DNA from: a virus
Lineage: Duplodnaviria > Caudoviricetes
Virus record (IMG/VR): IMGVR_UViG_3300014613_000007
Coordinates: 1-50,192 of that record
Strand: one strand, 5' to 3'
Length of the DNA stretch: 50,192 nt
In this document: piece by piece, positions 1 to 50,192 of the stretch
How positions within the stretch are numbered: the first letter of the stretch is position 1
Layout of the letters: the number at the start of each line of letters is the position of its first letter
The notes under the pieces: generated by a model
Databases searched by the model: none
Seen by the model: only the letters and a program-made list of their open reading frames with translations
What the model was told of the DNA's origin: nothing
Made by a program: the position numbers and the translations under genes

Positions 1-123
1 CCAAATCATCTGTGTTCTCGATAAGTGTCGGCATAACTACAAAGATTGTTTTGCCATCAATTTGGGCCAATCCGGCAAATTCTTCGTATATTTCAAGTTT
101 TGTATGTTTTGCTTCGCTCATAA
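1..123. repeat. Terminal direct repeat, copy 1 (identical to 50070-50192); circular assembly overlap
   Basis: ccaaatcatctgtg...gcttcgctcataa occurs at both ends; the ORF 49885-50190 start codon also appears at 119-121, directly after gene 125-445. Confidence 0.95.
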
Positions 124-124
124 T

Positions 125-445
125 TCAGTCCTTTTTTTGTTTTGCCCCACACTCTGAACATGGCATTGTTCCTATTCCTGTTATGCCTATTCTAAACAGT
201 CCTTTAATTTCATCGACAAGCTCTGTGTGTTCCTGTAGGAAGGTTTTTAGGGTTCTTTTGGTACTTTGCCTTAGCTTCTTTGAGATAAGCCCTTCACAGA
301 GGCTTACGACACTGGGATAATAGCCAATGGGGACCAACGTTGTCTTTCCGGCCTTTTTTCCTGTTTCGATAACGTGGACTTCGTTCAGAATGAAATTGTA
401 CGCATCGGAAGTCATTACATAATTGTCCGTTATTTGTATGTTCAT
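125..445 (-). CDS. DUF5405-like phage protein
   Basis: N-terminal 'I.D.YV.TSD.YNFILNE......GK.AG......IGYYP' pattern recalled from this family. Confidence 0.6.
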   Translation of the reverse strand: MNIQITDNYVMTSDAYNFILNEVHVIETGKKAGKTTLVPIGYYPSVVSLCEGLISKKLRQSTKRTLKTFLQEHTELVDEIKGLFRIGITGIGTMPCSECGAKQKKD

Positions 446-476
446 TGTTTGCTCTCAGGGTGTTTTTTAGAAATAT

Positions 477-1379
477 TCATTTTTTCCAATTATCCGCCAG
501 TCTTTCAATTTCCTTGCGGTCTTTTTCTTGTTGTCTTATTTGCTTCCTACGCTTATCGTCTTGCGTATGGCTGCCTACAGATATTGTGATAAGCTCGGTT
601 AAAATACGCGGATCGAGGGCGTCAAGTTCCCACGAATCACCGCCGAATATTTCTTTATATGAATCATATCGGCTATCTGTGGTCTTGGCCGGATTAGGCG
701 GCGGCTGATACTCTTCGATTTGCTCCATTGTCAAGGCAATTCTTTCGACCTGTACCGACGAACCGAATATTTCCAACCTATCCTGTATATCTCGGCTCAT
801 GTCGATTCCTGATGGGTCATGGTCGCCTAAATGTATCAGGAAAGTATCCTGCCTTCTCCTTCTTTTGTGTTCACGGACAATAAAACGCTGAGCAGCTATC
901 CACATTTCCGATTGAGAGACAAAGCCCCGACAAGATAAATACCCCACATCAAGTGGGTCGCAAGCCTTCTCAATCACACCGACAAGGGCATCTTTTTCAA
1001 CCCAAACCTCAACGTAATCGTGCTGGTCGATACGTGTATCAATTGCATAACTTTCGGCGGCGGATTGAAGAACTTCCGCAGGGCTATTCCAGTGCGGCAA
1101 AGACTCATAATTGCGAGTCCTGTCAGTAATAGAATTCCAATCAATCAACCCGGCAAGCCTTGCATCGTTAATTACAGAGCCAAGTCTTTTGTACTCGCCC
1201 TGCCTGTTTGCGATAATATCTCTGGATACGTGTTGATAAAATAATTGGCGCAGGGTTAAATCGTACCCTTGCTCCATATATTCCTCGATTATTGCGTTGG
1301 AACTCTCAATAATTGCGAGGGAACTACGGGAAAACCTTTTTTTAATATAAGCTTTTTTCATTGTCTTCTTGACTTTCAT
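477..1379 (-). CDS. Toprim-domain protein (Topo VI-A/Spo11/JetD-like fold) with N-terminal winged helix
   Basis: TLRQLFY winged-helix motif, Toprim VEVWVEKDAL glutamate, RGF.S, HLGDHDPSG (DxD), WELDAL. Confidence 0.8.
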   Translation of the reverse strand: MKVKKTMKKAYIKKRFSRSSLAIIESSNAIIEEYMEQGYDLTLRQLFYQHVSRDIIANRQGEYKRLGSVINDARLAGLIDWNSITDRTRNYESLPHWNSPAEVLQSAAESYAIDTRIDQHDYVEVWVEKDALVGVIEKACDPLDVGYLSCRGFVSQSEMWIAAQRFIVREHKRRRRQDTFLIHLGDHDPSGIDMSRDIQDRLEIFGSSVQVERIALTMEQIEEYQPPPNPAKTTDSRYDSYKEIFGGDSWELDALDPRILTELITISVGSHTQDDKRRKQIRQQEKDRKEIERLADNWKK

Positions 1380-1389
1380 TATCCAGTTA

Positions 1390-1664
1390 TTGCTTTGCCT
1401 TTGCTTTGCATGGCTCCGCCGCGCTCAGCCTTTGCTCCGCCTTCGCGTTGCATTGCTTCACATAGCCAATGCTGTGCACAGCAGAACTTTGCGATGCAAA
1501 ACCTTGCCTTTGCTTAGCATTGCAAAGCCCCGCCTTAGCTTAGCCACGCTCTGCGCTGCTCTGCCTTCGCACAGCTGAGCATTGCTATGCCTTCGCACAG
1601 CCATACCGCGCAATACTAAGCCCTGCCACGCTTCACCTTCGCTTCGCCGCGCCCCGCCTTCGCA
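1390..1664 (-). ncRNA. Non-coding NGY-NN periodic array (53 units); putative guide RNA of the adjacent Cas7-like protein
   Basis: Minus strand parses without gaps as TGCGAA GGCGG GGCGC GGCGA AGCGAA GGTGA ... GGCAA AGCAA; all 53 units have G at position 2 and C/T at position 3; no minus-strand ORF of 60 aa or more. The repeat is certain, the RNA function is inferred. Confidence 0.75.
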
Positions 1665-1670
1665 TATTAT

Positions 1671-2273
1671 TCACTTTTTAATTCTATAAGAAAATCGGCC
1701 ACACCCACTCGTCCTCCATTGTCCCATGCCGAGCAATGCCCCGTATGCCAGCCATTGCACGATGAACTTTTCGAGATTCTTATTGAGACAAGATACCTCA
1801 ATCCTTAATTTCGTTCTCGCCGGTACGGATTCTGATCTTGCAAGGCATATCCGTTCACCTTTCATCGTCTGACCTCTCAAAGGACGTTCGATGAATTCAG
1901 GTTTTGCTCCTTCGGGTAATTCAAGATATATCTTGCGGGGATTAACAAATATCTGCTTGTCGATGGTCTTTTTATAGAGATATGGAGTTAGACGATATTT
2001 TTTAAGCTCCTCTTGTGTCATTGTGCCGGAATATATCATCTGCTCGCACGCTTCCTTGAAGAAACCTTTGAACTGGTAGTCCCAGAGCATCAATTTGTCG
2101 CCGTCTCTGGCAAAAATAGTGCTTGATCCCTCCAATTCTTCGTCCGGGTGCATTTCCGATTCTTCCTCAGATTGACCCTCTGGATGCTTGGAAATTATAA
2201 AATCTTCGGCTATTTCCTTATTGCCCGAAAGCGTTCCCAATAATGGTTCTGTAAATGTTATCTCAATTTTCAT
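1671..2273 (-). CDS. Solitary RAMP/Cas7-like (Csm3/Csf2-like) protein
   Basis: RAMP motifs in the expected order: IEITFTEPLLG (beta1), LWDYQFKGFFKEA (matches 'ipgssiKG.lR'), RSESVPART.L.IEV, and C-terminal G-rich loop YGALLGMGQWRTSGCGRF; RBS GAAGGGA upstream. Confidence 0.85.
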   Translation of the reverse strand: MKIEITFTEPLLGTLSGNKEIAEDFIISKHPEGQSEEESEMHPDEELEGSSTIFARDGDKLMLWDYQFKGFFKEACEQMIYSGTMTQEELKKYRLTPYLYKKTIDKQIFVNPRKIYLELPEGAKPEFIERPLRGQTMKGERICLARSESVPARTKLRIEVSCLNKNLEKFIVQWLAYGALLGMGQWRTSGCGRFSYRIKK

Positions 2274-2310
2274 TTTTTCCCTTCACTTTCTATATGCGGC
2301 AAGGATGCCA

Positions 2311-2409
2311 TTAACAACTTCTCCACATTTGGCGGAAACCCAAATATACAACGAAAATTATCCAGCCAACGAAAAGAATTCTCAAAATATCAACTAAAGT
2401 TTTTATCAT
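2311..2409 (-). CDS. Small membrane peptide (32 aa, MIKTLVDILRILFVGWIIFVVYLGFRQMWRSC)
   Basis: Translated manually; fills the gap between gene 2418-2795 and the RAMP gene; one hydrophobic helix. Confidence 0.45.
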   Translation of the reverse strand: MIKTLVDILRILFVGWIIFVVYLGFRQMWRSC

Positions 2410-2417
2410 TCCGATCT

Positions 2418-2795
2418 TTACTTATAAGTAGAAAGCAATCGTTCAATACGTTGCTCTTCCGCCAAAATCTTCACTTGTTTCTCCTTTTCCCTAACTTCGC
2501 TTTTTTTTTCTATTTGTTGTTTTCTCTGTTCTACCAAAGCGTTAAAATCTTCTATCCATTTGCCTTGGTACAACCAGCCATATTCCTCTGTCCAACCTGA
2601 ATTGCCAGCAACAATCCCATATATTTCAACAGCGTCAGGTATAACCCAAGGAACATCATCATTTTTAAGAACTACACCTTCTGGCAAAAGCCATATTTGA
2701 AATGTTTGTCCGCGACCATGGCTACTCGGATACAAATACAATCTGCCATGTTGCTCTTTGTCGAATATATTCGCATATACATCTGCGCCTTTCAT
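2418..2795 (-). CDS. Hypothetical protein
   Basis: 125-aa ORF with AAGGAG RBS upstream; charged C-terminal helix. Confidence 0.75.
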   Translation of the reverse strand: MKGADVYANIFDKEQHGRLYLYPSSHGRGQTFQIWLLPEGVVLKNDDVPWVIPDAVEIYGIVAGNSGWTEEYGWLYQGKWIEDFNALVEQRKQQIEKKSEVREKEKQVKILAEEQRIERLLSTYK

Positions 2796-3045
2796 TGGTT
2801 GTTCTCCTTTATCTTAAAAAGCAGCATATCCTCTTTATGTAATTTCAAAAAAAGGTGGGGCGCAGTTGATTTCTTGCCGCGCCCCGCACCTAAATGGAGG
2901 AGGGTGTATGCAAAAAAATTGGCCTGCCCGTTTTGAAGCGCAGTCGCCAGACGGACTTCAAGAAGTGTGGACAGGCCAAGGGTAGATTTAATTTTTTCCG
3001 AGTTGCATTGTCCGTCTGGCATTGTAAATCCTTTCTTAACTTTTG

Positions 3046-3081
3046 CACTATATATATAGTAGGGTCAAGCCCGAAAGTCAA
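3046..3081 (-). promoter_or_regulatory. Leftward promoter-like element TTGAC-N8-TTGAC...TATATATA
   Basis: Minus strand TTGACTTTCGGGCTTGACCCTACTATATATATAG; TTGACT-17-TATATA; near copy at 32094-32124 (+). Confidence 0.6.
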
Positions 3082-3182
3082 ATAAAAAATAAAATGGCTG
3101 TTTTTGGGGCAAAAATGAAGGATATTTTTTCACTATTTTCGATTGGACACTTGGTTAATGCAACTGAGAGGTAAAAAGCCAC

Positions 3183-3347
3183 CTATTTTTTGATCTCTCC
3201 GGTAAACTCAAACGCCTGCCGCAGCTTGTGAACGGCAATCTCTATGTCCTGCACGGCGACATATTTATCAGGTGTATCAATGTGACCGTGCATAGTCATC
3301 TTATGTATCAGGTCGTAAAACTTCTTAATGTGCTTGGCGGGTTTCAT
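3183..3347 (-). CDS. Small hypothetical protein (54 aa, MKPAKHIKKF...)
   Basis: Translated manually; ATGA overlap with the stop of 3344-3697. Confidence 0.55.
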   Translation of the reverse strand: MKPAKHIKKFYDLIHKMTMHGHIDTPDKYVAVQDIEIAVHKLRQAFEFTGEIKK

Positions 3348-3697
3348 GGCGGCAATCTACTCAATATTTCCTTGAAGGCTTTGTTTTGTTCGGTCTGAAT
3401 TGCCTGTTGTGCCATTCTTAAATCATCCATCTTTTCATCTAATTGGTCAATATCCTTTCCCATCCCGATCAAAGTCTCGGTATTAGTTATTATTTTGGGT
3501 CTGATTTCGACCTTTATCTCAGCCCTGGTCTCCTGAATTGCCCCCCTGTTAGTCTCGACGTCCTTAACAACTTCCGCCGCTTTCCATGATGTGTTGAGCA
3601 AAAAAGTAAGGGCCGCAACGAACAATGTAACCAACAATGTCGCTAATGATCCGATAATCACCTTCCTGATTGTGCCGTTTCTTCTTTCTTTCGTCAT
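3344..3697 (-). CDS. Single-TM plus coiled-coil protein (holin-like/lysis accessory candidate)
   Basis: N-terminal TM helix then heptad-like helix; located at the end of the virion module. Confidence 0.5.
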   Translation of the reverse strand: MTKERRNGTIRKVIIGSLATLLVTLFVAALTFLLNTSWKAAEVVKDVETNRGAIQETRAEIKVEIRPKIITNTETLIGMGKDIDQLDEKMDDLRMAQQAIQTEQNKAFKEILSRLPP

Positions 3698-3711
3698 TGC
3701 TTTTTCCTCTG

Positions 3712-5505
3712 CTAATCCATGATTATTTCTTTTATTTCAATCTTTTTGCCTTTTTTCACAGGTGAATAAGTATTAACAAATAATCCATGCTCATCAGCTA
3801 TTATTGATAGAAGTATATTTGCTGAATTTTCATCGTTTATAAGTTCGTAAAAATTTTGAATAGGTAAAGGTTCAAATAATTCTCGTATATCACCTTTAAG
3901 AGATATTTTTTCATCTTTTCTGTATTTATAATGTCCGGCAAGATGAGCCAATACTAAATTTGCCGCTGGTGCTGTTTTGTTTTCAAGATAATCTTCAAGA
4001 ATATCCACGCCCGTCAGTTCGCCGAATTTTCCGGTATTGAGTTTTATAAGCTTGCCAGTAGATGTACTCTTGATATATGAATCCTTATTTACCAGTAAAG
4101 GAACAAGTCTTACTGCTAATCTTGTAAGCGCTGCCGTTCCGCCTGATATATCAAATCTGGTATTACCAATCTTGATTTTGCCAAAATCGGAACTATGAGG
4201 GTCCCATTCTACAGTTTCAGGCCATAAAGCATAAGCAATACCAAGAATAAGTCCCTGGGCTACTACAATATGAAGAAGGTTTTTTGCCGCCTCTTTCTTT
4301 GCAAATTTGCTCATATTCTTATCGAATTTGTGCATTGTCAGCACATCAAGGTCTGCCTTTAGCATTCTCGGAGAAAAGAAAATATTACTAATCAAACCCG
4401 GTGCCTGTCTCTTGGCTCCTATTTCACCCCTTGCAGTCAGAGAATTTACAAGTTTGCCTATACTTTCCAATTCGACTTTATCATTTAAGTCAATATCCGA
4501 TTTCCGAGCGATGTTAAAATAATATTTCGCTGTCTTGTAACGGGCGTAATGGGCCGATGCAGTAAAAGCATTATGAGAAGCCAGGAATGGTTTGCCTAAA
4601 TATGGTATATTTTTATACCAGTCAGTAGGTGCTTCTTCCTCGATAACAGCAGTTGCCACTTTGGCTTTCTTCATCATATCATATTCAGGATCGGATAATA
4701 TTTCTGCCCTTATTTCATCCATGACAGGGACACCTCTGAACGTGTCCCAAATGACTTTATAGGATTTTTTGAAGGTGTCCCACCAGATTTTACCACTTTG
4801 GAAATCGCCTGTTATTCCTTTGAAAAACAAGTTTCGACCCTGTTTGCCTATCCAGCTATTATCAAGTGTTGTTCTCATTTCTCTTGATGTTGCCGCGATG
4901 CCTTTCGCCAGATCGCCTATAAACTTGAAAGGATTGTGAAGATATTCCACAACTCTTTCGGATATAGTTTCATGCTCGGCAATCGCTTTAACTGAAGAAA
5001 CATAATTATCAAAAGTTACTAATGTTCTGCCGTAATCCATTCTTGCTTTAGTCGGTTTACCTTCTTCATCTACAGCTTTTTCTCTGTCATAGAGTTCATC
5101 TTTATCGGCAACTTCTTTGGCAAGAGTTGTTATATTGCCTGCTTCCTCCATTGTAACGGTAGTGCCAAGAACATGAGCCGCCAAATCTTTAAGAAAGACA
5201 TCTTCTGTTTCTGGTGTCAAAACTTCCGACATTTTATTGACCCTGTTTACAAGTCCTCTTTGGGCTTCCGGCGTAATACCTGCCACCTTCTTGGCCCATG
5301 TCACCATACCTGTTTGCTGATTTTTGAGAATCAGTTTGGATTCTAATAAAGTATTAAGCTGAACGGCATTAACTTCTCCAAAATGCTCTGAAAAGAAGTT
5401 TCTTCTTTGCTCAGAGGTCATATCTATCATCTTATCGGGAGAGATAGTGCCGGCCTTAATCATATTCAAAAATTTATCAGCAAGATAAGTTGGCAAACAC
5501 CACAT
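3712..5505 (-). CDS. Internal virion (ejection) protein, C-terminal type
   Basis: 597 aa, helical, with late hydrophobic segment and 'DP.SSDFGKIKIGNTRFD' motif; follows the other internal virion genes. Confidence 0.6.
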   Translation of the reverse strand: MWCLPTYLADKFLNMIKAGTISPDKMIDMTSEQRRNFFSEHFGEVNAVQLNTLLESKLILKNQQTGMVTWAKKVAGITPEAQRGLVNRVNKMSEVLTPETEDVFLKDLAAHVLGTTVTMEEAGNITTLAKEVADKDELYDREKAVDEEGKPTKARMDYGRTLVTFDNYVSSVKAIAEHETISERVVEYLHNPFKFIGDLAKGIAATSREMRTTLDNSWIGKQGRNLFFKGITGDFQSGKIWWDTFKKSYKVIWDTFRGVPVMDEIRAEILSDPEYDMMKKAKVATAVIEEEAPTDWYKNIPYLGKPFLASHNAFTASAHYARYKTAKYYFNIARKSDIDLNDKVELESIGKLVNSLTARGEIGAKRQAPGLISNIFFSPRMLKADLDVLTMHKFDKNMSKFAKKEAAKNLLHIVVAQGLILGIAYALWPETVEWDPHSSDFGKIKIGNTRFDISGGTAALTRLAVRLVPLLVNKDSYIKSTSTGKLIKLNTGKFGELTGVDILEDYLENKTAPAANLVLAHLAGHYKYRKDEKISLKGDIRELFEPLPIQNFYELINDENSANILLSIIADEHGLFVNTYSPVKKGKKIEIKEIIMD

Positions 5506-5522
5506 TTAACACCTCAACAAAC

Positions 5523-7736
5523 TTAGCAGCGGATCGACTCGACGAATTCAGTCCAATTCTGGCGGCGGGTAACAGTCTCTCGAATGACTGACCTTATTTC
5601 TTCCGTCATGCGGGAAGTTTCCCGTTTAATACTCTTTATTTTCTTGCGTTTCTTAACAACTTTTTCTCTGGTCTTTTGAATATCCTGCATGGATTTTACA
5701 GGGTCGGCCAATGCAGTTCTGGTATCTGCCGCCTTGATTTCCTGACCCAATGCACTTAATTCAGCCGGTATGGTAGATTCGGTAGCAAGCCGTCTTAAAG
5801 TTTCTACATCATTATCCTTAATGGCTTTATACTTAACCGCTTCGTACATGCTTGCCGCTCGAAGTCCTGTTGGCGGATTCTCTTTACCCATTGCAATCCG
5901 TTTGGCCTGCTCATAATCCCTGTCAATAATCTCAGTAGCCATTTTTGCCTGCTCGGTCATCTTCATAGTTTCATAAGTCGGAAGCTCGCCGAGATTTTCC
6001 GCTAGATGCTTTTCGACGGCAAGTTCTTCAGTACGTTCCGCCAAACGAGATACCTTTCTTTCAGGTTCTGTAGGCTTGGCTCCCTTTTCCACGGCGGGGG
6101 CTTGCTTAAACACACCGACTTCCAATACATTACTGTCTTTGTCAACAAGCACAAAACCGTCATGCCCCATTTTCTCAAGTTTATCTCTGATATTTTGTGC
6201 TTCAAGATTGTCATATTCCTCTTGAGACACTCCTTTTTCAGCAAGAGCATTCCTTTGTTCCTGTGTAAATCCCACGAATTTTGAAAAATCGCTTTCTGTG
6301 CCAACAAAAGGATTATTAAGATTTACTTCTTGTTGGAGTATCTCACCTTCACCACGCCTATAATGTTCGGCAACATTTTTATCCGGGGTATAATATGTAG
6401 CCTTACCATATATCCCTGCATCTAATGCTCCTTCTGTTGATGTGCCTCTATATAAAGTAGCAGAATAAGGTTTTCCCATCTCCGGCGTAATAGTCACTCC
6501 GGCCTGAGTTTGGCCAACTACGGCCTTGCTGGGGGCTGCAATGGCCTCTGTGGGGGGTGCTTCGGCAGCAATAGGCTTGGCAAATACCTCTACTCCAACT
6601 GCTTTTTTCCCTTTAATGGCAGAAACCGCCATATCGAAACCACCTCTTATTGCAACAGGGCCACCAGCAGAAGCACCGCCAACCCACGCATTTTCCGGTA
6701 TGGCTTTTATACCCTCATTGAGAGCTTTTATTGCTGCCTCCTCTATGCCCATTCCTTTTGTGGTTTCAAGTCCGAAGACTTCCAGAAATCTTTGATTAAA
6801 TCCGGTAATCCCCTCTTGCGTGGCGTTTTCAAGAATAACACCCAAAGCTTCCCTAAGACTGAATCCCTCTTTTACACCTTTGAATATTTTGGGTAAAACG
6901 AGCATTTCTCCGCCAATTTCAGCAACTTCAGATAAGTTACCAATAACATTGGCCTTCATTATCGAAGCACCGCCCTCTAATTGGGTTTGAAAAGCTGAAC
7001 CACCTTCCATTTCACCCAAAAGAGCAAGTGCCACGGTCGGATCACCGGTCAATAATGTAATCCCCAAAGCTGCCGCCATAGAAGGAACGCCTGATTGAGT
7101 CACCAACCGCATTGCTTTTGTAATAGGCGCGTTTTTGATAATTTCTCGGTCTTGAGTTTCGGCCAGTTTTCTTTGTTCCTCCTGAAATATTGTACCGGCA
7201 ATATGGGGAAGTCTCGTTATAAGACCAAATGCCTCCGCTAATGTACCCATCGGCCAGTCTTTTGTCATTGGACGAATCATTCCGGGGATGTTCGGTAATT
7301 CTTCGCGTTTCATTGGCTTAACCGGCTCGAATTGATGCTTTACCATTTCATCGGGAAATATTCCCCCACCTGAAAGCATCATAGCTCTTCTCTTAATCGC
7401 AAACATCGTAGAGGCGGCAAGACCGATTGTGCCTATCTTTATATTCTCCGGCGTCTCATATAGGGCTTTTTCTATATCGGACATAAGATCAAGTTTTTCA
7501 GCCTGCTTTTTTAACTCCGGTTCCATGTCAAAAGCCATTTCCGGGGGAATACCGTATTGTTGACTATAGTAGAGACTATTCTCCGTTCGCTCACGAAGTT
7601 CCTTGGATAATTCAAAATTCGGCAAATCGGGAAATTCGGGACTCAGACCGCTTCCGTATCGAGGACTAAGTTCAGGTATGTCACTCAATTTAACAGGTCC
7701 TTGTACTTCAGGAATTTCACTGAGCTTTATTGGCAT
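5523..7736 (-). CDS. Internal virion (ejection) protein with an embedded ADP-ribosyltransferase-like domain
   Basis: Gly/Ala-rich membrane-like segment typical of ejection proteins; LYRG...GIYGKATYYT...A.HY...NLNNPF...GHDG...EVGVF at about 6100-6465. Confidence 0.6.
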   Translation of the reverse strand: MPIKLSEIPEVQGPVKLSDIPELSPRYGSGLSPEFPDLPNFELSKELRERTENSLYYSQQYGIPPEMAFDMEPELKKQAEKLDLMSDIEKALYETPENIKIGTIGLAASTMFAIKRRAMMLSGGGIFPDEMVKHQFEPVKPMKREELPNIPGMIRPMTKDWPMGTLAEAFGLITRLPHIAGTIFQEEQRKLAETQDREIIKNAPITKAMRLVTQSGVPSMAAALGITLLTGDPTVALALLGEMEGGSAFQTQLEGGASIMKANVIGNLSEVAEIGGEMLVLPKIFKGVKEGFSLREALGVILENATQEGITGFNQRFLEVFGLETTKGMGIEEAAIKALNEGIKAIPENAWVGGASAGGPVAIRGGFDMAVSAIKGKKAVGVEVFAKPIAAEAPPTEAIAAPSKAVVGQTQAGVTITPEMGKPYSATLYRGTSTEGALDAGIYGKATYYTPDKNVAEHYRRGEGEILQQEVNLNNPFVGTESDFSKFVGFTQEQRNALAEKGVSQEEYDNLEAQNIRDKLEKMGHDGFVLVDKDSNVLEVGVFKQAPAVEKGAKPTEPERKVSRLAERTEELAVEKHLAENLGELPTYETMKMTEQAKMATEIIDRDYEQAKRIAMGKENPPTGLRAASMYEAVKYKAIKDNDVETLRRLATESTIPAELSALGQEIKAADTRTALADPVKSMQDIQKTREKVVKKRKKIKSIKRETSRMTEEIRSVIRETVTRRQNWTEFVESIRC

Positions 7737-9349
7737 TATTTAACTTCCTCAACAAGTGGCTCACCATCATCAAACCCAACAACATTCCATTTTTTTCCGC
7801 CTTTCCTTATCGTATCACCAATCTTGTATGGAGATTTTTCTTTCATATAGGGCTTTAATCCGGCAGTATAAGCGGCCTCGGTCCTTGAAAAAAACCGCGA
7901 CCATAAACCTTTCCCCTTAACAATATCTCCGGCAAGTTTTTCCTTTGCCGGAGCAAGAATGTCCTGTGTGATTTCTACTTTTTGTTTCGGAGTCATATCG
8001 GGTTTTTCACGAAATATCCGTCTTATTTCCTCCCGACGCGCCATGGATAAAACTTCGACATTGGCTAATTGTTCGGGAGTAGTATCCTCAGATATATCCA
8101 AGGTCTTTTTGTAATCAGTAGTAAATCTTCCTTCTGCTGCTAACGCATCTACCAACATCGGGTCGGTTACCTTAGTTCCAATCTTTCTTATATCATCGTT
8201 AATTTCATCATTATCGGAAGATGTAAATATCCATGCGTTATCCTGCCATAGCTTTTTAGCTTCTTCTTTTTTCCCAGCTTCTATCAAATCATATATATCA
8301 TTTCTCGTCTTTCCTCTTTCGAGTTGATCGCTTTCTTTTCCTGCATTTTTTACCTGACTATCAAGAAAATGCTGCAATTCCCTAACTTGCGCGGCATCCG
8401 TAAATGTCCCACTGTTTGCTGCCTGTATGATTTTAGCTTTAATTTGTGAGTAAGAAAGTCTTTGCTCGGAAGGAATATTTGTATCAGTAGATTTGATAAT
8501 GTCGTTACTAATCTCGATTTCAATAGCCTCGGCATGTGCTTTAGCTTCTTCTTTGGCTATCCTCTCGGTATTGGATTTTGCAGCCTGATAATCCTTTTTC
8601 AGTTCCGCTATCTCGTCCGGCCCGAAAAGAGGCTGGTCAAAATACTTATCAGCTCCGATTTTCTTCACGTATTCGTTGGGATGGTCGATGTAATAATTTT
8701 TCGTGACTGTTCCATCTTCATCAATTTTATCTGGATGCTGTCTGATATAATTGCCGATATGAAAACTGTAATCACTCTCCTGCTTTTCTTTATATTGCTC
8801 GGTAGTTTGCAAATCCTGTATATCGCCACTTTCCAATGCGGGCGACATTGTAAGATTAAACTGTATCAGAAAACGACCGAGATCTATTTCATTGTTAAAT
8901 TGCCTTTCCTTAGAGCGTTCAACTTTCCATGTCTTTATATTGACCTGATTATTTACAATATCCTGTTGCCGGGCTTGTTTTCTGACAGAATTTATACCAA
9001 GCTGTTTGGTAGCATCAAGCTGTCGTTCAAGTTCTTTTTTTGCCTTGCCATCCATATCTTCGAGAAGATAATCTTTATATTTAGGAAAAAAATCATTTAC
9101 ATAATAATCTTCTTTTTCCTGTGGTGACTTGCTCCTGTTCTCGTGTATCCAGGCATCAAATTCATCCTGCATTTTTAAGTTGCGAAATTCGGCCTGGGCT
9201 ATCTGAGAACTGTATCTCGACTTAGTTTCACCTTCCGAAATGTCCGCGCCAATCTCAAATAAAACATCGCCCGCCCTTTGAATTGCCGGGCCTACTTGAG
9301 AATATCTATATCTTGATCCGCCAAGTGCCATTATGCCATTGCCCCCCAC
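7736..9349 (-). CDS. Internal virion protein (T7 gp15-like position)
   Basis: 537-aa charged helical protein between the gp14-like gene and the large ejection genes. Confidence 0.55.
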   Translation of the reverse strand: MGGNGIMALGGSRYRYSQVGPAIQRAGDVLFEIGADISEGETKSRYSSQIAQAEFRNLKMQDEFDAWIHENRSKSPQEKEDYYVNDFFPKYKDYLLEDMDGKAKKELERQLDATKQLGINSVRKQARQQDIVNNQVNIKTWKVERSKERQFNNEIDLGRFLIQFNLTMSPALESGDIQDLQTTEQYKEKQESDYSFHIGNYIRQHPDKIDEDGTVTKNYYIDHPNEYVKKIGADKYFDQPLFGPDEIAELKKDYQAAKSNTERIAKEEAKAHAEAIEIEISNDIIKSTDTNIPSEQRLSYSQIKAKIIQAANSGTFTDAAQVRELQHFLDSQVKNAGKESDQLERGKTRNDIYDLIEAGKKEEAKKLWQDNAWIFTSSDNDEINDDIRKIGTKVTDPMLVDALAAEGRFTTDYKKTLDISEDTTPEQLANVEVLSMARREEIRRIFREKPDMTPKQKVEITQDILAPAKEKLAGDIVKGKGLWSRFFSRTEAAYTAGLKPYMKEKSPYKIGDTIRKGGKKWNVVGFDDGEPLVEEVK

Positions 9350-9795
9350 CAGCCTTCGCTTGTGCCCATAGTATAACTTTTACCCAATAAGCTTGCCCCC
9401 AATTCCCAATAGCTTGCTTCTTTTGCTTTTTTGCCCCTTCTTTTGAGCTCTTCAGCCTCCCTGGTTAGAGAGCTTACCTGATAAGAAGTTTCCATTCCTA
9501 TTTCCTTCATTCTTTCGGCGTAAGTATTTTCTATCATTCCTATAAGGGTATTTGCCGAGCCCGTTCCAACCTTAACACCGGACTTTGCAACAGTGGCCAT
9601 TGCCGAGCCTTTGGCAAAAGTAGATTCCCTTGCGAGCCCGTGGGTCTTTTCTCTTGCTACATCCTTAATATATCTAATCTGTAAAAGTCTCTGCTCGGCT
9701 TCCCACTTGGCCTGGCGTTCCTCTTCCTTACCGCCCATGATATTGCCGAATATATCAAGGCCCATACTGCCAAGCATCAAACCTAATCCTAACAT
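9331..9795 (-). CDS. Internal virion protein (T7 gp14-like)
   Basis: Gly-rich hydrophobic N-terminus, 'A.SGV..GTGSA' motif, position after the nozzle genes. Confidence 0.65.
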   Translation of the reverse strand: MLGLGLMLGSMGLDIFGNIMGGKEEERQAKWEAEQRLLQIRYIKDVAREKTHGLARESTFAKGSAMATVAKSGVKVGTGSANTLIGMIENTYAERMKEIGMETSYQVSSLTREAEELKRRGKKAKEASYWELGASLLGKSYTMGTSEGWWGAMA

Positions 9796-9804
9796 AATAA
9801 CCTC

Positions 9805-11664
9805 TTATTCTATAGTTATCAGCATTTTGGGATTTATCGAACGTATCGTCATTGGTATCGGCTTCCATAACCACAGATAAATAATCGGCTCTCTTGTAGT
9901 GCCCCATACGAAAGGCGCGGACTTTATCTCCTCTATCGGCGCTATTGCCGTAGCAAAATTATCGTAAGAGAACTTCCAGTCCACGCTATTATCTATAGAT
10001 ACCCCGATGTTACAACCCATCGACTCGTAAAAGTCTATCTTAACGTTCTGTATCCTGCTCTGAAAACCGGATGTGAGACTTGAGCCTGAACCTAAAATCA
10101 AAGGGAAGCTCTCGTAAATTGAGTAGTAGTTTATGCCCGCTATGATAACATCATATTTTTCGCCAAAGTCTATTACGTTAACACCATTAACATCTTCAGT
10201 GACAGTATAATTTCCTATTGGTCTGCCGTCGGCATATACGCAGACTTCCGTATTGGCAAGATGGTCTGCCGCTATCATGTTCGGTTCTATGCCTGGAATT
10301 GGCGGTATTGCCGGCACCGCCGGTGTGCCATCGTCCAGATAACTTATTTTTGCTATCTCTTCCCTGTATAAGAACGTACCGCCCGCAAAATTTGTCGTAT
10401 CGATCAAATTCAAATCCGTATCGTAACGATAGACAGTTGAGCCAAGCTCACTAATATTTGAGACAGCTATATTACCATCCCAATCGACCATTATCGCTGA
10501 AGTACCGCCAGTTGCATGAGCTATAACATTAAGTTCGGAATCGAATTTGATAACGTTATAACCGTCGCTACCTGTTCCTTTACATACATAATAATAACCG
10601 TCATGAACAATGACTCCCAGCGCATTTCCCGTATCCGTATAGCTATAAAGCGTAGCAAGGTTAGTGGGATTGAGAACGCGCACATTTTTACCCCATGGTG
10701 CAAGACCGACAATAATTACAACATTGTTAACACTATCGTAGACAATACTTCTTCCGTGCCCTACATTGTTCAAATTAACCAAAAGATTACCGTCCGAATC
10801 GTATTTACTTACAGTATAAGAACCTGTGCCTCGATACATGTAGATATTATCCTCGTCGTCGAGACAAAAAACCGATGCCCATACCATATCTTTATTCCAA
10901 ATTTCATCACCATTGGAAGTATTGAAAGCATAAAGTTTCCACGCAGTATCTACATATAGAACGGATTCATCATGGTTCAGTCTCACACAAGATATGACTT
11001 GGGGAAAACTGCCGGCATCGGGCACATAAAAAGTCTGATCCGGTGTAAGATTGATGTCGTAAACAACCACATAATAACCGGCCCCGACTATCGTTTTCGA
11101 GCCGTCGGCGGTCTGGGCTATCGTTGTGGTAACTACCGTTCCGGGCGAATCGGTATAACCAAGATAACTCCAATCCGGATCGAACCAGTAGAGATTGTCC
11201 GCATCCGAAATGATGTAAGCCTCGTCCCTAAAAGGAGCGGGCGGAACTTCGGGAACTTCGGGAATTTCAGGTATCTCGGCGACGCCATAAGAATTCACAT
11301 CTCCTATTCCGCAGTCCACGAACCAGCAGTAGTTAGGATCATCTCCCCAGTCCAAAGGCTGAAACTGCTCAATAAAGGTATAGTCATTACTGTCGATAGT
11401 CCTGTCAACTACCACCCAGACCTCATCGTCTAATCGAATATCGCCGCAAGCCTTTAGACTGCGCCCGGGTATTCTTGCCACGGACTTAAAATCGTCCCAC
11501 TGGTTCATATCGTTGACGTCCTGACCGGTTATATGCTCGGACCACGCCAGGACGTCGCCATCCTGAATATCAAGCCATGTGAGAATATTGTTCCTGTCCG
11601 TGCGCACTTGAGCTATAACAGCAAGACAAAAGAGGCTCCACGTTATCATTATTTTGTTAGTCAT
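9805..11664 (-). CDS. Second, partial nozzle (tail tubular B) paralog with inserted beta-propeller
   Basis: Shares WSxH.TG, IEQFQPL.W, FVDCG, GRPI, FY...GC, AP..WGT.R.P and P.PMTIR.IN with 11657-14215; Pro-rich linkers flank a beta-rich insert. Confidence 0.75.
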   Translation of the reverse strand: MTNKIMITWSLFCLAVIAQVRTDRNNILTWLDIQDGDVLAWSEHITGQDVNDMNQWDDFKSVARIPGRSLKACGDIRLDDEVWVVVDRTIDSNDYTFIEQFQPLDWGDDPNYCWFVDCGIGDVNSYGVAEIPEIPEVPEVPPAPFRDEAYIISDADNLYWFDPDWSYLGYTDSPGTVVTTTIAQTADGSKTIVGAGYYVVVYDINLTPDQTFYVPDAGSFPQVISCVRLNHDESVLYVDTAWKLYAFNTSNGDEIWNKDMVWASVFCLDDEDNIYMYRGTGSYTVSKYDSDGNLLVNLNNVGHGRSIVYDSVNNVVIIVGLAPWGKNVRVLNPTNLATLYSYTDTGNALGVIVHDGYYYVCKGTGSDGYNVIKFDSELNVIAHATGGTSAIMVDWDGNIAVSNISELGSTVYRYDTDLNLIDTTNFAGGTFLYREEIAKISYLDDGTPAVPAIPPIPGIEPNMIAADHLANTEVCVYADGRPIGNYTVTEDVNGVNVIDFGEKYDVIIAGINYYSIYESFPLILGSGSSLTSGFQSRIQNVKIDFYESMGCNIGVSIDNSVDWKFSYDNFATAIAPIEEIKSAPFVWGTTREPIIYLWLWKPIPMTIRSINPKMLITIE

Positions 11665-14215
11665 AATTTGCTGTAATCTTAGTGTTAATTTCCCGAATTG
11701 TCATTGGCACCGGCCCGGACTCCGAGAAGTACAATGTCGGCGCCCGCTTCGTGCCCCATATATAAGGTGCTGGCTTGTATCCGGTAACGGCATCTATAGT
11801 CGTGGCGAAACTGTCCTGAGAGAACTTGAAAGCAACGAGATTGTCCGCATCCGGGCCGATAGAACATCCTAAAGTCTTGTAGAAGTTTATGTTATTACTC
11901 ATTATCCTGCTCTGCTCTGCCAAAACGGGACCACTATTATCAAAAAGAACAATAGGCATAGTCTCATATACCGAAGTATAAGGAAGGCCCACTGTAAACT
12001 CGGTTAGGTTCGCATCTTCCGGATCGATACTGCCGTCCGAAACGACAAAGGTATTTATCGGCCTTCCGTTGGCAAATAAAGCGACCGTTTCTCCTTCAAG
12101 ATGTCCGAGATCGTTTATATCGTTCGTCCCGCAATCCACAAAATAACAATCGTTCTGGTCGGCTGGAGAAGATACCAAATGCCAGTTCAGAGGCTGGAAC
12201 TGCTCGATATATCCGACTGAAGTCGAATCTACAATTCTTCCAACTACAGCCCAAATCTCATCTTCCGTCGCGCCGGAAATACAGGCCGCCGACTCGAATT
12301 CGCCGGAAGCGCCCGTAGTATGCCTCGACCACGCAGCTACTCCGTTTCCTCTCTGATATGTAAAAGACAGGAGCACTCCATCTTCTCTAATACACCAGAG
12401 AACAGGGTCGGGCCGCTCCTGAAAGGCTATTTCCAGTATTCCATTACCGGTTATATGCTCGGCGAGAATAGTCATATCCGGTGCCGTGTATTTTTCGGTT
12501 GTAAACGTATAGGAAAGCTCCCTGACTTTCTGACCGCCGCGCTCGACGTAAAGAATCGCATCGTTGGCATTTGCCGGCTGGATATAAGCACAACCATTAT
12601 GGTTCTGGACCCTGTAAATAGGAGGATAATTCGGAGTAATAGGCTTGTTCGGCTGACCTAACTTGCCCACACCTTTAGTTGTGCCGACAAAAAGAAACTC
12701 ACCGGATTTTATCCATTGGATAGGATTCATTCCAGGCAGGGTATATACCCATGCGATATTATCAGGCCCGCCGAGATTGCCCGACCAATTACTTTCCGTA
12801 CTTTGGGTAAAGTCATCGTAATCTTCGTCTTTTTCCGCAATAATAGACGACCATACAGTTTGAGGATAACTTTTAGAGCCACCGTAAAGCACTCTTTGTT
12901 CATGGTGTTCTACCGTCCGGGGAAATCCCCTGTACGTGCTCCAAGCACCTTCCGCCCAGTAGTAAGTAGCATCCGTCCCGCCTAAATCGTAAACAACGTC
13001 GGCAGTCACATTGCATGGATCGGGTACTGTGGCTATTTCCACTACACCGTTATTAAGAAACTCTCGTAAAGCTATTGTGTAATAGCACCAGCCCAAATCA
13101 TCGTTACTGTATTCGAGGGCAAGATTATCTATATATATCCTGAGCCAGCAATCGGCTTCCGTTTCCTGCGCTGAAACCTGGATATTACCCCCGTACTGAA
13201 CGTATTGAGAATATACAGTCACCCATGTCGAAGTATCTTCCACCCATTTATTGGCTGCCAGATCGGTTGCAAACGTGCCCGAAGTATGGGCTTCGAGACA
13301 CCTGTAAGTCGAACGGCTGTCGGGATCGGCAGTTACATAATCGCCAATTACATAAGCTGTTTTAGTGGCCCATCTTGTTATTTCCGTATAAGACTTCTGG
13401 ACGTAGATAGTTCCTCTCCATATTCCTCCCGTAGTCACATCGTAATACCGCCATCTCTGGCATTTATTAGTCACCGAGCATTGAACATCTCCTTCCGAAC
13501 GGAAATAGCCGTGAATGGCACTATCACTTTCAAGCCAGTGACTTATCCTGAACAAAGCTCCAACGTGACCGTCATCGAATAACGGGTCGGTCGAGACAAT
13601 ATCTATGCCATCGCCCGTTGTCGCACTCGGCGTTAAAGTCCAGGTAGTATCATTGTTCTCATCAAGAAACGGACCGGTAGTCGAGCTTACGGCCGTGCAA
13701 GTCCAGTTGGCATCGTTGGTATCGTCCGGCCTTGTGAGCTTGTAAGGCTCATAATCGGGATGGACTATTCTCATCGTTCCGGCGTCCTGGACGTACTGAA
13801 GCTCGAAAACATCGTTGGCGTCCCATGGTGTGACTATCTCGTAAGGTTTACCCGAACCATTTGGCTCGTTTACGGGCGCTCCATCCGTAAAAAACCGGGC
13901 GTAGTCATCGCCTATTTCTATTATGTAAGCGTCCTCAGTCGAATACTCGAAGGAAATAAGTCTCGTAGGGTCGTTGGCATCTTTTACCGATGCGATATAC
14001 TTAGTGCCCGGCCTGCGGGTAATCGGGCCCTGCGTTCTTACCAGCATATTTTGAAGGGTCTTCGCACCGGATTTGTACTGTGGAAAGTCAACTCTCGAAT
14101 TCATCAATGGACTCAACTCACCGGCATTGAAAGAATTGAGCGTGACTTTCTGGGTCAGAGTGGCACCCATCGCCACCGTACAAAATATCGTTATCAAAAG
14201 TATCGGTTTTTTCAT
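11657..14215 (-). CDS. Tail tubular protein B / nozzle (T7 gp12/P22 gp10-like) with N-terminal signal peptide
   Basis: SFNAGELSP..R.D..QY..G...L.N.....G...RRPGT.Y, GFPRTV..H.QR, APDMTILAEHI, AWSRH motifs. Confidence 0.9.
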   Translation of the reverse strand: MKKPILLITIFCTVAMGATLTQKVTLNSFNAGELSPLMNSRVDFPQYKSGAKTLQNMLVRTQGPITRRPGTKYIASVKDANDPTRLISFEYSTEDAYIIEIGDDYARFFTDGAPVNEPNGSGKPYEIVTPWDANDVFELQYVQDAGTMRIVHPDYEPYKLTRPDDTNDANWTCTAVSSTTGPFLDENNDTTWTLTPSATTGDGIDIVSTDPLFDDGHVGALFRISHWLESDSAIHGYFRSEGDVQCSVTNKCQRWRYYDVTTGGIWRGTIYVQKSYTEITRWATKTAYVIGDYVTADPDSRSTYRCLEAHTSGTFATDLAANKWVEDTSTWVTVYSQYVQYGGNIQVSAQETEADCWLRIYIDNLALEYSNDDLGWCYYTIALREFLNNGVVEIATVPDPCNVTADVVYDLGGTDATYYWAEGAWSTYRGFPRTVEHHEQRVLYGGSKSYPQTVWSSIIAEKDEDYDDFTQSTESNWSGNLGGPDNIAWVYTLPGMNPIQWIKSGEFLFVGTTKGVGKLGQPNKPITPNYPPIYRVQNHNGCAYIQPANANDAILYVERGGQKVRELSYTFTTEKYTAPDMTILAEHITGNGILEIAFQERPDPVLWCIREDGVLLSFTYQRGNGVAAWSRHTTGASGEFESAACISGATEDEIWAVVGRIVDSTSVGYIEQFQPLNWHLVSSPADQNDCYFVDCGTNDINDLGHLEGETVALFANGRPINTFVVSDGSIDPEDANLTEFTVGLPYTSVYETMPIVLFDNSGPVLAEQSRIMSNNINFYKTLGCSIGPDADNLVAFKFSQDSFATTIDAVTGYKPAPYIWGTKRAPTLYFSESGPVPMTIREINTKITANYD

Positions 14216-15114
14216 GGCAACCTCAGATTTGCACTATTTGTGAATATTGAAACGCGGGGCGGTATGTACTTTCTGTCCTGCTGAATCGCCCTGAATCCCG
14301 GCCCGGCGAGCATCGCATATTCTTCGAGAAGTCTGCGCCTTTGTTCGTAGTCCTTTGCATCAAGCGCCATTTCAGCCGCGAGTCTTGTGCAGAAAGCGTT
14401 CTTAAACGATTCGGGATAATATAGAGGCTTGTCGGAAATCCCCGCCTGGACATAGGCAAGATATTCTATATATGCACTGTCAATACCGCCATCGACAGTC
14501 GTTGAAGGGTCGTTTGAATAATCGCTTGTAGCTAGAAGATTGCCGCTCTGAGAAGCTTTATAAGCCCAACTCTCTATCCAGGGCGCGCCTAACGTGCCGT
14601 CCTCATCGTAAAGAGTCCAGTATGTTTCCCAATTAGTACCTGTAATCGGCTCATCATCTGTTGTCGATGTATGTAATAATTTACAATAATAAGCCTGCTC
14701 GTCCGAACCTTCAACTACATGGGCGTAGTCATCGAAAGTCAAAACTTCGCAGTCATATTTTGTATTCCTGTCAATTTGGTTTATCTGGGCAACCAAGTCC
14801 AGAAAATCCGCCGGCAATCCAAAGAGTAATGACCAGTCCCTGATTTCTTTATTGATTCTTATCTCAGCGCCGAGGTCTGCGAATTGCCTGGCAAAATCGG
14901 GTTTCATGTCTGTGATGACCTGTTGAAGAATTTGCGGGTAAAGACAGCAGATAAGCTTCTTATCGTTCAAATTATCTGCAACAGTCGTGTAATCTGCAAA
15001 TTCTTCATCGGTGATAGAATCAAAAAATATTCCCGACTGAGAAGTCCTGCCCGCGACCAATATCGCCAACGTCCTGTTACATAAATGCCTTTTATACGGA
15101 TTGTCACCTGCCAT
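14212..15114 (-). CDS. Tail tubular protein A / adaptor (T7 gp11-like)
   Basis: LCNR.L N-terminus, LPADFL, F.NAF..RLAAEMA; directly upstream of the nozzle; carries a YYC..HTS...W..YW insert. Confidence 0.75.
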   Translation of the reverse strand: MAGDNPYKRHLCNRTLAILVAGRTSQSGIFFDSITDEEFADYTTVADNLNDKKLICCLYPQILQQVITDMKPDFARQFADLGAEIRINKEIRDWSLLFGLPADFLDLVAQINQIDRNTKYDCEVLTFDDYAHVVEGSDEQAYYCKLLHTSTTDDEPITGTNWETYWTLYDEDGTLGAPWIESWAYKASQSGNLLATSDYSNDPSTTVDGGIDSAYIEYLAYVQAGISDKPLYYPESFKNAFCTRLAAEMALDAKDYEQRRRLLEEYAMLAGPGFRAIQQDRKYIPPRVSIFTNSANLRLP

Positions 15115-15123
15115 AATATCTCC

Positions 15124-16062
15124 TTACGGATCTTCGTCATCTTCCCATTGTGTCAGGCCCGGATACTGCGTACCGCCTGCGCCCGGAGTATAGTTGATTC
15201 GGTATATAGGCCCATCTATCAGGCTTCTCCAGAACATCGCCTCGTAGTCGGTGCCGATAACGTGAACTACATCGCCCGCCGCCGGTGTGAAAGTGAATGG
15301 ACTTTGTACTCTTACGCTAACGTCCGTATCGTATTCCCAATCGACTATATATCTTAACTCGTAGTGGGAATCGTCGGCGTCCTCGACCATTATTATGTGC
15401 CACGTATAAACGCTGTTGGCGTCCGGCCCGGCCGTCAGAGTGAAGTTATTCGCATCGTTGGCATCCTTAACAGTAGTATCGAGCAAGGTCAGAAGGTCGG
15501 TCTTGTATTTGATGGCATCTATCAGAAGGTCGAGCCTTCCGCCATCCGTCCAGTCGGTTTGTAATTCATTAGAATCGGCCAGCACCAAAGTCAGATTCGG
15601 GTCGAGCCCGCCAACCTCCCCGCCGAAAGTCGTCTCGCCCGTATGGTCGGCAACGAGCTCGTCCCAGACATCTCCGGCAGTTATAGTCGCCGGTATCCAG
15701 ATCGTGCCGCTCCAGTCTCCGTACTCCTGCCAGACGGCCGGATCGGTATCGGCCGGACTGCCGCCCGCCTGCTGGTGGGTCACTATATAGTATTGACCCG
15801 CCCCGATGTTGGTGTCCATCGTCCCGACGAACATACCACCCAACTTGTCCGTCAAAGCAATATCATAATCCGCCGCCGTCCTTGCACCCGTTCCCCATGC
15901 CTCAAAGACCTCACCTGTAACGTACCAGACGTCACCATCTATCTCCCTAACCACCGAAAAGCACGTTGTAGCACCGGGACAGAACGCGCGTATTTCGCTC
16001 GCCGCCTCTATTTGGCCACAGAGAGTACAGAGAGCACAGAGATATATTATTGCCCGTTTCAT
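15124..16062 (-). CDS. Acidic virion-associated protein with signal peptide
   Basis: MKRAIIYLCALCTLCGQIEA-A; 'ELQTDW.DGGRLDLLIDAI' segment; inside the structural module. Confidence 0.6.
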   Translation of the reverse strand: MKRAIIYLCALCTLCGQIEAASEIRAFCPGATTCFSVVREIDGDVWYVTGEVFEAWGTGARTAADYDIALTDKLGGMFVGTMDTNIGAGQYYIVTHQQAGGSPADTDPAVWQEYGDWSGTIWIPATITAGDVWDELVADHTGETTFGGEVGGLDPNLTLVLADSNELQTDWTDGGRLDLLIDAIKYKTDLLTLLDTTVKDANDANNFTLTAGPDANSVYTWHIIMVEDADDSHYELRYIVDWEYDTDVSVRVQSPFTFTPAAGDVVHVIGTDYEAMFWRSLIDGPIYRINYTPGAGGTQYPGLTQWEDDEDP

Positions 16063-16448
16063 TGCACAACTCCATCGGGTACATTTACATCGACTATCGG
16101 AATTGCATCAATCGCAGCTTGGCGTAGTTCCGTTTTTACTTTTGTCTCGTAAGCTACAACAACATTCCGCAGCATTGTCGTTATGAACCTTTTGCCATAG
16201 TCAGCATGACCTTCTGCCGGTATCGAGTCTAAGCGGTAATCGACATCAAGAGAGAAGTCCGGCGCATTTGGATCGTTGGGGTCACGGCTGCCCTGAAAGT
16301 GAATTGAGACATGCGTATTCTCACAGGCCCGCAAAGCCTTTACTACCCTTGTCGTGTACTCATCGGGGATAGTGATTGTCAGTTGCACCGCCGCGAAAGC
16401 TATTGAGCATACTGCTGCTATGATTAAAACTGCTGCTAACTTTTTCAT
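16059..16448 (-). CDS. Exported protein in the structural module
   Basis: Start moved to MKKLAAVLIIAAVCSIAFA-A, which follows an AAGGAG RBS. Confidence 0.65.
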   Translation of the reverse strand: MKKLAAVLIIAAVCSIAFAAVQLTITIPDEYTTRVVKALRACENTHVSIHFQGSRDPNDPNAPDFSLDVDYRLDSIPAEGHADYGKRFITTMLRNVVVAYETKVKTELRQAAIDAIPIVDVNVPDGVVQ

Positions 16449-16458
16449 TTTATTCTCC

Positions 16459-17619
16459 TTATGGATAAGATTGACCATTACCATCGACCTCTACCCAATC
16501 CGTGCCGTCCCAGACTAATTCCAACCATTCTTTAGCCGTATCGAGCCTGATTACTTCCGGGTCGCTTGTAACGTGATTTGATACTGTTATATCAATATCG
16601 TTACCCGATGTTTTGCAAACGAACTTTACGCTCTGGCCTGTTTTCGTTCCCGCCGCCAGCGTACCCGTAATCCCCGCTCCCGATGAGTCGATGATATGAA
16701 GGCCGTAAGTATTAAAAGTCACTATATCCGCAGAAATATTGTTGACATCGTAAATGATCGTACTATTGACAAACTCAAGCCCTATAGAATCCCATTCACG
16801 TACTTGTGTCGGTGAATCGCCGTCATCACCATCGTTTATAAATCCTTTTTCCTGCCCCTTCTCATCGTCAGCCGCCCCATCGTGGGATACTTCTATTCGG
16901 GCTAAAGTAGTTTCCTCTCCTCCTGACTGCTCGCCTTTGAAGTTTAACTCCGATTCACGACCTCCATCCGTATCTTCGTGTGTTTCGTTGTGGATAGTGA
17001 GGCTTGGGTCAAGTCCCAAAAATTCCCCGACGCCACCTGCATTTAAGTTAAAAGTCCTTGTACCACCGGCTGTCATAAAAAAAGTGCCAGTAGAATGTTG
17101 ATACCCAATATTACCGATTGACCTTACGTTATCTGAAAAAATAAAACCCTGTGTTGTGTTCCCAGATAATCCAATAAAATTAACAAAAGCATCTCCATTA
17201 TTCTCTATCACAAGCAGGTCTTTAACCGTAGGAACACTCTGACCGGTTCCCAGTTTAATATGAACAGGTGCTAACGGAGCATCAGTCTGTATCCCAAGCC
17301 GATTATTCACAGTATCAAAGTTACCGATGACATTTCCATCTTGGTCTTTGACTTGAAAGAAAGTCGTGGAGTCTGTAGTAGGCTGAAGCACGCTTGAATT
17401 AAGTCCGAATATAGAGTTGCCTGTGGTCGTAAGTCCGGCAAAAGTCGGAGAATCGCCCGTTCCAAGCCCTAAAGTCGTCTGGGCCGCACCCTGTGTGGCG
17501 TCATCGAGCAATGTCCTGATATACACAGTCATATAGGGGCATATAGAGGAGCCGGCCCCCATGCCGAGCACCGCCCCGATAACGGCGCATATCAGTAAAA
17601 AACACGTAAGGCGTTTCAT
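16459..17619 (-). CDS. Tail fibre-like protein with signal peptide
   Basis: 'RTLLDDA....AQTTLGLGT.DSPTFAGL' and 'NRLGI.T.AP.A..H' fibre-type motifs. Confidence 0.65.
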   Translation of the reverse strand: MKRLTCFLLICAVIGAVLGMGAGSSICPYMTVYIRTLLDDATQGAAQTTLGLGTGDSPTFAGLTTTGNSIFGLNSSVLQPTTDSTTFFQVKDQDGNVIGNFDTVNNRLGIQTDAPLAPVHIKLGTGQSVPTVKDLLVIENNGDAFVNFIGLSGNTTQGFIFSDNVRSIGNIGYQHSTGTFFMTAGGTRTFNLNAGGVGEFLGLDPSLTIHNETHEDTDGGRESELNFKGEQSGGEETTLARIEVSHDGAADDEKGQEKGFINDGDDGDSPTQVREWDSIGLEFVNSTIIYDVNNISADIVTFNTYGLHIIDSSGAGITGTLAAGTKTGQSVKFVCKTSGNDIDITVSNHVTSDPEVIRLDTAKEWLELVWDGTDWVEVDGNGQSYP

Positions 17620-17621
17620 TT

Positions 17622-17993
17622 CTAATCCTCAATTAAAATGCGCACTTTGACAGTCAGGGTCTCGCCCGCACCTGCGGGTGCCGCCGATGGTGTTATAGAA
17701 ACTGTGACCAGTCCCATAACGGCAACGGGATTGAAATTGGCGTCCAATGTGCTTTTGTGGCTTTCAGAGAAATAAATATTATTCCCCGTTGCACAAGTCG
17801 CGCAGACTGCATCCGGGATAATAATACAACTATCGGCGTCCCTGAAAGTAACTGCCGCCGACGGCGTGCCCGTTACCGACGAAACAATAACGGTAAGACC
17901 GACAATTTTGCCCATAATTTCACCCGTTACCTGACTCTTGGCTGCATAACCTCCACCATAAGCCCACGTTTTTGTAATGGTTTGAACTTTCAT
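17622..17993 (-). CDS. Virion structural protein (beta-rich)
   Basis: 123 aa, Thr/Val/Ala-rich, AAGGAG RBS, structural module. Confidence 0.55.
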   Translation of the reverse strand: MKVQTITKTWAYGGGYAAKSQVTGEIMGKIVGLTVIVSSVTGTPSAAVTFRDADSCIIIPDAVCATCATGNNIYFSESHKSTLDANFNPVAVMGLVTVSITPSAAPAGAGETLTVKVRILIED

Positions 17994-18058
17994 TTTGTCT
18001 CCTTAAAAGGCTGAGGGGTCGGAGAAGGAAAACCATATCCGGCCCCCCGCCTTAAAAG

Positions 18059-18292
18059 TTATTTTGGAACTTCTGCTTTTTTGCTCAGCTCGGCAATTTC
18101 AAGCTGAACCTGCATAATGTCCCGCGTTAAAGACTTTTCAGCCTTCAGAACTTCCAGCTGACTTATTCTTGTCTGCAAAACGGACATCGCCTTTTTCTCC
18201 TGCTCTATCTTCAGAGCTTCGTCCGTCATTACAGATGTACAACCCGCTACCGCTACAAGCAATAGCACTACAATGGTTTTCCAACTTTTCAT
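18059..18292 (-). CDS. Small lipoprotein with coiled coil
   Basis: MKSWKTIVVLLLVAVAG-C lipobox; start moved to follow GAAAGGA. Confidence 0.65.
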   Translation of the reverse strand: MKSWKTIVVLLLVAVAGCTSVMTDEALKIEQEKKAMSVLQTRISQLEVLKAEKSLTRDIMQVQLEIAELSKKAEVPK

Positions 18293-18310
18293 AATTGTTC
18301 CTTTCACAAA

Positions 18311-21300
18311 TTAACCTTTACCATTCTGGTCGGCTGCATTATCAATCCAGGAGAGAAGCAGCCAGTTCGTGCCGTCGTACATCCATACCGTTACATCGCC
18401 CGATGCCGTTACAAGGTCGGTAGTACCCGCTATCAAAGCTCCGCCGTCAACGTCGTAGGTAATTGCGGCTTTCGATACCACGATAATAATCTGGCCTTCT
18501 TCAATATCCGTACCGTCAAAATCATCGATAGTATCGGCGTTGGTCCCGGTATTGAAATATGAGTACCCGGAAACATCAGGAGTGGCATCGTCCTGACCAA
18601 TTGTCTGTACGTCATTGACTGCCAAAGCAGCTTCTAATTTCAAAGGTTTGGCCGCTGTAACGGTCACACCGCCGGCACTTGACGTTAAATCAATGGCGGC
18701 AGCACTATTACCAAGAGTATTAGTGACTACGATGGTCTCGGAAGTTCCTACATTGGTCGTTAAGGCAATCGCCGAAGCAGCATTGTCCAAACTGTCAATA
18801 AGGACTTGACCGCCAGTAATAGCTACATTCTTAGCCAAAGCAGCGTTAATATCAACGCCACCGGCAACGGCCTGTAAGGAAATTGCAGCTTCGTCAGTTC
18901 CCGGTGTGTTTGTGAGCGTAATGTCGGCACTGGCGGCAGTTCCGCCCGTTACATTTACCGTGAACATTTCCTTGGCGTCAAGATCGATACCGCCCAGTGT
19001 TGCGTCGATATTGATAGCATCAGTTCCCGTACCGGCGCTATTTGTAATAGCAATCGTCTCAGCCGTACCTATATTCGTGGTCAAGCTGATTGCACCGGCA
19101 CCGGTTGTCTTACTCACAAGTGCAACACTACCACCTGCAATATTGATTTCCTTTGCCGCAGCAGCATCAATATCAACTCCACCAGCGGAAGACGTTAAGG
19201 CTATTGCCGCTGCATCCGTACCCGTAGAGTTTAGAAGGGTAATATCAGCACTTGCGGCAGTTCCGCCTGCTACGGTGACGGTAAACATCTCCTTGGAATT
19301 GATGTCAACTCCACCTGACGTCGAAGTTAGCACTATAGCACCATCGGCGGTGCCCGCCGCGTTGACTACTGAAATTATCTCAGTAGCAGCGGTGCCGTGC
19401 GGTGCAACCTGAACATAAGTATCGCCGCCTTCACTGCCAAGTTTCAAAGTGCTGCCATCATTTACAGTAGCATTGATACCACCGGCAAGTGCCGTCATGT
19501 TAATGGCCGTGGCGGCGGTACCATTCGTATTTACGATGTTTACATACTCCGTAGCCGGTGTGGCATGTGCCGCAACCTCAAAATAGGCATCCGCACCAGC
19601 ATTACCAAGTTTAAGACTTTTACCATCAGCTACTGACGCAGTAATACCGCCGGCTGTCGCTATAAGGCCAATAGCCGAAGCATTCGTACCGGCAGCAGAT
19701 TGAATAGTAAGCAAACTACCCGAAGACTGAGTTTCGATACGAATAGCATCGGCGGCACTCAATCCCGAAGTCAACGCAATACCGCCCGCCGGAGCGTAGA
19801 GCTGAATAGCGGCATCTTCTTCCGTAGTGGCAGAAGCGCCCGTACCCGTAGTGTTCTTGATCGTAATCAAGTCGCCGGCGGCACCGGCCGCATCAATGGT
19901 TATGGGGCCGCTGGCGGCATCTATATCAATACCGCCAACCGCAGCCGAAAGACTTATTTCACCATTAGCACCATCAGCTACGAGTGCAATTGCATCGGAG
20001 GCACTTTCGGTTCCGGTAATCAATACCCGGCCCGCCTGGGCATCAAGAATGATGTCCTTGGCGTCCGTATTGGTAATCGTTATATCCCCGGCAGTAGCCA
20101 ACATATTGATACCGGCGGTCCCGGCGTCAATATCAAGACCCCCGGCGGCATTTTCGGCGTCAATCACAACCGCGTCGGCAGCAGCCTGACCGCCGATAAG
20201 CTGGACCGAACCGGCGGCGGAATCAATGTGAATATCTTTCGCCGCGCCGCTGTTATCAATACCTATCGGACCGGCAACGTCAATATCCATACCGCCTGCA
20301 ACAGAGTCGATATTGATAGAGGCATCGTCAGTACCTACCATATTATTGATAACAATAGTCTCAAGTACGCCTGTATTGGTAATCAGCGATATGGCACTTG
20401 CCGCGCTTTGCTCGGATTCGATAAGAATCTGACCTGCATTCAGGGCAATGTCGGAAGTGATACCGGCATCAATATCTATACCACCGGTCGCGTCTACATT
20501 GATACCGTCAGCAGTAGTGTCGGTAGAAACTATATGGATTTGTCCCGCCGCATTGGATGTGTAAATCTTAACAGCATCATCGGCAGCTTCACTCGAAGTA
20601 ACGTTCACCGAACCGCCGGTATTGGCAATGGTAATATCCTCGGTAGCCGAGGCGGCATCACAAAGAATCTGAATACCGCCTAATGTAGCCTGGAGAACAA
20701 TCGCATCAACTTCATTCTCCGCAGAGGTCAATACGATACTCTTAGCTGTATCGACATCCAATCCGCCTGCCGTAGCGTTCAAATCGACCGCATCATCCCC
20801 GGTCCCGGCAGACGACAGAATCAAACTCGAAGCCGTCGCACCCGTAACGGAAATGGTAAGGTTTTCATCGGTTGCACCCGATACGACGGAGACGTTGGAA
20901 GCCGCAGCACCGTCGATACTGAAAGCACCGGTGGTATCAATCGCAATACCGGCAGTGCCCGAATCAATGTCCATACCACCTGCCGTCGCCGAAGCAATTA
21001 TAGTAACTGCCGCAGTATCGGCTTCACCGGCATCAAGAAAAATTGAGCCTGCCGCACTATCGACATCGAGATTGGCACCTGCTTCGCTAAGATCGATATA
21101 AATACTGCCGACGGAATCTATATCGATTTCATCCGCAGAAGCTACTTTAATATCTCCCGTGGCCGCAGATGTGATAAGACTTATAGCATCCCCGCCCGTA
21201 CCGTCCGAAGTAAGAATGATAGAGGCATTCTGGTCACCGTCAACTTCGATAGTAATATCGTCCCCGGCACCATCGGCTGTGGAGGTCATAGTAATTATGC

Positions 21301-22267
21301 CCCCTGCGGTATCGACATCAATACCTCCTGCCGTAGCATAAACCTTAATCGCATCATCTCCCGTACCGGCAGACCTCAAATCAAGGCTGGAATTATGAGC
21401 ACCGGTAACCTGAACGGTCAGGTCTTGGGCATCTCCACTTGCCGCAAGTGTTATCGTGGAAGCCGCCGCATCGAAGTAAACGTTTCCGATACCGGTAAGA
21501 TCATCGATAGTATCGAACGCAATTGAAGTAGCTCCGCTGTCGGACGAAAATGTAACAATGTTCGTGTTCGTACCGAGTCCGATACTGAAATCTTCCGTAG
21601 TGGCAGTCGGACTGTAGAACTCGAATTCAAGGTTGGTATCGTTCCTGATAGCTTCGCCGTTTTCGCTGAATACAAAGTCCGTAGAACCGACAATAAGGCC
21701 GGCAAAAGTACCTACACCGGCCTCGGAAATAGTCCAGGTATCGCCCGTTCCTGTAATATCATCGCCTGTACTGGAACCGTCAATCTGAATAGTCGGACCC
21801 GTTCCGGCGTTCGTTAATACCAGGCCGGGAGTACTTCCCGTATCGGACTGGACCAGAGTCAGAACGGCATTATTGGCCGCATCGGTAGCGGTCAATGTGA
21901 TCGAGCCGGCATCTACGGTTACGGCAGCTGAGATGCCATAGGCCGTATCGAGACTCGAAGCGCCCGCCACGTCTATCGACACCCAGGCGCTGCCATTGTA
22001 AAGCAGCAGGCCGTTAGAGGACTCATCGTAGTAAACCTCGCCTTCATTGGGCGTTGAAGGTTCCAAGCCGGGAACAAAGACAAAACTCGCCATACCGGTC
22101 GTTTCCGTCTCGGTCATAAACAGCCAGATAGGGTCTTGCTGGTAACTTCCTCCCAATATGTTCTGCTTGTGCTGGCGGTAATAATCCGCTCCGTAAGTCA
22201 TGGCGGCCTCGGCACTTGTGCAAAACAACAACACAAGCACCGAACAAAAAAGCAATATACGTTTCAT
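18311..22267 (-). CDS. Large acidic repetitive beta-solenoid-like protein with signal peptide (fibre or decoration candidate)
   Basis: 1318 aa; recurring 'A..AI.L.A.AGG.DID' units; very few K/R residues; follows the cement gene. Confidence 0.65.
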   Translation of the reverse strand: MKRILLFCSVLVLLFCTSAEAAMTYGADYYRQHKQNILGGSYQQDPIWLFMTETETTGMASFVFVPGLEPSTPNEGEVYYDESSNGLLLYNGSAWVSIDVAGASSLDTAYGISAAVTVDAGSITLTATDAANNAVLTLVQSDTGSTPGLVLTNAGTGPTIQIDGSSTGDDITGTGDTWTISEAGVGTFAGLIVGSTDFVFSENGEAIRNDTNLEFEFYSPTATTEDFSIGLGTNTNIVTFSSDSGATSIAFDTIDDLTGIGNVYFDAAASTITLAASGDAQDLTVQVTGAHNSSLDLRSAGTGDDAIKVYATAGGIDVDTAGGIITMTSTADGAGDDITIEVDGDQNASIILTSDGTGGDAISLITSAATGDIKVASADEIDIDSVGSIYIDLSEAGANLDVDSAAGSIFLDAGEADTAAVTIIASATAGGMDIDSGTAGIAIDTTGAFSIDGAAASNVSVVSGATDENLTISVTGATASSLILSSAGTGDDAVDLNATAGGLDVDTAKSIVLTSAENEVDAIVLQATLGGIQILCDAASATEDITIANTGGSVNVTSSEAADDAVKIYTSNAAGQIHIVSTDTTADGINVDATGGIDIDAGITSDIALNAGQILIESEQSAASAISLITNTGVLETIVINNMVGTDDASINIDSVAGGMDIDVAGPIGIDNSGAAKDIHIDSAAGSVQLIGGQAAADAVVIDAENAAGGLDIDAGTAGINMLATAGDITITNTDAKDIILDAQAGRVLITGTESASDAIALVADGANGEISLSAAVGGIDIDAASGPITIDAAGAAGDLITIKNTTGTGASATTEEDAAIQLYAPAGGIALTSGLSAADAIRIETQSSGSLLTIQSAAGTNASAIGLIATAGGITASVADGKSLKLGNAGADAYFEVAAHATPATEYVNIVNTNGTAATAINMTALAGGINATVNDGSTLKLGSEGGDTYVQVAPHGTAATEIISVVNAAGTADGAIVLTSTSGGVDINSKEMFTVTVAGGTAASADITLLNSTGTDAAAIALTSSAGGVDIDAAAAKEINIAGGSVALVSKTTGAGAISLTTNIGTAETIAITNSAGTGTDAINIDATLGGIDLDAKEMFTVNVTGGTAASADITLTNTPGTDEAAISLQAVAGGVDINAALAKNVAITGGQVLIDSLDNAASAIALTTNVGTSETIVVTNTLGNSAAAIDLTSSAGGVTVTAAKPLKLEAALAVNDVQTIGQDDATPDVSGYSYFNTGTNADTIDDFDGTDIEEGQIIIVVSKAAITYDVDGGALIAGTTDLVTASGDVTVWMYDGTNWLLLSWIDNAADQNGKG

Positions 22268-22313
22268 GTTCGTACTCCTTAATGAAGGGCAGAAAATAAT
22301 TGCCCTATAGTTT

Positions 22314-22793
22314 TTAAGATGGTTTAGTCACATTGGAACGAATGACTTGTACGTTGTCCTTTGTTCTGGGCTTGCTCGGACTCATCGCCGCATTGATAGA
22401 AACAGCAGCAGTACCGTTCACATCGGCAAGAGTTGAAATCATGCCGAGATAACGGTAAGTAGCATCGGCCGCTTCGGAAATCTGCTGGCCGACCTCCATG
22501 CAGGCAATGTTCCTTTCCACCGCCGCTATGCGCGGGTCTGCCGAGCCCGTTATGGCAACTCTGCATACGGAGCGAACGAGAGTATCCAGCGATTCAGTTG
22601 ACGAAACCACCAGGTCGAAAACGTAAGTGTCAGTAGTGCCGCCGGAATTTGCAGTCTCGCAAATAACGCTCCACCAAATATCCCCGTAGCCGACGTTTGG
22701 TATGACCTCAAGGTCGATAACATTCTCGCTATCGGTTGCACCGGCAGTAAGATCCTGTGCCGTTGAAAGCACACCTAATTCTTCAAGTATCAT
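22314..22793 (-). CDS. Capsid cement/decoration protein (Bbp16-like)
   Basis: 'AQDLTA...SENVIDL' start, RYLG motif, directly after the major capsid gene. Confidence 0.75.
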   Translation of the reverse strand: MILEELGVLSTAQDLTAGATDSENVIDLEVIPNVGYGDIWWSVICETANSGGTTDTYVFDLVVSSTESLDTLVRSVCRVAITGSADPRIAAVERNIACMEVGQQISEAADATYRYLGMISTLADVNGTAAVSINAAMSPSKPRTKDNVQVIRSNVTKPS

Positions 22794-22826
22794 TATATTT
22801 CTCCTTAAATTAATTGGTTTTCATAA

Positions 22827-23855
22827 TTAAGCAGCCGCAACTTCTGCTTCACCCGAAGAGGCGGCATGAGTGAGAGCATCAAGCCTCCGGATTATGATGT
22901 TCGGGCCGATCATGGGCAGGGCCGTCTGATAGATGTTCTTATCAGAAGTATAGACCTTCAGCTTATCATTGGCTGAAATAACAAGCTGGGTATAAAGATC
23001 CGCATCGCAATAGAGGAACCATGGTTTGTTCGCCATAAGATTATGCTTCAAAGACGCCTTAATCGCGGCATTTATCGCATCGGCACCGGAGTAATCCGAA
23101 GCACCGCACTGGATATTGCAAATCCTTTTTACGGACCTCTGATCTCGAATACATATTCCCTGCTGGATCATGTATTCATGGACTACCCACCAGTTGTGTT
23201 TTGTCGCATCGAGTGGGTCCACCTTATAAACACCGTTTGGCCCGGTCTTGTCCTCAAACTCGATACCAAGCGTGGGATGGTCCGGATTGTGAATCAAATG
23301 CACGCGCGACGGTCCGGGGCATATAAGCCATGCGCTTCTCAAATCGTTACCTGTCCCGCCTACGGTCCATGTATTTTCGTTGTCGTAAGCGTTCCAGGGA
23401 GCTCTGCCCATCAGACCGACTATGGCGTTCTGGGTCGGTGCGGTCGGGCCTTCGAGAATAAGGTTGCACCATGACTGGCCGTTGCCTTCGATATGGTTAG
23501 CTCTCTCGTCTTTGATAAGGGCCTGAGATACTTCCTTACCTTCGGTCTGAAGTACGTCCACGGGACATTCCCACGAGTCCCTTATAGTGGCGAGCGCTTC
23601 CACGAAAGGAGTCCTCTCGGATTTTGAAGAGCCCCACGTCCCGCCGACGTTCACAAGCGAGCCGGAAGGCAGCGAGCTTATCCTCATACCCTTATGAAAA
23701 AGACCGCCGTTGGAAGGAAAAGATACCAGGTCCTTCATCAGGTCGAGGGTCTCTACGAGTGTATTGGTAATTTCAAGAACACCTTTATTGCCAGGTGCTT
23801 TCAATTTTTGCAGGTCGAACAGGTTTGCCCGACTGCCAAGATGAACTGTTGCCAT
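22827..23855 (-). CDS. Major capsid protein (BPP-1 Bbp17-like HK97 fold)
   Basis: 342 aa; GGTGNDL.S.W, G..IRD.R.V.RICNI, IRR.DAL...EA.V; follows the scaffold gene. Confidence 0.85.
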   Translation of the reverse strand: MATVHLGSRANLFDLQKLKAPGNKGVLEITNTLVETLDLMKDLVSFPSNGGLFHKGMRISSLPSGSLVNVGGTWGSSKSERTPFVEALATIRDSWECPVDVLQTEGKEVSQALIKDERANHIEGNGQSWCNLILEGPTAPTQNAIVGLMGRAPWNAYDNENTWTVGGTGNDLRSAWLICPGPSRVHLIHNPDHPTLGIEFEDKTGPNGVYKVDPLDATKHNWWVVHEYMIQQGICIRDQRSVKRICNIQCGASDYSGADAINAAIKASLKHNLMANKPWFLYCDADLYTQLVISANDKLKVYTSDKNIYQTALPMIGPNIIIRRLDALTHAASSGEAEVAAA

Positions 23856-24047
23856 GAGACAAATCTCCTAAATAAATAGTTTTCAATATTTCAAAAACGT
23901 TTATCGGAGAGGTGTCTCTTGCGAGGCTCGTCCTAACACTACAAGCCGTGCTATGCCGCGTCCCTTTGACGTTAGCAACCAGGCTTCCACCAATTGGAAG
24001 GTATCTGGTGTTTCTTTATTTATAAGCCGTTTCTCTTGCGAGGGGCT

Positions 24048-24812
24048 TTACCATTTTAATACGTTTGCCGTGTACGGCATTTCTTCCTTTAACGAATCAG
24101 ATTCTTTTACTTTCCCGGCAGGTGCGCCGGTAACTTCCGTATTGCCTTCCGGCACGATGTCCTTTGCAAGATTGAATATCGCCTTACTCATTACGGCGTC
24201 TTTCATAAGGACTTTCTCGATGAAGCTCTTGCCTGCCTTTTCATATTCATCGGCTGTAATACCGGTATGGTTTTGAAAGAGCCTGCGCGTGTTCTCATAA
24301 TTGCTTTTAACGGCATCTTTCCCGCCGTAAAGAACTTCGAGAATTTCATTGACCTTATTGAACTCATCTAACTCACTTTTAGACTTAGCGTTTATAAGGT
24401 TCTGATTGAACGGGTTAATAAAGCCAATCAAATCCTTTACAATTGACTTGGGCCATTTCTTCTCAACGGCATAAGCCTTCAGAGCTTTCTCGAATTCGGG
24501 ATTGGCGTTGCGAACGTCGGCAAGTCCTTCGTTAAAATTCAGGTCTTTAAGGTCGTCTTCGCTTTTAATACGCCCGGATATTAAGTCCTCCGCACCGAGA
24601 AGCTTGCCGACCTGCAAACTAAACTCGCTTCTGGTATTATCGTCCGGAAGGCTTTCGAGTGATTTCGGCAATTTATAAGGCGCTCCAACCATTTTCTTGG
24701 CCTCTATAGCACCAATGTTAAAATCCTCCTGCGATTTATATTGAGATAAGATTCTTTGTGCTTCAGGCGTCGTCAAATGCTCGCTTTGAAAATCATCGTA
24801 CCAATTATCCAT
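24048..24812 (-). CDS. Capsid scaffolding protein
   Basis: 'W...........Y.S..D.......K.VG' start; charged helices; located between portal and capsid. Confidence 0.65.
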   Translation of the reverse strand: MDNWYDDFQSEHLTTPEAQRILSQYKSQEDFNIGAIEAKKMVGAPYKLPKSLESLPDDNTRSEFSLQVGKLLGAEDLISGRIKSEDDLKDLNFNEGLADVRNANPEFEKALKAYAVEKKWPKSIVKDLIGFINPFNQNLINAKSKSELDEFNKVNEILEVLYGGKDAVKSNYENTRRLFQNHTGITADEYEKAGKSFIEKVLMKDAVMSKAIFNLAKDIVPEGNTEVTGAPAGKVKESDSLKEEMPYTANVLKW

Positions 24813-25270
24813 TATTTCGGCCCTTTATAAGAAATAATAATTTCAGTCAAATACTTATTTTCATCAGGTACGTAGTTCCTGACAATCTCCATCTTTGTTA
24901 CCGCAGGCCTGATACCCATGCGATTCACAAATGCGTCTATGTTACGCTGCTCGTCCTCCGCCCTCAGCGGGGTCTTTGCCCTCATAGGCGAAAGTTTCAA
25001 GGTTAAATTCGCCGTTTTAACTTCCATTTCCACGGGCGGCTTTGCAGGTTTCGGCTTCGATATTTTGCCCGCGCTGGCGAGAATGGCCGGAGAAAATCTG
25101 CCAATGGCGTTCTGTAAAGATTCTTCGGTATCGAAAGAGACTATCTGCTCGAATGAAAAACCGGCTTCGAGGCCCTGCCTGATAAGTTTTACAGGAAAAT
25201 CTTTTTTAACGTGTATTTCCTTTATTTTTTCTTCGTTTTTATTCCGTTTTTTCCGTGCCATTTTCCACAT
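24812..25270 (-). CDS. Hypothetical head-module protein
   Basis: ORF tightly coupled to its neighbours. Confidence 0.55.
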   Translation of the reverse strand: MWKMARKKRNKNEEKIKEIHVKKDFPVKLIRQGLEAGFSFEQIVSFDTEESLQNAIGRFSPAILASAGKISKPKPAKPPVEMEVKTANLTLKLSPMRAKTPLRAEDEQRNIDAFVNRMGIRPAVTKMEIVRNYVPDENKYLTEIIISYKGPK

Positions 25271-25529
25271 TCCTTAAAGATAGGTTCCTTATTAATCCTG
25301 CCATCTCTACAAATAAATTTCTCGTTCCGGTCATCAGCATTCTCGCAACACCTTTGCGTAAATCCTTGCCATCCCCGCCTACCATAAACATCACATCCCT
25401 AACCATGTCATTGTGTAACACAACTTTCTCCTGGGTTTCGAGAATATCAAAAATCTTTTTGAGCTTTTCCGCCAAAAAGTCGTCGCCCGCCCTGTTATAT
25501 CCCTGAATTAGTATTTTTTTATCTCTCAT
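25239..25529 (-). CDS. Small head-module protein (Bbp19-like position)
   Basis: ATGA overlap with the portal stop codon. Confidence 0.55.
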   Translation of the reverse strand: MRDKKILIQGYNRAGDDFLAEKLKKIFDILETQEKVVLHNDMVRDVMFMVGGDGKDLRKGVARMLMTGTRNLFVEMAGLIRNLSLRNVENGTEKTE

Positions 25530-27307
25530 GCCGTCGCCCCCGTAAGCATACCAAGTACATTATCGGGACCGGCCTCCATGCCCTTGCCCGCCTTCATCAA
25601 TTCGACTACCTGGGCAAACTGCCTTTGCATGGCCTGATCCTGCATGAACGCCTCTACTGATTTGTTGTAATCGGCCTCCTCGTTGACAAGCTTCTGCTGG
25701 AAATTCACAGCCTGAAGGGTCGCGTCGCCCACGAGATAACGCTTAATCATAAATCCGACGAAATTCGGGTCTCCCATAGCCTCGCCTATCTCGCTTAAAG
25801 CATTGATACCGTACAAAATAGGCTGAAGCTTCTGAAACTGCTGCTGTTTTTGCCTGAGAGTGCCGATGAACTCCGGCTGAATCTTCACTAAGTCGGCCTC
25901 CATCGGGCCGAGATAGTGACTTATAATATCGTATACGTTCTCGATGTTCGCCTTGTTATAAGGCCCCTGGCCCGATTCGAGTTCTATCGCCCTTACCCGC
26001 TCGTCAACCTGGGCGAGATAGCTCTCGTGGCTCTCTATCATGGGAAGCAGTTGAGTTATCCTTTCGCCGGCCATCTCCATAAGCTGCAAGACCCGAAAAT
26101 CCTTTCCCTTCTGCTTGGACAGATCGCTAAACATTCTGAACGTTTCAAGATGAAAATGCCTGCTCAAACTCTCGCGCAGCATTTCAAAGTTCTCCCGTTC
26201 AAATCTTACCTCCCCTACCTGCTCGATGGGCTTCGGCAAGTAATTCCATTCGCTACTATTCAATAAATTAAGACCGCCGGGCCGGAAATCCAGACGTTTC
26301 TCCGTGCCCAGCAATGCGGCCATCGACGGCCGGACTTTCAACTGGGTATTGTCAACGTAGTTTTTGAATATCTGGATCAAATTCAGATCGTCGTATATCG
26401 CCGAGAACGCCGGCGTCCGGGAAGAACATTCCCATACTTTCTTATCGAAATCCCAGTGAACAAACGGCTTGCTCCTGTAACCATCGGAAAGCAAAGGATC
26501 GTTCTGCTTTTCTTTCAGACCCGTTTCCTCGAAATAAACGCTGTACCATGTCTTTGAAAAGTATCTGGTATTGTTCGGAAGCCTGAAATCGCCCCATATC
26601 GGGTCCGAAGACCTGAAGACCGCCCGCCAAATTGTAAACTTACTATTCAACTGGCCCTGCTCGATGGCCGTTTGAAGAGATTTACTGAATATCTGTTCCG
26701 CCTTTGAAAGCCTTTCCTTCATCGTCCGGCCGGGGCAGAATTTATCGAAACATTTCTTGGCCGTCCACTGATCGTCCTTGATAATAACGCCTTCGGCACA
26801 ATTAAAGCGGTCGTAAAATATCCGGTAAGTAAGCCAGTGGATGGGAATGCACATCATATGATCGGTTTCAAGGTCTCGCTCAACGAACATCAAAGGACTG
26901 CCGATTGTCCAGCCATCTAATGTAAACTGCGGCTGAATATCGTAAAAGTTGCCCCTTTGGTAAACCGCCGCATTGTGCTCCCTCATCGACTGGCAGAACT
27001 CGTCAAGCTCATCTATCCCAGCTATCCGGTCGTCGGAGAACCCGTACTTGAACCAGTCAAGCTTTTTACTCACGGTATTGCCCTGAAATGAGGTAGAAGC
27101 AGTCCTCGCAACCCACGGCCCGGAGCCCTCGAAAATATTCTCACCCAGCATTAGCATGTCGGCGGCTTCGTCGTAATCCACACCCAAATCCGGCCGGAAG
27201 AAATCGCATATATATTCGCGGGCAGTTTTGAGCCTTTCATAAGGAACTTTTAACTCGTCCCAACGCTCGATTATCCGCGCAAATAATGTTTTGTCTTTCC
27301 ATTCCAT
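25526..27307 (-). CDS. Portal (head-tail connector, T7 gp8/Bbp21-like)
   Basis: 593 aa; WF, NFY, D....G...MFVE, PG..N motifs; position in the head module. Confidence 0.85.
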   Translation of the reverse strand: MEWKDKTLFARIIERWDELKVPYERLKTAREYICDFFRPDLGVDYDEAADMLMLGENIFEGSGPWVARTASTSFQGNTVSKKLDWFKYGFSDDRIAGIDELDEFCQSMREHNAAVYQRGNFYDIQPQFTLDGWTIGSPLMFVERDLETDHMMCIPIHWLTYRIFYDRFNCAEGVIIKDDQWTAKKCFDKFCPGRTMKERLSKAEQIFSKSLQTAIEQGQLNSKFTIWRAVFRSSDPIWGDFRLPNNTRYFSKTWYSVYFEETGLKEKQNDPLLSDGYRSKPFVHWDFDKKVWECSSRTPAFSAIYDDLNLIQIFKNYVDNTQLKVRPSMAALLGTEKRLDFRPGGLNLLNSSEWNYLPKPIEQVGEVRFERENFEMLRESLSRHFHLETFRMFSDLSKQKGKDFRVLQLMEMAGERITQLLPMIESHESYLAQVDERVRAIELESGQGPYNKANIENVYDIISHYLGPMEADLVKIQPEFIGTLRQKQQQFQKLQPILYGINALSEIGEAMGDPNFVGFMIKRYLVGDATLQAVNFQQKLVNEEADYNKSVEAFMQDQAMQRQFAQVVELMKAGKGMEAGPDNVLGMLTGATA

Positions 27308-27442
27308 TTTTTATCCCCGCCAAAAGAAAAAGGGGCCGCCGATTTCTCAACAGCCCCTATTACAGGCTTGTGGTAATAGCACCAAACGGGCATGACTCCG
27401 CCTGTGCCTGAATTTTCTTTTGGGTTTAAACTATTTCATTCC

Positions 27443-27733
27443 TTACCATAAATCTCTTGGAATTGGTTCCATATCATTATCTTTTCTAAACTTATTAAGT
27501 TGCTTCATAACATCCGGATCACAAAAGGTTCCAATTTTATCCACTACAGGTTTACCATCGCATTTATATGAAAGCCGACCTAATTCAGATTCTTTAATAC
27601 TTACACATTTTATCTTCATCGGTGCCCCGTCAGCGACTTTAGTTTTTCCAATGGCCGTTTTCAGGCCAAAAACCGCTGCCGGAATTCCAACTATTGCTTT
27701 GCCGGCATTTTGTAGAAAGTCCCGTCGTTTCAT
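27443..27733 (-). CDS. Small protein with twin-arginine-like N-terminus
   Basis: MKRRDFLQNAGKAIVGIPAAVFG. Confidence 0.55.
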   Translation of the reverse strand: MKRRDFLQNAGKAIVGIPAAVFGLKTAIGKTKVADGAPMKIKCVSIKESELGRLSYKCDGKPVVDKIGTFCDPDVMKQLNKFRKDNDMEPIPRDLW

Positions 27734-27739
27734 TCCACT

Positions 27740-27964
27740 TTACGCCTTAATTAAAAATATTCTATCTTTCCAGCTTATTTCGGCTTTTTTATTATAATGC
27801 CCGTTTTCACGAAAAATAAGAGTTTTCCGCCATCCAGGATTGGCTATTTGTGTCATCTCATCTACAAGAACCTCACCGCACCGGGCGCAGCTTATTCTGC
27901 CAAACCACATATCGCATATATGGCTATGACCGATAAAACCACAAATTATCTTTCTGATGTCCAT
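27740..27964 (-). CDS. Small Cys/His protein
   Basis: C..IGH and CARC motifs. Confidence 0.6.
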   Translation of the reverse strand: MDIRKIICGFIGHSHICDMWFGRISCARCGEVLVDEMTQIANPGWRKTLIFRENGHYNKKAEISWKDRIFLIKA

Positions 27965-28195
27965 TACTGTCCGGGATTTACATCTATTACTAATTCCTCA
28001 CGACAACAGACTAAATTATAAAAACACTTCGTGTCAGAATTCCAAAAATTTATCTCCGCCAAATGAATCCCATTAGTATCAGTTAAATTAACACTCTCAC
28101 CAGTCACAATGTAACCACTGTGGCCTGATAAAATATGTTTTACTTTTTTACCCTCTTTATTCCACATCATTAGCCTCACTCGGATCGGGGCCGTT

Positions 28196-28819
28196 TCATT
28201 CCTCGACCTCGTTCGGACCAAATAAATCAATATTATCAAGATTGTCAAACATCCATTGAATATTCTCTCGGTTTATTGGGAAAGGATTTTTTCTTGAATG
28301 TTCTATTTTGCCAGCCAAAATCAACATTTTTAATTCTTGAAGAATTGGTTCGTTTGGCTCCACCCATTTTATAGCTACCGGCCCGTTCGGCTCACCATAT
28401 CGCATACATCCATAGAGACATTCCGGCAGAATTTCCAGGAACTTCTCCTTTGTAACATCGGCTACAACGATATTGCCCTCAACGTGAAAGCTTGCTGAGC
28501 TATTTGAGCTTATGCCAAACGTAAACGTCTTTTGCATAAAATAATTGTAATCAACAGTCAATCCTCCATCTGTTGTATTTACATCAACATCTTCTCCGAA
28601 TTTAATGTTGTTCGGATCGCTAGGCTCTATGAATGTGCAATGTCTCATCGTAAACATGGGTTCATTTGGCTCGTTCGGCTTCGACTCTTTATTCTGCCAT
28701 GAATCGGCGCAATAGTTAATAACATAAGCTACGCTACCACCCAATATTCCACCAATTATAAGGATGATACAATAAAAGAAAACTATCGCCGCATATGTCA
28801 ATATAAATTGTTTCGTCAT
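28196..28819 (-). CDS. Membrane-anchored protein with EPN/DPN repeats
   Basis: N-terminal TM segment, KPNEPNEP, DPNN, EPNG, EPNEP; AAGGA RBS. Confidence 0.65.
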   Translation of the reverse strand: MTKQFILTYAAIVFFYCIILIIGGILGGSVAYVINYCADSWQNKESKPNEPNEPMFTMRHCTFIEPSDPNNIKFGEDVDVNTTDGGLTVDYNYFMQKTFTFGISSNSSASFHVEGNIVVADVTKEKFLEILPECLYGCMRYGEPNGPVAIKWVEPNEPILQELKMLILAGKIEHSRKNPFPINRENIQWMFDNLDNIDLFGPNEVEE

Positions 28820-29149
28820 ATTTTCCTTTTAGGCCTTCGATTCATTTACTCATTCTCTTATGGGCCCTTTTGGCTCCACGTACTGTTTTGTAAGTCCTTA
28901 TCTTCTTACCCTTATTCTTCCCGTGACAATGATATATAGTCCTTCCTTTGCGCATTAAGAGACTACCTCATGTGCCTTCTGATTTGACCCGTTGCTCGAT
29001 TGTCCCTAAAAACACGAAACTGAACATTTTTACCTCTAAAATCGATTTTATGAACTAAACCACAATCACAACAACGCATTCTATAACCCTTTTTAACAGG
29101 AGTTATCCATCTTCCAGCTATTTCTTCTTTATACTTTGACATAATCCAA

Positions 29150-30769
29150 CTACCTCATCCTCTTCGAATTCCGCTCGAAACTCTTCAAACCACGAGTCAA
29201 TATGTTGTTGTCCCAGGGAGATGAATTTACACCCAAAGACTGGTAATCATATAAACCCTCGATAGTATCGCCCATGTACTGGTGAATCCGGTACATTACA
29301 GCCATGTGCCTTAAAGCATCCATAATGTGCCTATGCCACGTCTGAGCAGGCTGATTGTGGTAAACCGGCCTTTCATTCGTACTCAATCGCATGTTCTTGG
29401 TCTTGCCATAACCACCGGCCGCAGGTAAAAACGTCTGGCATTCCAGCTCGTTAATTTCAAATAAAGACCATATATCACATACCGCCCTAATTCCACTGTC
29501 AAAATCGTGATGCTCGCAGGGCTGAACTGCATAACCAAGTTTCAGTAATGTATCCTTGAGCAGTTCTCCAGTAGCAAATGACTTGCGATTACTGCCACTC
29601 ATCGGATTAAGGTCGGGACCGGCTATATGACCCATGTATTTGTACTTCTTGGCATCCAATACATTGGCCCAGGCGGGGGCTCCGGCACCCTCGTAGTCCC
29701 AATAATCCCCTATAATCCGTATCCTGCCCTTTCTAAACTGAATGAATATCGTTGCTGTCCACCGATCGCCAAAATCACTAAAGGTATAAACCGGATATAT
29801 AGGATCGTGAGGATAATCGCCAATCCTGCCTTCCCCGCGAGCTTTAGCTAATCTGTCACCATAATATGTGCCCTCCTTGTGGGTCGGAAACAAACCTTTG
29901 ACCCTATACCTCATGCCGTCGCCATCCTCGCCGTAACGTTCGATAATGCTTTGTACCCACTCATAAGACGCCAAACCGGGTATAATACGAGCCCTGTTCT
30001 GGTAATTCGGATTATCACGGGCGTCTATCGTAATCACATACCAGCCCTCATCGCTGATATATGAATCCTTACCCTCGTTAAGCTCGTCATCGCTCGAATG
30101 ACATGCCTTGGCAAAATCGCTCTCCGGGTCGGTAGGATTACCAATGCCTACTATCTTGCAACGCTCATCGTTGATAAGACCTTCTACCGCTGTCCGCCAT
30201 ATCTGGGGCAGCATACCGCAAGCCTCATCAATCACTACCAATACCCACTCATTGTGCCAGCCTTGCATCTTGGTAGCGTGCTCGACGTTACTATCGGCCG
30301 AAGTGCTAAAGCCTATGGCGAAGTTCTTCTCCCAATTAGCCCTGTCCTCCGGGTCCATGCTATCAAGCACCGCCTGCTCCGGCTTGCAATCCCACATTAA
30401 AGACGTCATACGCCCGCCTAACGGCACCCGCGAACCAGAATGGGCTGCGTGTATCTCCCGCCATAACTGGTTTTTGACCTGATTATCGCTCGGAGCCGTG
30501 GTTACTACTGTCGAGGGCGTGAAACATGTCTTGAACCACGGCACTATCAGCCGGCCAAGTGAATAAGTCTTACTCACAAAATGACCGGCCCTAACAGCTA
30601 CCTTCTGATGATCCCTGATAGCTTCGGCCACCTCAATCATCGCCGGCCATATCCAGTCCTCGCGCATACCCAAGACATTAACGGCAAAGCCGACCGGATC
30701 GTCCCGGTACTCCAGCCGCCTGTCGTCTATCGCCTGCTCAATCTCAATGTCTAAAAGATTCGCTACCAT
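29150..30769 (-). CDS. terL: Terminase large subunit
   Basis: Walker A-like VRAGHFVSKT, TAP...Q, QG.H, Walker B VVIDEA, IGNP coupling motif, nuclease H..DA.R. Confidence 0.92.
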   Translation of the reverse strand: MVANLLDIEIEQAIDDRRLEYRDDPVGFAVNVLGMREDWIWPAMIEVAEAIRDHQKVAVRAGHFVSKTYSLGRLIVPWFKTCFTPSTVVTTAPSDNQVKNQLWREIHAAHSGSRVPLGGRMTSLMWDCKPEQAVLDSMDPEDRANWEKNFAIGFSTSADSNVEHATKMQGWHNEWVLVVIDEACGMLPQIWRTAVEGLINDERCKIVGIGNPTDPESDFAKACHSSDDELNEGKDSYISDEGWYVITIDARDNPNYQNRARIIPGLASYEWVQSIIERYGEDGDGMRYRVKGLFPTHKEGTYYGDRLAKARGEGRIGDYPHDPIYPVYTFSDFGDRWTATIFIQFRKGRIRIIGDYWDYEGAGAPAWANVLDAKKYKYMGHIAGPDLNPMSGSNRKSFATGELLKDTLLKLGYAVQPCEHHDFDSGIRAVCDIWSLFEINELECQTFLPAAGGYGKTKNMRLSTNERPVYHNQPAQTWHRHIMDALRHMAVMYRIHQYMGDTIEGLYDYQSLGVNSSPWDNNILTRGLKSFERNSKRMR

Positions 30770-30787
30770 TACGAGATTACCTCAAAT

Positions 30788-31072
30788 TCATTTGGGTTTA
30801 CGAGCACCCACCATCGCAGCAATATCCAGCAATGTCTGAGGATGAATTTCAAGACCCGCCTCGATTGCACTCAAATCGGGCACTATCTTCTTACCTAAGG
30901 CTACTAATACATGATCGTTTACATAAGCTCTTTCAACAAAATGAGTTAAAAGCTTTTTCTTCTTGTCTTTCTCGACACATTTGATGGCTGTGCGCAGTTC
31001 CTCTACTTCCGGCTTTCGCGGTCTGCCTTTAGCATAAATCTTTCCTAATTGATTCCCTTTTTGAAATGGCAT
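30788..31072 (-). CDS. terS: Terminase small subunit (probable)
   Basis: MPFQKGN...GRP N-terminus; directly upstream of terL. Confidence 0.65.
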   Translation of the reverse strand: MPFQKGNQLGKIYAKGRPRKPEVEELRTAIKCVEKDKKKKLLTHFVERAYVNDHVLVALGKKIVPDLSAIEAGLEIHPQTLLDIAAMVGARKPK

Positions 31073-31099
31073 GATAAATTATGCTTTATAATCTCCTTT

Positions 31100-31477
31100 T
31101 TAAGCTGTTTTAGCTTGCTTTCTGTAAGCTGGACCAAATACGTTATTTATGGCATCAAAGAAGTAAATACAACCGTCTTTCGGCTGATCCGTGCAGCTTT
31201 CAGTGGTCCCATGTATACATTTCGAGCAATCAAAGCTCAAATTAGACCTTTTCATTATCTGCTGATGCTTTTTTTGCCTTTTTAGCCGTTTTTTCTCTTG
31301 TAAGGCTGAAATATAGCTTTCCTGATCTTTAGGGCTTAATCCCTTCCACCAGTTCTGTCTTTGTTTCTTAGACTGTTTTTTATACTTTGGAAATTCGGGA
31401 TTTACTTTATATTTAGCTCTAAACTGCTTATTAGTTAAGCCACTGTATAAGTCTATTTGTCTATCAGTTAAGCTCAT
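31100..31477 (-). CDS. Basic protein with C-terminal Cys cluster
   Basis: Lys-rich; CSKC...C......C. Confidence 0.6.
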   Translation of the reverse strand: MSLTDRQIDLYSGLTNKQFRAKYKVNPEFPKYKKQSKKQRQNWWKGLSPKDQESYISALQEKKRLKRQKKHQQIMKRSNLSFDCSKCIHGTTESCTDQPKDGCIYFFDAINNVFGPAYRKQAKTA

Positions 31478-32093
31478 GTTTAATCAGATGTCCTTAGAGG
31501 TCAAGAGGATTAGATAGAATGGCTTTTAGCTCTGTTGTTAAACAGGAAAAAATGCCTAACTATCAGATTTCGCAATTATATCACCGCCAACTAATTAAAT
31601 TATGTCCTCGTCGGCCTGTCGGACTATCGTTAATGGTCGGATGGACAAGTATAGCGACCAGGCTATGCTATTTAGCCGCACTTGTGCCTTTTTTAATAGC
31701 GCTCCCGATAGAGTACCGTCCGAGCTTTCTATCGGTTGTGGAGTCGTCAAGTCCCAGACGTTGCTCCCGTCTTTAGTGATACAACTGCTTATATCTTTTG
31801 CCCTGATTTGCCTACCGGAATCCCCTCGGCAAATAGCGCGTAAAAAAACCGGCAAGGCTCGGCAATTTATCACTAAAGACCGAACCCGCCGGATTACTCC
31901 ATTAAGATTATCTTTGCTTCCATGCTGCATAGTGTTAACCCATCGGCATTTTAACTATGTTTTGATTACACATTTCTATAATTCTCAATATTTTTTCACT
32001 CACCAAATGTCCGATCGCAGAATATTCCAAGAAAAATAATATTTTTATCTCGTTTGCCTATATAGACTTACAACGTTTTTCTAAGATTTCCGC

Positions 32094-32124
32094 TTGACTT
32101 TTCGGCTTGACTTGCGTATATATA
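32094..32124 (+). promoter_or_regulatory. Rightward promoter-like element TTGAC-N8-TTGAC...TATATATA
   Basis: TTGACTTTTCGGCTTGACTTGCGTATATATA; heads the only plus-strand gene block; twin of 3046-3081. Confidence 0.65.
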
Positions 32125-32160
32125 AGGTGGCAACAATAACTTTTTTGAAAGGGCACGACC

Positions 32161-32337
32161 ATGGCAAATATATCTGAATCAAGCAAAGCATTATCTTCAT
32201 GGGCCGCCAAATTCCTTTCCGAAAATTCTCCTAAACCTAAAAGACGAACAAGAAGATTATCTCTTGCCGAAGCGGAACAGGCCGCTAAAGTCGAGCGAAT
32301 TAGAAAGATGGTTTATGGCCATTACCAAAAACTGTAA
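32161..32337 (+). CDS. Small early protein (58 aa, MANISESSKALSSW...)
   Basis: Translated manually; GAAAGGG RBS after the promoter. Confidence 0.6.
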   Translation: MANISESSKALSSWAAKFLSENSPKPKRRTRRLSLAEAEQAAKVERIRKMVYGHYQKL

Positions 32338-32370
32338 ACAATGATAACCAATTTTGAGAGGACACTGACT

Positions 32371-32541
32371 ATGGAAACTGCACAAGAAATTATCGAAGCC
32401 AAAACAATTCTTTACACATCAGATGAGAATAACAGATTAACCGAAGTATTCAAAGGCGAATTTGCAGAAGCTATTGAATTACTTGAAACTCATCCCACCG
32501 AATATCTTCTTGGCTTTGAAGGATGTGAACAAATATTTTAA
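32371..32541 (+). CDS. Small acidic early protein
   Basis: METAQEII start follows GAGAGGA. Confidence 0.6.
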   Translation: METAQEIIEAKTILYTSDENNRLTEVFKGEFAEAIELLETHPTEYLLGFEGCEQIF

Positions 32542-32684
32542 GCCCGCAGGCGATGGCCGCCCTCCGACGGCCTCAGCCTATGAGCTTGGACACGACCCAA
32601 CACGAGAAACAACAGCCCCAACGCCGGGCAAATCACCTGGTCGTGTCCGCTCGGCGGCGGGGCTTTTATTGAAAGGATAGGAAA

Positions 32685-33239
32685 ATGTTAGCATTCGAAG
32701 AAACAGGCAAATATATAAGTGAAAGACATGCAGAAGCAGGAGCTGCGGGCAAATTGACTGCTGGTAATGTTGCGGCTATTCTCAACCGTAAATTCAAACC
32801 AACGCCAAAAATCAAGGCCAAAGAATTGAAAGACTTTGCCGACGAGTGGCATCACTCCGGCTTTTACAAAGGCACACGTGGCAATACTATGGGCAGGACT
32901 TATTTTTTCTCACCTTCCGTCGATTTTGAATTGCTCTATAAGAAAGTCTGCGAGTCTCGTTCATACACCACTGATGTAGCAGCAGAGCCAGATGTTGAGC
33001 GTTACTTCTTTTCTGCCGGATTTGAAAAACTCAGTCGGCGTAGCAAGTGGGAGAAAAAGTGGAGGGTGTATGCAAAATTTGAAGCTATTGTATGCAAGTC
33101 TTCAATCCAGTTCTCGAAAAAAACAGAGATAAGCAAAGAAGATTATGAACTACTAAAGGGATTTGAAAATTACGACTTGAAAGCTTACGAAACAGTTGGA
33201 GAATTCAAAAATAGAATGCTTAAAAAAGAGGTGGCATAA
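32685..33239 (+). CDS. Hypothetical early protein
   Basis: 184 aa with a conserved-looking EWHHSG motif; GAAAGGATAGGAAA leader. Confidence 0.75.
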   Translation: MLAFEETGKYISERHAEAGAAGKLTAGNVAAILNRKFKPTPKIKAKELKDFADEWHHSGFYKGTRGNTMGRTYFFSPSVDFELLYKKVCESRSYTTDVAAEPDVERYFFSAGFEKLSRRSKWEKKWRVYAKFEAIVCKSSIQFSKKTEISKEDYELLKGFENYDLKAYETVGEFKNRMLKKEVA

Positions 33240-33499
33240 TGGGATTGTCGTTTATAGACAAATGGCTTGTGGCTGAGGGATGCGACGATGAAGGTACAAA
33301 TAGTGGTCGTTGGTATATCATACATACACAATATCCGAGATTTGTAATTGAGATTTGTGACCGTGATGATGGTGGCTACGAATCGGGAGAATCGGAAGTA
33401 TTTGACGATTGCCTTGATGCAGCTATATTCACCAGATTATCGCGCGAAGCCGGAGAAATCTTCGCATCATACGATAGAGATTTGCTTGAAGAATCTTAA
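33239..33499 (+). CDS. Acidic hypothetical protein
   Basis: TAATG coupling; YIIHTQYPRF motif. Confidence 0.7.
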   Translation: MGLSFIDKWLVAEGCDDEGTNSGRWYIIHTQYPRFVIEICDRDDGGYESGESEVFDDCLDAAIFTRLSREAGEIFASYDRDLLEES

Positions 33500-33546
33500 G
33501 TTTATTCTAATTTATAAAATGAAATTTATATTGAAAGGGTAGGAAA

Positions 33547-33825
33547 ATGTTGACTGAATCTAAAATTGAAGAACTGAAAGTCGAATTTGTTGAATATCTT
33601 GAAGAAGAACAAGGTATCGTTTGCACCGAAGATGATATAGTTCGCACCGCCGATACAGTACAAGGCTTCATTGATGCCTGCCGCGAATACCAAAGCATTG
33701 ACACTGATACATTTAATGGCAGGACCGTAACAATCATCAAAGGAAGCCAACGGCACAAAGGCGAACGCCGCAAAGATTTGTATATCTTTGATGTCGAAGA
33801 ACATGTGCGTTTGGTTTTGGCATAG
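33547..33825 (+). CDS. Acidic hypothetical early protein
   Basis: GAAAGGGTAGGAAA leader. Confidence 0.75.
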   Translation: MLTESKIEELKVEFVEYLEEEQGIVCTEDDIVRTADTVQGFIDACREYQSIDTDTFNGRTVTIIKGSQRHKGERRKDLYIFDVEEHVRLVLA

Positions 33826-33885
33826 TTTTTTTTACTCTGCCCCCTTGGCTTGTAGCCGGGGCTTTTATTCGGAAAGATTAGGAAA

Positions 33886-34128
33886 ATTGCAACCAATATA
33901 GAGATCATCAAAACTGTGGAAAAAGCAATCGCAAACGCGGAAAAAACCGGCGACAACTGGGCCGATATAATAGATATTGCCCTCACTGAAATAGGCGTGG
34001 GAGTGGACGCAGAAGCCTCGAGATCAGCCGACATAAATGGATATGGCCCGATATGTGTACTGGGCGATGGTCGGGAAATCTGGCAGGCCGAAGATACAAA
34101 AGAGATAGAAATATTGCCGGTGTTATAG
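33886..34128 (+). CDS. Acidic hypothetical protein, possibly ATT-initiated
   Basis: Leader GAAAGATTAGGAAA is followed by ATT, in frame with ORF 33916-34128. Confidence 0.55.
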   Translation: MATNIEIIKTVEKAIANAEKTGDNWADIIDIALTEIGVGVDAEASRSADINGYGPICVLGDGREIWQAEDTKEIEILPVL

Positions 34129-34190
34129 TGCATCGCTCCGAGATCATCGCTCCTGCGGGGCTTTTTATTTTGAAAGGAAGGAAGTGAATT

Positions 34191-34328
34191 ATGAGATATT
34201 ATGAAGAAAAACAAGCAGAACACGAAGAAATGGCCGACTATTTGTTCTGGCTGGTGGTATTGGCTGTCTGTGCCGCGATGGTTTGGGCTGGCGTCGAAAT
34301 TGTTAAGTTCTTGCTGCCCTCCGGGTAG
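34191..34328 (+). CDS. Small membrane protein (45 aa, MRYYEEKQ...LFWLVVLAVCAAMVWAG...)
   Basis: Translated manually; GAAAGGAAGGAA leader. Confidence 0.6.
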   Translation: MRYYEEKQAEHEEMADYLFWLVVLAVCAAMVWAGVEIVKFLLPSG

Positions 34329-34384
34329 TGTCGGGCGGCGGCGTGCAGGCTGGAAATGATACTTTTACTGAAAGGGTTGGAAAA

Positions 34385-34678
34385 ATGAAACTATTTAAGG
34401 CAACTGGAAACAATACCACGCAACGTATTTATCTCAAGGGTGATAAGCAGGCCGAACAAGAGCCGGAAGAGTTTTATATACACTTTCCAGGCGGCTCAAT
34501 AGGCGTCTGCCGATGTGATGATGGTAGTTATTGGGCGCACTTATGCCGAAAAGGCAAAGCTGTTGGCTTCGATGATGCTCGTGTAGATTGCCGAGAGCTT
34601 CACACAGGCGAAATGAATATTGGAGACTTAGCAAGGCCGGACTGTTATCATGTCGCGGTCAAAGTGTGCAAAGCTTAA
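34385..34678 (+). CDS. Hypothetical early protein
   Basis: MKLFKA start follows GAAAGGGTTGGAAA; FPGG...V.R..DG.YW.H motif. Confidence 0.7.
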   Translation: MKLFKATGNNTTQRIYLKGDKQAEQEPEEFYIHFPGGSIGVCRCDDGSYWAHLCRKGKAVGFDDARVDCRELHTGEMNIGDLARPDCYHVAVKVCKA

Positions 34679-34762
34679 CCCACCTTTCCCGCTGCCCTCC
34701 GGGTTGCGAATAGGCGGCGGCGCGTAGGCTGTAAACAATAACTTTTCTCGAAAGGGTAGGAA

Positions 34763-34999
34763 ATGAGTGTTAAATTAACAAGTTTCCAAATAGACAAAAT
34801 GAAATTAGCAAAAAAAGGGTTTTGTTTCGATTCCGATCCTTCGACTTGGAATTATTCTTCGGAACGGAATGAAATGGAACGGCTCGTAAAACGAAGCTTA
34901 ATGGTGAAACTCAAAAATCATCCAGGCGATAAGCATGGATTTTATGCCTTGACCGTTAAAGGTCGAGCCGCCCTCGCTCTGGCGGCGAAAGAAGAATAG
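34763..34999 (+). CDS. Small winged-helix-like protein
   Basis: L..R.L...Y.LT.KGR wing motif; GAAAGGGTAGGAA leader. Confidence 0.6.
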   Translation: MSVKLTSFQIDKMKLAKKGFCFDSDPSTWNYSSERNEMERLVKRSLMVKLKNHPGDKHGFYALTVKGRAALALAAKEE

Positions 35000-35028
35000 C
35001 TCGCAAATATTCGAGCTACGGCCGGTAC

Positions 35029-35430
35029 TTATATCCTCTCGCTCCGAGATCGTCGCTCCTGCGGGGCCTCAATATAGTCATCGTTAAGTTGCTGAATCAA
35101 ATCCATCGTTTCTACTTCATCCACAAGAAAATCAATTGCCTCATTCTCTGAATCAAAGTCACCGAGATTGATCCACTCGCCCGTTATGCTCTGCTTGAGT
35201 ACAGAAAAGTATTCGCATTTATTATTGATGATATGCCTTTTGAGATGAACATAATTATAATTACTCGTCGATTGTGTTCGTTTACCGATCTTTGTCGGAT
35301 TCCACCATCTTGAATATTTAACTGAATATCGGTCATGTGCCAATTCCCATCTCCACGGCACAGGTAAGTGCCTCGACAATCGCGTTAATTTCATTGGCAG
35401 CCTGTCGAGTGACCTTATCAGTTGCAGCAT
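35029..35430 (-). CDS. Protein with AP2-like DNA-binding segment (start uncertain)
   Basis: TSNYNYV...G.WINLGDFDSENEA resembles AP2 domains of phage HNH endonucleases; 5' part overlaps 35333-35659. Confidence 0.4.
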   Translation of the reverse strand: MLQLIRSLDRLPMKLTRLSRHLPVPWRWELAHDRYSVKYSRWWNPTKIGKRTQSTSNYNYVHLKRHIINNKCEYFSVLKQSITGEWINLGDFDSENEAIDFLVDEVETMDLIQQLNDDYIEAPQERRSRSERI

Positions 35431-35659
35431 CGATCATTACGACCATCAGATACGTCACTTCGTCCCAGCCCATCACTAACACCGGTCCCTTCTTATTGAA
35501 GCACAGCACGCGAATATTCAATTCATTAGCCATGTCTCTCATCGACTTGAAATCGCAGTTTCTCGCAGCCGTGATACTCTTGCTGATCCGAACGTAAATA
35601 CTTGCCGGCATATCGCACAGGAATGTTAGCTGCAATCTGTCGATGACTCCGATAATCAT
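35333..35659 (-). CDS. Hypothetical protein
   Basis: 108-aa ORF starting just after the stop of 35661-35963. Confidence 0.55.
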   Translation of the reverse strand: MIIGVIDRLQLTFLCDMPASIYVRISKSITAARNCDFKSMRDMANELNIRVLCFNKKGPVLVMGWDEVTYLMVVMIDAATDKVTRQAANEINAIVEALTCAVEMGIGT

Positions 35660-35660
35660 T

Positions 35661-35963
35661 TCAAAACCTTCCCTGGTAAGTTATAAAGCTCTGTCGATTC
35701 TTATATCCGCCGCCGGTATGAAAATGCGAATACTGCCGCTCGTACTGCTCAATCAGATCCGGATGCTCTTTGAGCGTTCTATCGAAAAGTTCATCCCTGC
35801 TCTCGAACAAGGCCGTGGCGAACCGGAGAAGGGGATCGGCTATGTAATCAGGATTCCTGCTGCCATCTGCGCACAAAGAAATGCTGTGCCTATAATAAAA
35901 CATCAGAAACGCTTTGTACTGAATCCTTGTCCGAACTGATAATACAAGCCTTTGACTTTTCAT
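35661..35963 (-). CDS. Hypothetical protein
   Basis: 100-aa ORF; its 5' end is duplicated at 37172-37249. Confidence 0.55.
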   Translation of the reverse strand: MKSQRLVLSVRTRIQYKAFLMFYYRHSISLCADGSRNPDYIADPLLRFATALFESRDELFDRTLKEHPDLIEQYERQYSHFHTGGGYKNRQSFITYQGRF

Positions 35964-36055
35964 TGCTTACTCAAAAACAGCCCCGCCCATACTCTTTTAC
36001 ATTTCCTCTATAATTTGCCGATGGGTAGCTACAAGTTTATCTTTTTGGCAAATTA

Positions 36056-37027
36056 CTATACCCCTATATTGTTGCTGGAAAATCGTATTTCCCACTGTTT
36101 TAATTCCTGCGAAACAATACTTCTGGCGTCATCCTGCTTGTGCTGCAAAATAGATTTTCTAATAATATCCGTACAGAATTCTTCTATTTCTGAATAACTG
36201 CTATCTTTTAACTTTTCAGATAATGTTTGAGAACTATAGCTGAAATTACATTTGCTCTTATGGGAAATGCTGTCAATATACGACACTATTTGTTTTTTAT
36301 TTGGACGTTTTAATTCCAAACGTAATTGAAATCTACGCCATACTGCCCGATCCAAAAGTTCCGGATGATTGCTCGCAGTGATAATAACAATATATGTAGG
36401 CAATCTATCCATCTGCAACAACAACGAACTCACAACCCGTTTGATTTCCCCAGTTTCCTTCGTATCACCACGCTCTTTGCCAATCGTGTCAAATTCATCA
36501 AAAAACAGTACACAATTTCGAGTTTTTGCATAATCAAAAACTTTTTGAAGTCGAGAAGCTGTTTCACCAAGATAACTGCCAATAAGGTTCTCGTATCGGA
36601 TAACAAAGAAAGGATACATCAATTGAGTAGCAAAAGCTTCAGCAAGGCTTGTTTTTCCGTTGCCTGGAGGTCCAGCAAGTAATATTCTGTTGCGCGGTTC
36701 CAGGCCATAACTTCTCAATAGATCTGCTCGATGTTGTTCTTCAACAAGCTCTTGGCATATACTCAAGACCGTTTCATCCAGGATTAAATCCTCAAAAGTC
36801 TTCTGCGCTTCAGTTTCAAACAATAAATCTTTCGCTTCACCTTTGGCGTACATGGATAAGCCGTTCTTGTTTCCATTATTGAGAGAGGTCGCCAATCTGT
36901 CGGCTAAAATATTGTGCTTCTTTGCTCTTTCTTCGGCGATCAAACTCTCAACGGCTTTGCGAAATGAAACCATATCGCCCCGATTTGCCGACTGGACTAC
37001 AGATAGCAGTATATCCGATCTGGCCAT
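36056..37027 (-). CDS. AAA+ ATPase of the IetA-like (S8-protease-associated) type, without a partner protease
   Basis: Walker A GPPGNGKT, Walker B FFDEFD, GE.KRVV.SLL, SRH ASNHPELLDRAVWRRF; N-terminal MARSD...F....E.LIAEER.K.H..LA..L. Confidence 0.85.
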   Translation of the reverse strand: MARSDILLSVVQSANRGDMVSFRKAVESLIAEERAKKHNILADRLATSLNNGNKNGLSMYAKGEAKDLLFETEAQKTFEDLILDETVLSICQELVEEQHRADLLRSYGLEPRNRILLAGPPGNGKTSLAEAFATQLMYPFFVIRYENLIGSYLGETASRLQKVFDYAKTRNCVLFFDEFDTIGKERGDTKETGEIKRVVSSLLLQMDRLPTYIVIITASNHPELLDRAVWRRFQLRLELKRPNKKQIVSYIDSISHKSKCNFSYSSQTLSEKLKDSSYSEIEEFCTDIIRKSILQHKQDDARSIVSQELKQWEIRFSSNNIGV

Positions 37028-37171
37028 TATTCTATTCCTATTCCTTCCAAACTGCTAATACCCATATCATTATAGTGATCTTGACGGCTATTCGTCGGTT
37101 GTAGCCGAGTTCAAGGGGATTATTATACTATAAAAAAACAAGTCAGCCCACCAGATACCAGTTGATATCCC

Positions 37172-37249
37172 CGCTTTGTACTGCATCCTTGTCCGAACTG
37201 ATAATACTGGTGTTTGACGTTTCATTTCTTTCTCAAAACAGCCCCGCCC
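37172..37249. repeat. Imperfect ~78-nt direct repeat, paired with 35910-35988, flanking the ATPase
   Basis: cgctttgtactg(a/c)atccttgtccgaactgataatac...tttgac.tttcatt.ctt.ctcaaaa(a)cagccccgccc. Confidence 0.9.
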
Positions 37250-37294
37250 GCCGGAAAAAGGGAGAAGAGGACGAGCGGGGCCTAAAGCTGATAG

Positions 37295-37489
37295 TCACAT
37301 ACAATCGAGGCAAACAAATTCCTTGTTTTTGCCCTGTGCGAGCTTTGATGCCTTTACACATTCCGGGCATTTGATCATCCCGCAGACGGTGCAAACTTCA
37401 CCACACAGAAAGCAGGCCCAGAACCCGCAAGAGCACTTGAACTTGCTTGCAAACTTACCGCATTGTGGACATTTGTCCGGCATAATCAA
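37295..37489 (-). CDS. Small multi-CxxC zinc-binding protein
   Basis: Multiple CxxC pairs in 64 aa. Confidence 0.6.
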   Translation of the reverse strand: MIMPDKCPQCGKFASKFKCSCGFWACFLCGEVCTVCGMIKCPECVKASKLAQGKNKEFVCLDCM

Positions 37490-38262
37490 AACATGAATCT
37501 AAAGCCCATATTGAGCCGCCATTCATCGGGAACCGCTTCGAGGTCTTTGAAATTCTGGTTGTAGTTTAGTTCCGTGATAAATGACGCCTTACTGTCTGCA
37601 TTTGTCTTGCTCTGAATGCCGATAATCGCACCGTAAAATCCGCAGTCTTCATCGAATAAATTCCACGTTCCCTGTCCGCCAAAATAAGGTTGTGCAACCA
37701 TAGATTCAGGCAAAATGCTCAATAGCAAGTCCGGTATCCAGGGCAAAGGATTATTCGGGTCCACCAAATCTCGCATGTGTATCACGGCACCAAACGATAG
37801 CACTTGGGGCGGCTTTAGCTCATTGGTTCCAACTTCATATTGTGGTCGCCAAGTCGAGCCGACAAATCCCTCAATGAAGTCATACTGGTAGCCGACACGC
37901 CCGGTTATAGCCACTTGACTATTCAGATCCTGCTCCGTCAGGCCCCAGATAGTCATTCCGTTGGCCTGGACCATACCACCCACCGACAAGGCAAGCAGCG
38001 CTGCGAAGATGATTAGTTTCGCTTTCATTTCGATCTCCTTAATCATATTTTCCAAAACTTTTGATGTATTCTTCACCCCTGCCCGGATAAAGCCTACACC
38101 GGCAAATCCGAGCACGATCCACACCCATTCAGGTGGTGACCAGAGATGAAACGCTTCGAGAAACGCCACTACCATAGCCACGGCAACGGTAATCTGCGTT
38201 CTTTTGCCCTGTACGGCGGCAACTGCTTTTTTCGGTTGCTCAAACCAATCCTTTAGAGCCAT
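37486..38262 (-). CDS. Holin-like 2-TM domain in frame with a signal-peptide outer-membrane beta-barrel-like protein (internal start at 38028)
   Basis: GKRTQI plus two TM segments; internal AAGGAG RBS before MKAKLIIFAALLALSVGGMVQA; C-terminus WRLNMGFRFMF. Confidence 0.6.
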   Translation of the reverse strand: MALKDWFEQPKKAVAAVQGKRTQITVAVAMVVAFLEAFHLWSPPEWVWIVLGFAGVGFIRAGVKNTSKVLENMIKEIEMKAKLIIFAALLALSVGGMVQANGMTIWGLTEQDLNSQVAITGRVGYQYDFIEGFVGSTWRPQYEVGTNELKPPQVLSFGAVIHMRDLVDPNNPLPWIPDLLLSILPESMVAQPYFGGQGTWNLFDEDCGFYGAIIGIQSKTNADSKASFITELNYNQNFKDLEAVPDEWRLNMGFRFMF

Positions 38263-38300
38263 AATTTGACCTTTCAAAAAAGATTATTGTCGTTTCATTT

Positions 38301-38411
38301 TCATTTCCGGCCCCTGCCGGTTCTTCTCGTCGTTTTGCATCCTCCGCGTCCTCGATTGGCCCTGCTTCCACGGCCAGAGCCGTCTCTTTTCGGCGTTCCT
38401 GCTTTTGCCAT
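38301..38411 (-). CDS. Small basic Gly/Arg peptide (MAKAGTPKRDGSGRGSRANRGRGGC...)
   Basis: Translated manually; preceded by TTTTGAAAGGGAAG RBS. Confidence 0.55.
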   Translation of the reverse strand: MAKAGTPKRDGSGRGSRANRGRGGCKTTRRTGRGRK

Positions 38412-38549
38412 GATTCTTCCCTTTCAAAATAGTTTTAATAATCTCAATCACAAAAAATATAATAATAAAAATAGAATAATCAGCCACAAGGCCGTGCTGA
38501 TTAGCAGTCCGAGTGCAATTCCTCTTGGCGCATCAAGATCGTTCATTTC

Positions 38550-39248
38550 TTACTTTCTGAATCTTGCGTAAACTTTTTTGCCTTCTGATATTTCAGTAGC
38601 AACACACTCAATATATGTAAAATCGTCCTCAGATGTAAAATCGTCCTCTTCCTCATCATCAACTTGATGAAATCCCTCGAAGTTCGGCAGGCTCGGCAGG
38701 CAGTGAAGGTGGGTGAAGTCGTGTGGCAATACATCCTCTAATTTGGAGCCTATTCGCCATACCCCAAGCCAGTTAAATGCTTTGACGATCTCCAAATCCA
38801 CATACTCCGGCTCAGGTTGGTAGTCAGGTTCGAGACGATATATACCCGTGTTCTTTAACTCGCAAAATAGTGCTTTATTTTCCCATGACATAATATCGCT
38901 AAGGTATTGAACCTTATCTTTGGAATGCGCAGTTCTTATGCACGATTGATCATCCCTGCTCATGTCCGCAAAAATTATGTGAGCTTTATTGTCTTTGAGC
39001 CTTTCAATTAGTTTTTTCTCGTTATACTCCGGCTCAGGTTGGTAATTGGATACGAGGGCGTAGGTGCGTGTAGTATCATAAGATATGCCATCTATATCTA
39101 TTGTTCTCCATTCATCCTGAACACTATAGATTACGCACTTTCTTATTCCAACTTTCCTCAAACATTCCTGTTCTTCCGGCGTCATCAGCCCGAAAGCTCG
39201 GACATAACTCTTGTCTTTGAGCTTTTCGATTAGTTCTTTCTCGTTCAT
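38550..39248 (-). CDS. Hypothetical protein with internal tandem domain duplication
   Basis: NEK.LIE.LKD...YQPEPEY occurs twice. Confidence 0.75.
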   Translation of the reverse strand: MNEKELIEKLKDKSYVRAFGLMTPEEQECLRKVGIRKCVIYSVQDEWRTIDIDGISYDTTRTYALVSNYQPEPEYNEKKLIERLKDNKAHIIFADMSRDDQSCIRTAHSKDKVQYLSDIMSWENKALFCELKNTGIYRLEPDYQPEPEYVDLEIVKAFNWLGVWRIGSKLEDVLPHDFTHLHCLPSLPNFEGFHQVDDEEEDDFTSEDDFTYIECVATEISEGKKVYARFRK

Positions 39249-39258
39249 TGCTTCTCCT

Positions 39259-39711
39259 TTACCACCATTTCTTAATGTTATATTTCATGCACATCTGTTC
39301 TACTTCCAACTTGAAATACAATTCCAGACCGAACAAATCCATGAGAGTGTATTTATTGATTTTGTGCTTTCTCTTTAATTCCTCGACGACTTCACGTCCG
39401 TAATCTCTAATTAAATGCTCCTCATATTCCTCTGGCTTGCCTCCACAAAAACCGTTGCATTGAATACACTGAAGATGTATGGCCCGCTCATCGAAATAAA
39501 TACCACTACCACCGCCAATGCCTCTTGATTTGAAATGTCCCGAGTTAGCTTTCTTTACGTGAACGATTTTTCCACAGGTGTAGCACTGTCCATATTCCGA
39601 ACAGCTGAACTTAACTGCGTCCCGGATTCTTATGTATCTCGAACACCAATCGTCAGTTTTTTTCTTCTGTTTCTGATAAGACGTTCGCTTTTTTAGTTTT
39701 CTTTTAACCAT
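39259..39711 (-). CDS. ninG: NinG/Rap-like recombination endonuclease
   Basis: YIR.RD, CYTCG, GHF, FDE..IH.QC..CN motifs. Confidence 0.85.
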   Translation of the reverse strand: MVKRKLKKRTSYQKQKKKTDDWCSRYIRIRDAVKFSCSEYGQCYTCGKIVHVKKANSGHFKSRGIGGGSGIYFDERAIHLQCIQCNGFCGGKPEEYEEHLIRDYGREVVEELKRKHKINKYTLMDLFGLELYFKLEVEQMCMKYNIKKWW

Positions 39712-39895
39712 CAGTCATGCCTTCCCTACTAATTGCATCAATTGTTATAAAAGTTAATAGCGACTGTCCCTCTATCATCAGTTTTGAAAACTTGTCCGGC
39801 TCCAACGCTCTTTCTCCAAGTCGATTCAGTTTCCTCTGCCATTTAATAGCTTTGGCCTTAAAGTATCTATGCTGTCTTTCCGGCCTGGTTCGCAT
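39704..39895 (-). CDS. Small hypothetical protein
   Basis: ORF coupled to ninG. Confidence 0.5.
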   Translation of the reverse strand: MRTRPERQHRYFKAKAIKWQRKLNRLGERALEPDKFSKLMIEGQSLLTFITIDAISREGMTDG

Positions 39896-39908
39896 CAGTC
39901 ACCGCCTT

Positions 39909-40556
39909 TCAAAATGGAATGTCGTCATTTATAACAGAGCTTATTGTTATCGGCTCTTTGAAAAGTTTGCCGCTTTTTATTCCGGTTTTTTTATTTCTTT
40001 TATTCATAAACTCCCTTAGCCATCGTTTTGTCTTTGTGTCCGGTCCGTTCAGGATGTCCAATATAGCTTTCTCTTTTGCCTGTTGGCGACGGACATAGAC
40101 AGAACAACCTTCCTCTCCGTAATAACCCGTATCTTCCTTTTCATCTATATTATAAAAATGCACAATGTGACCCGGCTCTATATTGTCGTTGCAATACTGA
40201 CGCACCCTTTCAGCCTTGTCTTCGATTTCCTGTCTGGGACAATCAGCATTACCCCACCAATCAAAGAACCGTTTTCTGCCGTCTTTTGTTAGAATTCCGA
40301 ACAGTGCTGCCTGCCTGCCGGTCTTGTACTTTGCCGCAACATATTGTCGAATAGCAGCCATAATGTGAGGCATCTTCGGGTATCTGTCTTTCTCCCACGT
40401 TTTGTAAAGCTCGTTGATCGCGTTCTTGGCTGTGTCGAAGTCGAATTTACGAAGTTCATCAATCCAGACTTTAAGCTCTTGCCCCCTAAAGTCCCAGTTC
40501 GGCCAGTGGGCTTTGATAGTGTTCTCAATAACATCGTTGGCTTGTTCTTCCGTCAT
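39909..40556 (-). CDS. Helicase loader/inhibitor-like protein (G39P-like N-terminus)
   Basis: MT..Q....I......WP...W...L..FD...A..A......YP....I; downstream of the initiator; DDIPF tail. Confidence 0.55.
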   Translation of the reverse strand: MTEEQANDVIENTIKAHWPNWDFRGQELKVWIDELRKFDFDTAKNAINELYKTWEKDRYPKMPHIMAAIRQYVAAKYKTGRQAALFGILTKDGRKRFFDWWGNADCPRQEIEDKAERVRQYCNDNIEPGHIVHFYNIDEKEDTGYYGEEGCSVYVRRQQAKEKAILDILNGPDTKTKRWLREFMNKRNKKTGIKSGKLFKEPITISSVINDDIPF

Positions 40557-41440
40557 TCGAATAACACCCTCTGCCCTTGCCTTGCCTCTTTTACCGAAAC
40601 TCCGGTATCAACTGCCCTTAAACGGTCTCTGGCTATCTCACAATAATCGCTCGAAATTTCTATGCCTATGTAGCGACGGCCTAACTTTTTGGCTGCTACG
40701 CAGGTTGTGCCGACGCCGCAGAAGGGGTCAAGGATTACACAATCATCTGCGTGACAGAATAGACGAATCAATCTTAAAGGAATTTCTTCTGGAAAGGTTG
40801 CTGGATGTAAATCATTTCTCTGATTCTGTATAAACCATACATCCTTCGTGTAATCATTATATGGCACAGCGGTTGCACCACGTCTACCTGTGCCACCTCT
40901 ATGGAACCATTGCTCTTTTGAACCTAACAATATTAACTCATGCGCTCCCCGCAGATAAGGATCGCTATCACAACCCATTTGATTTCCTGAACAAATAGCA
41001 ATCTCATCTGTTCCTTTAACCCAGACGATAGATTCCCGAAGATGTGTATCAAATTGTAACATTATTCTCTGAATTTTCATTGCTATCGGTTCTATTCTTG
41101 CTTTTCCATTTCGTTTCTCAGGTCCACGGTGCCACCTATATTTATTGTCAAAGCCAGTCCACGTTCTTGCATACTTATGATCTGGTTGCCATTTTATTGT
41201 AGGGGGTACATTTATTGCTATAGTGCCTCCCTTAACAAGTATTCTATATGACATAAAAATGACGTGTGCAATTTCATCGTAGTAATCATCCCATGATTTT
41301 TCATCAATAAAACCTTTATAAAATTTGCCTACATTATATGGTGGACTAAATATCACCAAATCCACGCACCCATCAGGCCAGTCTTTCATAACCTCAAGGC
41401 AGTCCCCGCAGATTATTTGATTTATCGGATGTTCCGTCAT
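40553..41440 (-). CDS. DNA amino-methyltransferase (beta class, N4-C/N6-A)
   Basis: GDCLE, catalytic SPPY, HPATFP, SAM-binding DPFCGVGTT. Confidence 0.92.
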   Translation of the reverse strand: MTEHPINQIICGDCLEVMKDWPDGCVDLVIFSPPYNVGKFYKGFIDEKSWDDYYDEIAHVIFMSYRILVKGGTIAINVPPTIKWQPDHKYARTWTGFDNKYRWHRGPEKRNGKARIEPIAMKIQRIMLQFDTHLRESIVWVKGTDEIAICSGNQMGCDSDPYLRGAHELILLGSKEQWFHRGGTGRRGATAVPYNDYTKDVWFIQNQRNDLHPATFPEEIPLRLIRLFCHADDCVILDPFCGVGTTCVAAKKLGRRYIGIEISSDYCEIARDRLRAVDTGVSVKEARQGQRVLFE

Positions 41441-42276
41441 AAATCCCCGCTCGCCTTGAGTTTCTCGTATTCGGTTTGAATATCGGTTCCTTTACCCTTC
41501 CGAAATTTACTACTGTCGTGATGGTCTATATCGAAGGCATAAGACATATATTTGCGAACATGGCCTTTGAATAGCCATGAATAGAGCTTGTGTTTGTAAG
41601 TCTGGCTGCTCGGCAGATTAAGGGCCTTGCCGTAGTTTTCTATGGCTTCAAGGATCATGCTCTCGTGCAATGGTTCAATGGGGTCTTCGGCCAAAACACT
41701 TAATTGTCTCTCGATAGCCAGAATGTCCGCTGAACCAAAAGATTTTTTCTCTAACGGTAAAGGCAGCTTTTGCCATGCTGAAATAATTCTCTCGGATGAT
41801 GTTGTTGAATGTGGTTTTGTTTCCTTTTTTTGCTCTTTGCGCAACTGTTGCGCGTTGTTGCGCGCTGTTTCACTGTTTGAGTTTGAGTTTACGTTTACGT
41901 CTTTAGTATTATTATCTTCTTTCTTTTCTTTCTTTGAATCCCGCCATTTCTTGTAATATTCAGCTCTTGATTTGGCCTTTTCTCGGTACAATTTATGGTT
42001 CAGGACTATCCAGCCGCCCGGCATCTCTTTAATTCGCCGGCCATCATTGTCTGTTGTTCGACTATATGGATCGGGAGCTTTTAATATTTCAAGCGCTGTT
42101 TTGCACTCCGTAAGCGTAACCCTTGCTTCGTGGGCAAGGCCCTTAATACTGCCTTCAATCGAACCGTCTGATTCTGCAAGGGCAAGCATTGTAATCCATA
42201 CAATTCTTGTTGCTTTATCTTCGTCCCATATACTGCTTCTGACTATACTGCTAAATAGTGGTGTGTATCCTGACAT
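41437..42276 (-). CDS. Phage replication initiator (replisome organizer-like)
   Basis: YTPLF.SI..SSIW...WI.MLALA N-terminal HTH, low-complexity linker, C-terminal domain; start moved to MSGY. Confidence 0.7.
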   Translation of the reverse strand: MSGYTPLFSSIVRSSIWDEDKATRIVWITMLALAESDGSIEGSIKGLAHEARVTLTECKTALEILKAPDPYSRTTDNDGRRIKEMPGGWIVLNHKLYREKAKSRAEYYKKWRDSKKEKKEDNNTKDVNVNSNSNSETARNNAQQLRKEQKKETKPHSTTSSERIISAWQKLPLPLEKKSFGSADILAIERQLSVLAEDPIEPLHESMILEAIENYGKALNLPSSQTYKHKLYSWLFKGHVRKYMSYAFDIDHHDSSKFRKGKGTDIQTEYEKLKASGDL

Positions 42277-42396
42277 TTTCGCGTCCATGCAAATAGCAGC
42301 GGGGCCGGTAGTTGACAGTATCGCCAAGGACAGCGAGGGCTACCGGCCCCTGTTTGTGTTCATATTGAATGTCCTTTTTAATACTGTTATACCGCC

Positions 42397-42424
42397 ATTA
42401 TCGTCAAATCTTTGCCCGTGTCAA
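42397..42424 (-). promoter_or_regulatory. Sigma70-like promoter upstream of the initiator
   Basis: TTGACA-16-GATAAT on the minus strand, followed by a GC-rich hairpin at about 42301-42350. Confidence 0.45.
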
Positions 42425-42624
42425 GAGGAATTCTTAAAATATTGCTCCAGTTCCGTTCGCAGGGCTATAGCCCTTGTCAGTTCCGGGCTGTAACCGCCCG
42501 ATCCCTTATCGCCCGGCTTATCAATTTCGAACCGCCAAGTAATGTCGTCTATCATCCAGACGAGATCATCCAGACAGCGACGTAGTAAATTGTCTTTATC
42601 CTTTTCTATTTCGGATACTCCCAT
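42421..42624 (-). CDS. Small hypothetical protein
   Basis: 67-aa ORF in operon order. Confidence 0.55.
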   Translation of the reverse strand: MGVSEIEKDKDNLLRRCLDDLVWMIDDITWRFEIDKPGDKGSGGYSPELTRAIALRTELEQYFKNSS

Positions 42625-42628
42625 AAAT

Positions 42629-43261
42629 TCACAAAATCAATCTGGCAGTGTTCGGCATTTCAGCAAAAGTCCCGTTCAATTCATCTTTCATCCAATATGA
42701 CCAGCGATGATCTGCGCCGCCGGTTATCCAGTCCGGGACCCCTTCAGGATACATCCTCCTTATATCGCCAGCCATAAATCCTATAACTCCCTCCGAGGGT
42801 TCGACCGCCATATCCAGCCCCGCACGGATACAGCATTTAACAGGGTCGCAAAACTGTTCATCGCGTTTCTCGAATTGTTCATCTGATATATCTTCCCAAT
42901 AATATGGATTCCAAGATTCAGAGAGTTCTGAACACATATCGCCTATGCACAAAGGTGCTGCGTAGTTATAAATCTGACCATCTTCGCAACCATACATACA
43001 ATCAGGCTTTTTTGTTCCGTGACAATGCCAGCATGGGTATTTATATGTTTTACGGTAATATCTATGCCCTTCCGGGTATGGGTTGCTATTGTCCCAATCA
43101 ACTACACAAACAACATCTTCGTTGTATTCGAGCAGATCAAAAAAGTTTTCGACTCTCGCTAAAATATCCCGCCAAATTGGTCTGCGTCTGCCCTTAAAGC
43201 AGGTCTTTGCCATCCTCACGGCAAAATCTTTCCATCTTTCATACTGTTCCTGTGTAGCCAT
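42629..43261 (-). CDS. Hypothetical Cys/Trp-rich protein
   Basis: 210-aa ORF with RBS; CWHC...C..C insert. Confidence 0.7.
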   Translation of the reverse strand: MATQEQYERWKDFAVRMAKTCFKGRRRPIWRDILARVENFFDLLEYNEDVVCVVDWDNSNPYPEGHRYYRKTYKYPCWHCHGTKKPDCMYGCEDGQIYNYAAPLCIGDMCSELSESWNPYYWEDISDEQFEKRDEQFCDPVKCCIRAGLDMAVEPSEGVIGFMAGDIRRMYPEGVPDWITGGADHRWSYWMKDELNGTFAEMPNTARLIL

Positions 43262-44225
43262 TGTCTTTGTCCTCGTTGATCTCTGTGCCCTCTGTGGCTA
43301 AACCTGTTTCATTTATTTCGGGGTACTCCTGAACTCTTGCCCATTCGGGCCATTCTTCCGGTTTTTTATTGCACTTGCCTTCGATGGGAATCTGCTTGAC
43401 GAATACAGGGACATTAGCATACTGGCATTGCTGGATGGCATCCCTTATATCATCAAGACTGCAAAGCCTGCGCTTCGGCCCGGACTCGCAGCCTATGATT
43501 ACCCAATCAATTCCTCTTTCCGGTCTGTGACCACCACCAAATTCATTGTGTTCGCAATAATATGAACATGGTTCAAGGTATGATTGCCATTCATCAATTT
43601 TGAAACTAATTAATTCAAGTATAGGTTCGTAGCTATAGAATTTAATCGCTGCCGATATGTCCCTCATTGTTTGCCACACTTTATCTAAATCGGCCTGAGT
43701 GGAGATTGATGTGCCAAGCCAAAGATTTGGTAAAACCAGTCCCACTTTATCATTTACACAATAGTCCTGAAGATAAAAATATGGATTGCGTTTGATGATT
43801 TGCATTTGCTTGCTGACGTTTTCGACACGTGTGGGTAAATATTCTTTTCCATAATACTCAGCAGCCCGCTCGATCCGCTTCGTCAATACCTGAAGTTTAT
43901 GCTGTGGGCAAAGAGCAGCAATCGCGTGAAACTTATCTATATAATCAAAAGGCACTTTCGGATGGAACAAATCGCTCTTTGAATTAACGAAGAAAATAGT
44001 AGGCTTACGCGTTCTTAATGGCACTTCGAGCATTTCCGGGAACAACTTGATCTTGCCGGTCCAGTTCAAGCCGGCCGCTGTTTTTTCGACAAGCCCCTGC
44101 CACTTTGGGTGCCTGTTCTGCCGCCAGACCTCTCTGATAGCCCAGCAGTTTTTGCATCCGGCAGCACACTTGGTACAGCCGCCGGTAACATCAAGTGTTC
44201 GTTGAGTCCACGGTATTTTTGTCAT
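43239..44225 (-). CDS. DUF5131 (phage Gp37/Gp68, radical-SAM-like) protein
   Basis: TKIPW, GCTK...GC.NCWA, FVNS.SDLFH, LTKR..R, NLWLG.S, DWVI.G.ESG, VFVKQ; start moved to MTKIPW. Confidence 0.88.
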   Translation of the reverse strand: MTKIPWTQRTLDVTGGCTKCAAGCKNCWAIREVWRQNRHPKWQGLVEKTAAGLNWTGKIKLFPEMLEVPLRTRKPTIFFVNSKSDLFHPKVPFDYIDKFHAIAALCPQHKLQVLTKRIERAAEYYGKEYLPTRVENVSKQMQIIKRNPYFYLQDYCVNDKVGLVLPNLWLGTSISTQADLDKVWQTMRDISAAIKFYSYEPILELISFKIDEWQSYLEPCSYYCEHNEFGGGHRPERGIDWVIIGCESGPKRRLCSLDDIRDAIQQCQYANVPVFVKQIPIEGKCNKKPEEWPEWARVQEYPEINETGLATEGTEINEDKDNGYTGTV

Positions 44226-44649
44226 TGTCTTTATCCTTCCAATTAGGGTCGGGATCGGGGATAACAATACGAAGCTCGTTTTCCGCCCAATCTCTAATGT
44301 TTTCAAAAAACTGGCTTGCTTCAATAGTCGTCATCTCGCTCAATCCTTTCATTGCTCCTAATGCGCCTACCCCGCCACACGTTTTCAGCAATATCTCGTG
44401 AATCATTTCCTTGTTCGGGGCCACTCCGCAAATTGCCCATCCCTTGTCTATCATTGCTTCCCGTATTATTGCAATCGCTAATCCGAAGTGTGTCTTGCAT
44501 TGTTTGTGTGTCTTGTTCTTGCCTAAGCGATAAAAACGCGCTTTGATAAAACTGTTCTCGGAATCGCTCAACCATCGCGTGTAAAGCTGCTCGCTGTTCG
44601 GTTGAAATATTAAGCGTCCGTTTTTGGCTACTCCTACTAGCTCCAACAT
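44191..44649 (-). CDS. NinB/Orf-like recombination protein
   Basis: K.T..Q....F, HE.L, S.M...E...F.E.I..WA.....IPDP pattern. Confidence 0.65.
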   Translation of the reverse strand: MLELVGVAKNGRLIFQPNSEQLYTRWLSDSENSFIKARFYRLGKNKTHKQCKTHFGLAIAIIREAMIDKGWAICGVAPNKEMIHEILLKTCGGVGALGAMKGLSEMTTIEASQFFENIRDWAENELRIVIPDPDPNWKDKDNDKNTVDSTNT

Positions 44650-44679
44650 TGTTCCCTCTTATATTACTTAAACTGCACA

Positions 44680-45276
44680 TTAGAAGGGAATATCATCGTC
44701 TGTCGGCGGCGGAGAATCATCTTGTGGCTCTGCGCCCAAAGACATATATTCTTTACTCTTTTTAATCTTGTCCTTAATCCAGTCGGGAACACCTTCCGGT
44801 ATGTTTTCGATATCTTCGTCCATATCGTAAATCAGTTGATAGCTTGCCTTCTTGTGTTCCATTCCTTTAGGCATCTTAGCCACAGCAGCAACTTGTGAAT
44901 ATCCTTTTTTGTTCTTGATTACATTCACCAGACAGTTGGCCCCAAGAATGGTTTTAATATCAAATCCTTCCAATTCCTCCTGGTTAAAGTCACGCCCCCG
45001 CCAGGATATTAAATCCGTATATAAGTTTGCCTTTTCGTGTAGGCTCACGGTGTATTCTTTTGAAATCACGCGATAGCCTTTTTCAACATCCGGTTTGCCG
45101 CGATCATCGACAATCGGAAAATCCGGCAACTCCCAGGTTATCATTATCTTTGGCTGCTCTTTGTTAAATATTTCGTTGTATTGAGTGCCCAAATCAATCA
45201 GAGCCACACAAACTCCGTGATGGTTGCCATCCTCAATCTGCTCAAATGATGATCCCTGTTTGGCTGTTAAGCTCAT
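44680..45276 (-). CDS. Phage single-stranded DNA-binding protein
   Basis: DLGTQ, SL.EKA.L...L.SWRG, acidic TDDDIPF tail. Confidence 0.7.
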   Translation of the reverse strand: MSLTAKQGSSFEQIEDGNHHGVCVALIDLGTQYNEIFNKEQPKIMITWELPDFPIVDDRGKPDVEKGYRVISKEYTVSLHEKANLYTDLISWRGRDFNQEELEGFDIKTILGANCLVNVIKNKKGYSQVAAVAKMPKGMEHKKASYQLIYDMDEDIENIPEGVPDWIKDKIKKSKEYMSLGAEPQDDSPPPTDDDIPF

Positions 45277-45470
45277 TACTTGCTCCTTTCGAGTTCTGCT
45301 CTTCTGTTCATTGCTTGTAATACATCTGCATCAGCCTGTTCAAGCTGGCAGTCGAGGCACATGGCATTCCCAGGTAAAACATCGCATTTAAGGCAACCAG
45401 TGTCTTTTATGTAAAATGCCGCTTCGGGCAATATATCTAATATGGCTTTGTCGAATTGTTCGTTATTCAT
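45276..45470 (-). CDS. Small CxxC protein, paralog of 45741-45923
   Basis: Shares [25 protein letters not shown], encoded by a 73-nt identical segment. Confidence 0.65.
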
Positions 45471-45598
45471 CGAATTCTCCCTTCAGAGCTTGTTTTATTC
45501 TTTCTTTTTACAGTAAACCATTTCCATTGGTTCAACAACTCGTAATCTGCGTCGTCAACAAGAGCAAATTTGCCTTGAGTAAGTAGTATTTTCTTCAT
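45467..45598 (-). pseudogene. Truncated HNH/AP2 homing endonuclease N-terminus
   Basis: [27 protein letters not shown] is a typical start of these enzymes; GGAG RBS; ends after 43 aa, running through a duplicated segment. Confidence 0.7.
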
Positions 45599-45711
45599 TT
45601 GGCAATCTCCAAATAAAAAGTCAATCAGGTTGATACCAGCGCGGACAATGTGCTGCCCCGAACTGACCTGATTGACTCTAATATTCTTATTAACGCTGGT
45701 ATCATTCATAT

Positions 45712-45740
45712 ATAATAAGCCTATTGCTTGCGATTGTCAA
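45712..45740 (-). promoter_or_regulatory. Sigma70-like promoter
   Basis: TTGACA-17-TATTAT on the minus strand. Confidence 0.7.
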
Positions 45741-45923
45741 CTACTTTTTTGCCTTTTTCCTTTCGAGTTTTGCCTTTTTCCTTTCGAGTTCTGCTCTTCT
45801 GTTCATTGCTTGTAATACATCTGCATCAGCCTGTTCAAGCTGGCAGTCGAGACATATTCCATGGTCACCCGGATACTTCGGTGGTCCACTTATCTTTGCA
45901 CATTTTGGGCAGCCGTTATTCAT
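45741..45923 (-). CDS. Small CxxC protein
   Basis: MNNGCPKC...CLDC; start overlaps the stop of the upstream Cys-rich ORF. Confidence 0.55.
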   Translation of the reverse strand: MNNGCPKCAKISGPPKYPGDHGICLDCQLEQADADVLQAMNRRAELERKKAKLERKKAKK

Positions 45924-46083
45924 CGGATTCTCTTTCTTCATATTCCTTACAAAAGCATTTTTTATCACTTGGGCATTCTTCTTCAACGAGATTGTCAAAA
46001 GAACCATAAATATGGCATCTTCCACAAAAACATTCCTCATAAGTTGCTGAAGGAGCATCATGGAGACAATGAGGGTTATCCAT
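45916..46083 (-). CDS. Small Cys-rich protein (55 aa, MDNPHCLHD...)
   Basis: Translated manually; GGGAG RBS. Confidence 0.55.
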   Translation of the reverse strand: MDNPHCLHDAPSATYEECFCGRCHIYGSFDNLVEEECPSDKKCFCKEYEERESDE

Positions 46084-46291
46084 TGAATTCTCCCTTCAGA
46101 GCTTGTTTTATTCTTTCTGTAAGACTGGCAGGCATGTCTCCATAAGTTTTGTCATATTCCAAAATGTCTCCCAATGCCTCTTCCAACTTTTCGATTTTGG
46201 CGATAATACATTGATTACACAGCCCGATATTCAGAGCGAAGTTGTAATCTTTTTCGTTGCCGCATTTTTCACATTTGTTCGGCATTGTCAT
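46076..46291 (-). CDS. Small CxxC protein
   Basis: CEKC, CNQC, ends QALKGE. Confidence 0.6.
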   Translation of the reverse strand: MTMPNKCEKCGNEKDYNFALNIGLCNQCIIAKIEKLEEALGDILEYDKTYGDMPASLTERIKQALKGEFNG

Positions 46292-46301
46292 TTTCCCGTA
46301 A

Positions 46302-47120
46302 CTATATCCCAAATCTCGAACGGAATTTTGCCCGTGCCTTCAAGAAATCTTCGTATTCTTTTTGAACGGTATCGCAGACAACTGGCCGTTTGTATCCGCA
46401 TTTGTTATCTGTTGAACCTACCGGCAAAATTACAAGCTGCTCTATGCCTTCCAAGCACCTGGCATAAGCCGCAAGCTGCCTCATATCAAAAGTGCCATGC
46501 TTAATGTCCATTATGGAGTGTACACCATCAAATTTGCCGAGAATGTCGTAAGTGCCGGCATAGAGAACTTCATCGTTAAAAACTTCACCCTGAAATACCT
46601 CGACTTCTATTTTATCTTTGTATTGCTCCATGAAGGCTTTGTGCGAACATTGTTCCCATGTAAGCATCAAATTGCCACCCATGAGAACAGAGACATCTTC
46701 TCTTAATGAAGGCACTTGAGTCGGGTCTATCCATTCGCCGGTTTTGATATACTCCGTTATCAAGGCTTCCATGATATTGCCTCTCGCAGCATATTGGCTC
46801 AATTCATCATCAGTGAATTTGCCCCATTGCTTGTCCCAGTTGAGAATTGAAGTAACAGAAGGATACTTCTTGCCATTTTTCTCATAGAATCTGATGTTGG
46901 AATATTGTTTGTCTATAAGATCGGCCTTGCCTCTGTTGCTTTCATTCTCGAATACGGTATGGAGATATTGCTGGCAGCTTGCTATGATATTCTCTACAGA
47001 TTCACCGTTGATAGGCTCGACCGTCATTGAGAAACTTGGCCGAAGATTCTCGTAGGCAGCAACTGGTATTACTCCCGAAAGACCTACTGTTATCTCTTTT
47101 ACTTTCATATTAGGATTCAT
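46302..47120 (-). CDS. PD-(D/E)XK exonuclease (phage Cas4/YqaJ-like)
   Basis: YPSVTSIL, RG...E, YAGT.D, DIK, QLAAY motifs. Confidence 0.8.
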   Translation of the reverse strand: MNPNMKVKEITVGLSGVIPVAAYENLRPSFSMTVEPINGESVENIIASCQQYLHTVFENESNRGKADLIDKQYSNIRFYEKNGKKYPSVTSILNWDKQWGKFTDDELSQYAARGNIMEALITEYIKTGEWIDPTQVPSLREDVSVLMGGNLMLTWEQCSHKAFMEQYKDKIEVEVFQGEVFNDEVLYAGTYDILGKFDGVHSIMDIKHGTFDMRQLAAYARCLEGIEQLVILPVGSTDNKCGYKRPVVCDTVQKEYEDFLKARAKFRSRFGI

Positions 47121-48350
47121 AGCAATTCCTTCTTTTGTTTTCTTTTTTCTCGTCTAAACTCTCTTAATTCCTTTATGGATGTACCGGCAAAATCCATATT
47201 GACTTTAGTATGAGCTTTACCTTTTTGGCCGGCACATTCAACACCAGCACCATCTTCACAATATTTTCTTCCTTTGAGGCAGAATTCTTCGCCGCATATC
47301 GGGCATTTGTAAAAATGTTTCATAATTTAATCTTCAATTCTATAATTGGACTGTTCTCATTAAGTGGCTGAAATTCAAATATCCAATAGTCTTCTTTGTG
47401 AATCTCGCCGGAAAAGTAATAATTGATTTTCCCAAAAGCCTCGACTATTGGCTCGGTCAAAGCAATTAGGAATTCTTCGCTGAATCGCTCGCACACGTGT
47501 TCTTTGATACAATCTTTACACATGTCTTTATCACATTCATAACAATGAAACATATCAATCACACTTTGCGGCTGAGCACATTGTTTGCAATCCTCACTTG
47601 GTCCCCATCTGTCAGACATGATTTATTCCTTTTTTTTGGGGGGAGGTTGAAAGTCGTGATCTCCTCCCTGTGGACATTCAGAAGGGTCTGATGTCTTTGC
47701 TCCACAATCTATCATTAAAGCAAATAATATTTGCCTTCTGAGACTAACACCGCATTTCGTACAAACGTAATTAAGCAATTTTGATTCCATGATTTTCTCC
47801 TTTCGATTTATGCCACCAACCACCACATGACTAATTTGTACCCGGCACAAATAATTGTCATTTACCAGTAACTATGAATTCGACAACTTGGTTTATTTCT
47901 TCTTTTTGCTCTTTTGTTAAATTGAGAACAATTTTACCAGGAGAAGACAATCTGCTTATCATCGCACAAACCACACCGTTCCGGACTCCACACCGGGGAC
48001 AATCCATTTTCGGCGGCTCATGTTCCGGCATTCCTAATCGTTCAGCTTCCTGTATGTGTGCGGAATTAACCATGATTTTCCCCTTTCTATGACTTATGTC
48101 CCACAATAACCAGCATCGGGGCGTAACAGCCGACTAACTCTTCATGCTCGATTCGCTTCTCTTCGTAATAGGCAGGGATGTCCATATCTTCGTATTTCAT
48201 GTCATTCACCTACAGTTTGGATTGCTCTGTGTTCTCTCTTGCCACATCTTTTACATCTTCGAAATTCTATTGCTCCACCAGTTTCTATGTAGGCAGCAAA
48301 ATTCCATTTCGTCCATTTATGGGGCTTATCTTTGCACTTATCACTCATTC
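47117..48350 (-). other. Run of small zinc-finger-type ORFs (47117-47323, 47320-47619, 47623-47790, 47858-48106 and one more near 48200-48347)
   Basis: Tightly packed minus-strand ORFs, each with CxxC motifs. Confidence 0.6.
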
Positions 48351-48875
48351 TCATTCTCCTTTCAGGGCTTGCTCGACTATATCTTTTACGCCATCCAATA
48401 CATGACGCATCGCATCGGCCTGGATATCATCCAAAGTCATGCCTGAATCCTTTAATATTTTAGCTGCCCGTTTTAGGTCTGGTTTCGGGAATAAAGCGAG
48501 CGGATAGGCTTTTGCCCAATTGTTAATGCGTTCCATCGCATCTCTCAGTTTGTCTTCTGATTTTTCCAGTTCATCTACCAGAGCTATACAATCCCCCAAT
48601 TTCTCCTCAATCTCTTTCTTCTCGGCGGTCAGGCGATTTAACCATCCTGAGTTTATCCAATCTTTGATAAAATCAATGTAACTAATACTGTTCTTAAGCT
48701 TTTCTCGAATATCTTCTGCTGATTTATTCGGTTCAGGCTCGGACTCAAGCAGTTCTGGATGCCAACAATGAAGACAACTGCACTTATAATATGATTCATC
48801 AAACAATATTTGATTCCATCCCCCATCTCCGACTTTTCCACATTTCGGACATTTCAAATCAAACGGCATTGTCAT
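48351..48875 (-). CDS. Hypothetical protein (zinc ribbon plus coiled coil)
   Basis: CPKC, WAKAYP...F..PD motif; GAAAGGAG RBS. Confidence 0.7.
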   Translation of the reverse strand: MTMPFDLKCPKCGKVGDGGWNQILFDESYYKCSCLHCWHPELLESEPEPNKSAEDIREKLKNSISYIDFIKDWINSGWLNRLTAEKKEIEEKLGDCIALVDELEKSEDKLRDAMERINNWAKAYPLALFPKPDLKRAAKILKDSGMTLDDIQADAMRHVLDGVKDIVEQALKGE

Positions 48876-49011
48876 TCTCCTTTCAAAAAGGTTCCGGGGC
48901 ATCCGTGAAAAACGAACAAACCTGTTTTCTATATATGCTCTATTTTTAACTTAGTTACGTTTCTTTACAGCCTAACCTCTTCCCTGGCAAACGTCCCCGG
49001 AACCTGTTCAA

Positions 49012-49365
49012 TTAAAATATTACGGCTTTAATTCTTGACCAACCTAAAAGATAGGCCGCAACAAATCTCCTCAAACCATATCGAAGAAAATAAACACCTT
49101 CACGTCCATCCTCTTCTAAGAGGTCTTCTGAAACATCAATCTGTGTAACTCCTATGCACTCAATTTGGCCGACACGTTTCATTGAATCCATTAACTCTTT
49201 TATTGATTCGGGACCTTCTGTAATCTCTTTGACTTTATGCCAATTCGTATGTTTGTGTTTTTTCAGAATTTTAACGAAAGATTGGCGTGACATATTTTCA
49301 TAAGGAATATCAATATCGGTCAGTAATATATTTTTTACCCTTTTGATTTGTATTTTCTTTAACAT
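49012..49365 (-). CDS. ParB/Srx-like N-terminal domain protein
   Basis: EL..SM...GQI..I.V ... G.RRF.A...LGW..I.A; start moved to follow the GAAAGGAG RBS. Confidence 0.7.
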   Translation of the reverse strand: MLKKIQIKRVKNILLTDIDIPYENMSRQSFVKILKKHKHTNWHKVKEITEGPESIKELMDSMKRVGQIECIGVTQIDVSEDLLEEDGREGVYFLRYGLRRFVAAYLLGWSRIKAVIF

Positions 49366-49608
49366 TATTTCTCCTTTCAAAACCAGCAATGGGGCGGGCA
49401 GGATCGGCCTGCCTGGGATAACTATAGAACCGCTCCATTCTTGCACGGAAGCTATAGCTCATGTATGCGTACATGCCGCCGCCCCTTGCCTGTTATTCAC
49501 TTTTCAAAACAGGTGCCGGGGCAATTAGTCCATAGCCCTTCCTGCTTGGCATCCTAAAATCATCCATGAGATTGCCATCGGCACCTAAACTTCGCCTCTT
49601 GCCGTTGT

Positions 49609-49791
49609 TCACGTTCTAGGATGAACTTCTGTTAAATTAACCAGAGTTACTTCCTGTTCCAAGACATATACTGCCGCCTTTGTTACATCTTCATGGTCAG
49701 CAATATCACTGGGGTTTTGTCCTAAGATGAGAAATTCATCTTCATCGTCGTCTTTTTCAATTTTCACATAAATTTTCTTTGGAAATTTCAT
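49609..49791 (-). CDS. Small acidic hypothetical protein
   Basis: GAAAGGA RBS. Confidence 0.65.
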   Translation of the reverse strand: MKFPKKIYVKIEKDDDEDEFLILGQNPSDIADHEDVTKAAVYVLEQEVTLVNLTEVHPRT

Positions 49792-49884
49792 ATTTTCGTT
49801 CCTTTCAAAAATGTCGGGCCACTTTGGGTTTTGGTCCTCCGTGACCCGACTACTTAGGAGGAGGGTGATGAAAAGCTGATTATG

Positions 49885-50190
49885 TCATCTTGAGCCATCG
49901 CCATGATCCTTATTTATTTTGGTGAGAACGGCCTCAATCATTGCTAAAGCGTGGGTACTTTGGCCAATTCCGGAAGCTAAAAGACTTCTTGTGTATTCAC
50001 AAGCAGCCACCAAATCATCGTGATTGTTCCAGCGGCGAAGAAGTTCTTCGGTATTGGCTTTGCGAAGGACCAAATCATCTGTGTTCTCGATAAGTGTCGG
50101 CATAACTACAAAGATTGTTTTGCCATCAATTTGGGCCAATCCGGCAAATTCTTCGTATATTTCAAGTTTTGTATGTTTTGCTTCGCTCAT
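49885..50190 (-). CDS. Hypothetical phage protein
   Basis: KHT...AN......N.HD.LV.AC pattern common in phage accessory genes. Confidence 0.65.
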   Translation of the reverse strand: MSEAKHTKLEIYEEFAGLAQIDGKTIFVVMPTLIENTDDLVLRKANTEELLRRWNNHDDLVAACEYTRSLLASGIGQSTHALAMIEAVLTKINKDHGDGSR

Positions 50191-50192
50191 AA
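50070..50192. repeat. Terminal direct repeat, copy 2
   Basis: Identical to 1-123. Confidence 0.95.

What the first reader, a model, noticed from the sequence alone, without database searches (positions are those of the whole stretch)
1390..2273. Solitary Cas7/RAMP-like gene followed by a 53-unit NGY-NN array: candidate phage RNA-guided system with a non-CRISPR guide
Seen: a 200-aa protein with RAMP motifs, ending in the G-rich loop GMGQWRTSGCGRF. Six nt after its stop codon on the same strand begins a 275-nt tract that parses without gaps into 53 units with invariant G-Y at positions 2-3 (47 GC, 6 GT) and variable flanking bases. I recognised no other cas gene or CRISPR array in the genome. 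Established: Cas7 RAMPs polymerise along RNA with a fixed nucleotide step. Inference: each 5-nt unit binds one subunit through the constant GY, and the variable NN bases spell a gapped target. This matches my recollection of virus-encoded Cas7-ancestor systems with GGY/NN repeat RNAs (VIPR), which I cannot verify here. This copy is a variant with a relaxed first base (G 20, A 17, T 13, C 3).
Basis: partly seen in the sequence, partly recalled or inferred. Interest (0 to 1): 0.96.

Follow-up and report, generated by a model that had tools for sequence, protein, structure and literature searches.

The report
Phage VIPR guide-RNA system, staggered array
A groundwater phage carries a small Cas7-like protein gene followed directly by a 275-base array of five-base repeats, which makes it a member of the phage "VIPR" RNA-guided DNA-silencing systems first described in 2026 preprints rather than a new kind of system.

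Summary
Gene 2273..1671 (-) encodes a 200-aa protein. Six bases after its stop codon, on the same strand, lies a 275-nt tract (1664..1390) with 53 G-Y anchors (47 GC, 6 GT). Of the 53 units, 43 are 5 nt and 10 are 6 nt. Simulated windows give chains of at most 8 units.

The 6-nt units are a near-constant punctuation, mostly GC-R-AAG. They cut the array into blocks of 1 to 9 units, and each following block opens with GGY.

The AF2 model (pLDDT 86.5) has a Cas7/Csm3-type RAMP fold: Z up to 11.6, and all 50 rows shown are CRISPR RAMPs. A family profile aligns with the SUSP1 Vipr family over 183 columns (probability 74%, E 2.7e-5) and shares its G-loop.

Relatives are common in viral contigs. In 41 of 80 loci a chain of at least 9 units lies within 1 kb of the gene, mostly downstream on the gene strand. 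Close relatives keep the flanking genes at 74-84% DNA identity, but their arrays cannot be aligned.

This matches VIPR (bioRxiv 10.64898/2026.04.26.720920), including its YNNNG repeats and staggered arrays. No target was found, and transcription of the array was not shown. This scan has noted VIPR-type loci in at least 15 other genomes. Verdict: new member of a known kind.

The parts
1671..2273 (-). vipr gene: 200-aa single-RRM RAMP (Cas7-like) protein. Its G-loop at residues 182-194 carries Q185-W186-R187.
   Evidence: ORF. AF2 pLDDT 86.5, pTM 0.81. Foldseek PDB top hits are type VII Cas7 and Csm3, E 7.5e-7. VIA-align Z 11.6-11.4 to Cmr/Csm3/type VII Cas7, and all 50 rows shown are CRISPR RAMPs. 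hhalign A3 vs the SUSP1 Vipr family: 183 columns, probability 74%, E 2.7e-5. No Pfam, PHROG, NCBIfam or PADLOC match.
1665..1670 (-). 6-nt spacer between the stop codon and the first array unit. No terminator-like site lies here.
   Evidence: Sequence; terminator scan.
1389..1664 (-). vrRNA-type array: 53 G-Y-anchored units (43 of 5 nt, 10 of 6 nt) in blocks of 1, 4, 9, 5, 6, 5, 8, 5, 2, 6 and 2 units. It ends 10 nt before the ATG of the next gene.
   Evidence: The same architecture occurs in relatives. Strand asymmetry. It is hypervariable between conserved flanks.
1399..1663 (-). Ten 6-nt punctuation units at 1663-1658, 1642-1637, 1596-1591, 1570-1565, 1539-1534, 1513-1508, 1472-1467, 1446-1441, 1435-1430 and 1404-1399. 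Five are GCGAAG, three GCAAAG, one GCTAAG, one GCATTG. Each is followed by G-Y, so every following block opens with GGY.
   Evidence: Family-wide, position 6 is G in 91% of 499 hexamers and positions 3-5 are A-rich.
2357..2385 (-). Promoter-like site (10 of 12) upstream of vipr. This is a weak lead only.
   Evidence: One search found 4 sites in the region against 3.7 expected from shuffles. One 338-nt contig of a metatranscriptome run, identical to the window, covers 2071-2408.
477..1379 (-). Next gene downstream, 300 aa, PHROG 6247 'DNA topoisomerase' (Toprim-like). It is a neighbour, not a conserved partner.
   Evidence: PHROG E 6.7e-104. A homologue is adjacent in 1 of 100 related loci, L088.

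Best explanation
This is a VIPR (Viral Interference Programmable Repeat) system of a complete tailed-phage genome. It has the little-studied form with only two fixed letters per repeat (G-Y, written YNNNG in the paper) and a staggered, tail-less array.

Likely mechanism:
1. vipr and the array are transcribed together from the minus strand (inferred from the 6-nt spacing and the absence of a terminator-like site).
2. Vipr protomers bind one per unit and clamp the G-Y scaffold with the G-loop W186/R187 and the thumb (inferred by homology with the SUSP1 structures).
3. The variable bases are presented to double-stranded DNA of a competing phage, satellite or prophage. Binding silences transcription (inferred from the published type II system).
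4. The 6-nt GC-R-AAG units shift the register by one base and mark the boundaries between short guides of mostly 5-7 units (inferred from the conserved grammar).

Shown here: the fold, the homology, the array statistics, their conservation across the family, the strand bias and the hypervariability. Not shown here: transcription of the array, RNA binding, the pairing rule and the targets.
For: - RAMP fold: pLDDT 86.5; 97 PDB matches at E<=1e-3; the top ones are type VII Cas7 and Csm3; Z up to 11.6; all 50 rows shown are CRISPR RAMPs.
- Homology to an experimentally characterised Vipr. SUSP1 Vipr was taken from KT454805.2 and carries H17, R138 and D177-W178-R179 as the structure paper states. 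Profile-profile alignment gives 183 columns, probability 74%, E 2.7e-5, with a high-confidence G-loop alignment G-x-G-[D/Q]-W-R...G-R-F (weaker with shallower profiles).
- Array: 53 units against at most 8 in simulations.
- Family: 199 homologues; 1,839 clusters at E<=1e-3; 508 of 578 candidate viral stretches encode a relative.
- Arrays beside homologues: 41 of 80 loci have a chain of at least 9 units within 1 kb (39 downstream). Only 5 such chains occur in 266,376 bp lying more than 2 kb away.
- Gene strand favoured: 3,047 against 1,402 units; 48 loci against 6.
- Close relatives (79-96% aa identity) have the same grammar but unrelated variable bases.
- In L088 the vipr gene (79% DNA identity) and the Toprim gene (74%) flank an array that cannot be aligned.
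- Context: a complete virus record with terminal repeats and no Cas1, Pfam RAMP or CRISPR array.
- Literature: YNNNG repeats and staggered arrays with 1-nt offsets are named in the VIPR paper. Non-canonical 5-mer scaffolds next to Vipr-like folds are also reported in 10.64898/2026.10.21.760802 (passages only).
Against: - No target was found.
  - No block matches the window or 80 related loci better than unit-shuffled controls under seven skip rules.
  - An exact 1-nt-skip pattern of the 9-unit block gave 7 IMG/VR hits (4 independent sites) against 18 for a reversed-order control.
  - 93 family blocks against 1.49 million positions (about 0.75 Mb, both strands), and 208 blocks against 95 vipr genes, showed no excess.
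- Transcription of the array is not shown. The only RNA contig covers 2071-2408.
- Sequence similarity to type II Vipr is remote. It is limited to the G-loop unless a deep profile is used.
- No vap gene is present and no structured 3' tail, both typical of the characterised type II loci.
- Blocks of 1, 2 or 4 units look too short to specify a target.
Confidence: 0.87

Rival explanations
1. The protein-RNA filament is real but does not silence DNA. It might target RNA. Alternatively the long array might act as a decoy that soaks up the Vipr protein of competing phages (anti-VIPR), or as a scaffold with a different output.
For: No DNA target was found. Many blocks are very short, 1-5 units. The structure paper reports that the filament also pairs with ssRNA.
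Against: Published VIPR types all act on DNA so far. The variable positions are hypervariable between close relatives, which fits guides under arms-race selection better than a decoy.
Confidence: 0.07
2. The tract works as DNA, not RNA. It would be an array of protein-binding sites (iteron- or origin-like) or a recombination-prone simple repeat, and the RAMP gene beside it would be unrelated.
For: GC is its own complement, so part of the periodicity is visible on both strands. The neighbours are replication-type genes: a Toprim protein, and a replication-initiation PHROG at 125-445.
Against: The anchor is G-Y on the gene strand only. GT occurs in 6 of 53 units here and 681 of 3,047 family-wide, so chains break on the other strand. 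The array travels with the RAMP gene, not with replication genes: the Toprim gene is adjacent in 1 of 100 loci.
Confidence: 0.03
3. It is a decaying or inactive remnant of a VIPR locus.
For: There are short terminal blocks of 2 units, no tail and no vap gene.
Against: The gene is intact and keeps all 21 invariant family residues. All 53 anchors are intact. The same array sequence is found unchanged in contigs of DNA runs from 2017 and 2019 (X7 record 13 over 916-1779 and X10 record 3 over 1142-1602, 0 differences each).
Confidence: 0.02
4. The tract is translated into a low-complexity peptide.
For: ORFs of 51-82 aa overlap it on both strands.
Against: A 5-nt period with +1 shifts is not a codon period. 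The ORFs are not conserved, and the arrays of close relatives differ in length and cannot be aligned while the flanking genes stay at 74-84% identity. Opposite-strand ORFs over arrays arise from base composition.
Confidence: 0.01

Closest known systems
VIPR systems with alternative YNNNG repeats and staggered vrRNA arrays (bioRxiv 10.64898/2026.04.26.720920: methods 'VIPR type classification' and the legend of fig. S18)
   Same: Phage-borne, small single-RRM RAMP protein outside any CRISPR context. The array sits beside the gene on the same strand. The period is 5 nt with a fixed Y...G scaffold and three variable letters. Successive guides are offset by one base, with no ribozyme or tail between them.
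   Different: I could read only the text and legends, not fig. S16-S18 or data S4. I therefore cannot say which of the seven types this clade belongs to, or whether it was among the 667 loci. I did not see the GC-R-AAG hexamer punctuation or the 5-7-unit block length described.
Type II VIPR of Escherichia phage SUSP1 (Vipr + Vap1 + four ~100-nt vrRNAs; structures in bioRxiv 10.64898/2026.04.26.720927)
   Same: RAMP fold; G-loop G-x-G-x-W-R...G-R-F; one protomer per 5-nt unit (published for SUSP1, inferred here); phage-encoded.
   Different: - The SUSP1 scaffold is GGY with 2 variable bases. Here it is G-Y with 3.
- The G1-reading residues D177 and H17 are Q185 and a gap here.
- SUSP1 vrRNAs have 9-16 repeats plus a pseudoknot tail. 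Here there are 11 blocks of 1-9 units without a tail.
- No vap gene here.
- Sequence identity is about 18% over the profile alignment.
Cas7-family RAMPs of class 1 CRISPR-Cas (Csm3, Cmr4, type VII Cas7)
   Same: Best structural matches (Z 11.4-11.6; Foldseek E 1e-6 to 1e-7). RRM core, thumb hairpin and glycine-rich loop. They polymerise on a guide RNA with a fixed step.
   Different: No CRISPR array, no Cas1 and no other cas genes in the genome. The step is 5 nt, not 6. The guide is a tandem short repeat rather than a spacer.
Non-canonical VIPR-like 5-mer arrays found by a genomic language model (bioRxiv 10.64898/2026.10.21.760802, passages only)
   Same: Arrays of period 5 with scaffolds other than GGY, next to Vipr-like folds.
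   Different: The motifs quoted there (GAC/NN, CAC/NN, WGT/NN, TGH/NN) keep three scaffold positions and repeat about 10 times. They are not G-Y with hexamer punctuation.

Membership tests
VIPR | Vipr protein: small RAMP with one RRM core, glycine-rich loop and thumb, lacking a second RRM | tested here: met
   200 aa. AF2 pLDDT 86.5. All 50 top VIA rows and the listed Foldseek rows are CRISPR RAMPs, aligned over residues 1-200. The long beta hairpin 126-150 and the C-terminal G-loop are visible in the model's secondary structure.
VIPR | Homology to an experimentally characterised Vipr (SUSP1) | tested here: met
   hhalign A3 (90 sequences) vs A2 (40 sequences of the SUSP1 family): 183 columns, probability 74.4%, E 2.7e-5, high confidence only in the G-loop. 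With shallower profiles only 27-35 G-loop columns align. Support is moderate.
VIPR | Adjacent tandem pentanucleotide array with a fixed scaffold and hypervariable bases, on the gene strand | tested here: met
   53 units. 41 of 80 related loci have one within 1 kb. Positions 3-5 carry 0.04-0.2 bits. Arrays of close relatives are unrelated in their variable bases. Strand bias.
VIPR | Canonical GGY/NN repeat consensus | tested here: not met
   G precedes G-Y in 20 of 53 units here, and in 29% of 2,096 pooled units. The paper allows 'a related consensus', including YNNNG. So this excludes the canonical type II form, not VIPR as a whole.
VIPR | Non-CRISPR, mostly viral context | tested here: met
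   Complete virus record with terminal repeats. Tail, head and adaptor PHROGs. No Cas1, no Pfam RAMP match and no CRISPR-like repeats.
VIPR | Accessory vap gene next to vipr ('typically') | tested here: not met
   None of 8 window neighbours recurs in 80 viral loci. The only neighbour cluster shared across divergent loci is the set of ORF artefacts over the arrays. The Toprim gene is adjacent in 1 of 100 loci. The paper also lists stand-alone genes.
VIPR | vrRNA expressed and bound by Vipr | not testable with these tools
   Only contigs of one metatranscriptome run were available. One covers 2071-2408 and none covers the array.
VIPR | Variable bases match DNA of competing elements with a one-base skip | tested here: inconclusive
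   No excess over controls in the sequence I could search. The databases and the exact-match limit make this a weak test.
VIPR type II (SUSP1-like) | Each vrRNA ends in a conserved structured 3' tail | tested here: not met
   Blocks follow one another directly, and the array ends 10 nt before the next ATG. No Rfam match.
CRISPR-Cas class 1 effector (Cas7/Csm3) | Encoded with other cas genes and a CRISPR array | tested here: not met
   No PADLOC or NCBIfam Cas match for the protein.

The most novel reading that the evidence does not exclude
In this clade the first scaffold base has been freed. The G-loop Asp that reads G1 in SUSP1 is an invariant Gln, and the His is missing. Each protomer might therefore present three bases and read the target without a skipped base, giving a different code from the published 1-nt-skip rule.

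The GC-R-AAG hexamers may also define very short guides of about one helical turn (5-7 protomers). These would be cut or phased without a tail, ribozyme or Cas6.

Neither point is described in the text I could read.
Probability: 0.2. Interest if true: 0.6.

Novelty: new member of a known kind. Interest (0 to 1): 0.36.

Why it matters
The kind of system is already in print (preprints from April 2026), so this locus is not a discovery in itself. It is a clean, compact, complete example. About 1 kb holds a gene plus 11 blocks, in a complete 50-kb phage genome, and it represents the least studied VIPR form. That form is very abundant: 1,839 protein clusters at 50% identity match the family profile.

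It offers a small test object for three open questions about VIPR:
- How are tail-less staggered arrays phased or processed?
- Is the freed third base read?
- How can guides as short as 5-7 units be specific?

Tried and rejected
- Fourier power at period 5 in 100-nt windows did not pick out the array, because the phase shifts every few units. I replaced it with chain finding that allows 5- and 6-nt steps.
- Sequence libraries gave nothing for the protein: Pfam, PHROGs, NCBIfam, PADLOC and PDB sequences.
- Megablast of 1-8000 against phage records gave no match.
- tblastn against phage records found 4 unannotated gut-phage records at 40-42% identity and no SUSP1.
- BFVD did not return SUSP1 Vipr. 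Its best hit is a 40%-identical virome protein that its depositor named a RAMP superfamily protein.
- Rfam and tRNA scans found nothing.
- The RNA fold of the array has z = -3.2. I put this down to the self-complementary GC anchors and draw nothing from it.
- The Toprim gene as an effector or vap: rejected as a conserved partner, since it is adjacent in 1 of 100 loci.
- Targets: see the Against line. One guide of L082 matches the first codons of vipr in L093 (17 of 18) and L004 (16 of 18, both mismatches at third positions). The controlled test of 208 blocks against 95 vipr genes shows no enrichment, so I treat this as chance.
- Codon-like signature in the variable triplets. Sense stop triplets are at 0.62 of expectation, but this is general TA avoidance (TAC is at 0.32). 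Coupling across the G-Y anchor is weak (z 2.5). This is inconclusive for the pairing rule.
- RNA evidence. No contig of the metatranscriptome run covers the array. With contigs this says nothing either way.
- The profile search lists only its best 150 hits, so I could not see whether its tail reaches the type II family.
- Supplements of the VIPR papers are closed. Fig. S16-S18 and data S4 may already show this clade and its grammar.
Full report
**What is there.** On the minus strand, ORF 2273..1671 encodes a 200-aa protein. Its stop codon is followed by six bases and then by a tract, 1664..1390, in which a G-pyrimidine dinucleotide recurs.

- Of 62 GY dinucleotides in 1380-1670, 42 have another GY five bases later, against 0-11 at lags 1-4 and 6-9.
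- A chain finder that allows steps of 5 or 6 nt links 53 anchors from 1663 to 1393: 47 GC and 6 GT, with 43 five-base and 10 six-base units.
- Twenty first-order-Markov simulations of the whole window gave longest chains of 5-8 units.
- The window has no other chain of 8 or more units outside this tract.
- The one correction: 275 nt is 43x5 + 10x6, not 53x5. A fixed 5-nt phase holds for only 2-9 units at a time.

**Grammar of the array.** The ten 6-nt units are not random. Five are GCGAAG, three GCAAAG, one GCTAAG and one GCATTG.

- Each hexamer is followed by G-Y, so every following block opens with GGY, the canonical VIPR scaffold.
- The blocks hold 1, 4, 9, 5, 6, 5, 8, 5, 2, 6 and 2 units.
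- The array starts with a hexamer directly after the stop codon and ends 10 nt before the ATG of the next gene. There is no room for a structured tail.
- The same grammar holds across the family. I pooled 127 distinct chains from 60 of 100 related loci, giving 2,096 pentamers and 499 hexamers.
  - Position 6 of the hexamers is G in 91%, and their positions 3-5 are A-rich (63, 66 and 54% A).
  - Positions 3-5 of the pentamers carry only 0.04-0.2 bits.
  - 264 of 372 complete blocks have 5-7 units.
- Another first-stage note on this same stretch (e1-6298496) also saw the hexamer punctuation.

**The protein.** No profile library recognises it: Pfam, PHROGs, NCBIfam and PADLOC give nothing. Neither does a sequence search of the PDB.

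- It has 199 homologues at E<=1e-3 among 244 candidates. A profile of 48 of them finds 1,839 clusters at 50% identity (E<=1e-3), 596 of them at E<=1e-30.
- An AlphaFold2 model built on that alignment is confident (mean pLDDT 86.5, pTM 0.81).
- Foldseek against the PDB gives 97 matches at E<=1e-3, led by type VII Cas7 and Csm3 (E 7.5e-7 to 8e-6, TM about 0.5-0.55).
- An independent all-against-all aligner gives Z 11.6-11.4 to Cmr, Csm3 and type VII Cas7. All 50 rows shown are CRISPR RAMP proteins.

**Link to published Vipr.** VIPR is real and in print as preprints. From 10.64898/2026.04.26.720920 I read the Results, methods sections 18 and 20, and passages with the supplementary legends. From 10.64898/2026.04.26.720927 I read the abstract and Results part 1.

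- I fetched phage SUSP1 (KT454805.2). Its 195-aa gene at 28474-29061 lies between two long intergenic regions with GGT-NN repeats. It carries H17, R138 and D177-W178-R179, as the structure paper describes.
- A single-sequence or shallow-profile comparison aligns only the G-loop: 27 columns at probability 30%, and 35 columns at probability 48% with E 1.8e-4.
- With a deeper profile of this family (90 representatives, A3) against 40 SUSP1-family proteins (A2), hhalign aligns 183 columns at probability 74% and E 2.7e-5.
- In the confident G-loop part, SUSP1 D177-W178-R179 aligns with Q185-W186-R187 here.
- In SUSP1, Trp stacks on G2, Arg holds Y3, and Asp plus H17 read G1.
- In this family Q185 is invariant in A1 and at least 90% conserved in A3. 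H17 falls in a 5-residue gap.
- That two G1-reading residues are changed while G1 is no longer conserved in the RNA is a coherent picture. It remains an inference from alignment, not a structural result.

**Do homologues carry arrays?** Yes.

- Of 578 candidate stretches in viral contigs, 508 encode a relative, and I examined the best 80.
- 39 of the 80 have a chain of at least 9 units starting within 1 kb downstream on the gene strand, 4 have one upstream, and 41 have either. Only 5 such chains occur in the 266,376 bp lying more than 2 kb from the gene.
- The other 39 loci are not empty. Two that I read (L036, L020) show more degenerate arrays with the same GC-AAAG-GC words.
- Some arrays are very long: L002 has 158 units upstream and 101 downstream.
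- The gene strand is favoured: 3,047 units against 1,402 on the opposite strand, and 48 loci against 6, with 8 ties, among 101. This fits a strand-specific, hence RNA-level, element.

**Hypervariability.** Seven close relatives from metagenome contigs (79-96% protein identity) all have the same grammar, but their variable bases are unrelated.

- At the DNA level, L082 aligns with the window at 84% from 2411 to 1665 plus the first 49 nt around the array start, and then stops.
- In L088 both flanking genes align (vipr 79%, the downstream Toprim gene 74%), but the array between them does not.
- That is the signature the VIPR paper reports for guide positions.
- Within the population sampled by public runs the array is stable. 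DNA contigs of two runs from different studies cover 916-1779 and 1142-1602 without a difference.

**Context.** The window is the whole record, a virus genome with direct terminal repeats rated complete. It encodes tail, major head and adaptor proteins.

- There is no Cas1, no Pfam RAMP match and no CRISPR-like repeat.
- No accessory gene is conserved. None of eight neighbouring proteins recurs in the 80 viral loci. The only neighbour cluster shared by divergent loci is an artefact of ORFs over the arrays.
- The Toprim-like gene that follows the array (PHROG 6247, E 6.7e-104) is adjacent in 1 of 100 loci. The idea that it is the effector (note e1-6298497) is therefore not supported.

**What I could not show.**

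Targets:
- No block matches the window or the 80 loci better than unit-shuffled controls under seven skip rules. The only perfect hits are the array itself.
- The exact 1-nt-skip pattern of the first eight units of the 9-unit block has 7 IMG/VR hits. These are 4 independent sites, none extends to the ninth unit, and the skipped bases equal the guide's third base in only 1-4 of 8 positions. A reversed-order control has 18 hits.
- 93 family blocks against 1.49 million positions, and 208 blocks against 95 vipr genes, show no excess under any rule.
- A tempting hit of an L082 guide on the start of other vipr genes is within chance by that control.
- These are weak tests: the local sequence set is small and collection scans allow exact matches only.

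Transcription:
- One identical 338-nt contig of a groundwater metatranscriptome covers 2071-2408, the 5' part of vipr and its upstream region. None covers the array, and contigs cannot show absence.
- A promoter-like site lies at 2385-2357, but the number of such sites equals chance.

**Verdict.** This is a VIPR locus of the YNNNG, staggered-array form. The main text and legends of the discovery paper mention that form but do not characterise it. A second group reports further non-canonical scaffolds (passages only). A third preprint (10.64898/2026.10.15.759431) returned no passage for the six terms I searched, among them staggered arrays, processing and YNNNG repeats.

This scan's own earlier follow-ups reached the same verdict on similar loci in other genomes. 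I list these as agreeing notes, not as evidence.

- Novelty: new member of a known kind.
- What may still be new: the hexamer punctuation, the one-turn block length, and the possibility that the freed third base is read.
- I could not see the supplements that might already cover these points.

Noticed in passing
P0246 (458 aa) and P0256 (432 aa), hits: Two family members are tandem fusions of two Vipr-like modules. Each module has its own G-Q-W-R glycine loop. They are a double RAMP in one chain, reminiscent of fused multi-Cas7 effectors.
   Followed up: partly
window 1685-1750 and 2053-2091: DNA contigs of several groundwater runs break or diverge here. One X9 contig joins 1685 to 1750, skipping 64 nt of the vipr 3' end. 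X7 and X10 contigs carry a different but similar sequence below 1750. Co-existing strain variants may differ from the vipr 3' end into the array.
   Followed up: no
window 477-1379 (-): A 300-aa Toprim-like protein (PHROG 6247 'DNA topoisomerase', E 6.7e-104) starts 10 nt after the array. It is shared with only 1 of 100 related loci.
   Followed up: yes
L082 2400-2693, L086 1151-1537, L087 2931-3374: Neighbouring blocks within one array often share their last two or three units, or whole stretches of units. This suggests that arrays grow by block duplication followed by divergence.
   Followed up: no
L085 and L087 arrays: In some close relatives the punctuation hexamer is GC-A-[AT]-T-G or similar rather than GC-R-AAG. 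Only the final G, and hence GGY at the next block, is constant.
   Followed up: partly
window 36056-37027 (-) and 40553-41440 (-): The phage also encodes an AAA-type ATPase (PHROG 3757, E 7.5e-82) and a DNA methyltransferase (PHROG 67, E 1.1e-54). These are possible defence or counter-defence genes.
   Followed up: no
window 2310-2402 (-): A 31-codon ORF with a hydrophobic core lies between the 125-aa ORF and vipr, read from the sequence. It was not checked.
   Followed up: no

Follow-up and report, generated by a model that had tools for sequence, protein, structure and literature searches.

A hexamer-punctuated pentamer array beside a Cas7-like gene of a podovirus-like phage: a probable VIPR locus with block structure

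The DNA analyzed here (hereafter the window, the whole stretch of 50,192 nt) is a complete 50.2-kb phage genome with direct terminal repeats. A family scan of its ORFs revealed a GP7-type capsid protein, a T7-like connector, and tail and internal-virion PHROGs, and the phage is podovirus-like. The repeat array that we studied (1390..1664, minus strand) occupies the gap between two minus-strand genes, the minus strand being the sense strand of both flanks. Upstream of the array lies an ORF of 200 aa (1671-2273, minus; stop codon TGA at 1671-1673), here called vipr, without any Pfam or PHROG family. Downstream lies a 300-aa ORF (477-1379, minus) matching the 'DNA topoisomerase' PHROG 6247 (E 6.7e-104) and no Pfam family, followed by a gene for a DUF5405 'replication initiation' protein (125-445, minus). 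The array starts 6 nt past the vipr stop codon and ends 10 nt short of the next ATG, and no ORF spans it. Rfam searches at gathering thresholds detected no family in the window, which also contains no tRNA genes, and a tandem-repeat scan of the window detected no CRISPR-like repeats. Among the 43 ORFs scanned, cas families had no match, and blastn of positions 1-6000 against phage records gave no match.

Concerning the expression of this region, a weak candidate sigma-70-like promoter match (2357..2385, minus; 10 of 12 consensus positions) is located 84 nt upstream of the vipr start, in a scan that returned 9 sites in the region for 9.4 expected from shuffles. In a groundwater metatranscriptome that contained 22% of the sampled words, contigs fell on positions 2071-2408 and 3833-4000 only and none on the array, and such contigs by nature cannot reveal RNA ends. 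Elsewhere in the window, the ORF-poor segment upstream of the vipr operon (2800-3180) contains a GC-rich inverted repeat at about 2857-2890. The genome is minus-coded except for positions 32000-35000, where the GC skew switches sign and plus-strand ORFs occur (for example 32685-33239); this segment may be a divergent module or an origin region.

We then analyzed the anatomy of the array itself. Read on the minus strand from 1664 to 1390, the 275 nt were parsed without remainder into 53 units, namely 43 pentamers of the form N-G-Y-N-N and 10 hexamers, with hexamer tails GAA (five times), AAA (three times), TAA and ATT and with pentamer runs of 3, 8, 4, 5, 4, 7, 4, 1, 5 and 2 units, exactly as described in the initial annotation. 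All 53 anchors fitted this parse and 43 of the 53 steps measured 5 nt; nowhere in the 50,192 nt did we find a second chain of at least eight GC anchors at such spacings. The first unit of the array is the hexamer TGCGAA (1659..1664), which is conserved in two related loci (L096 and L102). The following ones, all on the minus strand, are AGCGAA (1638..1643), TGCGAA (1592..1597), TGCGAA (1566..1571), AGCTAA (1535..1540), AGCAAA (1509..1514), AGCATT (1468..1473), the sole hexamer without AA, CGCGAA (1442..1447), AGCAAA (1431..1436) and AGCAAA (1400..1405). Each of the 10 is followed by GGY, as had been noted, with GGT after the second hexamer and GGC after the nine others. The recurrent boundary GCNAAGGY that had been drawn from this was found at nine of the 10 hexamers, the remaining one reading GCATTGGC. 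A G came next after 10 of 10 hexamers vs 10 of 42 pentamers (Fisher p = 1.2e-5). The interior runs of the window's array were less regular than those of the family, five of nine having 4-6 pentamers.

A second pattern had been proposed within the variable dinucleotides (NN), where the series AT-AA-TC-TG occurs twice. Both occurrences (1572-1591 and 1479-1498) were recovered, and the first base of the triplet differs in all four units. Using a permutation test, we observed a repeated 4-word in 9.9% of 20,000 NN shuffles, and in 8.5% when the hexamers were held fixed, so the recurrence is not significant. It bears no weight in what follows. The claim that the array did not arise by simple slippage was upheld, none of the 52 pairs of neighbouring units being identical. 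On the sense strand, the array RNA had a folding z of -3.8 vs shuffles, compared with -0.05 for the antisense strand; the former value is putatively attributed to the periodic GC. The window array has neither a 3' tail nor a pseudoknot.

The 200-aa protein encoded upstream of the array has about 199 homologues, none of which carries a Pfam domain or a name beyond 'hypothetical protein', and more than 488 relatives were confirmed in IMG/VR. A structure model built from a 32-sequence alignment reached a pLDDT of 86.9, and its top structural matches were all Cas7-family RAMP chains. The product of 1671-2273 is very probably Vipr, a single-domain minimal Cas7-like RAMP.

The closest solved folds are CRISPR Cas7 backbones, a point that also favours a decoy or sponge RNA-protein pair, for instance a Cas7 mimic and a mimic RNA poisoning type III, type VII or type I CRISPR complexes of the host. 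RNA anti-CRISPRs carried by phages are known. However, such a pair should show a fixed CRISPR repeat with a 6-nt periodicity, whereas the array has a 5-nt period and a hypervariable interior (see below), and the published homologous systems act as guides; we consider the decoy highly improbable.

To evaluate the association between gene and array, we examined the loci of relatives with at least 300 nt of sequence past the gene. In 26 of the 27 loci at 46% identity or above, and in 40 of 95 loci overall, the vipr homologue is immediately followed by an array that obeys the strict parse. The sole exception among the closer loci (L025) has a chain under the relaxed parse only. Arrays were present in L012 and L013 (85% identity), and L014 (50%) has an array with mostly G-T anchors. 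Among distant gut-phage loci, L052 and L046 carry degenerate arrays and none is visible downstream in L028. The longest arrays (L022 and L074) reach 160-180 units. Stand-alone vipr genes also exist, according to the available text of one VIPR paper (bioRxiv 10.64898/2026.04.26.720920).

Several features of individual loci were recorded. One vipr gene (L017) sits between two arrays of the same strand, of 158 units upstream (2103-2917) and 101 units downstream (3623-4142). A terminator-like hairpin closes the array of L100 (1520-1565), and a long conserved GC-rich hairpin is found about 90-140 nt past the arrays of L103 and L104; neither has a counterpart in the window. The topoisomerase-like gene (477-1379) was rejected as an accessory gene, as 11 homologous loci have no array and it follows vipr only in L102. 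No neighbouring gene family, and no vap gene, is common to the window's clade; an accessory vap gene is usual in VIPR operons but does not occur in all of them.

This association also bears on whether the array could be a DNA-level element. Replication-origin iterons, a packaging site or a protein-binding centromere would suit the proximity of the 'DNA topoisomerase' and 'replication initiation' PHROGs and a period of 5 bp, which is half a helical turn. Yet the array tracks vipr and not replication genes, being found right behind vipr homologues; in the loci with tabulated unit composition, it is rich in purines on the vipr sense strand; and its interior is hypervariable between near-identical phages. 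We consider a DNA-level element highly improbable.

We observed this hypervariability by comparing the window with its closest relatives. Between L096, whose protein is 96% identical, and the window, similarity of the arrays is confined to the leader, to the first hexamer and roughly two units, and to the final 15 nt. This is also true of L102 (83% protein identity); neither interior aligns with that of the window. The conserved 5' junction (1650..1685, minus) comprises the end of vipr, its stop codon, the 6-nt linker, the first hexamer and about two units in common with L096, the leader and first hexamer being found also in L102. The conserved 3' end of the array (1387..1404, minus), GCAAAGGCAAAGCAA followed by TAA, is common to L096, L102 and L012 and has similar forms in L024 and L020. 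Comparison of the sequences suggests that the array and the 3' end of vipr may be exchanged as a recombination cassette. In L096, the vipr stop codon and the array are separated by a remnant (2320-2395) similar to the final ~35 nt of a different vipr gene plus the leader.

Within the unit, the logo has a fixed G and a Y that is C or T. Over 986 interior pentamers, positions 1, 4 and 5 had an information content of 0.04, 0.12 and 0.01 bit, respectively. The first base therefore varies as much as NN does, and the fixed part of the unit is G-Y only. The initial annotation had placed the information in NN and not in NGY: the informative role of NN fits the published VIPR mechanism (described below) and the hypervariable interior, but the scaffold has to be narrowed from NGY to G-Y. 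Two tests asked whether position 1 is wobble-aligned. Stop codons in N4-N5-N1 were not depleted (46 observed vs 52.2 ± 5.0 expected), and the slopes of GC content against genome GC (23 loci with at least 25 pentamers) were 0.78, 0.70 and 0.92 for positions 1, 4 and 5 and 1.78 for Y. In these 23 loci, the choice between C and T at the fixed Y steeply follows genome GC.

The hexamers were then compared across 45 loci, where they represent 425 of 2216 units (19.2%; 18.9% in the window). The punctuation noted in the window was thus present in homologous arrays, with conservation of both hexamer sequence and spacing. The commonest tails were AAA (118), GAA (52), AAT (51) and AAC (28). A G opens the next unit after 374 of 406 hexamers vs 515 of 1721 pentamers, and the context logo reads (A)GC-AAA followed by GGC, the flanking units being no less variable than others. 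Interior runs of 4-6 pentamers accounted for 231 of 336 runs, with a mode of 5, vs some 68 predicted by a geometric distribution of the same mean; among loci with at least four runs, half or more of the runs had 4-6 pentamers in 26 of 29. Since runs peak at 4-6 pentamers, the hexamers delimit blocks of 26-36 nt, or about six units.

These counts weigh on the possibility that the locus is an eroded or non-functional VIPR remnant in which hexamers are indel scars. The degenerate arrays of many gut-phage relatives are in its favour, but in the window all 53 anchors parse, the hexamer fraction equals that of the family within a few tenths of a percent, and the vipr ORF is intact with all its invariant residues present. 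Together with hexamers conserved in sequence and spacing across the 45 loci, this makes a remnant very unlikely.

The alignment of related arrays, proposed earlier as a way to see whether segments are gained or lost, revealed block-wise change in two locus pairs. L037 and L043 differ by exactly two replaced hexamer-bounded blocks, and L104 has, in comparison with L103, two extra copies of a 36-nt block along with a one-unit deletion. We also looked for sharing of blocks between distant arrays, which was rejected: exact matches of at least 18 nt centre on the hexamer motif and not on block interiors. Overall, the conserved motif, the peaked spacing and the change by whole blocks give comparative support to the earlier proposal that hexamers mark guide boundaries or processing sites, processing itself being putative.

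In the available text of the structural paper, the binary Vipr filament has a six-subunit periodicity and the ternary one a periodicity of five (bioRxiv 10.64898/2026.04.26.720927). By analogy, the hexamer spacing may correspond to about one turn of this published six-subunit filament. The same match would be expected if the 275-nt RNA formed one continuous filament in which the base added in roughly every helical turn serves only as a hinge or to relieve register strain, and the lack of tails or visible processing signals between blocks is compatible with this too. However, the lag-1 correlation of successive block lengths was 0.265 vs a null of 0.228 ± 0.04, without the compensating anticorrelation of run lengths that would go with such a filament. 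Moreover, the conservation of the hexamer (AAA, then GGC) goes beyond one extra base, arrays change by whole blocks, and the vrRNA tracts of phage SUSP1, with 11-14 units, need no hexamer. We therefore regard a continuous filament with a once-per-turn spacer as unlikely, and the results together favour blocks as independent units of content over such a spacer. Long-range helical phasing of the hexamers was likewise rejected: successive block lengths do not compensate one another, and therefore no long-range phase is kept.

Taken together, gene and array are very probably a VIPR (Viral Interference Programmable Repeat) locus. VIPR, a CRISPR-related and RNA-guided silencer of DNA, was first described in 2026; according to the available text of that paper, it combines vrRNAs made of pentamer repeats with Vipr, a minimal RAMP of about 20 kDa that the phage encodes. 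In the repeats, the protein holds GGY as a scaffold, whereas NN forms base pairs with double-stranded DNA, every third target base being skipped, with the outcome that competing phages and satellites are silenced (bioRxiv 10.64898/2026.04.26.720920). We also have good confidence in the reading as a whole, that is a VIPR locus with a same-strand array serving as vrRNA and hexamers as block boundaries. The array would be transcribed on the vipr strand as a guide RNA (vrRNA), and each 5-nt unit would be bound by one Vipr protomer holding the fixed G-Y, as in the published SUSP1 system. The variable bases would be exposed so as to pair, with gaps, with the double-stranded DNA of a competitor (a phage or a mobile element), which would then be silenced. 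Hexamers (GC-AAA, then GGC) would cut the continuous, tail-less array into blocks of ~26-36 nt, each holding about six protomers and making about one filament turn. That these blocks are units of guide content, and probably of processing, is a proposition we lean towards, with only slightly better than even confidence.

Against it counts that a block of 4-7 units specifies just 8-14 NN bases, whereas characterised vrRNAs have 9-16 units. A more elaborate possibility, which we put forward tentatively and judge rather doubtful as a whole, is that one-turn mini-guides follow one another along the array. A block of about five pentamers and one hexamer (~31 nt, 6 protomers) would be cut or capped between AAA and GGC and would work as a guide of its own with no more than 10-18 specified bases, giving about 10 guides per 275 nt; the helical repeat of the filament would dictate block length, and an Asp to Gln change in the G-loop, by abolishing the reading of the first G, would add a third programmable base per unit.

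Targets were searched for in two ways. Locally, 12-unit windows from the 45 loci were compared with 1.39 Mb on both strands, with skips of 0-3 and with a hexamer taken to add either one base or no base; the strongest matches were on a par with those of shuffled arrays, while a self-match control recovered 1272 of 1272 windows. In IMG/VR, the xNN pattern of the window's 8-unit run matched 7 stretches, among which 4 were distinct. No match could be prolonged into the neighbouring blocks (offsets 0-7, with no more than 4 of 8 bases agreeing), and the skipped base coincides with a codon wobble position in just 1 of the 4; these hits are at chance level. No stretch in IMG/VR matched a 12-unit run from L100. 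These IMG/VR scans used exact patterns and miss mismatched targets, where the available VIPR text accepts matches of 80% or more (bioRxiv 10.64898/2026.04.26.720920).

The relaxed scaffold of the window's clade can be compared with the residues of the Vipr protein of SUSP1. In the available structural text, H17 and D177 recognise G1, R138 and W178 hold G2, and R179 takes part in holding Y3 (bioRxiv 10.64898/2026.04.26.720927). The published residue numbers matched the SUSP1 ORF at 13 of the 14 positions checked, the paper's T175 being V in the record. A profile search of the SUSP1 genome with the family of the window protein returned nothing, and tblastn against phage records does not reach SUSP1. 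With hhalign, the alignment of the family with SUSP1 Vipr was limited to 24 G-loop columns (probability 25.6%, P = 7e-4) and paired D177, W178 and R179 with Q185, W186 and R187 of the window protein, the latter three being invariant in the 32-sequence alignment; aligned by eye, H17 falls on T14. The restriction of the fixed part to G-Y in this clade fits these pairings, because T14 and Q185 stand in place of the G1 readers H17 and D177, whereas W178 and R179, which hold the second G and the Y, are retained as W186 and R187. We infer that the T14/Q185 substitutions may explain the relaxed scaffold, and this explanation is directly testable.

Among known systems, the Cas7 backbones of Class 1 CRISPR (Csm3, Cmr4, type VII Cas7) take 6-nt steps on a contiguous spacer and come with CRISPR repeats and cas operons, none of which is found in the window. 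Assignment to CRISPR-Cas type III or type VII was rejected, given the lack of cas genes and CRISPR repeats and the 43 of 53 steps of 5 nt, not 6. TIGR-Tas was rejected as well, its period being 18 nt vs 5 or 6 nt here and the top structural matches of the adjacent protein being Cas7-family RAMP chains. Tas proteins carry a Nop domain. The available text of a genomic-language-model study names FpTasA as the TIGR-Tas effector and describes VIPR-like clusters with a 5-nt entropy period beside a Vipr-like fold (bioRxiv 10.64898/2026.10.21.760802). As in the window, their motifs are degenerate at one triplet position (for example WGT/NN or TGH/NN); this text gives motif classes only, without block structure.

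VIPR loci have a tandem array of at least four pentamers beside the gene and lie in a mostly viral context that lacks a cas operon and a CRISPR array, and the locus of the window agrees with this. Within VIPR, the available text describes seven types, alternative YNNNG repeats and 'staggered' arrays, in which the next vrRNA begins where one ends (bioRxiv 10.64898/2026.04.26.720920). The N-G-Y-N-N units of the window correspond to this YNNNG frame, and the locus resembles the YNNNG/staggered format as described there in its lone phage Cas7-like RAMP, its adjoining pentamer array with a fixed G and Y, its lack of a CRISPR array and its abutting guides without tails. The VIPR class is already published, and the hexamer-block grammar, the filament-repeat match and the residue-level rationale are modest additions. 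The available parts of the VIPR paper texts do not mention hexamers, the ~6-unit spacing or AAA followed by GGC, which the supplementary figures may show under 'staggered arrays'.

The type II VIPR of SUSP1 (NC_028808.2; Vipr YP_009199429.1) shares with the window protein the G-x-G-x-W-R...G-R-F G-loop, and with the locus 5-nt units, one protomer per unit as published in the available texts, and an array on the strand of the gene. In contrast, SUSP1 has four separate vrRNA tracts of 11-14 uninterrupted GGYNN units, each with a leader and a 3' pseudoknot tail, and a vap1 gene, whereas the 53 N-G-Y-N-N units of the window form a single continuous array, broken by hexamers after every 1-8 pentamers; it lacks a tail, and its neighbour genes are not conserved. 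The array therefore has a different architecture within the same kind of system, and it differs from the type II definition of discrete vrRNAs of 9-16 GGYNN units with a structured 3' tail. In SUSP1 (L132, NC_028808.2 27000-29800), three of the four tracts end, under an ambiguous parse, in a 6-nt step and then GG before the tail. From the sequences, a +1 step at the guide end may be general in VIPR.

For annotation, callers restricted to pentamers would split arrays such as this one at each hexamer. If the blocks are functional guides, guide length in this branch would be set by filament geometry, and the branch may use three programmable bases per unit. Overall, the SUSP1-type format (GGYNN with a 3' tail) is the only VIPR format characterised so far, and the window provides a clean, complete-genome example of a different and abundant one.

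Follow-up and report, generated by a model that had tools for sequence, protein, structure and literature searches.

Textbook accounts place the whole assembly of tailed phages in the cytoplasm, with proteins that carry no export signals, and in a literature search we found tail-tip formation outside the cytoplasm described for no tailed phage. Virion proteins with signal peptides are known from the Ff phages, whose coat proteins pIII and pVIII carry cleavable signal peptides and meet the genome at the membrane. Ff phages, however, are untailed, package no DNA into a cytoplasmic capsid and are extruded without lysis. Late phage proteins that use the host Sec pathway include signal-peptide and SAR endolysins, lambda Lom and Bor, and T5 Llp, some of which are encoded among tail genes. 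These lysis proteins and morons are not part of the virion, whereas in the genome analyzed here the signal-bearing products include the essential nozzle and anchor-bearing fibres.

The tail module described below resembles the T7-type tail (adaptor gp11, nozzle gp12, fibre gp17) in its homologous full-length nozzle, in the order adaptor, nozzle, internal virion protein, and in fibres whose N-terminal anchor is conserved and whose distal modules are swappable. The nearest cultured relatives are Pelagibacter phages with an HTVC010P-type tail tubular protein B, which shows 31-35% identity over 73-82% of the nozzle of the window (the whole 50,192-nt stretch of DNA analyzed). These alignments begin at residues 24-28 of the window nozzle, and the Pelagibacter phages lack a signal extension. 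No signal-type nozzle was found among these nearest isolates and three further GenBank records examined. In a PDB search the window nozzle matched 8CK1_A, 'Tail Nozzle' (E 9.2e-80, three aligned stretches), named in a figure legend as the gp44 nozzle of phage Carin-1 (PMC13730344). In the solved 8CK1 nozzle 15 residues precede the conserved motif, its residue 16 being aligned to window nozzle residue 28, and it is signal-less, whereas the window nozzle, its paralog and the fibres carry apparent Sec-type signals.

Signal-like N-termini in the tail module

The 50-kb window is a complete podophage genome. An N-terminus with the n-h-c layout of a signal peptide is encoded by seven of nine consecutive tail-module genes, namely those of the nozzle and its paralog, of four fibre-module proteins and of one lipobox protein. 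It is absent from the capsid, cement and portal-like proteins, from the adaptor and from the internal virion proteins. All ORFs named in a preliminary description of the window were found again, on the minus strand, as listed here with their neighbours.

25526..27307, minus strand: portal-like connector (phrog_332, E 3.3e-19); no signal
22827-23855, minus strand: major capsid protein (phrog_212, E 3.2e-13); no signal
22314-22793, minus strand: cement-like protein (Bbp16, E 1.2e-3, below the Pfam cut-off); no signal
18311..22267, minus strand: tail fibre or spike, 1318 aa; residues 1-21 signal-like, ending A-E-A
18059..18292, minus strand: putative lipoprotein precursor, 77 aa; V-A-G-C lipobox spanning residues 15-18 (numbered from the ATG at 18292)
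17622..17993, minus strand: predicted jelly-roll beta-sandwich, 123 aa (AF2 pLDDT 85); no signal
16459..17619, minus strand: fibre-like protein, 386 aa; hydrophobic N-terminus with an uncharged stretch of 20 residues
16059..16448, minus strand: 129-aa protein; textbook signal-like N-terminus ending A-F-A
15124..16062, minus strand: g312, 312 aa; signal-like N-terminus
14212..15114, minus strand: head-to-tail adaptor, gp11-like (phrog_394, E 2.5e-4); no signal
11657..14215, minus strand: nozzle, tail tubular protein B (phrog_376, E 5.9e-161); residues 1-17 signal-like
9805..11664, minus strand: paralog of the nozzle C-terminal third, 619 aa, with an insert of ~340 aa; weaker signal-like N-terminus
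9331..9795, minus strand: internal virion protein (phrog_418, E 3.6e-13); no signal

The adaptor lies upstream of the nozzle, its stop overlapping the nozzle start, and the phrog_418 protein lies downstream. Signals were called by a rule of our own making: an n-region with at least one K/R and zero D/E, a core of at least 8 uncharged residues with a mean Kyte-Doolittle hydropathy of at least 2.2, and a cleavage site at which -1 is small and -3 is small or aliphatic. The N-termini of 18311-22267, 16459-17619, 16059-16448, 15124-16062 and 11657-14215, earlier described as Sec-like, all pass this rule. So does 9805-11664, which had been called signal-bearing with a "probably"; its n-region contains a single K and the call is weaker. 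The proposed lipobox on 18059-18292 was borne out as a [LVI][ASTVI][GAS]C motif behind a hydrophobic region, and capsid, portal, cement and adaptor, which had been said to lack signals, all fail the rule, as do all internal virion proteins in 3712-9795. ORF calling and the rule are both crude. The background was taken from loci with signal-less nozzles: apart from the nozzle, they contain 1207 ORFs of 100 aa or more, and 43 of these pass (3.6%); in signal-nozzle loci the figure is 93 of 490 (19%). Shine-Dalgarno motifs were found ahead of the signal-including starts in the window. A twin-arginine (Tat) motif is absent: the n-regions in the window contain KK or KR, and those of most homologs KK or K. 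From their sequences, the window N-termini look like genuine Sec-type signals, six of them for signal peptidase I and one a lipoprotein signal. Paired cysteines are not evident in the window, since the mature signal-bearing proteins contain 1, 1, 2 and 2 Cys and the nozzle 13.

The 1318-aa protein has no Pfam or PHROGs match and no match among GenBank phages; its ESM Atlas neighbours are tail-fibre-like, which is a lead only. Behind the signal-like segment it has a conserved anchor domain of ~45 aa followed by divergent distal modules. All 18 full-length proteins with this anchor (17 distinct relatives plus the window) carry the signal directly before it. The 386-aa protein shares its N-terminal motif with the signal-bearing L004_5911 and L084_1430, and its 20-residue Gly/Ala-rich stretch could equally be a signal or a membrane anchor. 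The 129-aa protein starts at the 13th codon of its ORF, with TAAGGAG ahead of that ATG, and none of the loci retrieved yielded a homolog. The unsignalled 123-aa protein has as its best PDB match the trimeric cement protein of phage KHP40, a weak one (E 1e-3, TM 0.40); from its model it is possibly a second cement or decoration protein.

In 18059-18292 the mature part is a predicted coiled coil of ~60 aa with Lys at the end. No meaningful PDB or NCBIfam match was found for it. As a candidate spanin pair, 18059-18292 would be the outer-membrane subunit and 3344-3697 the inner-membrane one. The architectures fit (a lipoprotein and a type II membrane protein with a coiled coil), but the genes lie 14 kb apart, where adjacent or embedded ones would be expected, and the sole family match, of 18059-18292 to the Rz-like spanin phrog_214, is weak (E 0.0096). 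Pfam, PHROGs and NCBIfam gave nothing above threshold for the other module proteins and the candidate lysis genes. The ORFs scanned in the window included no recognisable endolysin or holin.

Distribution of the signals across relatives

A single-protein scan of viral contigs found no close relatives, and a profile scan then succeeded. Of 8000 candidates scored, 1901 are nozzle homologs with an E of 1e-10 or lower. The phrog_376 profile (positions 5-710 of 712) matches window nozzle residues 23-850, residues 1-22 are an extension ahead of it, and the conserved family motif begins at residue 28. The preliminary description had asked whether nozzle homologs keep this extension, and most do: among the best 120, the strict signal rule is passed by 99, and 106 have at least 18 residues ahead of the motif. 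In those 106 the n-region has a median of 3 residues, 2 K/R and 0 D/E. The hydrophobic core, with a median of 11 residues (IQR 9-16; up to 24 in some), fits a signal peptide, whose h-region has about 7-15 residues, and not a transmembrane anchor; the 386-aa window protein is an outlier at 20. At the best cleavage site, A occupies position -1 in 62 sequences and G in the other 44, and position -3 is A in 55, V in 17, L in 12, T in 9, S in 5 and C in 5; since the site was chosen by the -1/-3 criterion, these counts show availability and not use. The signal sequences themselves are unconserved though the mature nozzles are 33-64% identical, and what is kept are the physico-chemical properties.

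In a nozzle tree computed without the signal columns, all 40 signal-bearing nozzles fall inside one well-supported clade of 49 rows, and 93 nozzles in the tree are signal-less. The signal state changes 8 times on this tree versus a mean of 34.5 with shuffled labels. Signal-type nozzles have 7.7 Cys versus 4.95 in the others, a modest difference with no excess of even counts. Co-occurrence of Cys columns across nozzles was considered as a sign of periplasmic folding and set aside because it is confounded by phylogeny.

The tally of gene families covers 50 loci of the clade. Signal-positive members number 0/8 for the putative terminase, 0/25 for the portal, 0/33 for a scaffold-like family, 0/16 for cement, 1/45 for the internal virion protein, 0/11 and 0/7 for two ejection-protein families and 0/13 for the 123-aa family. 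One capsid of 25 is positive, in an upstream ORF extension, and looks false. The adaptor is signal-positive in 0/49 clade loci and 0/98 elsewhere (median length 245 aa in the clade vs 197 aa elsewhere). Signals are confined to tail parts beyond the adaptor.

Within those parts the pattern is nested. Where at least 6 kb upstream was available, 33 of 34 signal-nozzle loci also encode a signal-bearing upstream ORF, and in the 34th (L052) such an ORF was recognised by eye. Signals on the fibre with none on the nozzle occur in L078, L081, L061/L062 and L144. Thus a nozzle signal is always accompanied by a fibre signal and the reverse is not so, so that the putatively exported set in every case corresponds to the distal end of the order in which podophages are known to assemble.

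Two further module proteins were examined in relatives. In the 619-aa paralog, residues 24-130 and 468-614 align to nozzle residues 611-707 and 705-847. Its hydrophobic segment was considered as the nozzle strand preceding residue 611, and this was ruled out because in three orthologs the N-terminus ahead of the conserved motif is hydrophobic but divergent, and in one of them (L006) it is a clear signal. The N-terminal domain of g312 (~95 aa) is free-standing with a signal in the window, L004, L084 and L026, and in two relatives (L059, L008) it is fused to the adaptor without one. The adaptor-fused form begins at the column of the predicted mature N-terminus, that is, at the predicted cleavage site. 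To judge from these alignments, the signal behaves as a separable module, present on free g312 and gone upon adaptor fusion. The fusion links g312 to the adaptor, and it also means that the g312 domain evidently works when made in the cytoplasm.

Contigs of the signal clade are found in MAG bins assigned to Pirellulales, Phycisphaerae, Thermoguttaceae, Desulfobacterales, Anaerolineaceae and Neomarinimicrobiota, and all are phage-sized. The sister clade occurs in PVC genomes, including isolates and large contigs. Among 401 Planctomycetota genomes, 12 contain a nozzle homolog, and of the 7 loci with a readable N-terminus only L084 is signal-positive.

Export and its alternatives

The signals are neither chance nor miscalled starts. 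An artefact is very improbable: the window nozzle does have a downstream in-frame Met (codon 16), and our calls are crude as stated above, but the signal is retained by most of the best homologs and by most members of the well-supported tree clade, Shine-Dalgarno motifs precede the upstream starts, and the control loci give a low background. The same conservation and Shine-Dalgarno placement exclude that the true starts lie downstream, which the preliminary description had named as a possible refutation. The codon-16 Met also bears on a dual use of these proteins, in which an exported pool would act outside the virion (in receptor masking or destruction, as a lysis aid or in superinfection exclusion) while the virions would draw on a fraction that is not exported or on an isoform without the signal. 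Tail modules are indeed known to hold signal-bearing genes for proteins outside the virion, e.g., lambda lom and bor and T5 llp. However, that Met is L or I in most homologs, and an internal start preceded by a Shine-Dalgarno motif that could give a signal-less isoform is present in only 1 of 37 distinct signal-nozzle genes. No role for a nozzle hexamer outside the virion is evident, and dual use does not predict the nested fibre-then-nozzle pattern; we consider it unlikely.

Two other explanations do not appear probable to us either. The N-termini could be docking helices, or elements that insert into the membrane during infection, on a particle made entirely in the cytoplasm. This would keep the textbook assembly route, and since in T7-type tails the N-termini of nozzle and fibres are located close to where adaptor and nozzle meet, they could bundle there. 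But a structural helix is expected to be conserved in sequence and these N-termini are not; the (-3,-1) pattern and basic n-region have no docking role; 8CK1 and the signal-less nozzles of the tree do without the segment; and unrelated small module proteins (129 aa, 312 aa) carry it too. The g312 N-terminus is also modelled at AF2 pLDDT 37, although the whole model is poor (overall pLDDT 47). The second explanation is that uncleaved or late-cleaved signal anchors hold nozzle and fibres on the periplasmic face of the inner membrane, which would serve as a platform for assembly, with cleavage or release only at lysis, and its chances seem similarly low. The Gly/Ala-rich stretch of the 386-aa protein is long enough to span a membrane, some homolog cores reach 24 residues, and one module protein, as a lipoprotein, would be membrane-bound by design. 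Against such tethering, a core of median length would not reach far enough to anchor stably, all 106 sequences offer A or G at -1 together with a small or aliphatic -3 residue, and the start of adaptor-fused g312 exactly at the predicted cleavage site fits a removable presequence.

We favour export via Sec, with the distal tail joining adaptor-capped heads at an inner-membrane breach, and put its probability at about 0.5. It had been suggested from the window that tail parts are exported or membrane-tethered and join heads at or beyond the inner membrane. The export part is supported by signals that look genuine, are unconserved and modular, and are limited to parts beyond the adaptor; the joining with heads is hypothetical.

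A possible assembly route and its meaning

From these features we infer export, cleavage, periplasmic assembly and late joining. In the proposed route, every part distal to the adaptor (nozzle, paralog, fibres or spikes, accessory proteins) would cross the inner membrane via Sec; by the positive-inside rule, under which charges N-terminal to the core predict translocation of the mature part, the positive n-regions predict that the mature proteins are translocated. The exported parts would be cleaved and folded, and probably pre-assembled, in the periplasm. Heads in the cytoplasm would be DNA-filled, with the portal and the signal-less adaptor as their cap. Only a breach of the inner membrane at lysis would bring the two halves together, and joining would then be spontaneous, as it is for P22 tailspikes and lambda tails in vitro. 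In model podophages the nozzle helps to retain the DNA, so heads capped by the adaptor only would have to hold their DNA until lysis. With no endolysin or holin recognised, the lysis step of this model is not anchored in the genome.

Were the DNA-gating nozzle made in the periplasm, head-tail joining would have to take place at or after membrane disruption, DNA-filled heads would have to be stable without a nozzle, and lysis timing would become part of morphogenesis. We extend this to the whole deep clade more tentatively, at somewhat short of even odds: it may have a two-compartment morphogenesis, with cytoplasmic adaptor-capped heads and a Sec-exported periplasmic distal tail that become infectious only at inner-membrane breach, and the nested pattern would then record stepwise evolution along the assembly order. 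In annotation, a signal-bearing gene of a tail module tends to be taken by pipelines for a moron or a host-like surface protein. In engineering, the expression of receptor-binding proteins with periplasmic folding may call for oxidative or envelope factors. Since the clade is large and most of the best-scoring nozzle homologs bear the signal, this behaviour would be common in nature and absent from the cultured models.

Signal-like N-termini in the tail module

The window is 50,192 bp long with direct terminal repeats and is rated 100% complete in the IMG/VR virus record. Nearly all of its genes are on the minus strand and no tRNA genes were found in it. The virion genes, with family assignments in brackets, are as follows.

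29150-30769, minus: 539-aa protein, putative terminase by position only (phrog_5902)
25526-27307, minus: portal-like connector, 593 aa (phrog_332)
22827-23855, minus: major capsid protein, 342 aa (phrog_212)
22314-22793, minus: cement-like protein, 159 aa (Bbp16, below Pfam's cut-off)
18311-22267, minus: 1318-aa protein (no family match)
18059-18292, minus: 77-aa lipobox protein (no family match above threshold)
17622-17993, minus: 123-aa protein (no family match)
16459-17619, minus: 386-aa protein (no family match)
16059-16448, minus: 129-aa protein (no family match)
15124-16062, minus: 312-aa protein, g312 (no family match)
14212-15114, minus: head-to-tail adaptor, 300 aa (phrog_394)
11657-14215, minus: nozzle (tail tubular protein B), 852 aa (phrog_376, E 5.9e-161)
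9805-11664, minus: paralog of the nozzle's C-terminal third, 619 aa (alignment to the nozzle)
9331-9795, minus: internal virion protein, 154 aa (phrog_418)
3712-9349, minus: three large proteins, presumably ejection proteins (no family match)

The Sec-like N-termini claimed for tail-module proteins in the preliminary description are present in the translations. Of all ORFs, a hydropathy scan picks out these and no others: nozzle, nozzle paralog, the 312-, 386- and 1318-aa proteins, the 77-aa lipobox protein and the 129-aa protein (from its 13th codon). Applying a stricter n-h-c rule gives an identical result. Capsid, portal, cement and adaptor, described as lacking signals, are indeed negative by scan and rule, as are the internal virion proteins. 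Two calls are softer: the n-region of the paralog has one Lys only, and the hydrophobic stretch of the 386-aa protein, 20 residues rich in Gly and Ala, could instead serve as an anchor. SD motifs (AAGGAG, GAGG) lie upstream of the signal-including starts, and TAAGGAG precedes the 13th-codon ATG of the 129-aa gene. The stop of the adaptor gene overlaps the start of the nozzle gene. Alignment to the phrog_376 profile starts only at nozzle residue 23, which leaves residues 1-22 as an addition outside the family core. The Tat route was rejected, the n-regions being KK or KR.

Elsewhere in the window, between the putative terminase and portal-like genes, lies a gene (28196-28819, minus) for a 207-aa protein whose N-terminus forms a long hydrophobic anchor; the protein matched no Pfam, PHROGs or NCBIfam family. 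The stretch 31500-36000 alone has plus-strand ORFs and reversed GC skew; it probably has an early or regulatory function, with divergent transcription units on either side. Replication and DNA-modification genes are found at 125-1379, 36056-37027, 39259-39711, 40553-41440 and 43239-44324 (all minus): replication initiation protein (phrog_154), phrog_6247 (PHROG label DNA topoisomerase), AAA ATPase, NinG, N6/N4 DNA methylase and DUF5131.

Nozzle homologs, their clade and host clues

In a search of about 5.8 billion proteins, 8000 candidates were scored, among which 1901 were nozzle homologs at E 1e-10 or better. The extension is kept by relatives: 99 of the 120 best homologs (33-64% identical) passed the strict rule. 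Nine of the 21 failures look like signals by eye, the rule having been broken by an acidic n-region residue or a lack of K/R there; the others were four N-terminal fragments, two ORFs starting inside the signal and six proteins truly without it. The properties of the signal are kept while its sequence is not conserved. Among 106 homologs with at least 18 residues ahead of the motif, the n-region has medians of 3 residues, 2 K/R and 0 D/E, and the hydrophobic core a median length of 11 residues (IQR 9-16). All 106 offer A or G at -1, a count of availability and not of use because the cleavage site was chosen by that criterion. Judged on these translations, neither chance nor a miscalled start accounts for the signals.

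We fetched 160 related loci (L-numbers below), and the N-terminal part of the nozzle was readable in 144: 42 signal-type (one, L163, a false positive by eye), 100 not, and 2 truncated. FastTree was run on 133 distinct nozzle sequences (600 aa or longer) from which the signal columns had been removed. All 40 signal-type rows (40/40) fall within one 49-row clade with 98% support, and the signal state requires 8 changes on the tree vs. a mean of 34.5 for shuffled labels. The nine exceptions in the clade comprise a rule miss (L026), two ORFs starting inside the signal (L039 and L041) and six nozzles truly without it. The sister clade (13 rows) has no signals; it occurs in genomes of Lentisphaerota, Verrucomicrobiota and Pirellulaceae, isolates and 86-206 kb contigs among them.

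Bins labelled Pirellulales, Phycisphaerae, Thermoguttaceae, Desulfobacterales, Anaerolineaceae and Neomarinimicrobiota contain contigs of the signal-nozzle clade, but only phage-sized ones. A nozzle homolog was found in 12 of 401 Planctomycetota genomes, and the chromosomal homologs with a readable N-terminus (6 loci) all lack the signal. Five on Planctomycetota chromosomes (L169, L170, L174-L176) are probably prophages, since they lie at megabase positions on large contigs. From the strength of the AAGGAG motifs, the host would be one with Shine-Dalgarno initiation.

Virion parts with and without signals

Signal-like N-termini are found on 93/490 other ORFs (same strand, at least 100 aa) in signal-nozzle loci vs. 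43/1207 in the remaining loci. Profile families were built from the window proteins and signal calls tallied in 50 clade loci. No positives were found in the families of the putative terminase (0/8), portal (0/25), scaffold-like protein (0/33), cement (0/16), 123-aa protein (0/13) and two ejection proteins (0/11 and 0/7), nor in the adaptor family (0/49 in the clade, 0/98 outside). The capsid family has one (1/25), an upstream ORF extension that is false by eye, and the internal virion protein family one (1/45).

A fibre family was defined by the anchor domain at the N-terminus of the 1318-aa protein. In all 17 of 17 full-length distinct relatives, and in the window protein, a textbook signal lies directly ahead of a conserved domain of about 45 aa, beyond which the sequences split into unrelated modules. 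Podophage fibres and spikes are usually built this way, with a conserved N-terminus that binds the particle and distal parts that can be swapped. Among signal-nozzle loci with at least 6 kb upstream, 33/34 carry a signal on one or more upstream ORFs, as does, judged by eye, the remaining one (L052). L078, L081, L061/L062 and L144 have a fibre with the signal and a nozzle without. By these counts, the parts with signals always make up the distal end in the order of podophage assembly. As called from the translations, either the fibres alone carry them or both fibres and nozzle do, and the adaptor never does.

In the window, L004, L084 and L026, g312 is a protein of its own and bears the signal. 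In L059 (9063-10022) and L008 (8706-9944) the adaptor's own N-terminus is the g312 N-terminal domain without a signal: L059 residues 11-105 match g312 residues 29-120 (41% identity, E 1e-18), and residues 170-300 match the window adaptor. In the alignment, the first column of the fused forms coincides with the predicted mature N-terminus, which argues that the signal is a separable presequence; the tie to the adaptor makes g312 a virion part. It was concluded that the signals are real, ancient within the clade, modular and limited to parts beyond the adaptor.

The signal-less 123-aa protein (17622-17993, minus) is kept in 12 clade loci; it is predicted to be a jelly-roll sandwich (pLDDT 85), and its best PDB match, a weak one, is the trimeric cement protein of phage KHP40. 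The lipoprotein (18059-18292, minus), mostly predicted coiled coil with Lys at its end, is reminiscent of Braun's lipoprotein. A 117-aa protein (3344-3697, minus), 14 kb away, resembles an inner-membrane spanin subunit in its N-terminal membrane anchor and the coiled coil behind it. Scanning 20 further window ORFs revealed no recognisable endolysin or holin.

The paralog (9805-11664, minus) is a second nozzle-like gene directly after the nozzle, an order shared by its orthologs in L004, L005 and L006. Two segments of it, residues 24-130 and 468-614, align with nozzle residues 611-707 and 705-847 (38-40% identity) on either side of an insert of about 340 aa. By analogy with the 'split nozzle' reported for phage A1002 (PMC13730344), it may extend or split the nozzle.

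A possible two-compartment assembly

The preliminary description took the signals to mean that tail parts are exported or membrane-tethered and join heads at or beyond the inner membrane. The signals themselves are confirmed, and this reading is supported in part; export we still infer. The most likely mechanism, at a probability of about 50%, is that the distal tail would be exported through Sec and would join adaptor-capped heads late. Counted against export, the mature signal-bearing window proteins have 1, 1, 2, 2, 8 and 13 Cys with no clear pairing. Signal-type nozzles average 7.7 Cys vs. 4.95, with no excess of even counts, and Cys-column correlations are confounded by relatedness. The adaptor ORF median is 245 aa (n = 50) in the signal clade vs. 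197 aa (n = 97) elsewhere among the fetched loci, although some lengths may be over-extended because the longest ORFs were used. The longer adaptors may relate to holding DNA before the nozzle arrives.

Assembly on parts tethered to the membrane seems improbable, and we give an equally low weight to a purely cytoplasmic, structural role of the N-termini. A structural helix leaves the sequence variability and the (-3,-1) pattern unexplained, as well as the same feature on unrelated small proteins. Dual use is no likelier. A signal-less isoform from an internal start finds little in the 37 distinct signal-nozzle genes: an SD-like motif precedes the signal start in 21, and a later in-frame ATG, GTG or TTG lies within the signal in 24, of which one is SD-preceded (1/37 overall). 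Most homologs have L or I where the window nozzle has its codon-16 Met. An artefact is very hard to credit.

The closest solved structure to the window nozzle is 8CK1 'Tail Nozzle' (E 9e-80), which a figure legend in PMC13730344 gives as gp44 of phage Carin-1; it lacks the signal, since its residue 16 aligns with query residue 28. Alignments to the nearest cultured relatives, Pelagibacter phages, start at window nozzle residues 24-28, and in three GenBank records inspected the nozzle has no signal. In the accessible portions of the literature that pairs signal peptides with tail proteins, the periplasm and virion assembly (including PMC3556154 and PMC13704836), and of that on Planctomycetes phages, no description of exported tail parts was found. 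What combines here is a T7-type tail and ordinary signal peptides, each known. If shown, two-compartment assembly would be a new morphogenetic route.
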